Shown: positions 1-64,000, counted from the stretch's first letter. The stretch: DNA of 64,000 nucleotides from Lytechinus pictus (GCF_037042905.1 NC_087250.1:14448001-14512000); one strand, 5' to 3'. Program-made: numbers and translations. The notes: a model not told the origin generated them from the sequence alone.

Positions 1-704
1 TTCTCTTCAACCTCGTGGTGATAGCGGACCCCGCCATAAACTTTTAAAGACTGTACTATTGACGGAGCTTATTGCGTTACTCTCTTACATCGTTTATGAT
101 GATATACATTTTATTTTCAACCTCGTGGTGATAGCGGACCCCGCCGTGAACTTTTAAAGATCGTGCTACTGACGGAGCTCATTGCGTTACTCTCTTACAT
201 CGTTTATAATGATATAAATCTTCTCTTCAACCTCGTGGTGATAGCGGACACCGCCATAAACTTTTAAAGACTGTACTATTGACGGAGCTTATTGCGTTGC
301 TCTCTAACATCGTTTATGATGATATTCATTTTATTTTCAACCTCGTGGTGATAGCGGAAGCCACCGTGAACTTTGAAAGGTCGTATTACCGACGGAGCTC
401 ACTGCGCTACTCTCTAACCCCGTTTATAATGATATAAATCTTCTCTTCAACCTCGTGGTGAGAGCGGACCCCGCCATAAACTGTTAAAGACTGTACTATT
501 GACGGAGCTTATTGCGTTACTCTCTTACATCGTTTATGATGATATACATTTTATTTTCAATCTCGTGGTGATAGCGGATGCCGCCGTGAACTTTGAAAGG
601 TCGTATTACCGACGGAGCTCACTGCGCTACTCTCTTACCCCCTTTATGATGATAGACATCTTCTCTTCAACCTCGTGGTGATAGCGGTCCCCGCCGTGAA
701 CTTC
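1..704. repeat. 110-bp tandem repeat (minisatellite) with 220-bp dimeric higher-order structure, running off the window's left edge
   Basis: Units start at 1, 111, 221, 331, 441, 551 and 661, alternating ttctcttcaa/ttattttcaa before cctcgtggtgatagcgg. Confidence 0.95.
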
Positions 705-1699
705 AAATTGATTTGAAAACGCTAGCTACCCAAAACATTTTAATAACATATTTCAAATCATCGTGCGTGCTTGCGTCTTCTACTTCATTTTAATTGCACT
801 TGCGACTTTAAGATGATGCGTCGTATGAGATCATTCCAATAATTCTAAATCGCTAGCACCTAAAAATACTTCTCAAAGATGTCCCGCCGATCGTTCATTA
901 ACCTGTGATCTATGAGAAATATTTTCATTTTATTTTCCTTTGCGCCTTTGCTCGGAAGATGCGTCTTTCGTTTATCTTTCTAATAAAAATCACTCGGTTT
1001 ATTTTAAAGCAATAACACCTCAAAACCCCTGGCTTTAAAACATGTTCCAAACGATCGCGCATGTTGGCGACTTCCATTCCAATGCATTCGTCTTTGTGAC
1101 TTTGTCAGGCAGATGTGCGCGACCGCGAACAACATTTTGATGTATTCCTTTGTTTTTAAACATCGCCGATTCGATTTCTATTTTAGAAGCTTAACTGCCG
1201 ATCCGATTTTCGATCTGATTTTTGATCCGATTTACAACATTATCTGTAATGTTAAATATCCTTTCTAATTTCATGTGTATCGTGTAGTCTTATATATAAC
1301 TATTTAGTTATGATTTATTTAATCAACTTGTTTTACATTGTTTCATCATATTTTGTTGTTTGCGTGAAAGTTTGATGTCAAACTTATTGTACTTTTTGCA
1401 TATCTTAGGTTTTAAGATTCATGAATCTTGTATTAGTTACGATGCATTTAGCGCTACTTAAAAACTGATTATTAGTGTAATTCTCATATGTAACTTAGAA
1501 GTAATGATCGTTTACTCAACCTGTTTTACAATTATTTTAATCATATTTTGTTGACTGCGTAAGTGTTTTTCATGGCAAACTTATTTGTTTTTGTATTTTT
1601 ATATATTAAGTTTTACAATTCATCGTGTAAATTTAGTGGTCTAGACTTAATTGATGTAGTTTGTAGATTTCCGTAGACCTGTGTTTTTTCATAGATGTA

Positions 1700-1842
1700 C
1701 ATTGTCTTCAATTACTGATGTAAGGACCCCATTGGAAATAAGCCATCTCGGCTTTCATGGGTAATCCTGTCAAGGTATACACTTCTGTTTATATTTCCTT
1801 GTACTTGTTCATAGTTACCTGACAAATAAAATTGATTGATTT

Positions 1843-1876
<34 letters not shown>
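1700..1876 (+). mobile_element. 3' end remnant of a CR1/L2-group LINE
   Basis: 3' hairpin (1722-1769), AATAAA, then (ATTG)n tail. The preceding AT-rich DNA is probably 3'UTR; 5' boundary unknown. Confidence 0.55.
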
Positions 1877-2350
1877 GTGATTTTATTTCTCATGATAAAA
1901 AACAATACAAAATATATACATTCAGAATATAAAACGTTAATAATTGAATTACATATATAGTAATCAGGTACATGAATTTGAGATTATAGAGAACTTATAA
2001 GAGAAATATGGGAAAAACCAAAAAGCTACAAGGAGCTTGAAAGGGGTTATTCCCATTTAAAGAATACGATTGCAGAAATACATATACATAACTTGATAAA
2101 ATAACATACAAATAAAGCATAAATAAACTTAACTGTAACTTGCCCAAGAAAACTCCTAAACACCCCCCCCCCCCCTTACATGAACAAAATCGACCTATCT
2201 TCCAACTAATATGTAGATAAAATATGGTATTTTAATTTTCTTTTGAATGCCGATAAAAATGAGTATTGCTTGATCTCAGTGTTCAATTAATTGAATATTC
2301 CACTTCCCATGATCTGAAGGAAGAAGTACCATTGAGAGGCAGCACTTTCC
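1877..2350 (-). mobile_element. Degenerate LINE 3' fragment, tail-to-tail with the previous one
   Basis: Minus strand reads ..AFKRKLK at about 2231-2250 (typical ORF2 C-terminus); AAGC/GCTT hairpin at 2004-2057. Confidence 0.55.
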
Positions 2351-4230
2351 TCTGTAGCAATTCGCTTGTAACATAATTTATGCCCTGTATATCAATCAGT
2401 CGCATAAAAACACGTGCAATTCTAAACAATTCTATTGTCTTTTATTGCTCTGATTCGTTTAAAATTAGCATCTATCTAAAATTTTAACTCTACAGTGCAA
2501 GTGCACTTTTACATAGCTTAGTGTAATCCAATTATCTTTTCAACTTTTGACAACTCAGCCCCACTGAAAATTAGGTCCCAAGTTCTCTCTAGGGGTATGA
2601 ATCTATTGTGTCAAAACAATCGTTTACAAATGTTTGAATTGAAATTAATTGCGATCAGTTCTGCAGTGAATTGATCTGTGTTATTTTTGTATAAAACTGA
2701 GAAAAACCTTTTTTTTTAATTAAAATGAGCAAGAGATAAAACTTTGCCAAGGCTGTGTAGTGAGAAACTCGACCTCGGCTGCACATGAAAATTCTCATCA
2801 TCCGGACACAATGAGGTGTTGCTATGTCCGGCAAGCCATTTGTCCCATACAGGCAAAAACTCAATTTTTCCATCGAAAAACTAAGTTTATCGGCAATAAA
2901 CTAAGTTTATCATTTGTACGAGTTCTGTTCATGAAGAGAAACTAATTTTATCACCAAAATACAGTTTTTCCCAAAAACCTAGTATTTTGCTTGAAAAACT
3001 GAGTTATAATCATATTAAAAAACTCAGTTTTTCAGTGACAATCATAAGGACCTACTGGGCATTTTCACGGTAATTGACGTTACAGCACAATTTGACACAC
3101 CTTTCATTGTGTGTATCTCTAAACCAATAAATATGGGAGTTTGCTTTTGATAGAGTTAATAAAGTGAACCTTTCTGTATACTCTGATACTAAGTTTTTCA
3201 ATGCAACCACGTTTGTTACGCATCCGCAAGCAAAAATGTAATTTCAGGGTGTTCAGTAAAATTAAAATATCTCATGTCCCTGAGTACATACAGTAATAAG
3301 TTGTATACGTAAATATAGCCTACCTTCGTTACTAGGTTAAGATGTGTCAAAATATTAAATAATGTGTTATTGTCTTTTGGGGCTATGATAATATTTCCAC
3401 GACCATGCTGGTAACTGACGTTAGGGTAACTGACGTTACACTTAAATTTGCCATAGAGATAACACATGGAAGTCAAATGTGTAGAATCATTGCATTGTAT
3501 CGTGTGTGCAGGGCTTCACATTAAAGTGAGTTTGATGTGGAAGTATACCCCAGTTTCTAGGAACATTTCAATGAATTTTTTTTTTCTTAATTCCTATTCT
3601 TTGATTTGAACATTTTATACAATGTACTTGTACCATTGCTATATGATTTTCAAAGGCATTATTTTCTTGGTAGTTGGTACTTATATGTAAGGCTTTTAAA
3701 AATCATAAAAGTTTCATAATACTTCACATTTCAAATTATCAAAAGATAAGAAATGTATGTTTTACTTACTGGGGGGTGGGGTGGGGGTGGGGAGGGCATA
3801 GCAGCTACATGAAAATCCTACTTTTTTAGACCCCTTGTTTCTGAACAACAATGTTTTTTTAATAAGAAGTACCGATGGTGATATTTTTGACGCGAGATAT
3901 GGTGATTTAAGTAAGAAAATTTTACTGCGCATGTTCCAAGAAAATATACGTTACCGATGATTTATTCCTTTTTTTTTTTATTCTGCCAGAGAGGAAAAAC
4001 TGGCAGCCGTGTGTTGCTGCCCTCTACGTTCATTGAGTTATGCTTTTTATCAATGCGAGCGACTAGTTCCAAACGCACGCACATAGATAAGCGCAAGCAG
4101 CAACGCAGCGGCACGAATCGCGATATATGGCAACTGGTAAAACGTCTGTGAGGATGATGACGTCATCCAAGATGGCAACTAACATGCACTCACACGTATT
4201 GCGAGGTTAGTAGTATACTAACCTCGCACC

Positions 4231-6910
4231 ATGAACCAATTTGCCAATTGTGAGAAGATCTGACTTAGAGAAAGGATCAGAAATTATATGGTGCCAACTT
4301 AACCTAATACATAGAAGACCAATTTTATTGGCTACGGTCTATAAACCTAAACACAATGATATGACTACTGTGTATTCTCTTAAAGAATCACTTGACTTGA
4401 TAAATGCTCATGTTAAGCCTTATGATGTCATCATCCAAGGAGATTTTAATCAAAGTAACATTGACTGGAAAGAGGCAATTGTATTGCAAACAAGTTCAGC
4501 CTCAAAAGAAACTGCTGAAGCATTATTAGATGTTACAATTAGCAATGGCTTAGAACAGTTAGTAAATAGCCCAACAAGGGAAAACAATATATTAGACCTC
4601 TTCTTTTCAAATAACATTGCTGTCGTCCAAGACGTAAATGTCATCGCAGGGCTTAGTGATCATGATATAGTAGAATCAAGTATCAATGTCAAAGTAAGAA
4701 GGAATTGTAAACCTAAACGAGTAATTTTCCAAAGACAGAAAGCTGATGAGGAAAGAATTAAAGAAAGAATAAACCAGTTTTGTAAGAAGTACAGGGAAAG
4801 TTATATGAACTGCTCAACGCAGGATAAATGGGATAACTTGGAAAAAGAGCTGAAATCCATAATGAAGGACCACGTACCAGTAAAGTTGGCTTCTAATAGA
4901 CGAAATTTACCATGGTTCACAAGAACACATAGGAGAATGTGTAGGAAAAAACAAAGATTGTATAATAAAGCAAAGAGATCTGGTTTGCCCAAAGATTGGG
5001 ATATCTTCAAAAAGTTTTGCAATGTAATTAGAAAAGAATTAAATAAATCTAAATCAGAGTATATAACAGACAATTTACTAATGTCATTAAAAGAAAACCC
5101 AAAGGTTTTTTGGTCTATATTTGCAAAATTAAAGAAAGAAAGTACTGGTATTGATGACTTTCTAATCAATAATAAAATAATAAGTGCTGATAAAGAGAAA
5201 GCTGTGCTTCTTAGCAAGGTATTTGTAAGCAACTTCACAAAAGAGGATGTAACAAATGTACCACTAATCTCTACTCAACTACCGGAAATACAAAAACTTG
5301 TTATTAGTGAATCTGGAGTACTTAAACAACTACAGAACATTAATCCTAACAAGGCATCTGGACCAGATGACCTTCCTCCGTGGTTCTTTAAAATGGTAGC
5401 AAATGAAATAACCCCAATTTTAACTGATATATATCAGTCCTCAGTAAATGAGGGTTATGTACCTTTACAGTGGAAAAGGGCTAATATTTGTCCTATCTTT
5501 AAAAAAGGGGAAAAGTCAGATCCAAATAATTATAGAGGAGTATCATTGACTTGTATTGCTTGTAAGATCCTCGAACACATTGTACATTCCCATATTATGA
5601 AGCATTTGGAAATGCATGAAATCTTGGTTGACAACCAACATGGTTTTAGAGCAAAACGTTCTACTACCACCCAATTAGTACTTACTATCCATGACATAAC
5701 AAATGCTCTTGAGAAAGGAAAATCTGTACATGTAGCTTTCCTAGACTTTGCCAAAGCGTTCGATAAGGTTCCACACGAACGACTACTGAGAAAACTCCAA
5801 TCATATGGCATTACTGGATCGCTCCTAAAGTGGGAAAGACACTTCCTCACAGGACGCTTCCAAACAGTCTTGGTCAATGGATCTCCCTCCGAGGAGTTGC
5901 CAGTGCTCTCAGGAGTGCCCCAGGGCACAGTAACCGGCCCACTAGATTTTCTTATGTACATCAATGATCTACCTGATGGCCTCCTGTCAACGACAAGGCT
6001 GTTTGCCGATGATTGTGTCATTTACACTTCTGGCACAAATTCTAATGACTTTCAAATCCTCCAAGACGATCTGTCAAAACTAGAAGAGTGGCAGAATAAA
6101 TGGGCCATGTCCTTCAATCCAGCCAAATGTGTCATCATGAAAATACCATCCAAGGCAGTACAGATTCCAACAGAAAGAGATTACACCTTCTGTGGCCAAA
6201 AACTACAAGAAGTGTCTACATGCTCTTACCTTGGTGTTGAAATGGATAACAGGATGCGCTGGGACGCCCAGATCAACAAAGTCTGCTCTAAAGCTTCCAG
6301 AGTACTCGGTTTCCTGAGAAGGAACTTTTGGTCTGCTCCCAAGGAAATAAAACAACTTTCCTACCAAACGTTGGTGAGACCAATCCTGGAATACGCCTCC
6401 CCTGCATGGGATCCCCATTACAAGAAGGATACCCAGAAAATAGAAGCCATTCAGAGAAAGGCAGCTCGTTTCTGTATGGGGAACTACAGACAAACCAGTA
6501 GCGTCACAACCATGTTACGGGCCTTAGAATGGGACTCATTGGAAGACAGACGGAAATACAGTAGACTGAGCCTAATGTTCCAAATAATCAAAGGTCTTGT
6601 TGCCATCAACCCCAAAAACTTCATCCAGCAAAACACCCGGCAGACTAGAGGAAATAGTATCAAGCTCCAGCGTCTACTAGTCAAAAGGGATGTTCATAGA
6701 TACAGCTTCTTCCCTCGAACTACCAAAGATTGGAACGAGTTAAACATGGACACAACATTGATAAACTCATTAGACTCTTTCAAATCCAAACTCAATCAAA
6801 AACCTAGCAAGTGACCTGCTTACTTGGTGATTTCACACACATCAATAAAGTTGGCGGAGTACAGCAAGTCTGCATATGCCGACTTAACCCAAGACAAGAC
6901 AAGACAAGAC
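4231..6910 (+). mobile_element. 5'-truncated CR1-like non-LTR retrotransposon, young copy
   Basis: Open ORF2, short 3'UTR with AATAAA (~6844) and (CAAGA)n tail 6890-6910. Confidence 0.93.
4241..6814 (+). CDS. LINE ORF2: partial APE endonuclease plus reverse transcriptase (N-terminus missing)
   Basis: EN motifs GDFN, LDLFFSN, SDH; RT motifs DFAKAFDKVPH, GVPQG, LFADD, YLGV; C-terminal SFFPRT..WN; 857 aa with no stop. Confidence 0.93.
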   Translation: MPIVRRSDLEKGSEIIWCQLNLIHRRPILLATVYKPKHNDMTTVYSLKESLDLINAHVKPYDVIIQGDFNQSNIDWKEAIVLQTSSASKETAEALLDVTISNGLEQLVNSPTRENNILDLFFSNNIAVVQDVNVIAGLSDHDIVESSINVKVRRNCKPKRVIFQRQKADEERIKERINQFCKKYRESYMNCSTQDKWDNLEKELKSIMKDHVPVKLASNRRNLPWFTRTHRRMCRKKQRLYNKAKRSGLPKDWDIFKKFCNVIRKELNKSKSEYITDNLLMSLKENPKVFWSIFAKLKKESTGIDDFLINNKIISADKEKAVLLSKVFVSNFTKEDVTNVPLISTQLPEIQKLVISESGVLKQLQNINPNKASGPDDLPPWFFKMVANEITPILTDIYQSSVNEGYVPLQWKRANICPIFKKGEKSDPNNYRGVSLTCIACKILEHIVHSHIMKHLEMHEILVDNQHGFRAKRSTTTQLVLTIHDITNALEKGKSVHVAFLDFAKAFDKVPHERLLRKLQSYGITGSLLKWERHFLTGRFQTVLVNGSPSEELPVLSGVPQGTVTGPLDFLMYINDLPDGLLSTTRLFADDCVIYTSGTNSNDFQILQDDLSKLEEWQNKWAMSFNPAKCVIMKIPSKAVQIPTERDYTFCGQKLQEVSTCSYLGVEMDNRMRWDAQINKVCSKASRVLGFLRRNFWSAPKEIKQLSYQTLVRPILEYASPAWDPHYKKDTQKIEAIQRKAARFCMGNYRQTSSVTTMLRALEWDSLEDRRKYSRLSLMFQIIKGLVAINPKNFIQQNTRQTRGNSIKLQRLLVKRDVHRYSFFPRTTKDWNELNMDTTLINSLDSFKSKLNQKPSK

Positions 6911-7669
6911 CGCGTTTGGCAGTGGATTTCTAACTAGTGGGTCGCGCGTGCAGGGATCCCACTTCTGGTGTCCACAACACACGACTTCTATGGCTTGATT
7001 TATTTGTGCGCGGCGGCATGTAATGAACCCTTGGCTTGGGTGACTTACATGTAGATCTTAATGACCAATATAAGATCGAGGATGATTAGCGGTAACTGCG
7101 GTCTAACTCCAAGGTACAATATTTCTGAATTTTATATTTTCTTGTAAATTTGGATGTAGATTCTAATTTCTTTTTTATAATGTGACATTTTATGTACAAA
7201 AAAACGATCTGAAAATCGGGTTTCCGCCCAATGTTAGATCTAACGTTCCTGCTAATTCAGTAGAGGCGCACGGCCAATATTGGAGACTGTCTCCAATGTG
7301 GGAGATTATCTCCAATATCAGAGACTTTTGTAAAGAATTTGGGTATCCAATTTCAGAGACAGTCTCCAGTTTTGGAGTCCAATTTCCTTGTTTACATTTG
7401 CTGCAAAAGGAATACCTTGGCGGCAAATAAAAATGTGATAAGCAGATTCCTCATGAAAAATTACCCCTTTTCACCGTCTACTTTAAAAATTCACCATCTA
7501 CTTTTGTTTTGATAAGGATTTTTGTTGTCAATCACACACAAAACAAATGGGCTTCTGACTTCAGTAAGACAAAATTTTGGGTGGAAAAAATCATGCTTTT
7601 GTTGGTGTTGTTTCTTTTGTCCTTTTGCAAAGCAAGTCATTAGACATTACTGTAGGCGTAGCCGTAGGC

Positions 7670-7842
7670 TAGTCTGCAGGCACAGACCCTGATTGGAACT
7701 TTGATCAATAAGTGTGCCTCCACGCAAAGACTAGCACATACAAAACTTGCTGTCCTGAGCGAGAGAGCCTTCAGTACACAAGGCATGAGTAGGCTGCATA
7801 TTCAGACCCTTAACTCGAGTGAAGGGTTTGCCCAGCAGACTA
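7670..7842. mobile_element. 173-bp MITE with TAG...CTA termini and 9-bp TSD
   Basis: TIR tagtctgc(aggcacagaccct)/(agggtttgccca)gcagacta; GCCGTAGGC at 7661-7669 and 7843-7851. Confidence 0.75.
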
Positions 7843-7956
7843 GCCGTAGGCCTACTTAGTAATAGTATTGGAGAGTCTCCTCTACTGTAATAGTAATACG
7901 TTGTATCTATTCTACGTACAGACCAACAACTCTTCAGTCTATGTATTACTATTGGT

Positions 7957-8557
7957 TAGACCAAAAGCTTCGGTCTCTGTTATGTTGGTTGTTCAGCTGA
8001 ACTCCGTTGGCTTCACTCACCAAATACAGAGACCGAAGTTCTAGCGCGATCTGTACAGGGGACTCAGACTCAGAGGCCATATGTTTATGTGTATTAAGTT
8101 CGGATAAAACAGGGCAGTGAAGTTGCGCGACAGCCGAGGTAAGTCACTGTTTTTCATTTGTTCCTTTTAGTTTTAACTTGATTTTCCCCGTTTTTTGGCA
8201 ATTAATGCCAAGAGGGAATATTAATTTGCATTTTGGTCGCATTAATTTTCAAAAGTTTGATTCATGAAAGACAAAAATTGAAGAGCCCCGACGGGGGGAT
8301 TTTGCATTGTAAGTCCCCTATAATGGTGGCTGCACGATAGCTAACCCAGGGAGCTCCCGCCCGTGCGCGGGCGGGAGCTCCCTGGGTTACACGATAGCGA
8401 GCCGTCTGTGTACGACTACGAGGAGAAATTTAAAAAATGAAAAATGTTTAAAAAACTCCTCGAAACAGACGGCTGCCAGCTGTCTATGTATTGGTGAGTG
8501 GAGCCAACGCAGTTCAGCGGAACAACCAAAATACAGAGACTGAAGCGTTTTGGTCTA
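7957..8557. mobile_element. Putative MITE with ~70-bp imperfect inverted arms
   Basis: 7957-8025 is the imperfect reverse complement of 8489-8557; no clean TSD. Confidence 0.55.
8342..8389. mobile_element. 48-bp perfect hairpin mini-element with 9-bp TSD
   Basis: 22-bp perfect arms taacccagggagctcccgcccg, loop tgcg; CACGATAGC at 8333-8341 and 8390-8398. Confidence 0.85.
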
Positions 8558-9854
8558 GCTACATGTACTATTGTAGGTACCGTAGGTCTTGCAGTGCCCG
8601 TCCGCTGCCCGCCGCTATCGTCTCGAGCCTGGCCCCTGCCCCCCGGGCGTTGTTGGCTAGTTGGAGCATTATGATTAAATTCAGGCTTGGGCCTTGGCCG
8701 AATCACGCCGCTCCAAAGACTAGAATACCATAGCATATATAAATAAAAAATGCACTGATTCTTTAATACTCACCAGAATTAATCTCCAATAAATCTCATA
8801 AATTCCCCAAACCGTAGACCGAGAGGAGCAATAAAATAGCAATTTGTAAACTTGCAGGAAAGGCCAAAGCCCAAGTAGTTGGCCTCCCGTATATATACCG
8901 TATATTATCAGCTGGAAAATGTTTCTTTGTCCATTAATGAACGTAGAGGGTGTCAAGCGATCAGGTCCTGATGATCAATATTGATAACTCTTGATCAGGG
9001 TCTGGGTCTCGTTTCAATAACAAATGCATATATTTACAATCAGCTAATCAGAACGAAGGGTTTCAATAGCTTAAACTGTTACTGTAAATTTGTTATCATA
9101 ACATGTATTATGAAAAGGACCACAGGAGGTGGGCAAATTAAATGAATAATAAAAAGTTATAAACATATGAATATCGATGTTCAAGTCTTCTAAACTGGGT
9201 TTTATTGAATCAAACTTTTACAAGAGCACTGCACAAAATCCACCCAGTCAAAATGGACAATATTTTTTACACGTACTGGCTATATAGCTTCAGTATACTG
9301 AGCAAATGTCAATAATTAAAAGATTGGTTCAATCACGAAGAGCTAGGCTATAGCCCCTCACATCAATTCGTTTCTATTCTAATGAACAAATTAAGTCACA
9401 ATGGCAAATGGAAATGAGATGGGATTAAACAACTGTCCTGTCCAGTTATTACACATGCCCTTCAATGGCATATTTAAGTGATTGGTTCAATCACCAAAAA
9501 GCTACAAAAATTTTTATGACTTAAGATTCTCTTTGATTGTACCAATATCTTAATTATTTGCATGCTTGATTATTGAAGCTATATAGTCTGCCGTGAAAAA
9601 CATTGCTCATGTCGACTGAGTGGAATTCGTGCAGTGCCTTTGTGAAATTTTGATCAGTTTCTTTCGGAACCCAGTTTTTTAATGTAATATAGTTCCTTTG
9701 GAAAATAAGAGACCAGTTACATTCACGGTGTCACACATATGTACATTTTATCTTGCGTAGGCTCCTACATTTTTTTTTTCACTTTTAGGCCTACACAAAA
9801 TGTGTTAATTGACTTGATTCGTAATTCCATCAACGGCCAATAACCCTACTAGCT

Positions 9855-12335
9855 GGAGGACATCAGAGTTGTGACACACAACTGTGGTCATACGATTTGA
9901 TGAGGAAGACAGTGTTGTGACACAGTACTGTGGTCATAGCATATGATTGGATGGGAAGGAGAGTTGTGACACACCACTGTGGTCATATGATGAGGACTGC
10001 TGAGTTGTGACACACCACACGTGGTCATAGCATAGGATTGGATGAGGGCAGCAGAGTTGTGACAGACCATTCATTTGTGGTCATAGCATAGGATTGGATG
10101 AGTACAGCAGAGTTAAACACTGTGGTTATAGCATAGGATTGGATGAGGGCAGCAGAGTTGTGACAAACAACTGTGGTCGTAGCATAGGTTTGGATGAGGG
10201 CAGCAGAGTTGTGACACACCATGGTCACAGCATATGTTTGGATGGGAAGGAGAGTTAATTGTAACACAACCCTGTGTTCATATGATTTGATGAGGAAAGC
10301 AATGATGTGACATACTACATGTGGTCATAGCATAGGATTGGATGAGGGCATTAGAGTTGTGACACCCCACTGTGGTCAAATAGTATAAGGATGAGGACAA
10401 CTAAGTTGTAACAGGCCACTGTGGTCATATCAGGATTAGAACAGCAGAGTTATGACACACTACTGTGGTCATATGATAGGATTGGGTGATGATTGCAGAG
10501 TTCTGACACACCACTGTGGACATAGCATAGGGTTGGATGAGGGCAGCAGAGTTGTGATACACCACTGTGGTCATATAGTATAAGGATGAGGACAGCACAG
10601 TTGTGACACACCACTGTGGTCATAACATAGGCTTGGATGAGGACAGCACAGTTGTGACATACTCACTGTGGTCATAGCATATGATTGGATGAGGGTATCA
10701 GAGTTGTGACACTCCAATGTAGTCATATCATACGATGGATGAGACCATCAGATCTGTGACACACCATTGTGCCATAGCATAGCACTAGATGAGGGGAGTA
10801 TAAGTGTGACATAACAATGTGGTTATAGCATAGGCTTGGATGAGAAGAGCAGAGTTGTGACACACCACTTTGGTCATAGCATAGGATTGGGTGGGGTCAG
10901 TAAAGTTTGTGACACACCATTCATTTGTGGTCATAGCATAGGCTTGGATGAGGACAACAGAGTTGTGACAAAACACTGTGGTCATAGCATAGGATTGGAT
11001 GGGGGTAGCAGAGTTGTGACACGCCACTGTGGTCATAGCATAGGATCGGTTTGGGGTAGCAGAGTTGTGACACACCACTGTGGTCAAATGATTGGATGAG
11101 AGCAGCACAGTTGTGACACGTACACCACTGTCGTCATAGCATAGGATTGGATGAGGACAGCAGAGTTGTGACACACCACTTTGGTCATAGCATAGGATTG
11201 GGTGGGGTCAGTAAAGTTTGTGACACACCATTCATTTTTGGTCATAGCATAGGCTTGGATGAGGACAACACAGTTGTGACAAACCACTGTGTTCATAGCA
11301 TAGGATCGGATGGGGGTAGCAGAGTTGTGACACGCCACTGTGGTCATATGATTGGATGAGAGCAGCACAGTTGTGACACGTACACCACTGTCGTCATAGC
11401 ATATGATTGGATGAGGGCATCAGAGTTGTGACACACCACTGTGGTAATATTATAGGATTGGCTTGGGGCAGCAGAGTTGTGACACACCACTGTCGTCATA
11501 GCATATGATTGGATGAGGGCATCAGAGTTGTGACACACCACTGTGGTCATAGCATATGATCGGATGGGGGTAATAGAGTTGTGACAAGCCACTGTAGTCA
11601 TATGATTGGATGAGAGCAGCACAGTTGTGACACACCATTGTCGTCATAGCATATGATTGGATGAGGGCAGCACAGTTGTGACACACCACTGTCGTCATAG
11701 TATATGATCGGATGGGGGTAGTAGAGTTGTGACAAGCCACTGTGGTCATATGATTAGATGAGAGCAGCACAGTTGTGACACACCACTGTCGTCATAGCAT
11801 ATGATTGGATGAGAGCAGCACAGTTGTGACACACCACTGTCGTCATAGCATAGGATTGGATGGGGGTAGCAGAGTTGTGACACACCACTGTGGTCATAGT
11901 ATATGATTGGCTGGGGGCAGCAGAGTTGTGACACACCACTGTCGTCATAGAATAGGATTGAATTATGATTTCTGAGTTGTGATACACCACTGTGGTCACA
12001 TATATACACAGTAAAAAAAATATACAACGCTGTTTACTATATGAACCTTACAGTAATTGTTTAAACAGGTTAAACAAGTGTTTAGATCTTAAGCAACAAA
12101 GTTTAATTTTCAATATCTAATCTTCAATAAATTAAACATGATTGTGTAAAGGGTTAAACAAATACTGTAAGGTTCATATAATAAACAGCGTTGTATAAAA
12201 TCTTAAACAACGTTTTTACTGTGTATAAATATAGGATGCGCCGATGCGGTGAAGACATCAGAGTTGTGACACATCATTGTGGTCATAGCACAGAACTAGA
12301 TGAGGGTAGCAGAGTTTTGACACTCCATTGTGGAC
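9855..12335. repeat. ~51-bp tandem minisatellite array
   Basis: Consensus gagttgtgacacaccactgtggtcatagcataggattggatgagggcagca, with shorter variants and a ~311-bp higher-order duplication near 10830-11400. Confidence 0.95.
12007..12223. mobile_element. Fold-back MITE (CAC...GTG ends, TA flanks) inserted into the minisatellite
   Basis: cacagtaaaaa...tttttactgtg with long internal inverted arms; array units resume after 12226. Confidence 0.8.
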
Positions 12336-13323
12336 ACACAATTATCATCATCATCACTATCATCTTTTGATTAACTTTGCGTTTGATTAGTTGCCTATAC
12401 CTATGTTTTGTTTGAATTATGTTATGTTGAACTTACTTTTTGTTATCTTCCTGTTTTGTTGCAATGGTGTACATACGGACTTGCTAAAAAAACAGTCTAA
12501 CTGTTGATCGCAAGTATTTTAAATCCCGTATTGAAATAAATAAAACAAAGAAACATACACCATGGAAACTAACGCATGAATTGTATTGTACAGCTTCATG
12601 TTATTTCTAAAATGAAACAAATAATGCAAGATAATGAGCAACTTGAGTTAATTGACAAAACTGGAAGAAAAAACAAAAACAATTAACAGCAAGGCAAAAG
12701 GCAAAAAAAAAAAGTATTACAAATCAAAATTACAAAGGGCAACGTTTGATTCTCTGGAAAATGTGTTCAAATCTGCCAAAATTAGATTTCTAATTTAAAG
12801 AAGGTAATTTTTGCCCTATCGTGACTACTTCGAAATATTCCCCATACACCATATTGCATGTATATTGTATCCCCTGATAGTATTTTGGCTAACATAGTTA
12901 TAGGCCAGTATATTTGGATGGTTAAAGTAAACTAACCTGTCATTTCTTGTTTTCTAAAATAGCAAATTCGTCGTGCCGGTACAAGAATGCCCCTAGAAAT
13001 TCTTTTTCGTGCACCGCATCGATGCAAAAACGCCCTTATGCAATGTACTTATGCGTGCTGCCAAGGGCGTCTTTGTGCGCATGTGAAAGTGTGGCGTTAA
13101 GGATGTTCTTGCACTGACACAATTAATTGCATTCAAAGCACGGAATAACTTCTTTAATATATTCCTAATTATTGTTATAAAAGGGGCATATAACATTAAT
13201 AATTACAATAATAATAATAAAGATGTTGGATTTTTATAGCGCCAGATCCACTATTCAGAGTGCTAGACGCCATTGGCGGATAGTCCGAATAAACTTTACA
13301 GATTAACCGAACCTTTTAAACCC

Positions 13324-13459
13324 GGGAGGTGTTTCCTGAAGCCTCGTATCAGTGACTTTTCTTGACGTATTTGAATGCACCAATCAGATGCAATGAATTC
13401 AGTAGCTTATAAAAATTGTCAGTGAAATCACCGACTATTTGTTTTGTGAAATACTCCCC
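13324..13459. mobile_element. Harbinger-like MITE
   Basis: gggaggtgtttcctgaa...ttgtgaaatactcccc, followed by CTG; related to other GGG...CCC MITEs in the window. Confidence 0.55.
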
Positions 13460-14286
13460 TGAAAGGAATTCAAAGGTTATATTCTTATCAGCACAGAAAA
13501 CGTTCTCTTTAATTATACTCCAACCTTTTAAAATTTAATACTTAAATCAGAGTTGTTTTATTCCTGACAGTTCGGGATAAAATTTCATTTGGATATTGAA
13601 TATCGTCTTTTGATTTTTGATTTTTGATTTTTTTTTTTTTTTTTTTTTGGGGGGGGGGCACTGAGCAAAAAGTGGGAGGGGGTATGTATAAAATCACAGT
13701 TGGTGATTTTTTGTACGCAGTTGGGGGGGAGACAGGGGGCAGCTCCCCGCCCCCCCCCCCCCCCCCCCCACCGAAATTTCGAAAACATACATTTTTTGCT
13801 GAAAATTTTCATAAAATTCACCAAAGTATGCACGAAATCCTTCAAGTTCACTTTTAAAAATGCAAAAGCGCCACCACGAAAAAGCCGTTCGCTCGCTTTT
13901 GACTTTCTTCTAAAAAACATTTCTCCCCTCCCCGGGTTTTTTTTTGTACGGCCATGGCGGTCCATGTAAGGTACCAACAGTGCTCGCACAGCATCAGTCA
14001 AAATCCAGGTTCCCGTGAGTTTATTTTAGATGACAAGGCTGCACCCCCCCCCCCCGTGACTAAAATCAAAACTTTAGTCTCTTGTTTACTCTTTCAAAAA
14101 TGTTAAGCACTTTGATATCAATACGATAGTGGTGTGACTTTGATTAGCTAATCAACTTCGCACTCAAATCAGTTGATTATTAAAGAATATCATATATATA
14201 TAGGTCTATGGCTCGGTGACATTGAAAATGATTGTTAACACCTGAACATCATTAATCGATTTACTCGGGAGATATTGAGGAATAAC

Positions 14287-14497
14287 ATGAATACCAACGG
14301 CTTATTGTTTGCTTTATTTGCGTTTACTATAAGAATTATAACAGTGCAATGTATGGACTACGTACATGGATTTAATTGTGATTTTGAGACTAATATTTGT
14401 GGATGGCGCAATGATAAGGAGAATGGATATTTATTTTGGAAGCGTTCGAGCGGATTAGTACCATCCGAACACACCGGCAAATGGAACCAAGATACTA
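14287..14497 (+). CDS. Exon 1: signal peptide and start of MAM1
   Basis: [33 protein letters not shown]; donor A|GTAAGA, phase 1. Confidence 0.75.
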
Positions 14498-17400
14498 GTA
14501 AGAATACCAATCGTGATGTATTGATGAATGTTGTTTTGCTTAAGTTAATGTAATATTCTCTTTGACATGCCTCCAATTGTTGATACATATTGACATGAAA
14601 AAAAATGATTGATGATCACAAAATCAATGGTATATTTGTTTAATGGCGAACACTTTGGTCATTATGTCTTCCCATATCCCTTTTTATATATATACCATTC
14701 AACTCCTGTCACGTTTATTAATACTGCCCTTAGGCAGAATAATTTGTAAAACAACGACCAATAATCAGAGCCTTCAAATAAGATAATATTATTTAGGTGA
14801 TCCCTAGACATTGGTTGTTTTTATGTAAGGCCTATATGACATTTGTGCATTTTGTCATGTTATGCTCCAGGGCCGGTATTCAATCGTAAGTATTGCTTTT
14901 GTGAGTATTTTACTTCGCATTTTACTTGGCTAAGCAAAATTCTTAAACTCGTATTCAGATCACATTTAGTTACTTTATCAAACTAGATTTATATTAAGGC
15001 AAATACTTACTTATAGCCATTGTGACTTCATAAAGTTTGAGTCAAATAACTTGCAGTTTATCTGACTTGGATACTAAGCCAAAAGATGCGAATGAATACC
15101 AAAGATAATTAAGTATTTTACTTAAGCAAAATACTGACATGACTGAGTAAAATACTCAGTATTCTTTCTTAAATATCGAATTGAATACCGGCCTTGGATA
15201 TAAATAAACATAAACATGTTACTTGATTAGGGGAAGACTCTGTTGGTTTATTATGTCTAGATTATTGTATTTCCCAGTGGGTATCTCATCTATCGAGAAA
15301 AAAGATAGAGCTTGAGGCACCACTTTCAACGTGCAGACACTGGTGCACAGATGGGATGGGGCAAGGGGCCAAGAACCCCCCCCCCAAAAAAAAAAGAGGA
15401 AAATAGAATAAAAAAGAAAGAAATTGAAAGAAAAGAGGTGAAAAATTATTTTTTTTTTTTTTTAAGTCAAGATTTTCCCTTACTCGCTTCGTACAACCGC
15501 AGTTTTTTTTTTCGTTTTGCTGATTACGTCAATGCATGGGGAGCTAATGAAAGCGCATCTCTTTTGAAGGTGGTGGCTGTTTATATCATATGTATATTTA
15601 TTTCGTTAATTTTAGTTTTACCCTTCCCTGCAAAGCAATACAATGGACATGTCTCTTTATCCCATAGACACATAATACCCCCCCCCCCCCCTTTAAAAAA
15701 GGCGCTATTATGTTTGGATAGAGACTGATTTCATAATCCTGATTAAATTATTGAGTGGTTAAAAAAATGAAGAAAAAAAAATAAATCGCACAATAACGTG
15801 ATATATTGACATTTCATTTAGGGTCGTCGTTTCTGTACATTATGACGGCAATTAATCGATCAGGCAGCCAATAAATACCACTTCATTAAAAAGCCAATAT
15901 AATTTTCAATACAATCGAAGAATCAACTATTGTCCATTTGCACCCCCCCCCCCCTTTCTCTCTCTCTCTCTCTCTCTCCCTCCCCCTAAAAACGCATTTC
16001 CTTAATAATGTTTTTAATCATCAGATTGGTATCTGCAAATCAAAACTGACAGTTCTTCAAGCAGCGCGCAGGTAGGGGCTTTAGCCTCCCCCGAAGTTCC
16101 GCCTACACAGGACAATGGGGCATGCCTCAGTTTCATCCATTTCATCCAAGGCGACGACGAGGACGCCCTCTCCGTCCGAATATCTACAGGCGTGGATGAG
16201 GAGCTATGGAGAATCACGGGTTCCCATGGCAACGCGTGGGAGAAGAAATCATTATGGATACCACCGACCTACCTCCCAGGTCACGTGAGTAAAATAAGGC
16301 CATTGTCTGTGGGAGGATACATTAATGTGGAACTTCACACAGCGACATAAGGATGGTTAAAGAACGGAGAAAGTGTATCGTCAAATACCCTTCAAGAAAA
16401 GGACAAATAATAATATTAATAATAATAACGGTATCATATACCAGGGTACCCGCTTCAGTTTCGAAAACTGTTTCCCCCAGAGGGCCCTGATATTTTTTAT
16501 CCCGGCTGTAGATCGACTTCCTAGGCGCTCAAGCATACGAGGAATTTCTTACTACCGGGTACCCATTCACATCACCTGGGTTGAGTGCAGCACAATGTGG
16601 GTAAATTTCTTGAAGGAAAGTAGACCATGGCTAGGAATCAAACCCACGTCCCTTAGATTGAAAGACGAGAGTCATAACCACTAGACCACAACGCCCTCAC
16701 ATAGAATAGGTCTGTCGAAAATTGGTGAATCAAAACAGCAGATTAGTCCCCCGACTCTGGACAAACGACATACCTATTTGAGTCTTTCGTCAGCTCCTAA
16801 CCTTCGAACGAAAATACAGTATACTGTTCCGGTTCATCAGACCTCTCCCAGCTGTTCTTTGTCACTTGATAGACATTTTCAATACATTTATTGTTTTTTT
16901 AATCCTCCGTACATCGAGGAGCAAAAACTCTCTTATTCTGTTTTCAAGGGGGGCAGGATATCCCCTGGAATTTCATCGGTTTTCATATCGTTTTTTATTC
17001 TGTTGCCGTTGTTGTTGCTATAATTATTATTATTATTATCATTATTATTACTATTATTATCATTATTATTATTATTACTATTATCATTATTATTATCATT
17101 ATTATTATCATTATTTTTATCAACAATTGTTGTTATTGTCATCATAACAATCTGATACTCACGCAATTATTTTACATTTTAATTATTTTACAATTTTTGT
17201 TTTAACAAAATAACTTATATAGATCATGTTTACTGGTGAGCTGCACGGCCCTTTGTCATCAATAGCATTAGATGACGTCACAATTGAAATCGGGTACTGT
17301 GATCTTGAATCAGGTATGAATACAATTATAGTTATGATAAAAGCATTATATTCCCTGTCAAATCTTACAGCAATGCTTCATAGTCTTATTTAATGCTATA

Positions 17401-20400
17401 TGCATTTATGGTAACTCCCGTAGGAACTCGGAAGGACAGGTTTTTGCTGGCAAACGACAAGCTGGTTTATAACCAATCCACATAGGAAACATTATAAGTT
17501 AATCAGGCATGATGACTGATCTTAATATAGAAGACAGATATTACTCTCGGTGTCTTTCTGTCAAAATGGAGACGATGGCAGAGCGAGGATTCGAACTCAC
17601 AACCTTGCGAATATGAGTCAGTGCTCTAACCACTATAGACCACGCAACTCCGACTTGATCAGTCGTTTGCAGAATTGCATATTTGAAATCAATCTTTACT
17701 AATGAGGCCATATTTTGAGGTGGTCTGTCAATAAGATATTTGACCTATAATTATCTTTGATCGCTTGTTATCACAATTCCCAAACACCTATACAGGTCAA
17801 ATATGATCTTTAATACATGTACAACGGTAGGCTCCACACTTATACTTGCCCCCCCCCCCCTCTCTCTCTCTCTCTCTATCTATCTCTCTATTTCCCTGTT
17901 TTATTCATTCTATTCAAATAAATATGTATTTTCTTCCATTTTCTTTTTTTTTTCATTATGAATTATACAAAATCATCATGCTGGAAAGACCACAGTGTCA
18001 CACAGTGTAATCACAATAGTGGTCTACGTAAAAATATTATTCACACTGTTAAAATACTCAAATTCAACAGTGTAAAGATTATATCCATACTGTGAACACC
18101 GTAAACTCGACAGTGTGACTGTTCACAGCGTGTTCACATGGTGGACTATGATATGTGAATATGTGATTTACACTGTTGAAATGTTCAAATGTAACAGTGT
18201 GAAGTTTATTTCACATTGTGTTCCACACTGTGAACACACTGTGTTCTTTCCAGTAGGGATTTGTCACAAAGGGTATATCATACACAAATTTGTTAACAGA
18301 AGAGTGTGTCATTCACTAAAAGCAGACGGTAATTGCATACCGACCAGCTATGTGCATAATTTTGTGAAATTAAGTGAAAATTAAAAATGATAAAACTTTC
18401 GTCGGGGTTGACTTGCGCTTTTAAACATAACTGTGACTCTCTCCTCTACCACAACTCTCCCTATCTCTCTCTGTCAGCAATGGTTACACTGCCTCCACTC
18501 GTACCCCTTCCATGGGATTGCGACTTTGAGGAGGACGATTTGTGCTCGTGGGTCCAGGACACCAGCGACGATTTTGATTGGATCATTCAAACTGGTAGCA
18601 CGGTAACCGTCGGAACCGGACCCCCCGCAGACCACACAACTCAAAATAAAAATGGTGGGCTTTTATATTTTCTAACAACCCTCTTGGAAAGCCGCCGTAG
18701 GTCTATGCAGAATTTTATTTTTGCCTTATTAACATCTACATGTACTCTGCTAAAGGTTCACATCAGCATTAGATTACGTGTCATTACGTGTTTTCTTTTT
18801 GTGAATATTTATGAGGTGTATAGTCTTTTATTTGACCACATAGGATGGGGGTCGGTTGACCGGACACTTTATATTTTTGAAGCCTTCTTTTTTGTCTTTG
18901 GATCACACCAAAATTATGAATTCAGTAGTTATAATCATCTTCTATTTTGTTCTCTATAATATTTCCTAACGTTTTGTATTAGAAATTGATGAAACTTCGC
19001 TTGTAATTTTTTCCAAATGACTTTCTAAAATTGATCGTCCGGACACACAACCTGTCCGGACACAGTAAGAGAAAGTACGCAGTCGTTCATGGATGGTGGA
19101 GGGGAGGGGGAAATGACGCCATATTACTCAAATGAAAACCCAAATCGTCCACTGATTGATTTTTTTTTCATTGTACGGTTGGTAAAATTCTACGCTCCTG
19201 ATGCTACAGGAATAGTAAATTTTCGCTCCGTGACGTGAGGGTTCAAGAACGGAAAAAGGCGCATTGTCAAATGACCTTGCAATTTTTCGTCAGGTCGGAA
19301 AGATGGGACTGAATAATTTTTTTTCACGTAGACTTCTCAGCTGTTTTTTGTCATTTGATGGGCATTTTCAATACATTTGCTGCGTTCTTGATGACTTTAA
19401 CACTCCGTTCGTCTCGGAGCAAAAAGTCCCAAATACCGACGAAACAGGCTCTCGTAACAATAGAGTACCGAAGTGTGACGTCATCAATTTTCACTTTCTG
19501 CATTTCAGGGTTTTTATACCATATTCTGGTAGAGCATGGTGAAAAAAAAAACCACAGCCCAATTTTTGTGAGAATCGGTCCATGGGTCCCCAAGATATGA
19601 CCTCATGAATACATAATTAGTCCCTTGTTCTAAACCAGGCCAATAATACATTGACTTCAATGGGGCTAATTATGTATTCATGAGGTCATATCTCAGGCCC
19701 CCATGGACCGATTCTCACCAAATTTGGGTTGTGGGGGGTTTGCATCATGCCCTACCAAAATATGGTATAAAACGCTGAAATTTAAAAAAAAAACAGTTTT
19801 TTTGTGACGTCATCACTTCGGTACTCTATTGCAAATATGACAGAATCACTGTGGATAAACAGGATTAATCCAGTACTGAATAGAGAGTCTGAATATACAT
19901 TGTCTCCAATGTTCGGTCCAGTGATCAAGACACAAGGAGGGACAGATCACCACAGGCAGCACACTTTGTAGCTGATAAATCAACTTGAGAAAGTCCACAG
20001 GAGTGGACGAAAGCTCGCCCCAAATAATCATTAAGGTTGCTTGAAGCTTAAACATTATTTAATGAAAGAACCTCTCTGATTGGTGCGTGGTCACTGTATA
20101 GAACAAAATTTTCATACAACGATGATGTTGATTGTTCATTGGCATTTAGCAATTGATTGCAAACCTTTATGCCACGGGAGTCCAGACTGACATTAAGATA
20201 TCACGTCATCAATAATGGCAGAATATCGGTCGGTTAGAAACTGGTTTCGTTTTATGAATTAACTAACCTGTTTAACCCACGGTCAATCCGTTTATCTGCC
20301 ACAGGTCACTACGTAGCTATCGATACCAGTTCAACTCAATTGGAGCAGAAAGCGCGCCTTTACAGTGACGTCATCGACGATAATCCATCCATGTGTCTCA

Positions 20401-23400
20401 TCTTCTGGTATCATATGTACGGAGCACACGTTGGAACACTAAATGTTGGCTATGGAGACATGGCCGGTTATCCAGGTAAGGAATCGGCTGTGAGTTTTGT
20501 GAATGTTTCCATGCACCCATTATGAGATGGATTGATTTCCTAATCACGCCCTTGTTGTCTTCCTGACATAATAGCCGTTCAGTTGACCCGTCACCTACCT
20601 TAAACCTACCTCAACCCAGGTGAGGTAAATGGGTACCGGTAGGAAGTAATTCCTTAAAAAGCTGAGCGCGCTATGAACGCCTAGCTTAGCCAGGTAATAT
20701 AGGAGCGCCTTGAGCACCTAACAAGGTGGATATGTGCGGAATATAAATATCCTATATTATTAAAGAGAGGTTGAATAGAACTGTGCAAAACGGTCGGCCA
20801 TTTATAAGGGTCATTCAAGCTGCTACCTACCAAGCAACATTTTATATTATTGTATCAATATACCAGTATGCAGCGCTTAAAACATTACATTAAGATAAAA
20901 TTAAGATAATCAGTGCTTAAACAGCTATAAAGTAAGACATCCTCCTGGGGAAGTGGGAAGCATTTCATCAATATCTTCAGATCTGCACAATAAGTTTCCT
21001 TGATTTTGATTGGCCGAGAAGCACAGTCATTTCTTTCGTGAAACGCTCCCTTTAATTCCAGTGTCCCTTCTTTTAAACTGGAAGAGTTAGCCTGCATAAA
21101 GAAGGCTGAATCATAGATTATTATTATCATTATTATTATCAGCAGTATCATCATCATTATCATCAGTGATGATAACAGTTATGATGGTGATAGTGACTAT
21201 TATTATCATTATCATGTTCATCATCATCATTATCATCATCGCAATTATTATTCCTATAATCGTTGTTAACATTATCAATTGTTGTTATTATCATCACTAA
21301 ATTCAACACAGAAAGAAAAAGTAATCCAATTCCACGCAATCGAAAAATGACAGTCACATGAATGATCAAAAATAGTTGAACTAAATAAATAAATATACCA
21401 ATGAAGTAATTAATCCTTCTTTTTTGGTCCTAGTTGGTCTTGCACTTTGGACCAGGTCTGGGGAGCAGGACTATAACTGGCAGTACGGTCACGTGGCCAT
21501 CTCGCCCACGTCTTCCACTCCACGTGTTTTCTTCGAAGGCATCGCAGGAAACGGGGACCAGGGAGATATAGCGATTGATGACGTCATAATTGTGAATGAT
21601 TCATGCCCTGCACTTTGTAAGTGTATATACAATAGACCTTATGCATCGCGCCGCCATTTTAGAGGCTGAAGCCCATTGTCTTGCATGCAATGGAGATCTG
21701 CGGTTGGTGCATCTTTGACACCTCCGTTTACGCGTATTCCTATATCCTCAGGGGGAGGGCGCTATGAGATTTTGACGTCATATGCATAAGGTCTATTGTT
21801 TTGTTAAAGTCACATTCTATTTCAACGCATGCATTCTGCTGTGTTTTCTTTTTCTTCCGTTTTAGGAAATCCCAAAATAATATTCAAAACGCCATTATAG
21901 AAATTAATATAGGCCTGTAAAAATGATATGAATATTCTGTGCTAAAATTAATGAGGGAATATAATAGTCGAGCAGAATGGCGCTTTAGAAGTCTACTCTT
22001 TGCATCCCTCAATCAACTTTTTCACGTTTATTATCTTTTACTTCCCCCTTAGCTTATTTTCTCACATTTCGCCTTCTGCCTCATATTTTGTTCTTTCTTT
22101 TCTTTCTGTAACACCCCCCCCCCCCACACACACACACACACATACACACTTCCCCCTCTTTCTCTCTCTCTCTCTCTCTGTCTTTCTCTCAGTATATTGT
22201 GACTTTCAATCCAGTGATCTATGCGGTTATACAAACGATGATGAGGCAAGATTAGAATGGACAAGGGACCGAGGGCTCTCCGCCGTATCCGCAGGACCTT
22301 ACGTAGATCACTCAACAGGTACCGCCGACGGTAAGTCCCATTCAGGAACAAATAAAACCAGGTGGGTGTTTCATAAAGCTGTTCGTAAAGTTACACACAA
22401 CTTTACGCACGACTGGAACATGTTCTTAGGTCATAAATCAATTATATAGGGATATCACATAGCACAAGAAAATGATCACCAGTCGTGCGTAAAGTCATTT
22501 GTATCTTGCGAACATCTTTATGGAACGCATTACTGTTGTGATCAGTTGAACAATTATCAAACTTCAAACTCAATGGAAAAGGTTGATAAAATAATAAACG
22601 GATTGAGTATCTATGTGGAGGTTTGCAAAAATCTCCGCCGTATTTACGGGACCTTACGTAGGATCACTCAACTATCATATGGTACTCACGTGTGACCAGT
22701 TTAGTTCAGACTCCCACTTGTCAAACTTCAAAATTAGTAAGGGTCCTGTGTAGCCTAATAGTAATAGCTTGATTTATGTAGTTAATGTCCTTGATAGGCC
22801 TTTCAATTCCCTTTCCACGAGGTCGAGGGTTTAGTTAGGAGACCAACTTGCGTAGGCCTCTTCCTCGAATTGAAAACAAACATGAATTAGAATATACTAC
22901 TAACGAGGTAATTCTACTAGATTTGAGGGTAATCTCTATGCGTCATCTCATCAAGAGTTGTATGGAGAATTATATAAAATCGTCTCGGACGGAGAGGCTG
23001 CAGCCTAAAGGCAAAGTTAGAGTAATTTTTCTATGACGTAACAGTCATGAAAAACGTGTACGTCACAGTGAAACTAAAAGTAGGTTGACGTTTAAAGTAT
23101 GACGTCACAAATTTCGGACGCGTAACGTTGATAAAGTGCGTTGACCTTTGGCGTTGACCATTAACGTTACAACGGGGGTCATATGACGTCAAAATTAAAT
23201 AGAAAGTGCGGTGACATTTCAGACTATGATGTCACAAAGCACATCAATACGTCACAATAAATGCTCGGAGCATTGTATACTTCATAGCAATTTATTGTGT
23301 TGACAACCGGTCGAGTTTATCATAATGTACTTGGGCTGTCGTAGTACAGTAGCAGAAGGCGTGGTTCGGTCAGCTCTCTGGCTATTGAGAATTGTTTGGT

Positions 23401-24815
23401 AAGCTAAGGCGACTTAATCCTCGAAACATCCTAAACTTGATATTTTTTCCATCCTGTGGTGTAAATTTATCAGACAGGCAAAGCCCTATACATCGTAACA
23501 AATACATAGACACAAATCGAAATACATAAATTAAATTTAAATGACTTGAAATGTCTTGCCATTATCCATGTTAGCAGTCTAAAGTAAGCATGATATTGAA
23601 GTATAATCAATTTTACCGTTTATCAATACTATTATCATCATCATCATCATCATTATCATTATTCTTGATTTTATTATTGTTATCGTTGTTGTAAATAATC
23701 ATTGTGTTAGTTATCATCGTAATGATATATATTTATAAGCATTAATAATCGTTATGATTATCATAAAAATTCATCATCATTCCAACTTCTTGTATATACT
23801 GATGCTACTCCTACTCTCTAAATGCAAAAGAGGCGCTAATCAGGGGACCGTTTCATGAAAGTTGTTAGCACTGGAAATTTGTCTTTCTCCGACAGTTACC
23901 ATAGTAACAGTCAGAGACCAGTGTCTCTCAGCCAATCAAAACCAAGGATTTCACTGAAATTGTCAGCACTGACAATTAAGTTAGTGCAGACAACTTTCAT
24001 GAAACACCCCCTGGTCCCTAATCACACTCTCCTCAGAGTGAGATGAGGGACCAGTCCTGATGTAATGAGATTTCAATCTTTCAAGAATGATTTTTTACTT
24101 TTTTGGAGTTAAAGTGTGCATCCTTTTACACTTTCACTCCAAAAAAAAGAGGGAAAATTCACTCTAGAAAGATTGAAATCTCATTCCATCGGGACTGGTC
24201 CCTCATCTCATTCTGAGAGGATTGTGATTATGGACCAGATTAGCTCCTTTGCATTTAGAGAGTACTATTCAAAATGGTAGTAGTATTACTGCTTCTGCTC
24301 TTACTACTGGAACTTCTACGACTACTACCTACTAGGCCTTTACTAGTACTACATTAAAACTACTACTACTATACTACTACTACTACTACTAATTCTACTA
24401 CTACTACTACTACTACTACTACTGCTACTTCTACTACTACTACTACTACTATACTACTACTATACTACTACTACTACTACTATTACTACTTCTACTGCTA
24501 CTACTACTTCTACTTCCATTACTACTAAAACTACTACTACTACTACTACAACTACTACTACTACTACTTCTACTACTACTATGCTATTACTACTATTACT
24601 ACTACTACTACTACTTCTACTACTACTACTATACTACTACTACTACTACTACTTCTACTTCTACTACTACTACTATACTACTACTACTACTACTACTACT
24701 ATTACTACTTCTACTTCTACTGCTACTACTACTTCTACTTCCATTACTACTAAAACTACTACTACTACTACTACTACAACTACTACTACTACTACTTCTA
24801 CTACTACTATGCTAT

Positions 24816-24853
<38 letters not shown>

Positions 24854-24997
24854 TACTACTACTACTACTACTACTTCTACTTCTACTTCTACTACTACTA
24901 CTTCTACTTCTACTAAAACTATATACTTCTACTACTTCTACTTCCACTACTTCTACTCTACTACTACTACTACTTCTACTTCTACTTCTACTACTAC

Positions 24998-25032
<35 letters not shown>

Positions 25033-25083
25033 TACTACTACTACTTCTTCTACTTCTACTGCTACTATTACTTCTACTTCCAT

Positions 25084-25125
<42 letters not shown>

Positions 25126-25213
25126 TACTACTATGCTACTACTACTACTACTACTAATACTAATACTACTTCTACTTCTACTACTACTACTACTACTGCT
25201 TCTACTTCTACTT

Positions 25214-25261
<48 letters not shown>

Positions 25262-25264
25262 ATT

Positions 25265-25295
<31 letters not shown>

Positions 25296-25324
25296 TTCCA
25301 CTACTACTACTACTTCTACTACTT

Positions 25325-25364
<40 letters not shown>

Positions 25365-25398
25365 TACTTCTACTACTACTATACTTCTACTTCTACTT

Positions 25399-25438
<40 letters not shown>

Positions 25439-25464
25439 TTCCACTACTACTACTTCTACTACTT

Positions 25465-25495
<31 letters not shown>

Positions 25496-25572
25496 TTCTA
25501 CTACTACTATTACTACTACTTCTACTTCTACTGCTACTACTACTACTACTACTTCTACTACTACTATGCTAT

Positions 25573-25613
<41 letters not shown>

Positions 25614-25671
25614 TACTACTACTACTACTACTACTTCTACTTCTACTTCTACTACTTCTACTTCTACTAAA

Positions 25672-25703
<32 letters not shown>

Positions 25704-25835
25704 TTCCACTCCTACTGCTTCTACTACTTCTACTAATACTACTACTACTACTCCTACTACTACTACTTAATTCTACTTCTACTGCTACTACTACTTCTAC
25801 TTCCATTACTACTACTACTACTTCTACTACTACTA

Positions 25836-25867
<32 letters not shown>

Positions 25868-26410
25868 ATACTACTACTACTTCTACTTCTACTACTACTA
25901 CTACTACTTCTACTTCTACTACTACTACTACTTCTACTTCTACTTCTACTTCTACTACTACTACTTCTAATTCTACTACTACTACTACTACTTCTACTTC
26001 TACTTCTTCTACTTCTACTCCTACTACTACTAACTTCTACTACTACTACTACTACTTCTACTTCTTTAACAAAATTACTATTACCTTCTTTTTATAGGGT
26101 TCTATATGAGAGTCAAAACTGGTCAGTTTCTACGTACTTCTACTACTTCTACTACTACTTCTAATTCTACGACTACTACTTCTACTCCCACTACTACTAC
26201 TTCTACTAATACTACTACTACTACTTCTTCTACTACTACTACTACTTCTACTTCTACTACTACTACTACTACTTCTACTTCCACTCCTACTGCTTCTACT
26301 ACTTCTACTAATACTACTACTACTACTCCTACTACTACTACTTAATTCTACTTCTACTGCTACTACTACTTCTACTTCCATTACTACTACTACTACTTCT
26401 ACTACTACTA

Positions 26411-26448
<38 letters not shown>

Positions 26449-26590
26449 ATACTACTACTACTACTACTTCTACTTCTACTTCTACTACTACTACTTCTAC
26501 TTCTACTAAAACTATATACTTCTACTACTTCTACTTCCACTACTTCTACTCTACTACTACTACTACTTCTACTTCTACTTCTACTACTAC

Positions 26591-26626
<36 letters not shown>

Positions 26627-26679
26627 TATACTACTACTACTTCTTCTACTTCTACTGCTACTATTACTTCTACTTCCAT

Positions 26680-26712
<33 letters not shown>

Positions 26713-26794
26713 TACTACTATGCTACTACTACTACTACTACTAATACTAATACTACTTCTACTTCTACTACTACTACTACTACTGCTTCTACTT

Positions 26795-26839
<45 letters not shown>

Positions 26840-26896
26840 ATTCTACTACTACTACTACTACTACTTCTACTTCCACTACTACTACTTCTACTACTT

Positions 26897-26939
<43 letters not shown>

Positions 26940-26973
26940 TACTTCTACTACTACTATACTTCTACTTCTACTT

Positions 26974-27013
<40 letters not shown>

Positions 27014-27039
27014 TTCCACTACTACTACTTCTACTACTT

Positions 27040-27070
<31 letters not shown>

Positions 27071-27147
27071 TTCTACTACTACTATTACTACTACTTCTAC
27101 TTCTACTGCTACTACTACTACTACTACTTCTACTACTACTATGCTAT

Positions 27148-27188
<41 letters not shown>

Positions 27189-27313
27189 TACTACTACTAC
27201 TACTACTACTTCTACTTCTACTTCTACTACTTCTACTTCTACTAAAACTACTACTACTTCTACTACTTCTACTTCCACTACTTCTACTCTACTACTACTT
27301 CTACTTCTTCTAT

Positions 27314-27346
<33 letters not shown>

Positions 27347-27581
27347 TTCTACTGCTACTACTACTTCTACTTCCATTACTACTACTGCAACTACTGCTGC
27401 TACTACTTCTACTACTACTACTATGTTACTACTACTACTTCTACTTCTACTTCTACTTCTACTACTTCTACTACTACTTCTAATTCTACGACTACTACTT
27501 CTACTCCCACTTCTACTACTTCTACTTCCACTACTTCTACTCTACTACTACTACTACTTCTACTTCTACTTCTACTACTAC

Positions 27582-27616
<35 letters not shown>

Positions 27617-30600
27617 TACTACTACTACTTCTTCTACTTCCACTCCTACTGCTTCTACTACTTCTACTAATACTACTACTACTACTCCTACTACTACTAC
27701 TTAATTCTACTTCTACTGCTACTACTACTTCTACTTCCATTACTACTACTACTACTTCTACTACTACTATACTACTACTACTACTAATACTACTACTACT
27801 AATACTACTACTACTTCTACTTCTACTACTACTACTACTACTACTTATACTTCTACTACTACTACTACTTCTACTTCTACTTCTACTACTACTACTTCTA
27901 ATTCTACTACTACTACTACTACTTCTACTTCTACTTCTTCTACTTCTACTCCTACTACTACTAACTTCTACTACTACTACTACTACTTCTACTTCTTTAA
28001 CAAAATTACTATTACCTTCTTTTTATAGGGTTCTATATGAGAGTCAAAACTGGTCAGTTTCTACGTAGAGGCGATCAAGGTATCCTAACCTCGTCGTCTT
28101 ACCCGCGACCCATCAGCGGCTATCGATGCCTGGAATTCTGGTACATGATAAATGGTAAATAAAACATTTAAGTGGTACTGATTCATATTCCAATTTGTTG
28201 AATTCGTTTCCAAATCAAGAGGAAACGTAGTCATGCAAAGGTCGGAATGGTTCATTCCTCAACATAACTTGTTTCAATGTAGTAAATGTGAAAACCACCA
28301 TCAATTTGGGGTTTTATTTAAATTTAGACCCCCCTAGTCCGGATGTTGGCCCTTCGAGATCATCGTTTTTCCCCCACTCACTGCACTCCCTCCACGGAAC
28401 GCCTTTCCTCCACACTGCACTGTACTGATCGCGCGACCCCCAGTGACCCTACCATTCACCAGGGGTGCGTTGCATCAACGTTTTCGTCCGACAAGTTGTC
28501 AGATCTGACATCTTTCCCTGACTTTGATTGGCTGAGAAGCACCGTTACTATGGTAACTGTCGGATAAGACAATACTTGTCCTTTCATGAAACACTCCCCT
28601 GATCGTATCACAAACATGTAGGCTTATTATATTAAAACTATTTCAAGACAAGAGATTCACTGCTCTCTTATAGTTAAATCCAAGATCTGACGCGTTTGTG
28701 TAACAAAAACATTGAAATTAATTCATAAACAATAGATAATCTAATCGTACGATTATTGCCCGTAACTTGCCTTTTTATTTATGTACGTTGTAGTATTGGT
28801 TGTTTTTAAGGTTTATCAATGTATTTTGACCTGCCTTTGTCACGTCATCTTGCCACGATCGACCTTCCACTCTCTATCTTTTTTCATGCTTTATATCTAA
28901 CTTCTTAAACTGTGACCCTCTTGTTATCTTCTTTGTTATCTTCTTTTTTCTAAATATCTCTCTCGATCATCATAAAATATACAAAGCAGTATGAATAGTT
29001 CTTATAATATTGTATCATAAGATCAATAGTTTACAGTATAGAGGATTTACTTTACACATTAAGCCATTGTAGCGTAAAATTAAATAAATGTATAGTAGTT
29101 CAGATGCATTTCAGTTTCTTATATGCTATATCCTGCAGGAAATAACAAAGTGTCACACAGTGTGATCACAGTGTGTTCACAGTTTGAACTATGTGAAAGC
29201 ATCATTCATACTGTTGAAATGCTCATATTCAACAGTGTGAAGACACCTCGACAGTGTGACTGCTCACAGCGTGTTCACATGGACGACTATATGAATATGT
29301 GATTCACACTGTTAAAATCATCAAATTTATCACTGTGAATGTGACTTCACATTGTGTTCCACACTGTGGCACACTTAATTTGTTGGACACTATTCTTTCC
29401 AGTTGGGTATGTGGAGAATTTTAATACCATAAACCTATTTATGTACATACCCTCTCAAGGGTGCGAGGTAAACAATACATTTTTATCTTATGCTGATTGA
29501 TTGAACAACCTTTTGAACAACTTTTAATCTTATCAGAGGATATAGGGGAGTTCACAGTGACTGCAGTGTTCTTGGATATTACCCAGTCTGATGTCTCATC
29601 CCTATCTCAAACATTTACGGTATGACCAAACTTGAATATACATTTAAACGTATTCATGGCACGCCATTAGGGAATACATACAATATATATTTCACTTCAA
29701 TTTTATTTTCAAATTTCAATTTTCACTTCAATATTTCCCAATTTGTATCATGTCTCGCCCAACTTTTCTAACATTTTCTCTAGATACCTATTTTTATATT
29801 CTGTTTCCTAATTATAATATGCAGTACTAACATTTCCTGCCACAATATTAAACTAGAATCACTTTCACTAGAAACACAATTCAACCACTATGATAATAAG
29901 GGCAAGTTGCTCCTGAATTCAATATTTAAAAATGTGGTCAAAATGTAAATAGAAAGTAATGAAAATGACTATATTCTTGTTTTTTTTACCTCAAAGATGA
30001 ATTGAAGCAAACTATATTTAGTTACCTTTTCGATTAAATGAAATAATTTGAGACAAACAGACTATATCAATGAAATATATTCTATTCTAACTCGACGGCA
30101 CGGTCAGTCACAATCTTTTACGAAACAACCAAACTTTTCTACTCCCCATGTAATTAATCAGGATGAGTTTCATTCAGTGACTTCTGTTATAAGCTACTGA
30201 AATCTTCGAATCTGATTGGCTGAGGGAAGAATTCTAAGTACAAATCCATGAAAATAACTTCGTCAATTATTTCCTTGATACAGGGTCCAACGGGAAGCTT
30301 CTGGCGGAAGGGGTCAATGGAGGTCGAGACGATTCAAGAGAATCTCTTCCGGTTCATGCTGACCGTTGAGGATACTATATCCGGGGCCTATGTTGCCATT
30401 GATGACGTTTTCGTGAAAGGCGAAAGATGTACTGGACAGAAAGGTATGAAGAACGATTAAAATGATTATCATTATATATATTATAGCTATAACTATGCAA
30501 GTCTATCTCCTTATCATTATGATAAGGAGATAGACTTGCATAGTTATTGCTAGATATATAGCTAAAAATATAACCAAATCAGAGGGGGAAAGGGTAGATA

Positions 30601-33600
30601 CATCTGTAGAAAGATTAATAGATAGATAGACAGCTATTCAGATTTTTTTTTTAAGTCGATGGATAGATAGATTGATAGGTAGGTAGATAGATAGAGTATA
30701 TTGGTGGATAAGTATATCCGGATGGATAGGTGAAAAGATTATTGATGGATCGGAATTTAAATAAAATGGTAGATAAATATATTAAATACCTTGTTGATAA
30801 CATAGATATAGGCCTACATAAATAGACAGCAAGATAATTTATTTGTGAAACGATTGGCACCTCATGATGGCATCCATCGCGCATACTTAGTAAGGCTGGT
30901 TTGCCACAAATTATAAGAATCTCGTCAAGGATGAGAAAAATACAGTTCCCTGTTCTTCAACCCTACACTCGGGACGTAGCTTCTGCGTCATTTATCTGCC
31001 ACCCCTTCCCCCAAAATGATAATAATAATAATCATTTGCGCATGCGCAAGACCAGACACAAACTGTTTTATGCAATAGTTATGCTTGTATTTCTTTTAGC
31101 CATGATAAATAAAGCGTCGCTAAGACATGCCGACAACTTCGCGTCTTGTTTCAGGTTCATGTGACTTTGAAGTCGACCTTTGTGATTGGTCGAACACGGA
31201 GAATCGTGACGAGATTGACTGGTTACGTCACAGCGGGGACACAGGCAACGAACTGGGTAGCCCTGATGTCGACCATACCACCGGGACTCCGTCCGGCTGG
31301 TACTTGTTCATCGACTCGTCTCTGAGCTCCTTCGGCTCACGGGCGAGACTCGAGTCGACTGGCCTCGAGACGGGTTCGGCCTCGGTCTGTTTCGGTCTCT
31401 GGTACCACATGTCTTGCTCTGGGGACAGCGAAAATACTTTGACTGTGAGTAAATTATTGAAAATATCCCAAACAAATATCACCAAACAACGCCAAGTCTG
31501 TCCTCTGTTTCCATCGTGTACTTTCCATCAACAATGTTTCATCGTTGTCTGTCAACATTGTTCCAACGTTATTCCAATCATAACAAAATTATCTATTGGT
31601 TTCCAGGTGAAGTTCACCTTTACAACTTAAATACTCTAACCTTTGTCATCCTATCTTATCCTATCCTATAATCAACAAATTAATCAACAAACAAGTTTCC
31701 GACGTTGTGCCATTGCCAACTGTCTTACAACTCTCCAACGAACTAATTTCAAACTTTGTCAATGTCGTGCCATTGTCGGCTGTTCAACAACTATCCAATT
31801 AAACGTGTTTCAAACGCTGTGCCATTGTCAATCTGTCCAACAACTCTCTAACTAACAAGTTTCCTACGATGTCAACGTCTTGTCATTGTTGACTGTCTAT
31901 CATCTTTCCATCAAATGAGTTTCCAACGTCGATTCAATGTTGATCGATCAATTTTTTTTCCCGCCGTCCAACGACTGTCGAGTTTCCAACATTGTGCCAA
32001 CGTTGGCATGTTACCTGATCCGAGGTTCTAGCTGTGGTCACGTCTGTCGGATGGAGACGTGAAAATGTCGGTACCAGACGTAAATAAGCATGCATGTCTA
32101 CTGTAAAAACTAATTGACACACGCTATCGTAATTAATACACATAATTTGAGGATAAGAACTGGTATAGATTTACTATCAAATGGTGGGCCTAGTTCTGCA
32201 ATGAGTAACGCGCGTTTTGAAGATGATTACGTAATACCATAAAAATATTGTAAATATTTGTGTGATCCCAGTAGGAAATAAATGTGTGTGGCGCAAAAGG
32301 AGCGCAAACAACTCTTTTTGTAGAGCGGAAGAAAAAGTATTGAATAATTAAAACAACGTGTAACATGGCAAATTAGAGATTGCACACTATTGCCAAAGGA
32401 ACCTTACGATATACAATCAATTACATCAAAGGGCGATAAAAATAGTCGAATGATATATATCATGCAAATGCCGACTACGCCAATGTCTGTAGGTTTAAAA
32501 TATTGGTGTTTTTTTTTTTTTTTTTTGCATTTGATCTATTGTTGATTATTGTATTTTTATATTACATGTCCTAGGTTGCCACGGAGACCGCTTCAAATTC
32601 CGTCAACCTTTGGACCTTCACGGGGGTCAAAGGTCAAGAGTGGAATAGAGAACAAATTAGCTTTGCACATTCTGGCCCTTATAGGGTAAGTGTACCTGCA
32701 CAATGTTTATGATGCGCTGCTTTCTTTATGTCACCCTCCCCGCTCATTCTCTTTCTATTGGTCATGACGTCAGGCTGGGTGTCAGGCCTACATAGCTTAA
32801 TAATATCGTGGAGCAATAGTATATCAAATGATTAAATGTTATACGTCATGACCACATTTGCAAAAAAAAATCGACCATTTGTTAAGTTTTACTTTGTGCA
32901 AATAGTTTCCTATATAATTATTGTAATGTCAGTAGAAACAGCAGGGGCCCGTTGCATAAAACATTTGCCATTAAAAACTCTGACAAATAAACAAAAACTC
33001 TGGCAAACAAAATTATACCATTGAAAATTACACATTTTTGGGGCAAAAGTTTTATGCAACGGGCCCAAGGATTTAATTTCTGTGCAACTCCCTATCCCCT
33101 AACAAAGAATATGAAAATGGTTGCAATGGATGGCGGAAACTAATTTAATGAAAGAATAAATTAATATAAAGGTTTGAGTTATAACTCCATGTTATCCCTT
33201 TCAATCAATAGGGAAAACAAAATCATGCCATGTTTTGGTTGAATCCCCCCCCCCCCTAACCCACACACACCAAAACACAAGGTCGTCAATTTTTAATGGT
33301 CATTTAATGCATGCTGAATATGATTGAGTCATTGTATCAAATGATCATATATCAAATTGAATGATAAAAATGTTTTTGATTTAATTATTTCCAATTTGTC
33401 AGCTTTTAATTGAAGGCACACTGGGGGCATCATCTCTTTGTGACGTAGCAATAGACGACCTCACGTTTAGCGAGGGCGCCTGCGACGACGAAGGCACACC
33501 AGCCCCGCCTTTTGAGTGTGCAACTGGTGGGCTGGTCATCAACCCTCAACAGATATGTGACATGCGGTCCGATTGTCCCGGTGGATCAGATGAACTCAAT

Positions 33601-36600
33601 TGTGGTATGACAATCTCACTCATTCAGTCAGCCAGTACCCGGAGCCAGTAGTCCAAAGTTTCACATTTTTGTTTTCCCCTTTGAACGGAGAAAAGGAAAT
33701 TCTTTTTTGCCCCCCTTCTTTTGCCTCCTCTTTTTCCATACCACCGATAACCGTTAGACTACAAGTCTTTGAACTTGTATTCTTTTTCAAATTCTCGCTT
33801 ATATTTTAAACCAAAAGGTAAGAAAAATCTTCATCTTGCGTTTTTGCCAATACCTGCATGGTTTTGAAATCACAACCTGAACATTAATGTTTTTAGCAAC
33901 TTACAGATGGCTATCTACTAGTGTCTAAGACCCTAATTCCATAACAAGTCAAGTTCTTAAGAATATGGTTTCAGATTTTGGTGCCCCATACACCTACCCT
34001 ATCAAAATCCGAGTGCTCTCCCCCCCCCCCCCCCCCCCGAGCGGGATCAAAGGGAAACATAATGATATAGACACCTAACTAAAATTCTTTGACAGCTAAT
34101 TTATATGATCATATACGAATCTTATCATCACAGGTATATGTAACTTTCAAGAAGACCAATGTGGATATACAACCGATCCCACCAGTCTCTTTCCATGGAT
34201 CCGCTATGGCAAAGATGTCCCGACCACACCGCCTCCAACCCTTGTACTTCCTGTAACGAATCCCTTCTATTCCAACCGGACATACATGATTGTTGACAAC
34301 ACGGCAATGCCTCTAGATGGGACTGAGTACTCCAGGTTGGTCAGTCCGGTGATTCAGGAAGTTGGGTCTGACTGTCTGATGGAATTTTCCTATTACCTGA
34401 GTGGACTAGGTACGTACTGATAAATTTTCTTTTCTTCTTCTTCGACTTTTTCTTTATCTTCTTCTTCTTCTTCCCTTTCTTCTTCTTATAATAATGATAA
34501 TAATAACGGTATATTAACCCAGGGTAGCCGCTTCAGTTCCAAAAACTGTTCTCCCAGCGGGCCCTGCTATTATTACCCCGGCTTTAGCTCGGCTACCTAG
34601 GCGCACAAGCATTCTTCATCATCGTATTTTCTTCATCTTCTTAATTATTCTTCTACCACCACTACTATTCTTTTCTTCTCCTTTTTCTTCTTGTTCTTGT
34701 TCTTCTTTATCTTTATATCTTCTACAATTTTTCCCTTCTTCCTCTTCATCATCATCTTCTTTTTCCTCTTCTTCTGCTTCTTCTCCTCCTCCCCCTTCTT
34801 CTTAATAATTCAAAAAGATCCATCTTCTACTCATGCCAGTTTTTCAGGTGTAATTTTACTTGTTCTTTTTTCCCCAATAATTGTGTACGAATAAAAAGAA
34901 AACATGTCTCGTTTCTACAGATACTCTTATGGTGACCTATACAAGTGATTTTGAAGAAGAGACGACCCTCTACCGAGCAGCTAAGCCTGCTATTGATTCT
35001 TGGCAGCCAGCAGTCCTATCCGTGGGACGCATTAGTCATCCATTCCAGGTACATCGATGAATAACTTCACAGACCCATCACTTCATTCACCTCAACTCAT
35101 TTCAAAATTCAAAATAACAAGCCCCCCCCCCCAAAAAAAAAAGCTCTTTACTCCCAATTGATGGTGATTTATACCAGGCGAATCTCGGAAATTAGCTCTT
35201 TCTTGGCACTTGATTGACAACATATCGTTTAATATTCGAATGAATTGAATTTCCTTGCACATTTTTACATTACTAAAGGCCTTATATTCAGCTAAGAATA
35301 AATAAAGCGGTTTTGTAAATTAAGGAAAGGTGGCTAAGCCGAAATGATGTGGGGTGGTAGGCATATGCTTATGTAAACAAGTAGATTCAGAAGGTTCTCT
35401 TTCGGGGTTTTACACGATGATTGAAAGAGCTGATGCTTTAGGAGCTGATTTTTAAAGCAGTTTAGCGATTCGAAATTATGCAATATTTTTTTTCTTTTCT
35501 CCACCAGTTCAACTTTTTAGCGACACATTACATTGGGGGAACCCCCGGGGTTACAGCCATCAGTGATGTCACAATGCTCAGATGTGGCTTCCCCGAACCA
35601 GAGGAGACATGTATTAGCGAGTTCAGCTGCTCGAACAGGGCGTGCGTTTTCTTCAGTGACGTCTGCGATTTTACTGATGACTGCGGCGACTATTCGGATG
35701 AGATCATGTGCGGTATGTGTGTGTGTGTGTGTGTGGGGGGGGGTGATGCTGTCTGAAATCGCTTATTATCCTGTGCAGGGCCCTCTTGTAAAGCAATTCT
35801 TTACTCCATAGATTACCCTGGAGTACAATTTAGATGCCTAGGCTTAGATGCAAATGCGTTATCTTGCTCATAAACTGACCTGTAGCTCATGAAACGGGTG
35901 AGAGTAGGCCCTATAGACCTTTAACATGCATTGACGTTGTCGCGCCGGCATCTCAGAGGTTCTTCCATTGCCTTGCATGTGTTAATGATCTGCAGCTGGC
36001 GCATCTCTGGCAACTCTGGCAACTCTGGTCAGAGAAAAGAAGGTGGTCCAGCCAGACCAATCATCGTTAGATTCACGACCAGAAGGATGAGGGATACTCT
36101 ATACTAAGGCCGGACAAATTGAGGGAAACGTCAACCCGTCACCTGGGATTCTCAAGAGATGAAGGAAAGGTGTTCCTCAACGAAAATCTAGCTCCAGCTA
36201 AGAAGTCTCTCCTCAAGAAGGCAAATGACGAGAGAAAGAAGGCGGGATACAAGTTCTTATGGACAATGAATGGCACCATTCTGGTGAGGAAGAGCTCGAA
36301 TGTTCCACCGGTTGCTATTCATCGAGAAGAGGATCTGAACAAAATTAAGTAAAACTCTCTTACGCATATATGTTTAAATTACTGGTGTTTTATGTAAATA
36401 ATGATTGACTTTGATATGATTACGAACATTTCCAATGATTCCAATGATGTTATTAATGATATTGGTGCTAATAATGATGAACTAAAAATTGATTTAGATC
36501 CAAATGATGGGGCTTCGAGTGTCATATCTTCAAACTACTACACTAAGGCTTCAGCCAAAACATTTTCAAAGGTTTACCTTCTTCCTGCTTAATTGTCTAT

Positions 36601-39600
36601 TTTGCATCTAAATATCAGAAGCCTTAACAAGAATTTTCAACAATTTCGTTTATTTTTAGATAACTCGGGTGTTCCCCAAAATACAGTAATAGGTTTAACT
36701 GAGACATGGCTGTCAGATAAATATATTAATATGAATGCACTCCCAGGTTATATACTTACAAATAATCGTGTTGATAAAATTGGTGGTGGTGTTGCAATTT
36801 TTGTGCCGAGTCTATTTGAGTATGTTATTATTGAAGACATGAATTTAATAAATGAAACTGCAGAAACTTTTTTTATGGAAATTAGTGATCGTGATAACAG
36901 AAAAACTGTATTGGGAGTTGTTTATAAGCCTCCTCGCAGCAATAGTGCTGATTTTCTAGACACTTTAAATAATTTACTACATTATCATTCTGTTCAAAAC
37001 AAAAGATGTATCATAATGGGAAACTTTAACTATGACCTGTTAGCGAGTGATACTAATATTTTTGCAAATGACTTTTTAGAGACATTCCTTTCTGCCTCCT
37101 TTTTGCCACTTATTTCTAGACCCACTAGAATCACTAATACTTCCGCAACTCTGATTGACAATTTTTTCTCCAATATAAGTTCAGAATTTAAAGCTGGTAT
37201 AATTATCTCAGACATGTCTGATCATTTCCCGATTTTCATGTATTGTTCTAATCAATATCAGCCAAACAAACTTCCCGATTATGTTTCTAAGAGGCGTGTG
37301 TATAGTGATATAAATATATCTCGTTTGAAACAGAGTTTAGAAGAAGAATCTTGGGATGAAAAATTTAGTACAGAATGTGTTGACGAGTCCTACGAAACAT
37401 TTATTGATACCTTCATTAGTCATGTTAACGAAAATATTCCTTTTGCAAAGCCCAAGTCCAAAAACTATAAAAGATCACCCAGACTACCTTGGATAACGAA
37501 TTCAATTCTTCGTTCGATAAATAGAAGAAAAAAAAATCGATTTTACTATAAATATATATCAAGATTAACTGAGAATACTAGGAGCCAATATACTAATTAT
37601 AAGAATATACTAACAGGGGTCATCCGTACTGCTAAAAAGGCATATTACCATGATCAATTTAATCAATGCAAGAATGATCTTTAAAAAACATGGAAATTGA
37701 TCAATTCTACCATCAATAATGGACCAAAGTTTTCAAAGATAACTAAGCTTATGCATAGTGATTCTATTATTGAAGATAAAGTTCAGATGGCAAATATTTT
37801 CAACAATTACTTTTCACAAGTTGGATTTAAGCTCTCTAGAAGTATACCAACAAACTCCCATTCATTTCATCAATATCTGGGGGATAGAAATCAAAGTTCT
37901 ATGTTTTTCTCTCCTACGAACGCACAGGAGATAATTAAAATTATATCTAGCCTAAAATCAAATAAAATGCAGGATTTGATAACATTGATAACAACCTTTT
38001 ACAGAAATTTATTAATTATATAATTGACCCTCTTATTTATATATTCAATTTGTCATTATCATCGGGAAATATTCCAAAATCAATGAAAATTTCTAAGATA
38101 ATACCAGTCTTCAAAAAAGGTGATAGTTCTTTAGCAAGTAACTACAGACCTATTTCATTGCTTACAAACTTATCTAAAATTCTTGAAAATTGGTTCACAT
38201 ACGAACCATATGGTTTTTTTTAAAGCACAACATCCTATCCGATACTCAATTTGGTTTCCGGGAAAAGAGTAGCACTTCCCACGCAATACTTTCAGTAGTT
38301 CAAACAGTTGCCAAAGCTTATGACAAGTCTTCGAATACGATTGGTTTGTTTTTAGATTTTTCAAAAGCATTCGATACAGTTGATCATAACATTCTCCTTT
38401 ATAAACTTTCTCATTATGGAATTAGAGGGGAATCACTAAAGTGGTTCAAGAATTATCTAACCGGGCGTTCACAGTTCGTTTCACTTGATTGTGATATTTC
38501 TGAACGTAAACCTGTCCTTTGTGGAGTTCCACAGGGCAGCATTCTTGGCCCACTTTTGTTCATTACTTATATAAATGATATTGATATGTCATCTAGATTG
38601 CTTCAATTTATACTTTTCGCTGATGACTCTAATATATTTCTGTCGCACCCCGACCCAGAGCAATTGACGCAAATATTCAATGACGAACTAAAACATGTTT
38701 CTAATTGGATAACAGCTAACAAAACTCTCTCTTAACCTAGAAAAAACTCGCTACATGCTATTTAGCAACAAGATTATGACTGTACCAAAAGATGTAATTT
38801 TAAATGATACTGTCATTCAAAGAGTGCGATCTACTAAATTTTTGGGACTGATCATTGACGAAAAACTTTGTTGGAAAGCACATATTGATAATATTTGTAA
38901 AATCATTGCTCGCAACATTGGTGTCATTAGAAAATTACGTTACTTCTTACCTCATTATATTTTGTTATCATTGTATTCAACGTTAATTTTACCTTACTTG
39001 AATTACGGAGTTGTTGCGTGGGATAACGCAGCGAATTATCACATTAATAGACTTTTTATTTTACAAAAAAGAGTGATTCGTATTATTAGTCATGCAGAAT
39101 TCAGGGCACATACAAATATTCTGTTTTTGAGAAATAAAGTCTTGAAGGTTAAAGATTTATATTCTTTTCAACTCGGACAGTTAATGTACAAATTTATCAA
39201 TAAACAATTACCGTTACTTTTTAATGATATGTTTGTAAAAAATGATACAATTCATAAGCACTTCACTCGCCAGGCGAGTTCCTTTCATTTACCTCTCAAT
39301 AGAACATCGTTTGCACAGAAGACATTTGTTTTTACTGGTCCAAAATTATGGAATTCTATTTCAAAGGATATTATACAATGTAATTCAATACAACATTTCA
39401 AAGGAAAAAAATATCTTCTGAATTCATATTAGATTATCGTTTTTTCCCAAAGTAATGTAATTCAGAACTTAATATGTAATGTGTTTATTAATTTCTCTTT
39501 GTATATATGTTTAATCGTTTCATGATTCCTGTATACAGTGTATACTGAATCATTTATTTCTATTATTATCTTTTTTTTTTGTTCAATATATATATATATA

Positions 39601-40344
39601 TATTAACAAAAATACTGTAAAAATTAGCTACAGCTGCATGAAAAACGTAAATGCGATCATCAAATCACAGTATCACACAACGAAAAAGTCATCAGAAAAT
39701 CAAAAGAAGAAGAGAACCCTCCGGAAAAAACATGCAACTGCCGAGTGAAAGAAGACTGCCCTCTACGGGGAAACTGCCTGGCCAAGTCGATAATATACAA
39801 AGCATCTGCCACGCACGGCCAAAGAGATACAATCACCAAAGTGTATTTTGGCCCAGCAGGGGGAACTTTTAAAGAAAGATTCAGAAACCACACAAAATCT
39901 TTCCGAAACGAGAAATACCAAAACGAAACAGAACTATCTAAATACATATGGGATCTACAAAAGAAAGGGGAACGATACAATTTAAAATGGGCAATAATGA
40001 AAAAATCCAACTTGGCAATGCGGGGAAGTGGAATCTGCAACCTATGCTTAGACGAAAAACTCATTATCGCAACTCACAAGAAAAACTCACTCAACCGAAG
40101 GTCCGAACTAATCAGTACATGCCGTCACAAAAGAAGGATCAAAGAACCGCCGGACCGTGAAATGCATCCATTGCCCCAACCGAGGGCCCCCACCAAATCC
40201 AACTAGCTTAAGTGTCCTGATGAGCCGCCTGTGATCGAGGCGCGAAACCATTGGTAGACCAGAGGTGAGGAAAATTTCTACAACGCTCTGCTTCAGTTGA
40301 AACATCGAGCACTTTCCCTGAACTTGATACATCCCAATTTAATT

Positions 40345-40379
<35 letters not shown>

Positions 40380-43300
40380 TATGTCTTTATTTTATCTTAT
40401 TTTCTTATTCATAAAGTTTACTTATAAAAGGGGGCCTTCACCCTACAAGTTCTGCTTTTTAGTTGGTCTCCTTTCCTTTCGATTTCATGGTTTTATTGTA
40501 TTATAAAAAAATGATTGAAATGTTATATTTTGTAAATATGTATATTGAACTATCATTGTAAATGTAAAAAGATTGATAGAGAAAATGAATGAATTTAATT
40601 GAATTGAACTCTTTTGGCGCGTATATTCATGTCCTCTGAGGGAGGGCGCTATGAGATTATGATACTCAACTTATTTCCACATTTTTTACAGTGTCATTAT
40701 ATCCCACAGATATCGCACTCCTGACACTCCTAGCCCGTTCCTTGATATATCTGACTACCTTGTCAGTCGGCAGGTAGAGCAGTAACGATGATTATTAACT
40801 CCCGCATTTAGACTTTTAATATAGGACCAAATTTGAATAGGAACGATGAACTAATATAGTCCTATTCCATGACATTTGCTCCGGCGACAATTGCTTCGAT
40901 GGAAAATATGCACATTACTCCAAACATAAAACCTAACTTCCAGAACTAAAATAATAAACCCTGATCTTTAGAGTATTCTGAACTAAAAACTCGTTTACAA
41001 TCCTATCCTATGCCATCTATTAGAGTACCGAAGTGTGACGTCAGTTGCGGGCTGGTTCTAAACAGAGTCGCAGCTGACGATCGTCTGTAGACATTTTTAT
41101 GACTTTGGCTTGTCTGAAAAAAAGGTTGCAAGACAGTGATCAAATTCCGAAAGCAGCCATTTTCTCCTAGGAGAAACACGCTTTCATTCGGCGGGTTCAT
41201 TTGTATAGAACCAGGCCGCCATGACACCATGACAGCTGACGTCATCGCTTCGGTACTATATACCCGAGAAAATGTCTCATGGGCATAATGTCGTGTCACA
41301 AAATCAACATCTGTGTTTCATAATTCCTAGATCCTGATAGACACACAGCACGATGTAACTTCGAGACCAATCTATGTTCGTTCTCACACATTCCGTGGGA
41401 CTATCCCTGGGTTCGTACGGCCAGTGTCCATGTTCCCGACAAACAGTACGCACCGACCAGAGATCACACAACCAATGGAGCCAGCGGATACTACTTGCTG
41501 GCCGAAGCCTTCGGGAGAGACAAAGGGGACGTCGCAAGGATTGCGTCGCCGGTTTTCCTGGAAACAGGAATAGCGTCGACGTGCACCGTAAGTTCTACAA
41601 CCAAATCTCAAAATCTGCGCTGTCGAATGAACATTTTGACAAAGACGTTAAGATCTGCATGATCCAAGAAAATGATGAAATAGTCAACATATAAGGAGCT
41701 CAATATCCAATCTAAAAAAATTAAAGTGCTAAAATCAGCATTTTTCATCTTTAAGAGCTCGGATATACCCGCGTGTATATCGACTGCTTTTGGGGTGCTC
41801 AGTGTACATGACGTGCTGTTTTGCCACTTCAAGTGTTGCAAATCAGCACCTCAAAGGCATTCACTTTATGAGATCTTAAGGATGCCGGTTTAACACTTTG
41901 TCTTAAGAGTGTTTGAAAGAATCTTTACCAACATTATGTTTTGGTTTCTCTGACGATTATTATCTTGCTCATGCTTCGATACGTATCGTGATAATATTTC
42001 AGCAAGTATGGGTTTGTAAAATGTTCAAAAAATATTGTCTTCACGCAGATACGGCTCTACATTTTTGGCAATGGTCCTGACGTTGGAACCTTAAACATAT
42101 ACACCAGGACGACCAATGGGGGCGCTCTTAGTCTTGTCCGTAGTTATTCCAACTTTGCAAGCGACAGTTTTATCTATATTGATGAGAGTTTGATCGTTCT
42201 TGACAATTTCCAGGTAAGTTCGGCTTTTAAGCTAATGCAATTTCTCCCATTGCTTTCGTGACTTCCACAATTCATTTCAACACTGAGTTTTCATATGATT
42301 ATAGTCTTTCATAAATATCACAATGTGATTGTGTCACCGCATTGGATTTCTTTCAATTGAAACTTAAGAAATAGTTTTGTATTGTTCACTGTATGTAACA
42401 TCTTGTATTTTTACTTTTGGTGTCAGGAGTGGGATGTACCTTCTTGTAATTTAGTACCTTACATTCTAATATATTCCCTATTTCGTTTTGTAGCTTTCCC
42501 GGGTTTCTTTTACAACAAGCGTGAAACCTACTCAACTCATTGCATCTATATATCATAAAGATATATTAAATCTAATTTCTAAATGGTTTAGACTTTAGTT
42601 CACTCAATAATTAGAAAACACGGCAACTGTTTTACGTAGCGCCTGTTGACATCTAAATAATCAATTAAAAATAATTCCAATTCTGCGACCAAAAATATAT
42701 CCATGAGATGGGAAGAAAAAGACAAATCGGGTAGATGAAGTCAAACAAAGTGACGTTGTGTTCATAATCTTTGTCATAATATTCGAGAAATAAATTCTAG
42801 CATTCCATCGAAGTGACAACGAGATAACTGTGTTAGTCTGGAGTTAAACAAAGTAAAACACTAACGGGATCCCTCAGGGTTCAATTCTAGGGCCAGTGTT
42901 ATTCCTAATATACATCAACGACCTTCAAAATATTAGTACTAATACATCAGTGATACAATTTGCTGATGACACTAGTTTCTTCCTGTCAGGCAATAATATT
43001 GAATAGATAAAAAATAACTTACAAAATGAGTTGAGAATCTATGAGCAATGGTTTTTATGTAACAAATTACAAATCAATGCTAAAAAAACTTCATATGTTA
43101 TATTCCACACGAAAGGCAGATCCATCAACTGTGATATGCAATTAATGATAAATAACATCGAAATAAAACGAGAAAATACTGTGAAATTTCTTGGCATATG
43201 GATAGACTCACAATTAACTTGGAAAGATCATGTCGGGTATATTTCAGGGAAAATATCAAGATTTACTGGAGCATTATATACAGAGTAAGGGACCTCCTCC

Positions 43301-46300
43301 CACTGAGGGTCCTTGTAAATTTATATTATTCGATGATTTTCTCGCATCTTACTTATGGTATAACTGTATGGGGACAATGTCATAGATACCTTTTCCAAAG
43401 ATTATTTCAACTACAAAAACAGTCTATCCGCATTATAACAAACTCAAATTATTATGCTCACTCCGAACCATTATTATAAAAAACTACAAATTATCCCTTT
43501 GAATGACCTTTATAAGTTTCACGTTGCAGTCTTTATGTATTCTATTATACATAATCTACTTCCTCTCTCAATTAATGAATATTTCCTCTATAACTATAAC
43601 GTAAATAAATATAACTGCAGAAATTCTACAGACCTATATATTCCACTTCTTAAATATGATGTTTCCAGAGCAAGTATATGCTATCAAGGGCCCCAGATTT
43701 GGAACAGCCTTCCAAATCATTTAAAAGATAGTCAATCATTAAACATATTCAAGAGAAAATACAAACATGCTCTCTTACATACTGTACTATAGCTTAATCT
43801 GCTTCTTATGTCATACAGCATGTTGGTGCAAGTACTTTTTTTTTCTTCTTCTTTTAATTCATATTTATCATAAAATATAGAATAATTAAGTGAAATTCTA
43901 AATGTTATATATACATCTGTATCAGTATATTTATGTGTATATACGCCATAATGACTTATTACAACACAATATTATACAATATTAAATAATTAACACTTGT
44001 GTCCCCTCCTTTGCCTGCCACCCCCCCCCCCCTCTCCCCCGCTAGTTAGGATTTTAATTCCTCTGTTATCCCCTTTCTTGCATTGTGTTTGTTTTGTTTT
44101 TCCTGTTGTACGGTAATCAGGGGGATAGACCTCGATAGGCCAATGGCTTTCTGTCTTTCCCCCACATCCGCCGTACAGCGGAAATCATTGTTTTTATTTA
44201 CTGTGTTTTACTATCTGTTTATGACTACTTATACTTTATACTTGTCAATATCTGTTCTGTCGTATAAGATTTTTATTTGTATTTATGTATTTTTGTATTT
44301 TAAAGAGGTGTGAAATAAATGAATCTGAATCTGAATGAAAGAATGGGTTTAATTATCATTCACAAGACAAAATTCTACACACTTCATACGTACATACTTT
44401 ATCGTCTCAACAGGTTATCATCGAAGCGAAAGTTGGCGAAGGGCCCGAAGCTGCCATCGCGATCGATGACGTCAGCTTTTTGAACTGTGACCTCTCCGAA
44501 GATCCCCTTCCTATCGGGTCCACGACCCCTGGTCCGACCACCCTGGCGCCCTGTCCGAACGAAGAAGACTTCCAGTGCGGGGATGGCCAGTGCGTGAGAG
44601 AACACGAGGTCTGCGATTTTCTGACCCAGTGCTATAACTCTATGGACGAGAGATTCTGCGGTAGGTCAAAAAAACAATCTAATTTTTTTGAAAAAAAAAG
44701 TTTTGGAAAAATCTATTTAGGAGGCGCTGTGTGTGTGCGTGTGTGTTTGTGTGTGTGTGATAGCCGTTGGCTGCAAGTGAGAATATGCTTGTGTGCGCGT
44801 GCATGAATAAAAATCTAACTAGAAAGAAAAGTTTGGAGTCATCTGAATGTGGAAAGGATATGTGTAATGGTGTGTATGGTTGTGTGTGTAATGGTGACTG
44901 CATGTGGAAGTATGCTTGTGTATGCGTGCGTGATGGTGGATGCATGTGGGTGTGTGAGTACATGTTATTCGGTTAGGATTCTTATTTGGGTATGCTTGGA
45001 TGTATAGGAGTGCGTTTACGGGATTACAAGTCATGTGCTTCTTCAAAGGCCAACATAGCTTTTGGTCTGTAAATGGCTAATTTCTTTTATTAGCAACTAT
45101 AGTAAAACAATTTCACGAATGATTTGTGCCCAATATACTTAGCGTAGTTTAAAACCCTTTATCCGAAAAAGCAAAGACTTTTTTTATATTTTTTCTTCAA
45201 CGTTCACAAAATACCTTGACATTATGTAGAGCGAGCCATTCAATTAACTTACTATTTTTAACTATTTGCAGGAAATTGTGAATTTGATGAGGATTTCTGT
45301 GGCTCTGTTCATTTCGGCTGGCGTCGACGGGAAGCCGGTTCGGATCCGGATTATCTCCCAACCGATCACTATTCAAACCCGGCAGGTATAGTAAAATAAT
45401 TTCATACCCCTCATCCAGATAAAAATTGCATAGAACGCCGCACTGGCGTAAATCCGTGTTGATGGGTGGGGGGGGGGATGACTGATATATTTTGGCATTT
45501 TTTTGCAATCATGTTTTTAGATATGCAAGGAATTGTCATTGATATGTCCACAGTGGCGTACCGTGGGTCACGGCGATGGGGGGGGGGGGCACCAGCAAAA
45601 TTTTTGAATCACTGAGTGAGCGCGCTCAGTTGCCAGTTATACTGATCTAATAGAGACATTTTAAGGATAATGTCACTAAACGGATATGTATCTCACTGAT
45701 CAAATAATGTGAGCGCGAAGCGCGAGCTGAAATTTTTTTATATTCACACCTTAAAAGTGACATTATAATCAAATTTGTGTAATCATGATAGGTACCTGTC
45801 TCACTAAACAATGCGAGCGCGAAGCGCGAGCTGAAATTTTCGTATATTTTGACCCCAAACAGCGAGATTTTAAGGAATATATTTTAGGAATCCATTAAGA
45901 GTATGCATATCTCACCATAGTCATCTAATGCGAGTGCCAAGCGCTTGCTGATTTTATTATAATTACATCTGAACACAAACACTTTTTGTAGTCATTGCAA
46001 TCATGATTATCATACGCATCTCACTAATCAAATATTGCGAGCGCGAAGCGCGAGCTGAAAATTTAGATGATTCAGACCTGAAGTGGGGCATTCTAAGGTT
46101 TCTTTGCCATGTTTGTAGGAATTAACTAGGACCATACGTATTTCATTAAACCAAACCAAATGATGCGAGCGCGAAGCGCGAGCTGAAAATTTTTGATATT
46201 CAGATCAGAAGAAGGGACATTTTAAGGACTGATTTTAGGAATTCATGAAGAGCAGACATATCTCACCAATCCACTAATGCGAGCGTAATCACGGACAGTA

Positions 46301-49300
46301 AATGTTTCATATATACGAAGACCTTTACATGGGGCAATCACTTTTTGAGTCATGTAAAAGAAGCATATGTCACTACATAAAACAGTGATAACTCAAGTGC
46401 TAGGAAATATATTTGGTTTATATTGACTTTAAACGGGATGTTTTAGTACAACAGGATTATAAATCTCGTTAAAAAGACAATGCGAGCACCAGGAACAATG
46501 AAGACGTAGGCCCTGGGCAAATTATGTTTCATAAAGTTATGATAAAAATGTTTCTTATGTAATGTAACATAACATAATTATAATATAATATAACATTGTC
46601 ATGAATAATATTTTCTTCTTTCCCACTACGTTTCTCTTCCTTTCTCCCTCTTTTCTCCTTTTCCCCTTTTCCCCGTTTTTTTTTACGCCACTTTATGTCC
46701 ATATGGCAAATACCCCTCCAATGTTATTATTTTTTTTTACCCCATGATGGTTTAATGGTTTTATTAGAGATTACATTCAAAATGTTATGACATTCCATCT
46801 TAATCCCTTCCCAAAGACCCCAACATTGATGAATTGGAAGAAACGGGGGTTTCTCTTCAATGTTATAACAAGGACATAAGTATTTCGTTTGGAAATGGTG
46901 AACTGGCTCTTTATTTGCATTTTATGATTCAATAATATTGTTTTATTTTGTTAAGCGGTATTTTAAGAAGAATTTTCACCAATAAAACAATTATCTCTTG
47001 TGATTTTTTTCATTTCTTTCGTAAAAAGTGGGAGGGGGATGTTTGTACAGGCCATCCCCCCCCCCTCCTCGAAAAGTTGGGGGGGTATATCCCCCCATCC
47101 CCCCCCCCCCCCGGGATTTACGCCAGTGATAAGACGGAATATCTATCATTGATTTCATTAGGAGGCTAGAGCTACAACGCACTCTTTGGGGTCCAAAAAA
47201 GTACTCCAATTGGCATGGGCGAAAATCTGTCCCGAAAGGTAGGGGGGACAACAGGGGCGGATCCAGCCTTCGCCAATGGGGGGGGGGGCGATTTTTTTTT
47301 CAGCCATATGTTAATCCCCGATCGGCCGCTCGAAGATGATTTTTGTTTGTTTCATTGAAGGAGTAGTCCTCATGGCCACTTTTTAGCTTTATTCTTATAA
47401 TTCAACATACATATATAATATCATAATCCTTATCTATATAAAAAAAAAATTGGGGGGGGGGGAATTTTATGTATTTTTTCCTAAAATTTGAACATTCTGG
47501 GCAATGTTTGTTATCCTGAAAAAGATGTATATGCAACTAAATAATTACTTCGAACGCGAAGTGCGAGCCGATGTTAACTGATGGAAAAGGTTTGATTTGA
47601 TTTGATTTGATTTATTTATTTCCGTTTCACAATTGTACATAATATGATAAACATAACATAACAAGGTCGAAAATACTACAAGACAAAATATAATATATAT
47701 AACATAATCATAGATTTAAGGAACACAATTCAGTAAATAAAGATATCTCAAATGACATTTGTATTTAAAAGTAAAACGGAGGGACTTGCCGAAAAAAAGC
47801 AAAGCTTGTACAAGAGACAAGCCCCTATCTTAGTTACATTACAAAATTACAACAAATAAATATTGGGTCTTAATAATAATTTTGTTTAAAAATAAATATA
47901 AACAATTTTTGTGCACTTGACAAAAACGTAACTGATGGATCGTGTGAGAAAAAATTACGTTTTACAATATTATAAGAGAGGAGGAGGTGAGGGGGAGACA
48001 GGAGGGACAGAGGAGTGCAGTACACTAAGTAGAAAGAAAGAAGAAGGCGGGCAGCAGGAGCAGGTACTTTGGCTAATTGCAATTTTAAGAAGAAAATAAT
48101 TAAACGAATAATATACATGACTATGTATATAATATGAGCGCATATAATACGCATATACACAATAGTCGAGTATGATTAAATTAGTTATTCAGCTTGACCT
48201 GTTTGCGACGAGTATTGCAGAATTAACATTTTTTTCAGTTTGCGTTTAAAAATATTTACATTGGGGGATTCTTTGAAATCTTGAGGCAGAGAGTTCCAGT
48301 AGGCAGGCCCAGAGAAGACAAATGAATTCTTTGCAAATAAAGTTCTTTTTAAAGGGAGATGATAATATTGTCGTTGCCTTGTTGGGTAGCAGTGTACGGA
48401 TGTATTTTTACGGAACATATTAGAGAAAATGGCGGGAAGGTCGTCCTTGCTTAATTTAAACATAAATTGACTAAGTTCGAAAAGATACATGTCACTTACT
48501 TTAAGAATGTTATTTTCAAAAAATAAGATATCAGTATGTGATCTAAAGTGTGTTTGAAAAATTATTCTTAGAGCTTTTTTCTGAAGAAGTAATATTCTAT
48601 TTAGTTGTGTTTGTATTGCACATCCCCAGGCAATAATTCCATAATTAATATATGGTAGAATAAGGGTGTAATATAATGTTAACAAAGTGCGGGAAGGGAG
48701 AAAATGTTTGAGTTTATTAATAATTCCAATGTTTCTAGAAATTGTTTTACATATACTATCGATATGAGGCTTCCAGGATAATTTGTCGTCAATAAGGACA
48801 CCCAAGAATCTGGTAGTGCAAACATTATTAAGAACGAAATTATCAAAGAAAATACTGTCAGGTAGAGTATTGATTTTATTGCTGAAAAGCATGTAGTTAG
48901 TCTTCTGGTGATTAAGCGAAAGTTTGTTGGCCTTGATCCAATCTGTAACATTTGTTAGTTCAAAATTTACGATTCTAACGAGTTGGTTAATATCATCATG
49001 GGAAAAGAAAATATTGGAGTCGTCAGCAAAAAGTATAAATGAAAGTAAATTTGATGTATTTTTAATATCATTGATGTAAGTAATAAAAAGAAGTGGGCCT
49101 AATAGGCTACCCTGTGGGACACCGCAAGTAATTGGAAGAGTAGTCGAATTGCTATTATTTACTGATACAAATTGGGTCCTATCAGTGAGGTAACTCCTGA
49201 ACCACTCCAAGGCCTTCCCTCTAACTCCATAATGACACAGTTTATGAAGGAGAATTTCATGATTTATAGTGTCGAAGGCCTTGGAGAAGTCCAGGAAAAT

Positions 49301-52300
49301 ACCGACAGTATGACAACTATTATCGATGGAAGTGGTGACTTTATTAATAAATGACAGAATAGCATGGGAAGTACTATGGTTTTTACGGAATCCAAATTGG
49401 AAGTTTGAAAAAATGTTGTGTAATTTGAAAAAAATCACTTGTTCTAATATGGACAAGTTTTTCTAGAATTTTAGATAGTGAAGTTAGTAAGGATATTGGA
49501 CGATAGTTGGAAACGAGTTGGCTATCACCTTTTTTTAACAGTGGGATGACTTTGGAGATTTTCATTTTATTAGGGACCCGTCCAGTGCTAAGAGAGATAT
49601 TAAATATATGTACCAATGGATCAACGATGGCTGTAATGATTTTTTTTAGAAGAAAGTTGGGTATACTGATTTTTTTTAGAAGAAAGTTGGGTATACAGGT
49701 TAGCAATGAATAAGTAACATATTTCAACAATCAAATAATGCGAGCCCAAAGAATGGAAATTCAAAGCACTTTTTGTAACTGAAACATATAATAGGTATAT
49801 AACTAAACAATTGATGCGAAGCGCGAGCGGAAAATTTTGAGATTTAGACCTAAGAACGAGAAACTCTATTCATGTTTTGTAAATCATGAAAAGGATGAGT
49901 AATTGGGGGCCTTCCTTACACCCGGTCCTTACATTAATAATGCGAGTGCAAACTGCAAAGTGCAGCCATAAAATGTCTTTTTTAAATTTGAACTGATCGA
50001 AAAGGTACTTGTTAAAGACTGCTTGCACTTAACCATGAAGACGTTACATATTTCAACAATCATATAATGCTAGCGCGAATCGCGAGCTGAAAATTGTTGA
50101 CATTTCTACAGAAAGAATCGAAAATTTTAATCAATTTTCCTAATCATGAACAGGGTAGCTATATAACTAACCAATTGATGCAAGCGAAGCGCGAGCAGAA
50201 AAATTCGAGATTTAGACCCAAAACGGGACACTCGATCTATTCAAGTTTTGTAAATCATGAAAAGGATAAGGAATAGGGGATCTTTCTACATTAATAATGC
50301 GAGCACAAAGCGCGAGCAGAAAATTTTTGATATTGTGATCTGAAACTGGATAATGATTTAAATAGAGAACAAGTTGAGTATCTGAATAAACATGCGCGTG
50401 TTTCAGATTTAGACCTAGAATCTAGGCATTTTATACACCTCTTTTATCATGAAAAATCTGAAAAAGAGTCAATTTCAGCTATATATTTCAAGCACTTTGT
50501 AGGAAAATTGTGAGGTGGATATTGATCGCACTTAATAAAGAGCTGATATTTTTCATTGTTATTTGAGTTTTGACAGTATAGGACCGGGACATCCTTGGGA
50601 CATGTCATATGAAAATGATGACTATCTTCCTATTCCTCTTGCTAAGCGCGAGATGAAACAAAAGGGACAATTTAATCGTTAAATTATTAATATCTTAATT
50701 ATTAATGCCTAATGAGGGCGAGAAATCTGATGATATTATGGCCTGAAAACTGGACATTTCAAGCAATTTTGTCATTATGAATAGAATGCATCAGTCAAAA
50801 TATCTTTTAACCATTAATGCGAGCGCAAATCGCGAGCCAAAATCTTTGATAAACTGTCATGAAAATCAATATTGAGACATACATAAATCGCCAATTAAAA
50901 TGCGAGCGAGTAGCCAGCGCTATCTGATACGTTTTGACAATCAGACTTGATTTTTTTCAAACTAAATGGAATACACAAAAATAATAGGTACTTAATAAAT
51001 CGAAATTTGCGAGCGCCCAGTGCGAGCAAAAATGTCAATATTCAGACCATGAAGCTGTCACTTTTACAGAGCACTTTTAAAAAATCAGTTTGTAAATCAC
51101 ACAAAATAATGAAAGTTCGATTTCCGAGGTGAAATGTGTAATGTATATTGACTTCCAAACTTGATATTTAAGCTCCATATTCACCTGACAGGCAATGCGA
51201 GCGCGAAGCGCGAGCGAAAATTTCATATAGTGACATGAAAAAATCTTTTTATTTTCCATGTCTTCCCCTCATCTTATTTTAGTCACTCTGGGAAATTTGA
51301 CAAGCCCCCCCCCCCCCCCCAAAAAAAAAAGAGAAGGTTTTCACCCAAAATGTAAGGTCATTTAGTCCAAAATACATGTATTATTTCGAATGTGAATGAT
51401 GCATTTTTCTCCATTATAAAAGACCAAAAATAGTAGGGGGGACATTTGATATTGTGTCCCCCCCCCCCCTACTATTTTTGGTAGGGGGGACACGTCCCCC
51501 CTGGATTTCCGCCATTGGTCAAGCGCGCGCAATGTTACACAATTTTTTCAATTGCTTCAATGCCGTGCGGGCGGCTGCGCACAGCGAGCTCGTCCAGCTT
51601 ATTTGAATATCGATGGTTCATAAATGCGAACAGGGGTCTTACGAATACTAGCGATTGATCCGATCAACCACAACTATGGAAAGCCAGCAACATCTACATC
51701 TTAAATGCATGTTTGGGCAAAATATTTCTAGATATGCAGTACATTTATGCATTCATCGATTCATTGCAAATTCTCTTTGTTTGAAAGGGAAATTGTGCAA
51801 ATTTCCTGTAGAAATTATATGGCATTGATGGATTTCCATACAGTTGAGGTTGATCAGATCAATCACAACTATGGACGGCCAGCAATGTCAACATCTTTTA
51901 TGCATGTTTGTTCAAAATATTTTCTATGATGTACATTCATGCATTCATTGTTTTCTGGAAAATTCACTGTGCTTCTTTTTGTTTACAAAGGACATTGTGC
52001 ATATTTCCTGTAGAAAAAAGTATGACACTGATGGATTTCCTTAGAGTTACGATTGATTGGATCAATTGTAACTCTTTGTAAGACGAGGCCCTGGTCTATA
52101 TGTAAGGATGATATCAGCAGTAGATATGAAAGCACTACGATGAAAATTGTAGAGCCGGGCAGCATACAGCCAATAAAGGAGCTTTCGTAAAAATTGATGG
52201 TCGGACCATCTGCGCATGCGTTAAACAAGATGTTTCGTCGACCCTCCTGCTTGTTTTTACGACTGTCTACGGGTGAATCGAAGTTGTTCCAAAACTATAA

Positions 52301-55300
52301 AATGACGATAGAGAGTTTTTTCACGTACGCCTATTGCCTTTTCAATAGGTCCAGACATAACATTTTACTCATATAGTGCAAAATAATGCACGATATAGGT
52401 CTACAAGAAAAATACCTGTTGAAGATATGAAAGCACTTCATGAAAACTGGAGAGCACGTGACATAGCCAAATAAAAAATTAAGGAATTTTTCGCTTTGTG
52501 TGACAAATCCAGTCATGACGATGAAATTGACGAATGACACATCTGCGCATCCTGTCTGAACTAGTTTTGTCGGTCCTTTAGTTTTATGTTTTCAGGCTGA
52601 ATCACCGTTGTCCTGAAAACGACAAAATTAGAAAAAAAAATTGGTCACGAATTACCTTCTCAATACATCAATCCTAGTTCAGACTTAACATTTCCACGGA
52701 CACTGTTTTCGATATAATGCATATACACTGCAAAAATACATGTGTTATTTTAACACCAACTCGGCCTCTGTATAGGAAAGCACCAGAGATGTGTTAAAAA
52801 GCACCACTTGGGCTTAGGCGAACACCAGATAGCCATTTAAATTACACTAATCAGTGTTAAAAAAACACTTCTCTGGTGTTTTCCCATAAAGATAGGCCTA
52901 CTGGGCTAGTCTTAAATTGACACCGGTGTTTTTGCATTGTAGGTCTATATGCAATGTTCACATAAGAACGTTATCAGCATTAGATGTGAACACACCTCAT
53001 GAAAACTAGAAAGGCGGTCAAAAAATCCTAACAAAATTTTGCTTTGCATCATACCCTTTTTACACACGCTAAAATTTCCTTAACCCCGTACTATAGGTGG
53101 GGCTAAATTGCCATTTAGCCCCACTTATACCCTTTTTACACACGCTAAAATTCCCTTAACCCCGTACTATAGGTGGGGCTAAATGGCAATTTAGCCCCAC
53201 ATATAGTACGGGGTTAGGCTTAGCCCACTTTCTTTTTACACAGCATTTTTGCAAAGTGGGCTAACCCCACCTTTTGTACGGGATTATTTGGCCCTGCAAA
53301 AAAGCAGGGTTATCCCAGCAATTGCGGTGCTAAGAGCGATAGTACGGCGTTAAGATCGCTAGTGTAAAACGAAAGTGGGCTTAGCTTAACCCCGTACTAT
53401 AGTACGGGGTTAAGGAAATTTTAGCGTGTGTAAAAAGGGTACGAGTGAATGAGCTACCACTATAGTCCGGGGTTAGCGAGTTTCGTGTGTGAAAAGCAAG
53501 CATTCCTTATCCGGGGTTAGCAATAACAATTTGGCATGTGTGAAAAGGAAAAAAAATAGTACGGGGTTAAGGATAGTACGGGGTTAGCGATAGTCCGGGG
53601 CTAAGAAAATCCTGTGTAAAAAGGGTACTATAGTACGGGGTTAAAGGGGAATCCAACCCAAATAAAAACTTGTTTTTCTAAGGAAAAGAAAAATCAGACA
53701 AGTTGATAGGTGAAAGTTTGAACAATATTGGACAAACAACAAGAAAGTTATGAATTTTTAAAAGTTGTAAATATTGGTAATCACTATACCCATGGAGACT
53801 TCAAATTGGCCGCATATGGGATGTCATCGTGATGTAAGGCAAGGACTAGTCTTCCATGTACTCCAATACATATTATGGCTAAAATGTAATTTTTCCCAAA
53901 AGTTTTATTTCAAATTATATTTTTCTTTCATGAGGACATAAAACAATATAATACCTGGGTTATATTTAGATTACTGCCCCAGGGGAATGGGTACTTAGGA
54001 GAAAACCACAAATCCCTGATAATAAAGTACATGGCCTATGGGAAAGTTGTCCTTGCCCCTTGTCATAATTTACTTACCCAGTTGCCAATTTGAAATCTAC
54101 ATAGTATTAGTGATCTCAATTTTAAAGCAGCTATAACTTTCTTATTACTTGTCCGATTTCTTTCAAACTTTCACCATTCTGTTTAATTTATTTTTCTCCT
54201 TCCCAACACAATATTAAATGGCCAAGGCTGGATTCCCCTTTAAGCTTAGCCCACTTTCTTTTTACACAGCATTTTTGCAAAGTGGGCTAACCCCACCTTT
54301 AGTACGGGATTATTTGGCCCTGCAAAAAAGCAGGGTTATCCCAGCAATTGCAGTGCTAAGAGCGATAGTACGGGGTTAAGATCGCTAGTGTAAAACGAAA
54401 GTGGGCTAAGCGCTCCCATTCATGCCCCGCAACAGTGCCGGCCCTGTTGTCCAATCAGAGGTAAGCATAATGAATATTCATGAACAGCGAACACGGCGAT
54501 GAGAATCAAGCAAATAACGTAATTAGGTCTATCGTATAGCCGGAGTGAAGTACTTGTACTACGAATGATCGACAAATGTATTTAAAGCGCGCGCGATTTT
54601 GACCCGAATGACCCCTCAGTGCGCTCGTGAATATTCATGAGCTACCACTAGTCCGGGGTTAGCGAGTTTCGTGTGTGAAAAGCAAGCATTCCTTATCCGG
54701 GGTTAGCAATAACAATTTGGCATGTGTGAAAAGGAAAAAAAAATAGTACGGGGTTAAGGATAGTACGGGGTTAGCGATAGTCCGGGGCTAAGAAAATCCT
54801 GTGTATAAAGGGTTTATAATGCTTTTGATGAGAGTGACGATTGTACCATCTAAGCATGCGTTAACAATCATGATCGATCATTGTTTAAAAATATTTTTTT
54901 TAATGAATAATGTTTATAATGCAGCACCAGGGTACTACTTAGAGAGCAGCTATGGAGCCAACACTTTGACCACGCCTCCAGTAGGCCCTTCCGGTCCGCA
55001 TTGTCAAGTAGAGCTCTTTTACTACATGAGCAATTCATCCGCGCAGTTGGAGCTGCGAGTCTACGTGGTATCGGGACCTCAGCTTGCTTTCTTCAGCGGG
55101 AGAGATTCGGCGGGCCGATGGGAGAAGGCCACTGTGATAGTCGGAGAGTTCACCTTTCAGTTTATGGTAGAGTATTGGCCACCAATTATCTTCATACACA
55201 TAACGCTCAGCTTCGCAGTTCTGTGTGTAATTGGGGGCGTCGTAATTTTGTGGTTATGACTCTCGTCTTGCAATCTGAGGGAGACGTGGGTTCGTGGGTT

Positions 55301-58300
55301 TGCATGGGGGTAACGCAGCGAATTCTCAAATTAATAGACTTTTTATATTACAAAAAAGGGTGATTCGTATTGTTAGTCATGCAGAATTCAGGGCACATAC
55401 AAATATTCTGTTTTCGAGAAATAAAGTCTTGAAGGTTCAAGATTTATATTATTTTCAACTCGGACAGTTAATGTACAAGTTTATCAATAAACAATTACCT
55501 TTACCTTTTACTGATATGTTTGTAAAAAACTATACAATTCATAAGCACTTCACTCGCCAGGCGAGTTCCTTTCATTTACCTTTGAATAGAACATCGTTTG
55601 CACAGAAGACATTTGTTTTTATTGGTCCAAAATTATGGAATTCTTTTTCAAAGGATATTATACAATGTAATTCAATACAAAATTTCAAAGGAAAACTTAA
55701 GAAATATTTTCTGAATTCATATTAGATTATCGTTTTTTTCCCAAAGTAATGTAATTCAGAACTTAATATGTAAATGTGTTTATTAATTTCTCTTTTATGT
55801 TTAATCGTTTTATGATTTCTGTATACAGTGTATACTGAATCTTTTTTTATTATTATTATTTATTTATTTCTATTTGTTTATTTCTTATTCATTATATATA
55901 TGTACAGTATATACATTGTTTATTTCTTTATTTTATATCATTTTTTATTCATAAAATGTACTTATAAAAGGGGGCCTTCACCCTACAAGCTCTGCTTTTT
56001 AGTTGGTCTCCTTCTCTTTCGATTTCATGGTCTTACTGTATTATAAAAAGTGATTTAAATGTTGTATTTTGTAAATATGTATATTGAACTATCATTGTAA
56101 ATGTAAAAAGATTGAAAGAGGAAATAAATGAATTGAATTGAATTGAATTCCCAGCCATGGCGTGTTTTCCTTCAGCAATAAAGTTACCCACATTTATCTG
56201 CACTCATTTAAGTGAATTGGTACCCGGTAGGAAGAAATTCCTCTAATGCTTAAGCGCATATATGCTACATATAGGAAGCGCAGTGCTTTGTATCCACAGG
56301 CAAACAACGCTATATAGATCAACTGTTTTTATTAATGTTGTTGTTATTATTATTATTAATCATATTTTGATTTACGAAGATCAAATCAATACATTCATGG
56401 AGCGCGGCAAAAAATAGGAGTCAATTATTGTGTTATTTACTTACGGTGTTCTATCATTCGTGTGAAAAGTGCATTTAATTTATCTATGATATAAATGAAA
56501 ATCGATGTAGGCGCAGATGAACCAATTTTCGTTTGATTTGAATGAAATTAGATCTGCGCATGTTCTATCGTACATTCCCTCAGGACTACGCATGCGCAGA
56601 TTACTCGCTTTGTTATGTTTTCAGGACTGAGCATGCGCAGACCAATGCCTATATTTGGATGACGTAGAAAATCGATCTGCGCAGGGTCTGTTTTGAATTT
56701 TCTCGAGAAAGAGCATGCGTAAATCAATTCTTATATAATTCTTCCGCCCTTGTTCTCTTCCACCTTAACGTTGATATTTAATTCCTAAACGTTGTTATAT
56801 TTATTTCAGCTTGCATTCGATCATTTATATTTCTTGCCTCCCGATGGTGAATTTATGGCTCTAGATGGTATATCATTTATCCAATGCGACAGAAAAATCC
56901 AAACAACGACATCCCAAAGTAAGCGTTTTTTGTGTTTTTCAGTTTTTATAATTTTGCGGGTTTTTTCGTTTTGTTTACAATAATATGTTAGTAATTTGAT
57001 CAAATACTATATATATTTCAACTAACAGGAATTTCTTTTAGTTCTTGTTCTGCCCCTATTGTCTTACTTATTGATCAGAAAGATGTTAATTTTCTTTTAT
57101 AACGAAGCATCTGTAAAAAAAAATACTTCTGTCTCTTTGAATGATGTAGGTTCAAATGCAATGGAGTACCTTTTACAGTGCAACATTTTGAAATCATGGC
57201 ATAAATATATCACTGTTTTACCGATGTGATATTTTTTCAAAGGGTTTCATAACTCCTAATTATTCAGTATGTTCCCTTTTCACATATTTTGTTTTCTTGG
57301 ATTGATTCGCATTTTGTTACTATTTTGGATTTTTGTCTTGTTATTCATATCTATATTAACTTTTCTTTTGGGTGTGTTTGTTCACGTTATGCGATCACCC
57401 ACCTCAGTACATTTTTTACAATAAAAATTATCCCTACTTCATTTTATTACTATTAGTTTTTCAAATGTGGTTTAAATGTGCTTTATTCTTACAAAAATGC
57501 AATCTGACATATCCCGTTTAACCTAAATAATTGATGTCATGGGCTGGCAACATCGTGTTTGTATTTCACCTAATTCATGCTACTTCACATTATTAACTCG
57601 TTTAGCAACTACTTCAGTTTTTCACCTGCATTTACACTATGAATTCGTATAGCGACTACTTCTATTGTGACGTCATCTAAGCCTACTCAGTCCCAGCCCC
57701 CTACAACAAGTGGCATACCACCAACAACACGACCTACCACCATGACCACTCAATCAACTAGAGGGGTATCAGAGAGTACAACAAATGTGAGAACGACAGT
57801 GGAAAATAATGATCCAACGGGAAATTCTCCGAATAGTGAGTGACCATAATTATGATGATATTGCCGCTGCTGCTGCTGCTGCTGATGACGATGATGATAA
57901 TGACAATAATAATAATAATAATAACAATGATGACAATAATGATAATAACAATGATAACAATAATGATAATAACAATGATAATAACAATAATAATAGCAAT
58001 GATAACAATAATGATAATAACAATCAATAATAATAATAATAACAATAATAATGATCATATAGTGTGGATCCAGTAAAAAATCGAATCTGGAAATATTTGT
58101 AAAAATGTGTACATTTTTTTTTCTATTTCGTTTTATTTTCTTCTATTTTCTAAATAGCTGCTCTTATTGCCTCTCTGTCAGTCATATTCGGTGTAATGCT
58201 TATAGGTCTCGTCGTTCTATCTCTCGTTTTCTGGACCAAAAATCGAAAAAAGTAAGCGAAATAAAATTTTCATTTGTCAATCAACATTACTGTACAACAA

Positions 58301-60468
58301 CTAATTGATAAACTATTAATTTTTGAAGTGTAAAAACGAGATATTAAGTTTGTTCAAACTGTAGTAGTACCTTTTAGCAGTGATTTTCTGTTGGTTCAAT
58401 GCTCAACTGACTTGACGCCAGTTGCTTGAAAGAAAAGACCTGTAGATCGAGATGCCGACTGCCCCCCCCCCCCCCCTTCGATAGTTTTCAATGATGACTT
58501 TAAAGTAAATAATAATAATATTGATAGTAATAATAATCGATGTTTTTTCGTCTCACTAAAGGTTGTAATCAATACAATTAATCCAATGAATTGAAAGTCA
58601 TTAGTGTCATTTTCCTTGTTTTACTCCAAAAAATGAAGATAGTTTTATTTTACCTTCAGTATATATATCAAATTATTTCACATTGCTTCTGAAAGAAAAA
58701 AAAACTTTTGTTATCAGGAACCATAAAAATTGAAATTGATGCATTATACATAAACATATGGGGCAGCTGTATATGACGTCACAATTCAAAAACTTGACAT
58801 TCTAAAAACTGTTTTTAAATCTTTGAGGGATTTTTTCAAACCTTCACCAATGTTTTTTTTTTAAAGATATTTTTACATCAATTTGTTCTTCAAGGTGAAC
58901 TTCGCCTTTAATTATGCCCAACCGTATTGATGTGCATTTACATTTCTGCACCATTCTGTCGTAATACAGATGTGGTTTTTTTCTTCTTCCTTGTCCTCTT
59001 TCTTTTCACTTTTCGATGTTATAGATATCTATCAGATGAAGTTGACAGCCCTAGTTATAGCAAAACCTCTGATTCGATTAAGGTAATAAAAAGCGAAAGA
59101 GGGTGAAACATATTTAAAAACATTAATAACAGGTCAGATTATATCTAGCGAAATTACTAAATGACTCTAGTTTGGCTTAAAGGGGTACTGTGGGTTAAAA
59201 TGATATGATTTAAACTTATTAAGAAAAATTCAGACAGATAGGAGGCAGTAAATTTGATCAAAATCAAACAAGGAATAACAAAGTTATGACATCTTAAAGA
59301 TATGCATTATTTTTTTAACAGTTTTAATTGTTTCGTTAAGTGGGAAACGTATCATACACATAAGTATGAAAATATTAAATAAGTATGATTTCATATAATA
59401 AAAAAGAAAAGGGAAAGTAGTAAATACAAACAAACAAATAAAGTGACTCGAGACACCACGGCCCAGAACACAAAGCTTAGCAATCATCTTAGAAGATTTT
59501 TCTAAGATTAATTGCATTGACTGCAGTGTACAAGTAGGTCCTATTGGTGAATATCAAGCGTATACGATTGATCGCTAACCTTTGTGTTACGGGCTTAACG
59601 GACTCTACTTTCTTGATTATAATGCACCGCGAGCACTGATACCCAGAGGCGTCGATCCTGGGGGGGGAGCAGGGGGGCGATCGCCCCACCAATGAAAATA
59701 TTGCGGGGCAAATATATCGTTTCCCCCCCCCCCCCCAATAATTCCGCATGTGCAAAAAATAAAATAAGATTGTAATGTTACATAGAAATCAGCAAGCGAG
59801 ATTGAAATACACAACTCGTTCTTTATCTCAAATTGTGCTCAAAATGTCCGCTTTTCAGATTGGAATCTAAAATTTTTTTAGCTCGCTCTTCGCGCTCGCA
59901 TCATTTCTGTAGCAAAAACCCATACTTTTCATGATTAAATAGGTGAATAGAATGTCCCGTTTTCAGTTCTAGACCTCAAAAGAACTCCCACTTCGATTTG
60001 CAATAATCTTTTGTTGGATATATATCTTGTTCTTTATTAAAAACGTCCATTAAACTCAATTTTTTCAGATCGAAATATCAAAATTTTCAGCTCGCGCTTC
60101 GCGCTCGCATCTATTGTTTTTTAGATACCCATCTTAATCATAAGTACCAAAAATGCTTAGAATATAAAGAAATTTCAGCTCGCGCTTCGCGCTCGCATTA
60201 ATTTGTTGGTGAGATATGTGTCTCTATCTCATGAGTCATATATATATATAGGCATATGTGTGTGTGAGTTTGTTAGTTTGTTTTGTGTGATCGAGTGCCT
60301 TTGGAAAGCTGATTCATGATTTTGCATGCCCCCCCCCCCCCCAATCTGAAAAATGGATCGACGCCCCTGCTGATACCTTATTTTCATCCAATGATTTATG
60401 TTTAAGTCGCTTTTAATTCTTTCCTTTAGTTCGCAAACACCATGGACAATCAACATACCACAACATAA
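14287..60468 (+). CDS. MAM and LDL-receptor class A domain-containing type I membrane protein (MALRD1/MAMDC4-like), ~26 exons, ~1437 aa; whole-gene span
   Basis: Manually spliced exons total 4314 nt with all intron phases compatible. Repeated MAM motifs (CDFE, W, DHT, GxY, C.FWYHM, IAIDDV), three LDLa repeats (DC.D.SDE type), signal peptide, S/T stalk and TM segment. Confidence 0.88.
14870..15193. mobile_element. Harbinger-like MITE
   Basis: ggccggtattcaatcg...cgaattgaataccggcc inverted ends. Confidence 0.7.
16025..16284 (+). CDS. Exon 2 (MAM1)
   Basis: cag|..[35 protein letters not shown]..|gtgagt. Confidence 0.85.
16420..16697 (-). mobile_element. tRNA-derived SINE
   Basis: Minus-strand head gggcgttgtggtctagtgg (A box) and ggtttgattcc (B-box-like); central gggtacccggtag core; (TTA)n tail; same family as 55234-56360. 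Confidence 0.75.
17223..17313 (+). CDS. Exon 3 (end of MAM1)
   Basis: [26 protein letters not shown]; tag|...|gtatga. Confidence 0.85.
17575..17651 (-). mobile_element. tRNA-like head of a second SINE
   Basis: Minus strand: gtggtctatagtggttagagc (A-box-like) and gagttcgaatcc (B box). Confidence 0.55.
17982..18258. mobile_element. MITE family with cacagtgt repeats; second copy at ~29130-29408
   Basis: ctggaaagaccacagtgt...acactgtgttctttccag inverted ends; internal similarity to 29137-29403. Confidence 0.65.
18478..18654 (+). CDS. Exon 4 (start of MAM2)
   Basis: [32 protein letters not shown]. Confidence 0.92.
19458..19831. mobile_element. Fold-back MITE; related copy at 41021-41258
   Basis: caatagagtaccgaagtg...cacttcggtactctattg; arms pair over most of the length. 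Confidence 0.8.
20305..20475 (+). CDS. Exon 5 (MAM2)
   Basis: [30 protein letters not shown]; cag|...|gtaagg. Confidence 0.93.
20600..20762 (+). mobile_element. SINE 3' portion
   Basis: caacccaggtgaggtaaatgggtaccggtagg core shared with the 16420-16697 SINE; tattatt tail. Confidence 0.55.
21434..21616 (+). CDS. Exon 6 (end of MAM2)
   Basis: [29 protein letters not shown]; |gtaagt. Confidence 0.93.
21631..21797. mobile_element. MITE with aatagaccttatgcat TIR
   Basis: aatagaccttatgcat...atgcataaggtctatt; intact relative of the MITE split by the 36-40 kb LINE. Confidence 0.75.
22193..22330 (+). CDS. Exon 7 (start of MAM3)
   Basis: [28 protein letters not shown]; |gtaagt. Confidence 0.92.
23814..24262. 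mobile_element. Fold-back MITE (TA flanks) containing a nested Harbinger-like MITE at 23844-24010
   Basis: ctctctaaatgc...gcatttagagag; the inner ggg..ccc element with CAG/CTG flanks interrupts the left arm. Confidence 0.8.
24290..27995. repeat. 3.7-kb (CTA)n/(CTT) microsatellite array with internal segmental duplications
   Basis: Direct reading; diagnostic interruptions recur at offsets of ~1.59 kb and ~1.93 kb. Confidence 0.97.
28029..28154 (+). CDS. Exon 8 (MAM3)
   Basis: [22 protein letters not shown]; tag|...|gtaaat. Confidence 0.88.
28461..28598. mobile_element. Harbinger-like MITE
   Basis: CAG ggg tgcgttgcatcaa...ttcatgaaacactccc CTG; same family as 61160-61400. Confidence 0.6.
29537..29619 (+). 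CDS. Exon 9 (MAM3)
   Basis: [12 protein letters not shown]..; phase 1 in and phase 0 out, matching both neighbours. Confidence 0.75.
30284..30443 (+). CDS. Exon 10 (end of MAM3)
   Basis: [23 protein letters not shown]; |gtatga. Confidence 0.9.
30489..30547. repeat. Perfect palindrome with 29-bp arms and a 1-nt centre
   Basis: ataactatgcaagtctatctccttatcat-t-atgataaggagatagacttgcatagttat. Confidence 0.95.
31155..31444 (+). CDS. Exon 11 (MAM4)
   Basis: [41 protein letters not shown]; |gtgagt. Confidence 0.94.
32575..32685 (+). CDS. Exon 12 (MAM4)
   Basis: [24 protein letters not shown]; |gtaagt. Confidence 0.87.
32945..33066. mobile_element. Harbinger-like MITE
   Basis: gggcccgttgcataaaac...ttttatgcaacgggccc. 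Confidence 0.75.
33403..33604 (+). CDS. Exon 13 (end of MAM4 and LDLa1)
   Basis: [31 protein letters not shown]. Confidence 0.92.
34134..34409 (+). CDS. Exon 14 (MAM5)
   Basis: [30 protein letters not shown]. Confidence 0.9.
34921..35048 (+). CDS. Exon 15 (MAM5)
   Basis: [24 protein letters not shown]. Confidence 0.85.
35508..35712 (+). CDS. Exon 16 (end of MAM5 and LDLa2)
   Basis: [34 protein letters not shown]. Confidence 0.93.
36401..39432 (+). pseudogene. Disrupted LINE ORF2 (APE endonuclease plus RT)
   Basis: Split across ORFs starting at 36401, 36593, 37697, 38190 and 38755 by stops and frameshifts. Confidence 0.88.
39604..40346 (+). mobile_element. Penelope-like element fragment (GIY-YIG endonuclease end plus 3' repeat region) flanked by (TA)n
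   Basis: CNCR..CPL.GNCL..IIYKA..VYFG..FKERF.NH..CNLCL.EK..LN.RSE..CRH; absent from the sister LINE copy at 55.8-56.0 kb. Confidence 0.88.
40214..40259 (+). ncRNA. Type I hammerhead ribozyme (minimal, Penelope-associated)
   Basis: Stem I GUC/GAC, core CUGAUGA 40217-40223, stem II GC(C)GCCU/AGGCGC, GAAA, short stem III ACC-AUU-GGU, cleavage triplet GUA 40254-40256. Confidence 0.82.
41021..41258. mobile_element. MITE of the same family as 19458-19831
   Basis: tagagtaccgaagtgtgacgtca...tgacgtcatcgcttcggtact. Confidence 0.7.
41331..41587 (+). CDS. Exon 17 (MAM6)
   Basis: [37 protein letters not shown]; |gtaagt. Confidence 0.92.
42049..42213 (+). CDS. Exon 18 (MAM6)
   Basis: [24 protein letters not shown]; |gtaagt. 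Confidence 0.9.
42865..44336 (+). mobile_element. 5'-truncated, degraded L2/Crack-group LINE
   Basis: [32 protein letters not shown]; in-frame stop and frameshifts; AATAAA and (TGAATC)n tail. Confidence 0.88.
44414..44660 (+). CDS. Exon 19 (end of MAM6 and LDLa3)
   Basis: [38 protein letters not shown]. Confidence 0.93.
45272..45385 (+). CDS. Exon 20 (start of MAM7)
   Basis: [18 protein letters not shown]; cag|...|gtatag. Confidence 0.85.
45441..47128. mobile_element. hAT-like non-autonomous element hosting a nested element
   Basis: 15-bp TIR cactggcgtaaatcc/ggatttacgccagtg; no clean TSD. Confidence 0.7.
45551..46693. mobile_element. hAT-type non-autonomous element with gcgagcgcgaagcgcgagc repeats and 8-bp TSD
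   Basis: cagtggcgta/tacgccactt; TATGTCCA at 45543-45550 and 46694-46701. Confidence 0.82.
47214..51517. mobile_element. Composite of hAT-like non-autonomous elements with gcgagcgcgaagcgcgagc repeats, interrupted by a LINE
   Basis: catgggcgaaaatc/gatttccgccattg ends; second start caggggcggatcc at 47252; motif repeated through 49740-51220. Confidence 0.6.
47591..49697 (-). mobile_element. 5'-truncated L2/Crack-group LINE (RT and C-terminus)
   Basis: ORFs 49383-49730 and 48185-49456 ([25 protein letters not shown]); (ATCAA)n tail at 47591-47612. Confidence 0.92.
52725..52939. mobile_element. CAC-type MITE with TA flanks
   Basis: tacactgcaaaaa...tttttgcattgta. Confidence 0.6.
53052..54813. mobile_element. 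Nested or self-inserted copies of a non-autonomous DNA element with tagtacggggtta subrepeats
   Basis: Left ends taccctttttacac at 53052 and 53128; right ends gtgtaaaaagggta at ~53441 and 53626 and gtgtataaagggt at 54813. Confidence 0.7.
53645..54239. mobile_element. Kolobok-like MITE with TTAA TSD
   Basis: TTAA|aggggaatcc...ggattcccct|TTAA. Confidence 0.82.
54931..55166 (+). CDS. Exon 21 (MAM7); alternative in-frame acceptor at 54925
   Basis: [38 protein letters not shown]. Confidence 0.88.
55234..56360 (+). mobile_element. tRNA-derived SINE split by a LINE insertion
   Basis: Head ..gtggttatgactctcgtc..gtgggttcg (to ~55294); body resumes cccagccatggcg at ~56150; ggtacccggtagg core; (TTA)n tail. 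Confidence 0.75.
55296..56149 (+). mobile_element. Short 5'-truncated copy of the 36-40 kb LINE family
   Basis: Near-identical to 39015-39590 plus 40376-40608; AATAAA and (GAATT)n tail. Confidence 0.92.
56810..56918 (+). CDS. Exon 22 (end of MAM7)
   Basis: [17 protein letters not shown]; |gtaagc. Confidence 0.85.
57653..57835 (+). CDS. Exon 23 (Ser/Thr/Pro-rich stalk)
   Basis: [19 protein letters not shown]..; tag|...|gtgagt, phase 1/1. Confidence 0.8.
57845..58055. repeat. (GCT)/(AAT)/(GAT) trinucleotide low-complexity tract
   Basis: Direct reading. Confidence 0.85.
58158..58251 (+). CDS. Exon 24 (transmembrane helix and basic stop-transfer)
   Basis: [30 protein letters not shown]; |gtaagc. 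Confidence 0.87.
59025..59082 (+). CDS. Exon 25 (cytoplasmic tail)
   Basis: Strong polypyrimidine tract and tag; [19 protein letters not shown]; phase 2 entry matches exon 24. Confidence 0.7.
59644..60369. mobile_element. hAT-type non-autonomous element with 8-bp TSD
   Basis: cagaggcgtcgatcc/ggatcgacgcccctg; CTGATACC at 59636-59643 and 60370-60377. Confidence 0.87.
60430..60468 (+). CDS. Tentative terminal coding exon 26
   Basis: ttctttcctttag acceptor; [16 protein letters not shown] in phase 0; AATAAA at ~61863 and ~62099. Confidence 0.45.
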   Translation, partial: FANTMDNQHTTT

Positions 60469-60549
60469 CAGGCATCAGACCGTATAACTCAACCATGTGC
60501 TGTAACTGTTTGGAAAGGGGTATGCTTTGTGAATTCAAGCCTCGATTAA

Positions 60550-60974
60550 AGGCGACCGCGCACCTTGCGATTGGTCTGCGACTCAATTTTGGAGTAAAAC
60601 GTTGTAGAATGTGATGCTAATAATGAGACTTGGAATATCTTAATGTGTAATGTTCGAAATCATCGTACGAATCTCTATGTTCAAATCTGTGACTATATGC
60701 TATCATCCTTCTTAGAATAAAAGCAAATTTAATATCTAGTCGTAATGTCGTAATGACGTCATAGCAGTCGTACGATTGGCTACGATTTGAAACTAATTTG
60801 GCCTTTACTCCAAAATAAAGGCTTACAATCTTACAAAATATTTATATTAGTATTCTTTCAATTAATTTTAACCTCAAATAAAATGACATGTTCCATTCAC
60901 ATTTTCAGAAAATGAGCAAAATGCGATTTGTTCCAAAATCGGATAGCGAACAGTCGTAAGGTGTGCGATGGCCT
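60550..60974. mobile_element. Harbinger-like MITE with TAA TSD
   Basis: aggcgaccgcgcaccttgcga...tcgtaaggtgtgcgatggcct. Confidence 0.65.
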
Positions 60975-61159
60975 TAAGAAAGATTTTTGACATCATCAAC
61001 TGTACATCTCTCAGGACGTGGAAGGATTTTTTTTTGTGAAAGGCTCCAAGTGCTCAAAACAACATAATGTTTGTCAATGAAATAACCCCACCCGCTGTAT
61101 CTCTCTTCTCTCCGCTTCTCTCACATACACACTCACACACAAACCCGCACCCCATCCCT

Positions 61160-61400
61160 GGGAAGCGTTTCATCAACATATTTTGTCCGAGTGACAGATC
61201 TAACAACTTTCCTTGATTTTGATTGGCTCAGAAGCTCTGTTAATATGGTACGTAGCTGTCGGATAAAACAGGACTTGTTGGACGTTTTATCTTACAAGTC
61301 CTGTTTCATGATTCATCCGAGAGTTTTCATAGTAACATTGCTTCTCAGTCAATCAAAATTAAGGAAAGTTGTCAGATCTGACAACTTGGCAGACAAAAAT
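61160..61400. mobile_element. Harbinger-like fold-back MITE
   Basis: agcgtttcatcaacat...atgttgatgaaacgct with CTG/CAG flanks. Confidence 0.7.
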
Positions 61401-62964
61401 GTTGATGAAACGCTATCCAGAGGTTAAATCAAACCCGAGTTGAGAATACTCCTTTCTTCTTTCTCTCTTTTTTTTCTATACCTCTTTTATCTCCATGGCT
61501 TTCTTTAGTGCCCTTCTCTTTACTTGCCTTGACATGCTTGAGGGCGGGTACTACAGGAATGCCAGAGCCGAAGAATCTTTTTCATTTTAAAATGATAAAT
61601 AGGGAAATGTTTAAAGAAAGAAGAAAATATTAACCTAATTTTAAAGAAAGGACATTATCTCTTCCTCCCCTTCAAAATGCCTAAATAATTTCGATTGGAT
61701 TGATAAATCTAGGACGTACATTTCTTAACAGTTTAACCTGAATGATATTATGATGAAATCATTGTATTATGTGTTTTCTCATTTACATTTTTATTTTGAA
61801 TACCCCACCCCTTATAAAGACTTCCCGAAACCATATGATCTAAGTCCTCTAGTTGTTTGAAAATAAAGTTTATTCGTTTTGGAAAAGAAGAAAAGTCTTT
61901 AATTTCTATCAAATGCTGTTATTTTTTGCTCAGATAGCTGGTCTTTGCATTTATCTTTATATATGTTTCCTGATGTACAAATTACCTGTGTGTTTTTTCA
62001 ATATGATGATATAAGATTTAGTTTGTAATTGTTTCGCCACAGATCTATTGAAATAGTTCTGTAATATCACTATACTCTATGTTTGCTTTGATTGTTTCAA
62101 TAAATACACAACTTGTATAAACGACATAAAAATGCGACAAGAATTATTCTGTAACAAATCATTTATTCCCATAGTCATTTAGAAAGGCTAATATCCAGTC
62201 TGGCGAATAATGAGAAGATACTTTGGATATAGTGGCTGATTAAACAGAGGACTACGAATGAAGTGGGGAATGGTGAGACGAAAATTCAAAAAGAGAAGAA
62301 ATGGATGAAGGAGAGGAAGAGGGAAGAAAATAAATTATGAAAAAAAGAAGAATGGTGGAAGAAGTAGAAATGAAGGAAAAAATGACAGGCGGTTAAATAA
62401 ACGCGAATGGCGAATTTACTCGCGATAATAAAAAAAATCGAGTCATCAATAATTTGCTGTTTGCAATTGATTGCAAATGCAACCATACACCGCCCCTCCC
62501 AAATACTCCCTTCGAATATAATATCCTGATTACACCATGCCGAAAATGATCGATCAGAAATGACGTCATAATAAATGGTTGGATATTCTTAATGCGCGCT
62601 CTCCTATTTAGGCCCGTTCTCATAGAGCTGTATGCATAATCACTGTGCAGACTACAATATATAGAAAAGGAATTCCGCATGTGCACTATGTATTTTATGA
62701 TGCATGGCGTAAGCACCAGTGGCAATGCATACGCGCTTGTGAATGTTATGCGCGCGCATGCCATTCTCCATGGCAACGCGCTCAACGCAACAAGTGCATG
62801 CAACATGAGCTGAAACAAAAAAATAAACAAAACAATTTCAATGGATTTTTCTCTGAAGAAATGGATGCTCGAGCTTTGTGTGTGTCTGTTGCTGGATTTT
62901 TCTGAATCTTCGTTATTCGCCTTTTTTATCCTTTTGGGGAAATAAAGATGGATTTCTAATTAAA

Positions 62965-63183
62965 ATGGGCAAGGAGAGCACGCGACATAATAAGGGAAAC
63001 TCGGATGATGAGAACTGGCGAAATCAACGAAGCAGGGTGGCTTCCCCGAAGAAAGTGACAACGGGATCATCTCGAGTTTCATCCACCTCATCATTGGCGT
63101 CGTCATCATCGAGCAATGCTCGACATAGACGAGAAGGAGGAAAAGTTTCCATGTCTTCATCCACATCATCCTCAACGACATCA
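62965..63183 (+). CDS. Possible first coding exon of a downstream gene or element (Ser-rich, unknown)
   Basis: aaaATGG start, 73 open codons, consensus donor |GTAAGT; CpG-rich upstream region with TGACGTCA. Confidence 0.3.
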
Positions 63184-64000
63184 GTAAGTGATTTATTTTT
63201 TAAACTCTTGAAAGTCTTTTAGAATAAAAAGAGAGAAATGAGAGAGTTGTTGAACTCTTAATGATGGGGTGACCATAATTTGCGCACATTTTTAAAAATA
63301 ACCATGAAGTTGATTTTCAATCAAAAATTTCTCACAGTTCACACAAAATTAATCAAAATCATAAATAGGAGAGGTCTACCAGATGGAAGGCAAGATCCCA
63401 AAGTCAAATTCGCTTGACGGAATTTTAAAGTAGGTCAAGGGTTTCGCTGGAATCTTGATCTCAAAATACATGGCGATCGACTAGTGCGCGCTCGGCTGAA
63501 AAAGAGTGTCATAAAAAAGTGAAACCTTATTAATTTGCGCACGATCGTTTTGCAAAGCTTTAGAAAAGAAATCAAGCAGACAAAGGTAAGATAATATCAG
63601 ATGGAGGTTAAATGCCATAAATTCGGTTGGTATCACATTTTACTGACCACTTTGGAAACCTCTGCTTGCAAACTGGCGATTTCTTGATGCCAGTGGCATA
63701 AAGCCCCCCCCCCCCCCCCCCCCGGCGGATTTCACCGGGAAAAGAAAAAAGGGAGGGAGAAAGAAAGGGAAAGGGGAAGGAAAAGGAAAGGGAAAACGAA
63801 AAGAAAACGAAGATTTTGTTTTATGGAAAAGGTTGGAAAGCGGGAAAAGGAACTAAAGAAGAACATTTGAGAAAGAACAAATCATTCTGAAATAGGCCTA
63901 TGTAATGCAATAACATGATGGGAAATAAATTAAAAGATGACAAAGTGGCAGACAATAGCGGGAAACGAAGGTAGATTGCCTTAGCCTAGTCAAAAGCCAA

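What the first reader, a model, noticed from the sequence alone, without database searches (positions are those of the whole stretch)
40214..40259. Hammerhead ribozyme in sense orientation within an intron of the host gene
Seen: all core nucleotides (CUGAUGA, GAAA, GUA cleavage triplet) and three helices lie just after the GIY-YIG stop codon. Stem III is very short and near-palindromic (ACCAUUGGU). Established: Penelope-like elements carry minimal type I hammerheads that tend to cleave as dimers. Inference: being on the gene's strand in intron 16, it is transcribed in the pre-mRNA and could cut it. A lone copy may be weakly active unless complemented in trans by Penelope transcripts.
Basis: partly seen in the sequence, partly recalled or inferred. 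Interest (0 to 1): 0.7.

Follow-up and report, generated by a model that had tools for sequence, protein, structure and literature searches.

The report
Retrotransposon hammerhead motif inside an intron
The hammerhead ribozyme motif is real, but it is the ordinary, already described ribozyme carried at the tail of a truncated Penelope-like retrotransposon, and nothing shows that this lone copy cuts the host gene's RNA.

Summary
The motif is at 40214-40259 (+) as described, 8 nt after the TAG that ends a GIY-YIG open frame: CUGAUGA, a 6-bp helix II with one bulge, GAAA, the 9-nt near-palindrome ACCAUUGGU and GUA, with the cut predicted after A40256.

It belongs to a 5'-truncated Penelope-like element (39604-40346) flanked on both sides by (TA)n. 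At least 55 copies of its 3' half lie in the 811-Mb genome. Protein motifs, (TA)n targeting and the hammerhead architecture match the published Hydra clade of Penelope-like elements. Five of the 6 listed Hydra hammerheads have the same 4+1+4 stem III. Related families in this genome keep the motif with different, complementary helices.

The element lies in sense in an intron of a MAM/LDL-receptor-A gene; the intron number cannot be checked.

Nothing supports cleavage of the pre-mRNA:
- The monomer fold is about 9 kcal/mol worse than the best fold.
- No second hammerhead lies in the window.
- The flanking exons have zero depth in four RNA runs.
- The few reads on the element come from other copies.

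Rfam models miss this motif, and also all sister hammerheads tested. Verdict: a new member of a known kind, of low interest.

The parts
39586..39603 (.). (AT)9 run at the 5' junction of the element; half of the target microsatellite
   Evidence: read directly
39604..40346 (+). 5'-truncated Penelope-like element fragment (Hydra clade): end of the ORF, hammerhead, 3' region and tail
   Evidence: blastn against 29 own-genome loci puts the homology at 39603-40375, including the TA run; other copies continue upstream into an RT with YRDDGL
39628..40206 (+). open frame remnant ending in TAG (40204-06): CxCX5C linker from about 39733, GIY-YIG-type endonuclease, then CxxC and CxH motifs
   Evidence: motif list of the Hydra clade; published Hydra EN alignment rows; no Pfam match
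40214..40259 (+). minimal type I hammerhead motif; predicted scissile bond between A40256 and G40257
   Evidence: conserved in copies and in sister families
40247..40255 (+). stem III, the 9-nt near-palindrome ACCAUUGGU (4+1+4); not a stable hairpin on its own, self-duplex -8.9 kcal/mol
   Evidence: same layout in 5 of 6 published Hydra hammerheads
40210..40210 (+). A in this copy where 30 of the 31 copies that cover the site (the window's own counted) have C; by my pairing it removes a distal helix I pair (C40210-G40262)
   Evidence: for the counts; the pairing is my inference
40260..40280 (+). 21 nt between the hammerhead and the 'short' 3' end used by 17 of 33 copies, which are followed directly by (TA)n
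40281..40346 (+). 66-nt 'tail' present in 'long' copies (16 of 33, this one included); also found inverted upstream of truncated copies
   Evidence: tail concept
40347..40375 (.). (TA)n at the 3' junction; the other half of the target microsatellite
35505..35711 (+). host exon (LDL-receptor class A), homologue residues 633-701, 98.6% identity
41330..41590 (+). next host exon (MAM domain), homologue residues 702-788, 96.6% identity
36071..39432 (+). separate non-LTR (LINE) element with frames broken: Baculo_FP_2nd ORF, APE endonuclease, RVT_1. It lies in the same intron and is not part of the Penelope-like repeat

Best explanation
This is the 3'-terminal hammerhead of a dead, 5'-truncated copy of a Hydra-clade Penelope-like retrotransposon. 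The copy inserted into a (TA)n microsatellite inside an intron of a MAM/LDL-receptor-A gene, in the gene's orientation. In the element family the motif is a minimal type I hammerhead. Its stem III is too short to hold the active fold in one molecule, so two hammerheads, or the element's own protein, are needed to form the active fold. Its likely role is to process multi-unit element transcripts. Shown here: the motif itself, its family context, the compensatory changes between families, the intronic sense position, and that new insertions copy RNA not cut at the hammerhead. Inferred: catalysis, action as a dimer, and the role in transcript processing. In this locus the motif is a passenger. 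It is alone, carries a private change in the outer part of helix I, and most likely cuts the host pre-mRNA rarely or not at all.
For: Family and repetition:
- The 231-nt stretch around the motif has 45 matches in the 811-Mb genome.
- A 27-mer of the motif's 3' half occurs 55 times at up to 2 mismatches, against 0 for the reversed control.
- Of 33 motif-bearing copies in 30 loci, 28 keep both core boxes.

Element identity:
- Other copies continue upstream into an RT with YRDDGL.
- A sister family has a 736-aa open frame with ADKT, CxCX5C, CNLC and CRH motifs. These are the features listed for the Hydra clade, together with (TA)n targets and a length under 3 kb.
- (TA)n flanks both ends of the window's copy.

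Sister hammerheads at the same place, with different but complementary helices:
- Helix I: GUC/GAC, GUCUGC/GCAGAC, UUUAGUUG/CAACUAAA, AGUCG/CGACU.
- Stem III: ACCAUUGGU, ACCGCCGGU, ACAGUCUGU.
- On the model-fitted alignment of 15 distinct rows, 95.1% of cells pair against 28-37% when partners are slid. Three pairs change on both sides, a count that 14 of 500 shuffles reach.

Published Hydra hammerheads (File S2 of PMC8557442):
- 5 of 6 have a 4+1+4 stem III, one of them 'acca a tggt'.
- 3 of 6 have U...U flanking stem II, as sister family B does.

Dimer reading:
- The third and fifth letters of the 7 nt between A15.1 and U16.1 are A/U, G/C and G/C in the three stem III types. They cannot pair within a one-nucleotide hairpin loop, but they do pair in a duplex of two copies.
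- The stem III hairpin has 0 kcal/mol and the self-duplex -8.9.

Inertness here:
- The hammerhead fold of the monomer is -8.1 to -8.5 kcal/mol against an optimum of -17.0. The optimal folds are not hammerheads.
- No other hammerhead lies in the 64-kb window on either strand.
- In the literature, a single minimal motif showed no detectable cleavage and dimers showed little. The anole element's hammerhead cleaved only with protein.

Uncut template:
- Every copy that reaches a 3' end carries both sides of the scissile bond.
- 0 of 45 matches start or end at the cut site.
- This agrees with in vitro work in which hammerhead mutants did not affect insertion.
Against: - No cleavage assay or end mapping exists for this family, so catalysis is inferred from the motif alone.
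- Contiguous helix I is only 3 bp.
- No Rfam hammerhead model reaches its gathering score.
- Within the young family the changes in helix II are decay, not compensation. Covariation therefore rests on a few related families and on an alignment fitted to the structure.
- Several other Penelope-like loci fetched from this genome showed no descriptor hit (L043, L046, L048-L051, L053-L056). The motif is therefore not shown to be universal here.
- Family B has U/U where G10.1-C11.1 is expected.
- Inertness in vivo is not shown. The RNA runs did not detect the host gene at all, so they say nothing about cleavage. Element RNA and protein could act in trans.
Confidence: 0.8

Rival explanations
1. One reading: the sense-strand intronic hammerhead is transcribed within the host pre-mRNA and cleaves it, alone or after pairing in trans with element transcripts. 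This would lower the output of the MAM/LDLa gene.
For: The sense orientation inside an intron is supported. The core and helices II and III are intact in this copy. A few element-family reads exist in 2 of 4 RNA runs, so trans partners may exist at a low level. A 2026 preprint abstract reports that hammerhead-bearing retrozymes are excluded from introns and exons in vertebrates, which would fit a cost of genic copies (abstract only).
Against: The monomer fold is about 9 kcal/mol above the optimum. There is no cis partner in 64 kb. This copy has lost a distal helix I pair that 30 of 31 copies covering the site keep. Published minimal motifs are inactive as monomers and weak as dimers. No reads lie on the flanking exons and no end pile-up was reported. 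A cut inside an intron that is being removed would often have no consequence (my inference).
Confidence: 0.07
2. The motif serves mainly as a folded RNA handle for the element's RT-EN protein near the start sites of reverse transcription. Cleavage would be incidental or vestigial.
For: The two alternative 3' ends of copies lie 24 and 90 nt downstream of the scissile bond. All insertions derive from uncut RNA. In the anole element, the protein was needed for cleavage and catalytic mutants did not change insertion. The authors of PMC8557442 note that Naiad elements thrive without hammerheads.
Against: The catalytic boxes CUGANGA and GAAA and the UH site are the invariant parts across families whose helices have diverged. 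That pattern is what selection for catalysis predicts. In the anole work, the RNA needed for insertion lay in the first 172 nt of the ORF and not in the hammerhead.
Confidence: 0.1
3. A chance resemblance: a GC-rich hairpin beside short core-like words, with no ribozyme meaning.
For: Loose patterns occur by chance (37 of 200 and 56 of 400 simulated windows). Rfam gives no significant match. The fold z-scores are unremarkable, -0.77 to -1.12.
Against: The strict descriptor hit 0 of 400 simulated windows. The same motif sits at the same place in diverged sister families with compensatory helices. Its architecture matches the published Hydra-clade hammerheads nearly column for column.
Confidence: 0.03

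Closest known systems
Canonical hammerheads of Hydra-clade Penelope-like elements (Craig, Yushenova, Rodriguez, Arkhipova 2021, PMC8557442; section 11 and File S2 seen)
   Same: Sense strand near the 3' end of a short single-ORF element with a C-terminal GIY-YIG. (TA)n targets. CUGANGA...GAAA core. Stem III written as 4 bp plus a 1-nt loop in 5 of 6 entries; the octopus entry 'acca a tggt' differs from this motif by the central letter only. The protein shares the CxCX5C, CxxC, CxH and DKT motifs.
   Different: No sea urchin family is listed in that supplement: 0 occurrences of 'urchin', 'Strongylocentrotus' or 'Lytechinus'. Here helix II has an internal bulged C and contiguous helix I is only 3 bp. 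The tail is 66 nt, against the 30-40 bp quoted for Penelope-like elements.
Minimal hammerheads of metazoan Penelope-like elements (Cervera and De la Pena 2014, PMC4209133; main text parts 1-2 read)
   Same: Type I topology, long helix II with a bulged nucleotide, short helix I, palindromic positions around stem III, a G10.1-C11.1 pair. Mostly solitary copies from truncated elements. Expected to act as dimers, with low activity in vitro.
   Different: Their typical minimal motif has almost no stem III. This one has a 9-nt near-palindrome, closer to the Drosophila virilis variant they describe. Echinoderms are not mentioned in the main text.
Hammerhead and 'tail' of the green anole Poseidon element PAc (Frangieh et al. 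2024, PMC11167929; main text read)
   Same: Two alternative internal start sites of reverse transcription define a tail. Insertions come from RNA not cut at the hammerhead. AT-rich targets.
   Different: In PAc the hammerhead overlaps the ORF start and the start sites lie inside the next ORF. Here the hammerhead follows the stop codon by 8 nt and the start sites lie 24 and 90 nt after the cut site. Different clade.
Rfam Hammerhead_1 and Hammerhead_3 (RF00163 by recall, RF00008)
   Same: Same catalytic core words.
   Different: No match at gathering score. The best match is Hammerhead_3 at 10.9 bits in a wrong register. The same models also miss the sister hammerheads in 5 loci.
[quoted passage not shown]
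   Same: Sense-strand hammerhead within an intron of a protein-coding gene.
   Different: By recall, those are single-copy, deeply conserved, stable monomeric ribozymes. This one is a recent repeat copy (88-100% identical to its relatives) with an unstable stem III.

Membership tests
Hammerhead ribozyme, type I | Core strand 1, C3-U-G-A-N-G-A9 | tested here: met
   CUGAUGA at 40217-23
Hammerhead ribozyme, type I | Core strand 2, G12-A-A plus A15.1 paired with U16.1, and a cleavage site N-U-H | tested here: met
   GAAA at 40244-47; A40247 pairs with U40255; GUA at 40254-56
Hammerhead ribozyme, type I | Helix II closed by G10.1-C11.1 | tested here: met
   G40224-C40243, then 5 further pairs with C40226 bulged
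Hammerhead ribozyme, type I | Helix I open-ended (type I), formed by the two flanks | tested here: met
   GUC 40214-16 with GAC 40257-59, only 3 contiguous pairs. Sister families have 5, 6 and 8 pairs
Hammerhead ribozyme, type I | Stable helix III in the monomer | tested here: not met
   The 9-mer alone does not fold (0 kcal/mol). The whole hammerhead fold is -8.1 against an MFE of -17.0
Hammerhead ribozyme, type I | Match to the curated Rfam covariance model at gathering score | tested here: not met
   0 matches; 10.9 bits against 48.5. The control shows the models also miss the sister motifs
Hammerhead ribozyme, type I | Self-cleavage at the predicted bond | not testable with these tools
   The RNA runs gave too few reads, and none from this locus
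Hammerhead of Penelope-like elements | Lies in the non-coding end of an RT plus GIY-YIG element, on the sense strand | tested here: met
   8 nt after the stop of the EN frame; the RT lies upstream in longer copies
Hammerhead of Penelope-like elements | Palindromic stem III region that allows a dimer | tested here: met
   ACCAUUGGU matches its own reverse complement at 8 of 9 letters; self-duplex -8.9 kcal/mol
Hammerhead of Penelope-like elements | Kept across diverged element families, with compensatory changes | tested here: met
   However, 10 of 17 further loci gave no descriptor hit
Hydra clade of Penelope-like elements | CxCX5C linker before the EN; CxxC and CxH around the conserved E and N; no CCHH | tested here: met
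   [13 protein letters not shown] and CRH in P0001, compared with the text and alignment rows. The absence of CCHH was judged by eye only
Hydra clade of Penelope-like elements | DKG changed to DKT; RWK motif near the N-terminus | tested here: inconclusive
   Sister family B has ADKT, and MRWR in place of RWK. The window's own copy lacks this region
Hydra clade of Penelope-like elements | Short (under 3 kb) single-ORF element inserting into (TA)n | tested here: met
   (TA)n on both flanks and after most copies. The tandem unit is 2491 bp in L044. Homologues of 700-750 aa lie on contigs of 2.3-2.7 kb
Hydra clade of Penelope-like elements | Placement inside the clade on an RT tree | not tested
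   No tree was built; the assignment rests on motifs and on visible similarity to the published sequences

The most novel reading that the evidence does not exclude
Sense-strand intronic copies of this element act as conditional cut sites. When the element family is expressed, its RNA would supply the second half of the dimeric stem III, or its RT-EN protein would act as a folding chaperone. Dormant hammerheads such as this one would then cleave host pre-mRNAs, tying bursts of transposon activity to knock-down of the genes that harbour sense copies.
Probability: 0.04. Interest if true: 0.6.

Novelty: new member of a known kind. Interest (0 to 1): 0.15.

Why it matters
There is little new biology here. 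The result extends the catalogued Hydra clade of Penelope-like elements, with its characteristic 3' hammerhead, to a sea-urchin-like genome, and gives one clean example of a solitary copy lying in sense in an intron.

Three by-products have some value:
- All retrotransposed copies span the scissile bond and end at two fixed sites 24 and 90 nt downstream. This is genomic support for the in vitro picture of internal initiation on uncut RNA.
- The 4+1+4 stem III co-varies between families at positions that can pair only between two molecules. This is comparative support for action as a dimer.
- Rfam's hammerhead models miss this whole class, so Rfam-based annotation will under-count such ribozymes.

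Tried and rejected
- Rfam at gathering score and in E-value mode on 1 kb and on 86 nt gave no usable hammerhead match. One search showed the models also miss the sister hammerheads in L044, L057, L058, L017 and L027, so this negative carries no weight.
- MAFFT alignment of six hammerhead types (A1) put families B, E and F out of register and was not used.
- A covariance model built from family A only (R1) recovered families A, B and D among 34 sources but not family C. Its alignment of family B's helix I is poor.
I used a 27-mer instead.
- The look-up of sequencing runs listed no RNA holder for the stretch searched.
- Laying four RNA runs gave zero depth on the host exons and only a handful of reads from other copies, so it is no test of cleavage. 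The apparent 'joints' 36009-36018 to 40632 carry differing letters in between and come from a dispersed repeat, not from splicing.
- Pfam gives nothing for the element's proteins, even at E<=1.
- Looking for copies that begin or end exactly at the cut site, which would indicate a processed template, found 0 of 45.
- A conserved hairpin in the tail is predicted for family B, but not for the window's own tail, where the z-score is +0.40.
- Earlier notes of this scan: two look-ups returned nothing.
- Lunse, Weinberg and Breaker (2016/17) on dimeric cleavage is not held. I know it only through the review passage and reference list.

Full report
**1.

Read, the + strand has these features:

| Feature | Position |
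|---|---|
| TAG stop codon | 40204-06 |
| Helix I, 5' strand GUC | 40214-16 |
| CUGAUGA | 40217-23 |
| Helix II (G24-C43, C25-G42, C26 bulged, G27-C41, C28-G40, C29-G39, U30-A38; 7-nt loop) | 40224-43 |
| GAAA | 40244-47 |
| ACCAUUGGU | 40247-55 |
| GUA | 40254-56 |
| Helix I, 3' strand GAC | 40257-59 |

The frame 39628-40206 ends in that TAG. It reads ...CNCRVKEDC...IIYKA...YFG...RFRNH...CNLC...CRH. This is a GIY-YIG-type nuclease by its motifs, although Pfam gives no match even at E<=1.

**2. Is it more than chance?**

- A core-only pattern is not unusual: 3 matches against 1.09 expected, and 14 of 100 shuffles reach 3.
- A relaxed helix-aware descriptor finds only this site in the window. 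It also finds a site in 37 of 200 simulated windows and in 56 of 400.
- A strict descriptor requires helix II of at least 5 bp and a 9-nt near-palindromic stem III. It hit 0 of 400 simulated windows. I defined it after seeing the motif, so this number is indicative only.
- Rfam does not help. There are no matches at gathering score in the window and none for a hammerhead in a 1-kb E-value search. The 86-nt search gave only a mis-registered Hammerhead_3 match of 10.9 bits against a cut-off of 48.5.
- As a control I ran five loci that hold sister hammerheads. None of them was reported. The Rfam negative therefore says nothing here.

**3. What the motif belongs to**

- The upstream frames 36593-39432 are a separate LINE with APE and RVT_1 domains. 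They are not part of the repeat.
- blastn of the window against 29 own-genome loci bounds the repeat at 39603-40375.
- The repeat is flanked by (AT)9 at 39586-39603 and by (TA)n at 40347-40375. The element therefore sits in a TA microsatellite.
- The stretch around the motif has 45 matches in the 811-Mb assembly.
- A 27-mer from the motif occurs 55 times at up to 2 mismatches, 36 of them exact, against 0 for the reversed control.
- Other copies run further upstream into an RT with YRDDGL.
- That RT piece finds 123 places in the genome, at identities from about 36 to 100%. These include open frames of 700-810 aa and a tandem array on contig 15.

**4. Which Penelope-like clade**

A sister family at about 65% identity (family B) has a 736-aa open frame with ADKT, CxCX5C, CNLC and CRH motifs. 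Craig et al. 2021 define the Hydra clade by these features:
- a CxCX5C linker;
- CxxC and CxH around the conserved E and N;
- DKG changed to DKT;
- length under 3 kb;
- insertion into (TA)n;
- readily detected canonical hammerheads.

Their supplementary alignment rows and protein sequences are visibly similar to the proteins found here. The tandem unit in L044 is 2491 bp. Homologues of family B are 700-750 aa proteins on contigs of 2.3-2.7 kb. I built no tree, so the clade assignment rests on motifs.

**5. The hammerhead is a family feature with compensatory change**

Sister families carry the motif after the ORF:

| Family | Helix I | Core | Helix II | Stem III region | Distance after the stop |
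|---|---|---|---|---|---|
| A (this one) | GUC/GAC | CUGAUGA | GCCGCC/GGCGC | ACCAUUGGU | 8 nt |
| B | GUCUGC/GCAGAC | CUGAAGA | CGCC/GGCG, flanked by U and U | ACCGCCGGU | a few nt |
| C | UUUAGUUG/CAACUAAA | CUGAUGA | CCC/GGG | ACAGUCUGU | 193 nt |
| D | AGUCG/CGACU | CUGAUGA | not tabulated | ACAGUCUGU | not determined |

- On the model-fitted alignment of 27 matches (15 distinct rows), 95.1% of cells pair, against 28-37% with slid partners. Three of 12 pairs change on both sides, and 14 of 500 shuffles reach that count.
- This alignment leans towards the structure and handles family B's helix I badly.
- Within family A the changes are simple decay: 5 of 33 copies have lost a core box.
- Negative result: of the 17 loci fetched, the descriptor found hammerheads in L044, L045, L047, L052 and L057. 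A regular expression found family B's in L058. L059 holds only truncated pieces. The other ten loci gave nothing.

**6. Match to published motifs**

File S2 of Craig et al. lists six novel Hydra hammerheads.
- Five have a stem III written as 4 bp plus a single-nucleotide loop: actc-g-gagt, acca-a-tggt, actc-c-gagt (twice) and acac-a-gtgt.
- Three have 'ctgaNgat ... tgaa', the same U...U flank as family B here.
- The window's acca-u-uggu differs from the octopus entry only at the centre.
- Sea urchins do not occur in that supplement or in the main text of Cervera and De la Pena.
- A search for hammerhead, sea urchin, retrotransposon and ribozyme gave 3 papers; by title and the start of the abstract, none is on this subject.

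**7. How it most likely works**

A hairpin with a one-nucleotide loop cannot form.
- The 9-mer alone has no stable fold (0 kcal/mol), but its self-duplex is -8.9 kcal/mol.
- The letters on either side of the centre are A/U, G/C and G/C in the three stem III types. This complementarity has a use only between two molecules. With three related types, the evidence is modest.
- The monomeric hammerhead fold scores -8.1 to -8.5 kcal/mol against an optimum of -17.0. The optimal folds are not hammerheads.

This agrees with the literature. Minimal hammerheads of Penelope-like elements are thought to act as dimers. They were inactive as single motifs and weak as dimers in vitro. The anole element's hammerhead cut only in the presence of its protein.

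**8. A genomic observation on the template RNA**

- Copies end at one of two places. Seventeen of 33 end at about 40280 and are followed directly by (TA)n. Sixteen of 33, this one included, end at about 40346.
- These ends lie 24 and 90 nt after the scissile bond.
- The 66-nt piece between them also occurs inverted upstream of truncated copies. This behaviour matches the 'tail' described for Penelope-like elements.
- Every copy therefore spans the cut site, and 0 of 45 matches begin or end at it.
- The RNA that was copied had not been cleaved. This agrees with Frangieh et al., where hammerhead mutants did not affect insertion and no RNA-seq ends lay at the cut site.
- What the ribozyme does for the element remains open. 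Processing of multi-unit transcripts is the leading published idea.

**9. The host gene**

- Pfam on 132 frames of at least 80 aa shows MAM and LDL-receptor-A exons on the + strand from about 14.2 to 55.3 kb.
- A named homologue, 'MAM and LDL-receptor class A domain-containing protein 1-like' from a sea urchin, maps collinearly at 63-99% identity (most exons 81-99%).
- Its residues 633-701 map to 35505-35711 and its residues 702-788 to 41330-41590.
- The LINE and the Penelope-like fragment therefore share one intron, both in sense.
- By this mapping it is the 12th intron. More MAM exons lie upstream, so 'intron 16' is plausible but cannot be checked.

**10. Does it cut the pre-mRNA?**

Nothing says so.
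- No second hammerhead lies in the window.
- This copy alone has A at 40210, where 30 of 31 copies covering the site have C. By my pairing, this removes a distal helix I pair.
- In four RNA runs, sampled at 6-25%, both flanking exons have zero depth.
- The element bins have a depth of at most about 3, in two runs only.
- All 4 reads over 40210 show C, so they come from other copies.
- No pile-up of read ends was listed.
- These data cannot exclude rare cleavage.

**11. Verdict**

The motif is a genuine hammerhead of a kind already described: the 3' hammerhead of a Hydra-clade Penelope-like element. It is seen here in a truncated intronic copy in a sea-urchin-like genome. It is a new member of a known kind, the idea that it cleaves the host pre-mRNA is unsupported, and its interest is low.

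Noticed in passing
window 36071-39432 (+): A non-LTR element with broken frames lies just upstream in the same intron, in sense: an ORF with a Baculo_FP_2nd domain, an APE endonuclease and RVT_1. An (AT)9 run lies between it and the Penelope-like fragment.
   Followed up: partly
window 4235-6811 (+) and 48188-49462 (-): Two more reverse-transcriptase frames lie in the window: an 859-aa open frame with endonuclease plus RVT_1, and a 425-aa RVT_1 frame on the other strand.
   Followed up: no
window 24347-28065: About 3.7 kb with long open frames in several overlapping frames on both strands and only faint Pfam hits. It lies between host exons at 22332 and 28028 and looks like a low-complexity or tandem repeat block.
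   Followed up: no
L059 5620-5790 (minus strand; G000 C7 about 46278119-46278254): Two micro-insertions lie 109 bp apart. Each is an inverted tail joined to a body truncated inside helix II, so the CUGAUGA box is missing, and each ends in (TA)n. They suggest template switching at the tail during insertion.
   Followed up: partly
L017 2068-2101 and L027 2829-2867: Two further minimal hammerheads of another layout turned up by chance in flanks of family A loci. They have a bulged A after the core and 4-nt palindromes AGCU and AAUU in place of stem III. The genome therefore holds several hammerhead families.
   Followed up: no
G000 C15 about 1.88-2.02 Mb (samples L048, L049, L054): A long tandem array of Penelope-like RT frames (535-539 aa) with a period of about 2.8-3.2 kb. 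My descriptor found no hammerhead in the three sampled stretches.
   Followed up: partly
L057 803-874 and 3798-3869 (+): Two near-identical tRNA genes (46.5 and 60.9 bits) flank an inverted pair of family D copies. Each lies within a few hundred bases of a hammerhead.
   Followed up: no
window 35951-36167 and 40508-40941: Short dispersed repeats attract many partial RNA reads in all four runs. They produce false 'joints' 36009-36018 to 40632 with variable letters in between. The repeat at 40508-40941 lies between the element and the next exon.
   Followed up: no
L039 2499-2525; window 40286-40312: The tail of family B is predicted to form a hairpin, GCUCUGCU...AGCA..GAGC. Similar words (GCTCTGCTT...GAGCAC) stand in the window's tail and in the published 3' end of a sea cucumber Hydra element. 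The window's own tail is not predicted to fold that way.
   Followed up: partly
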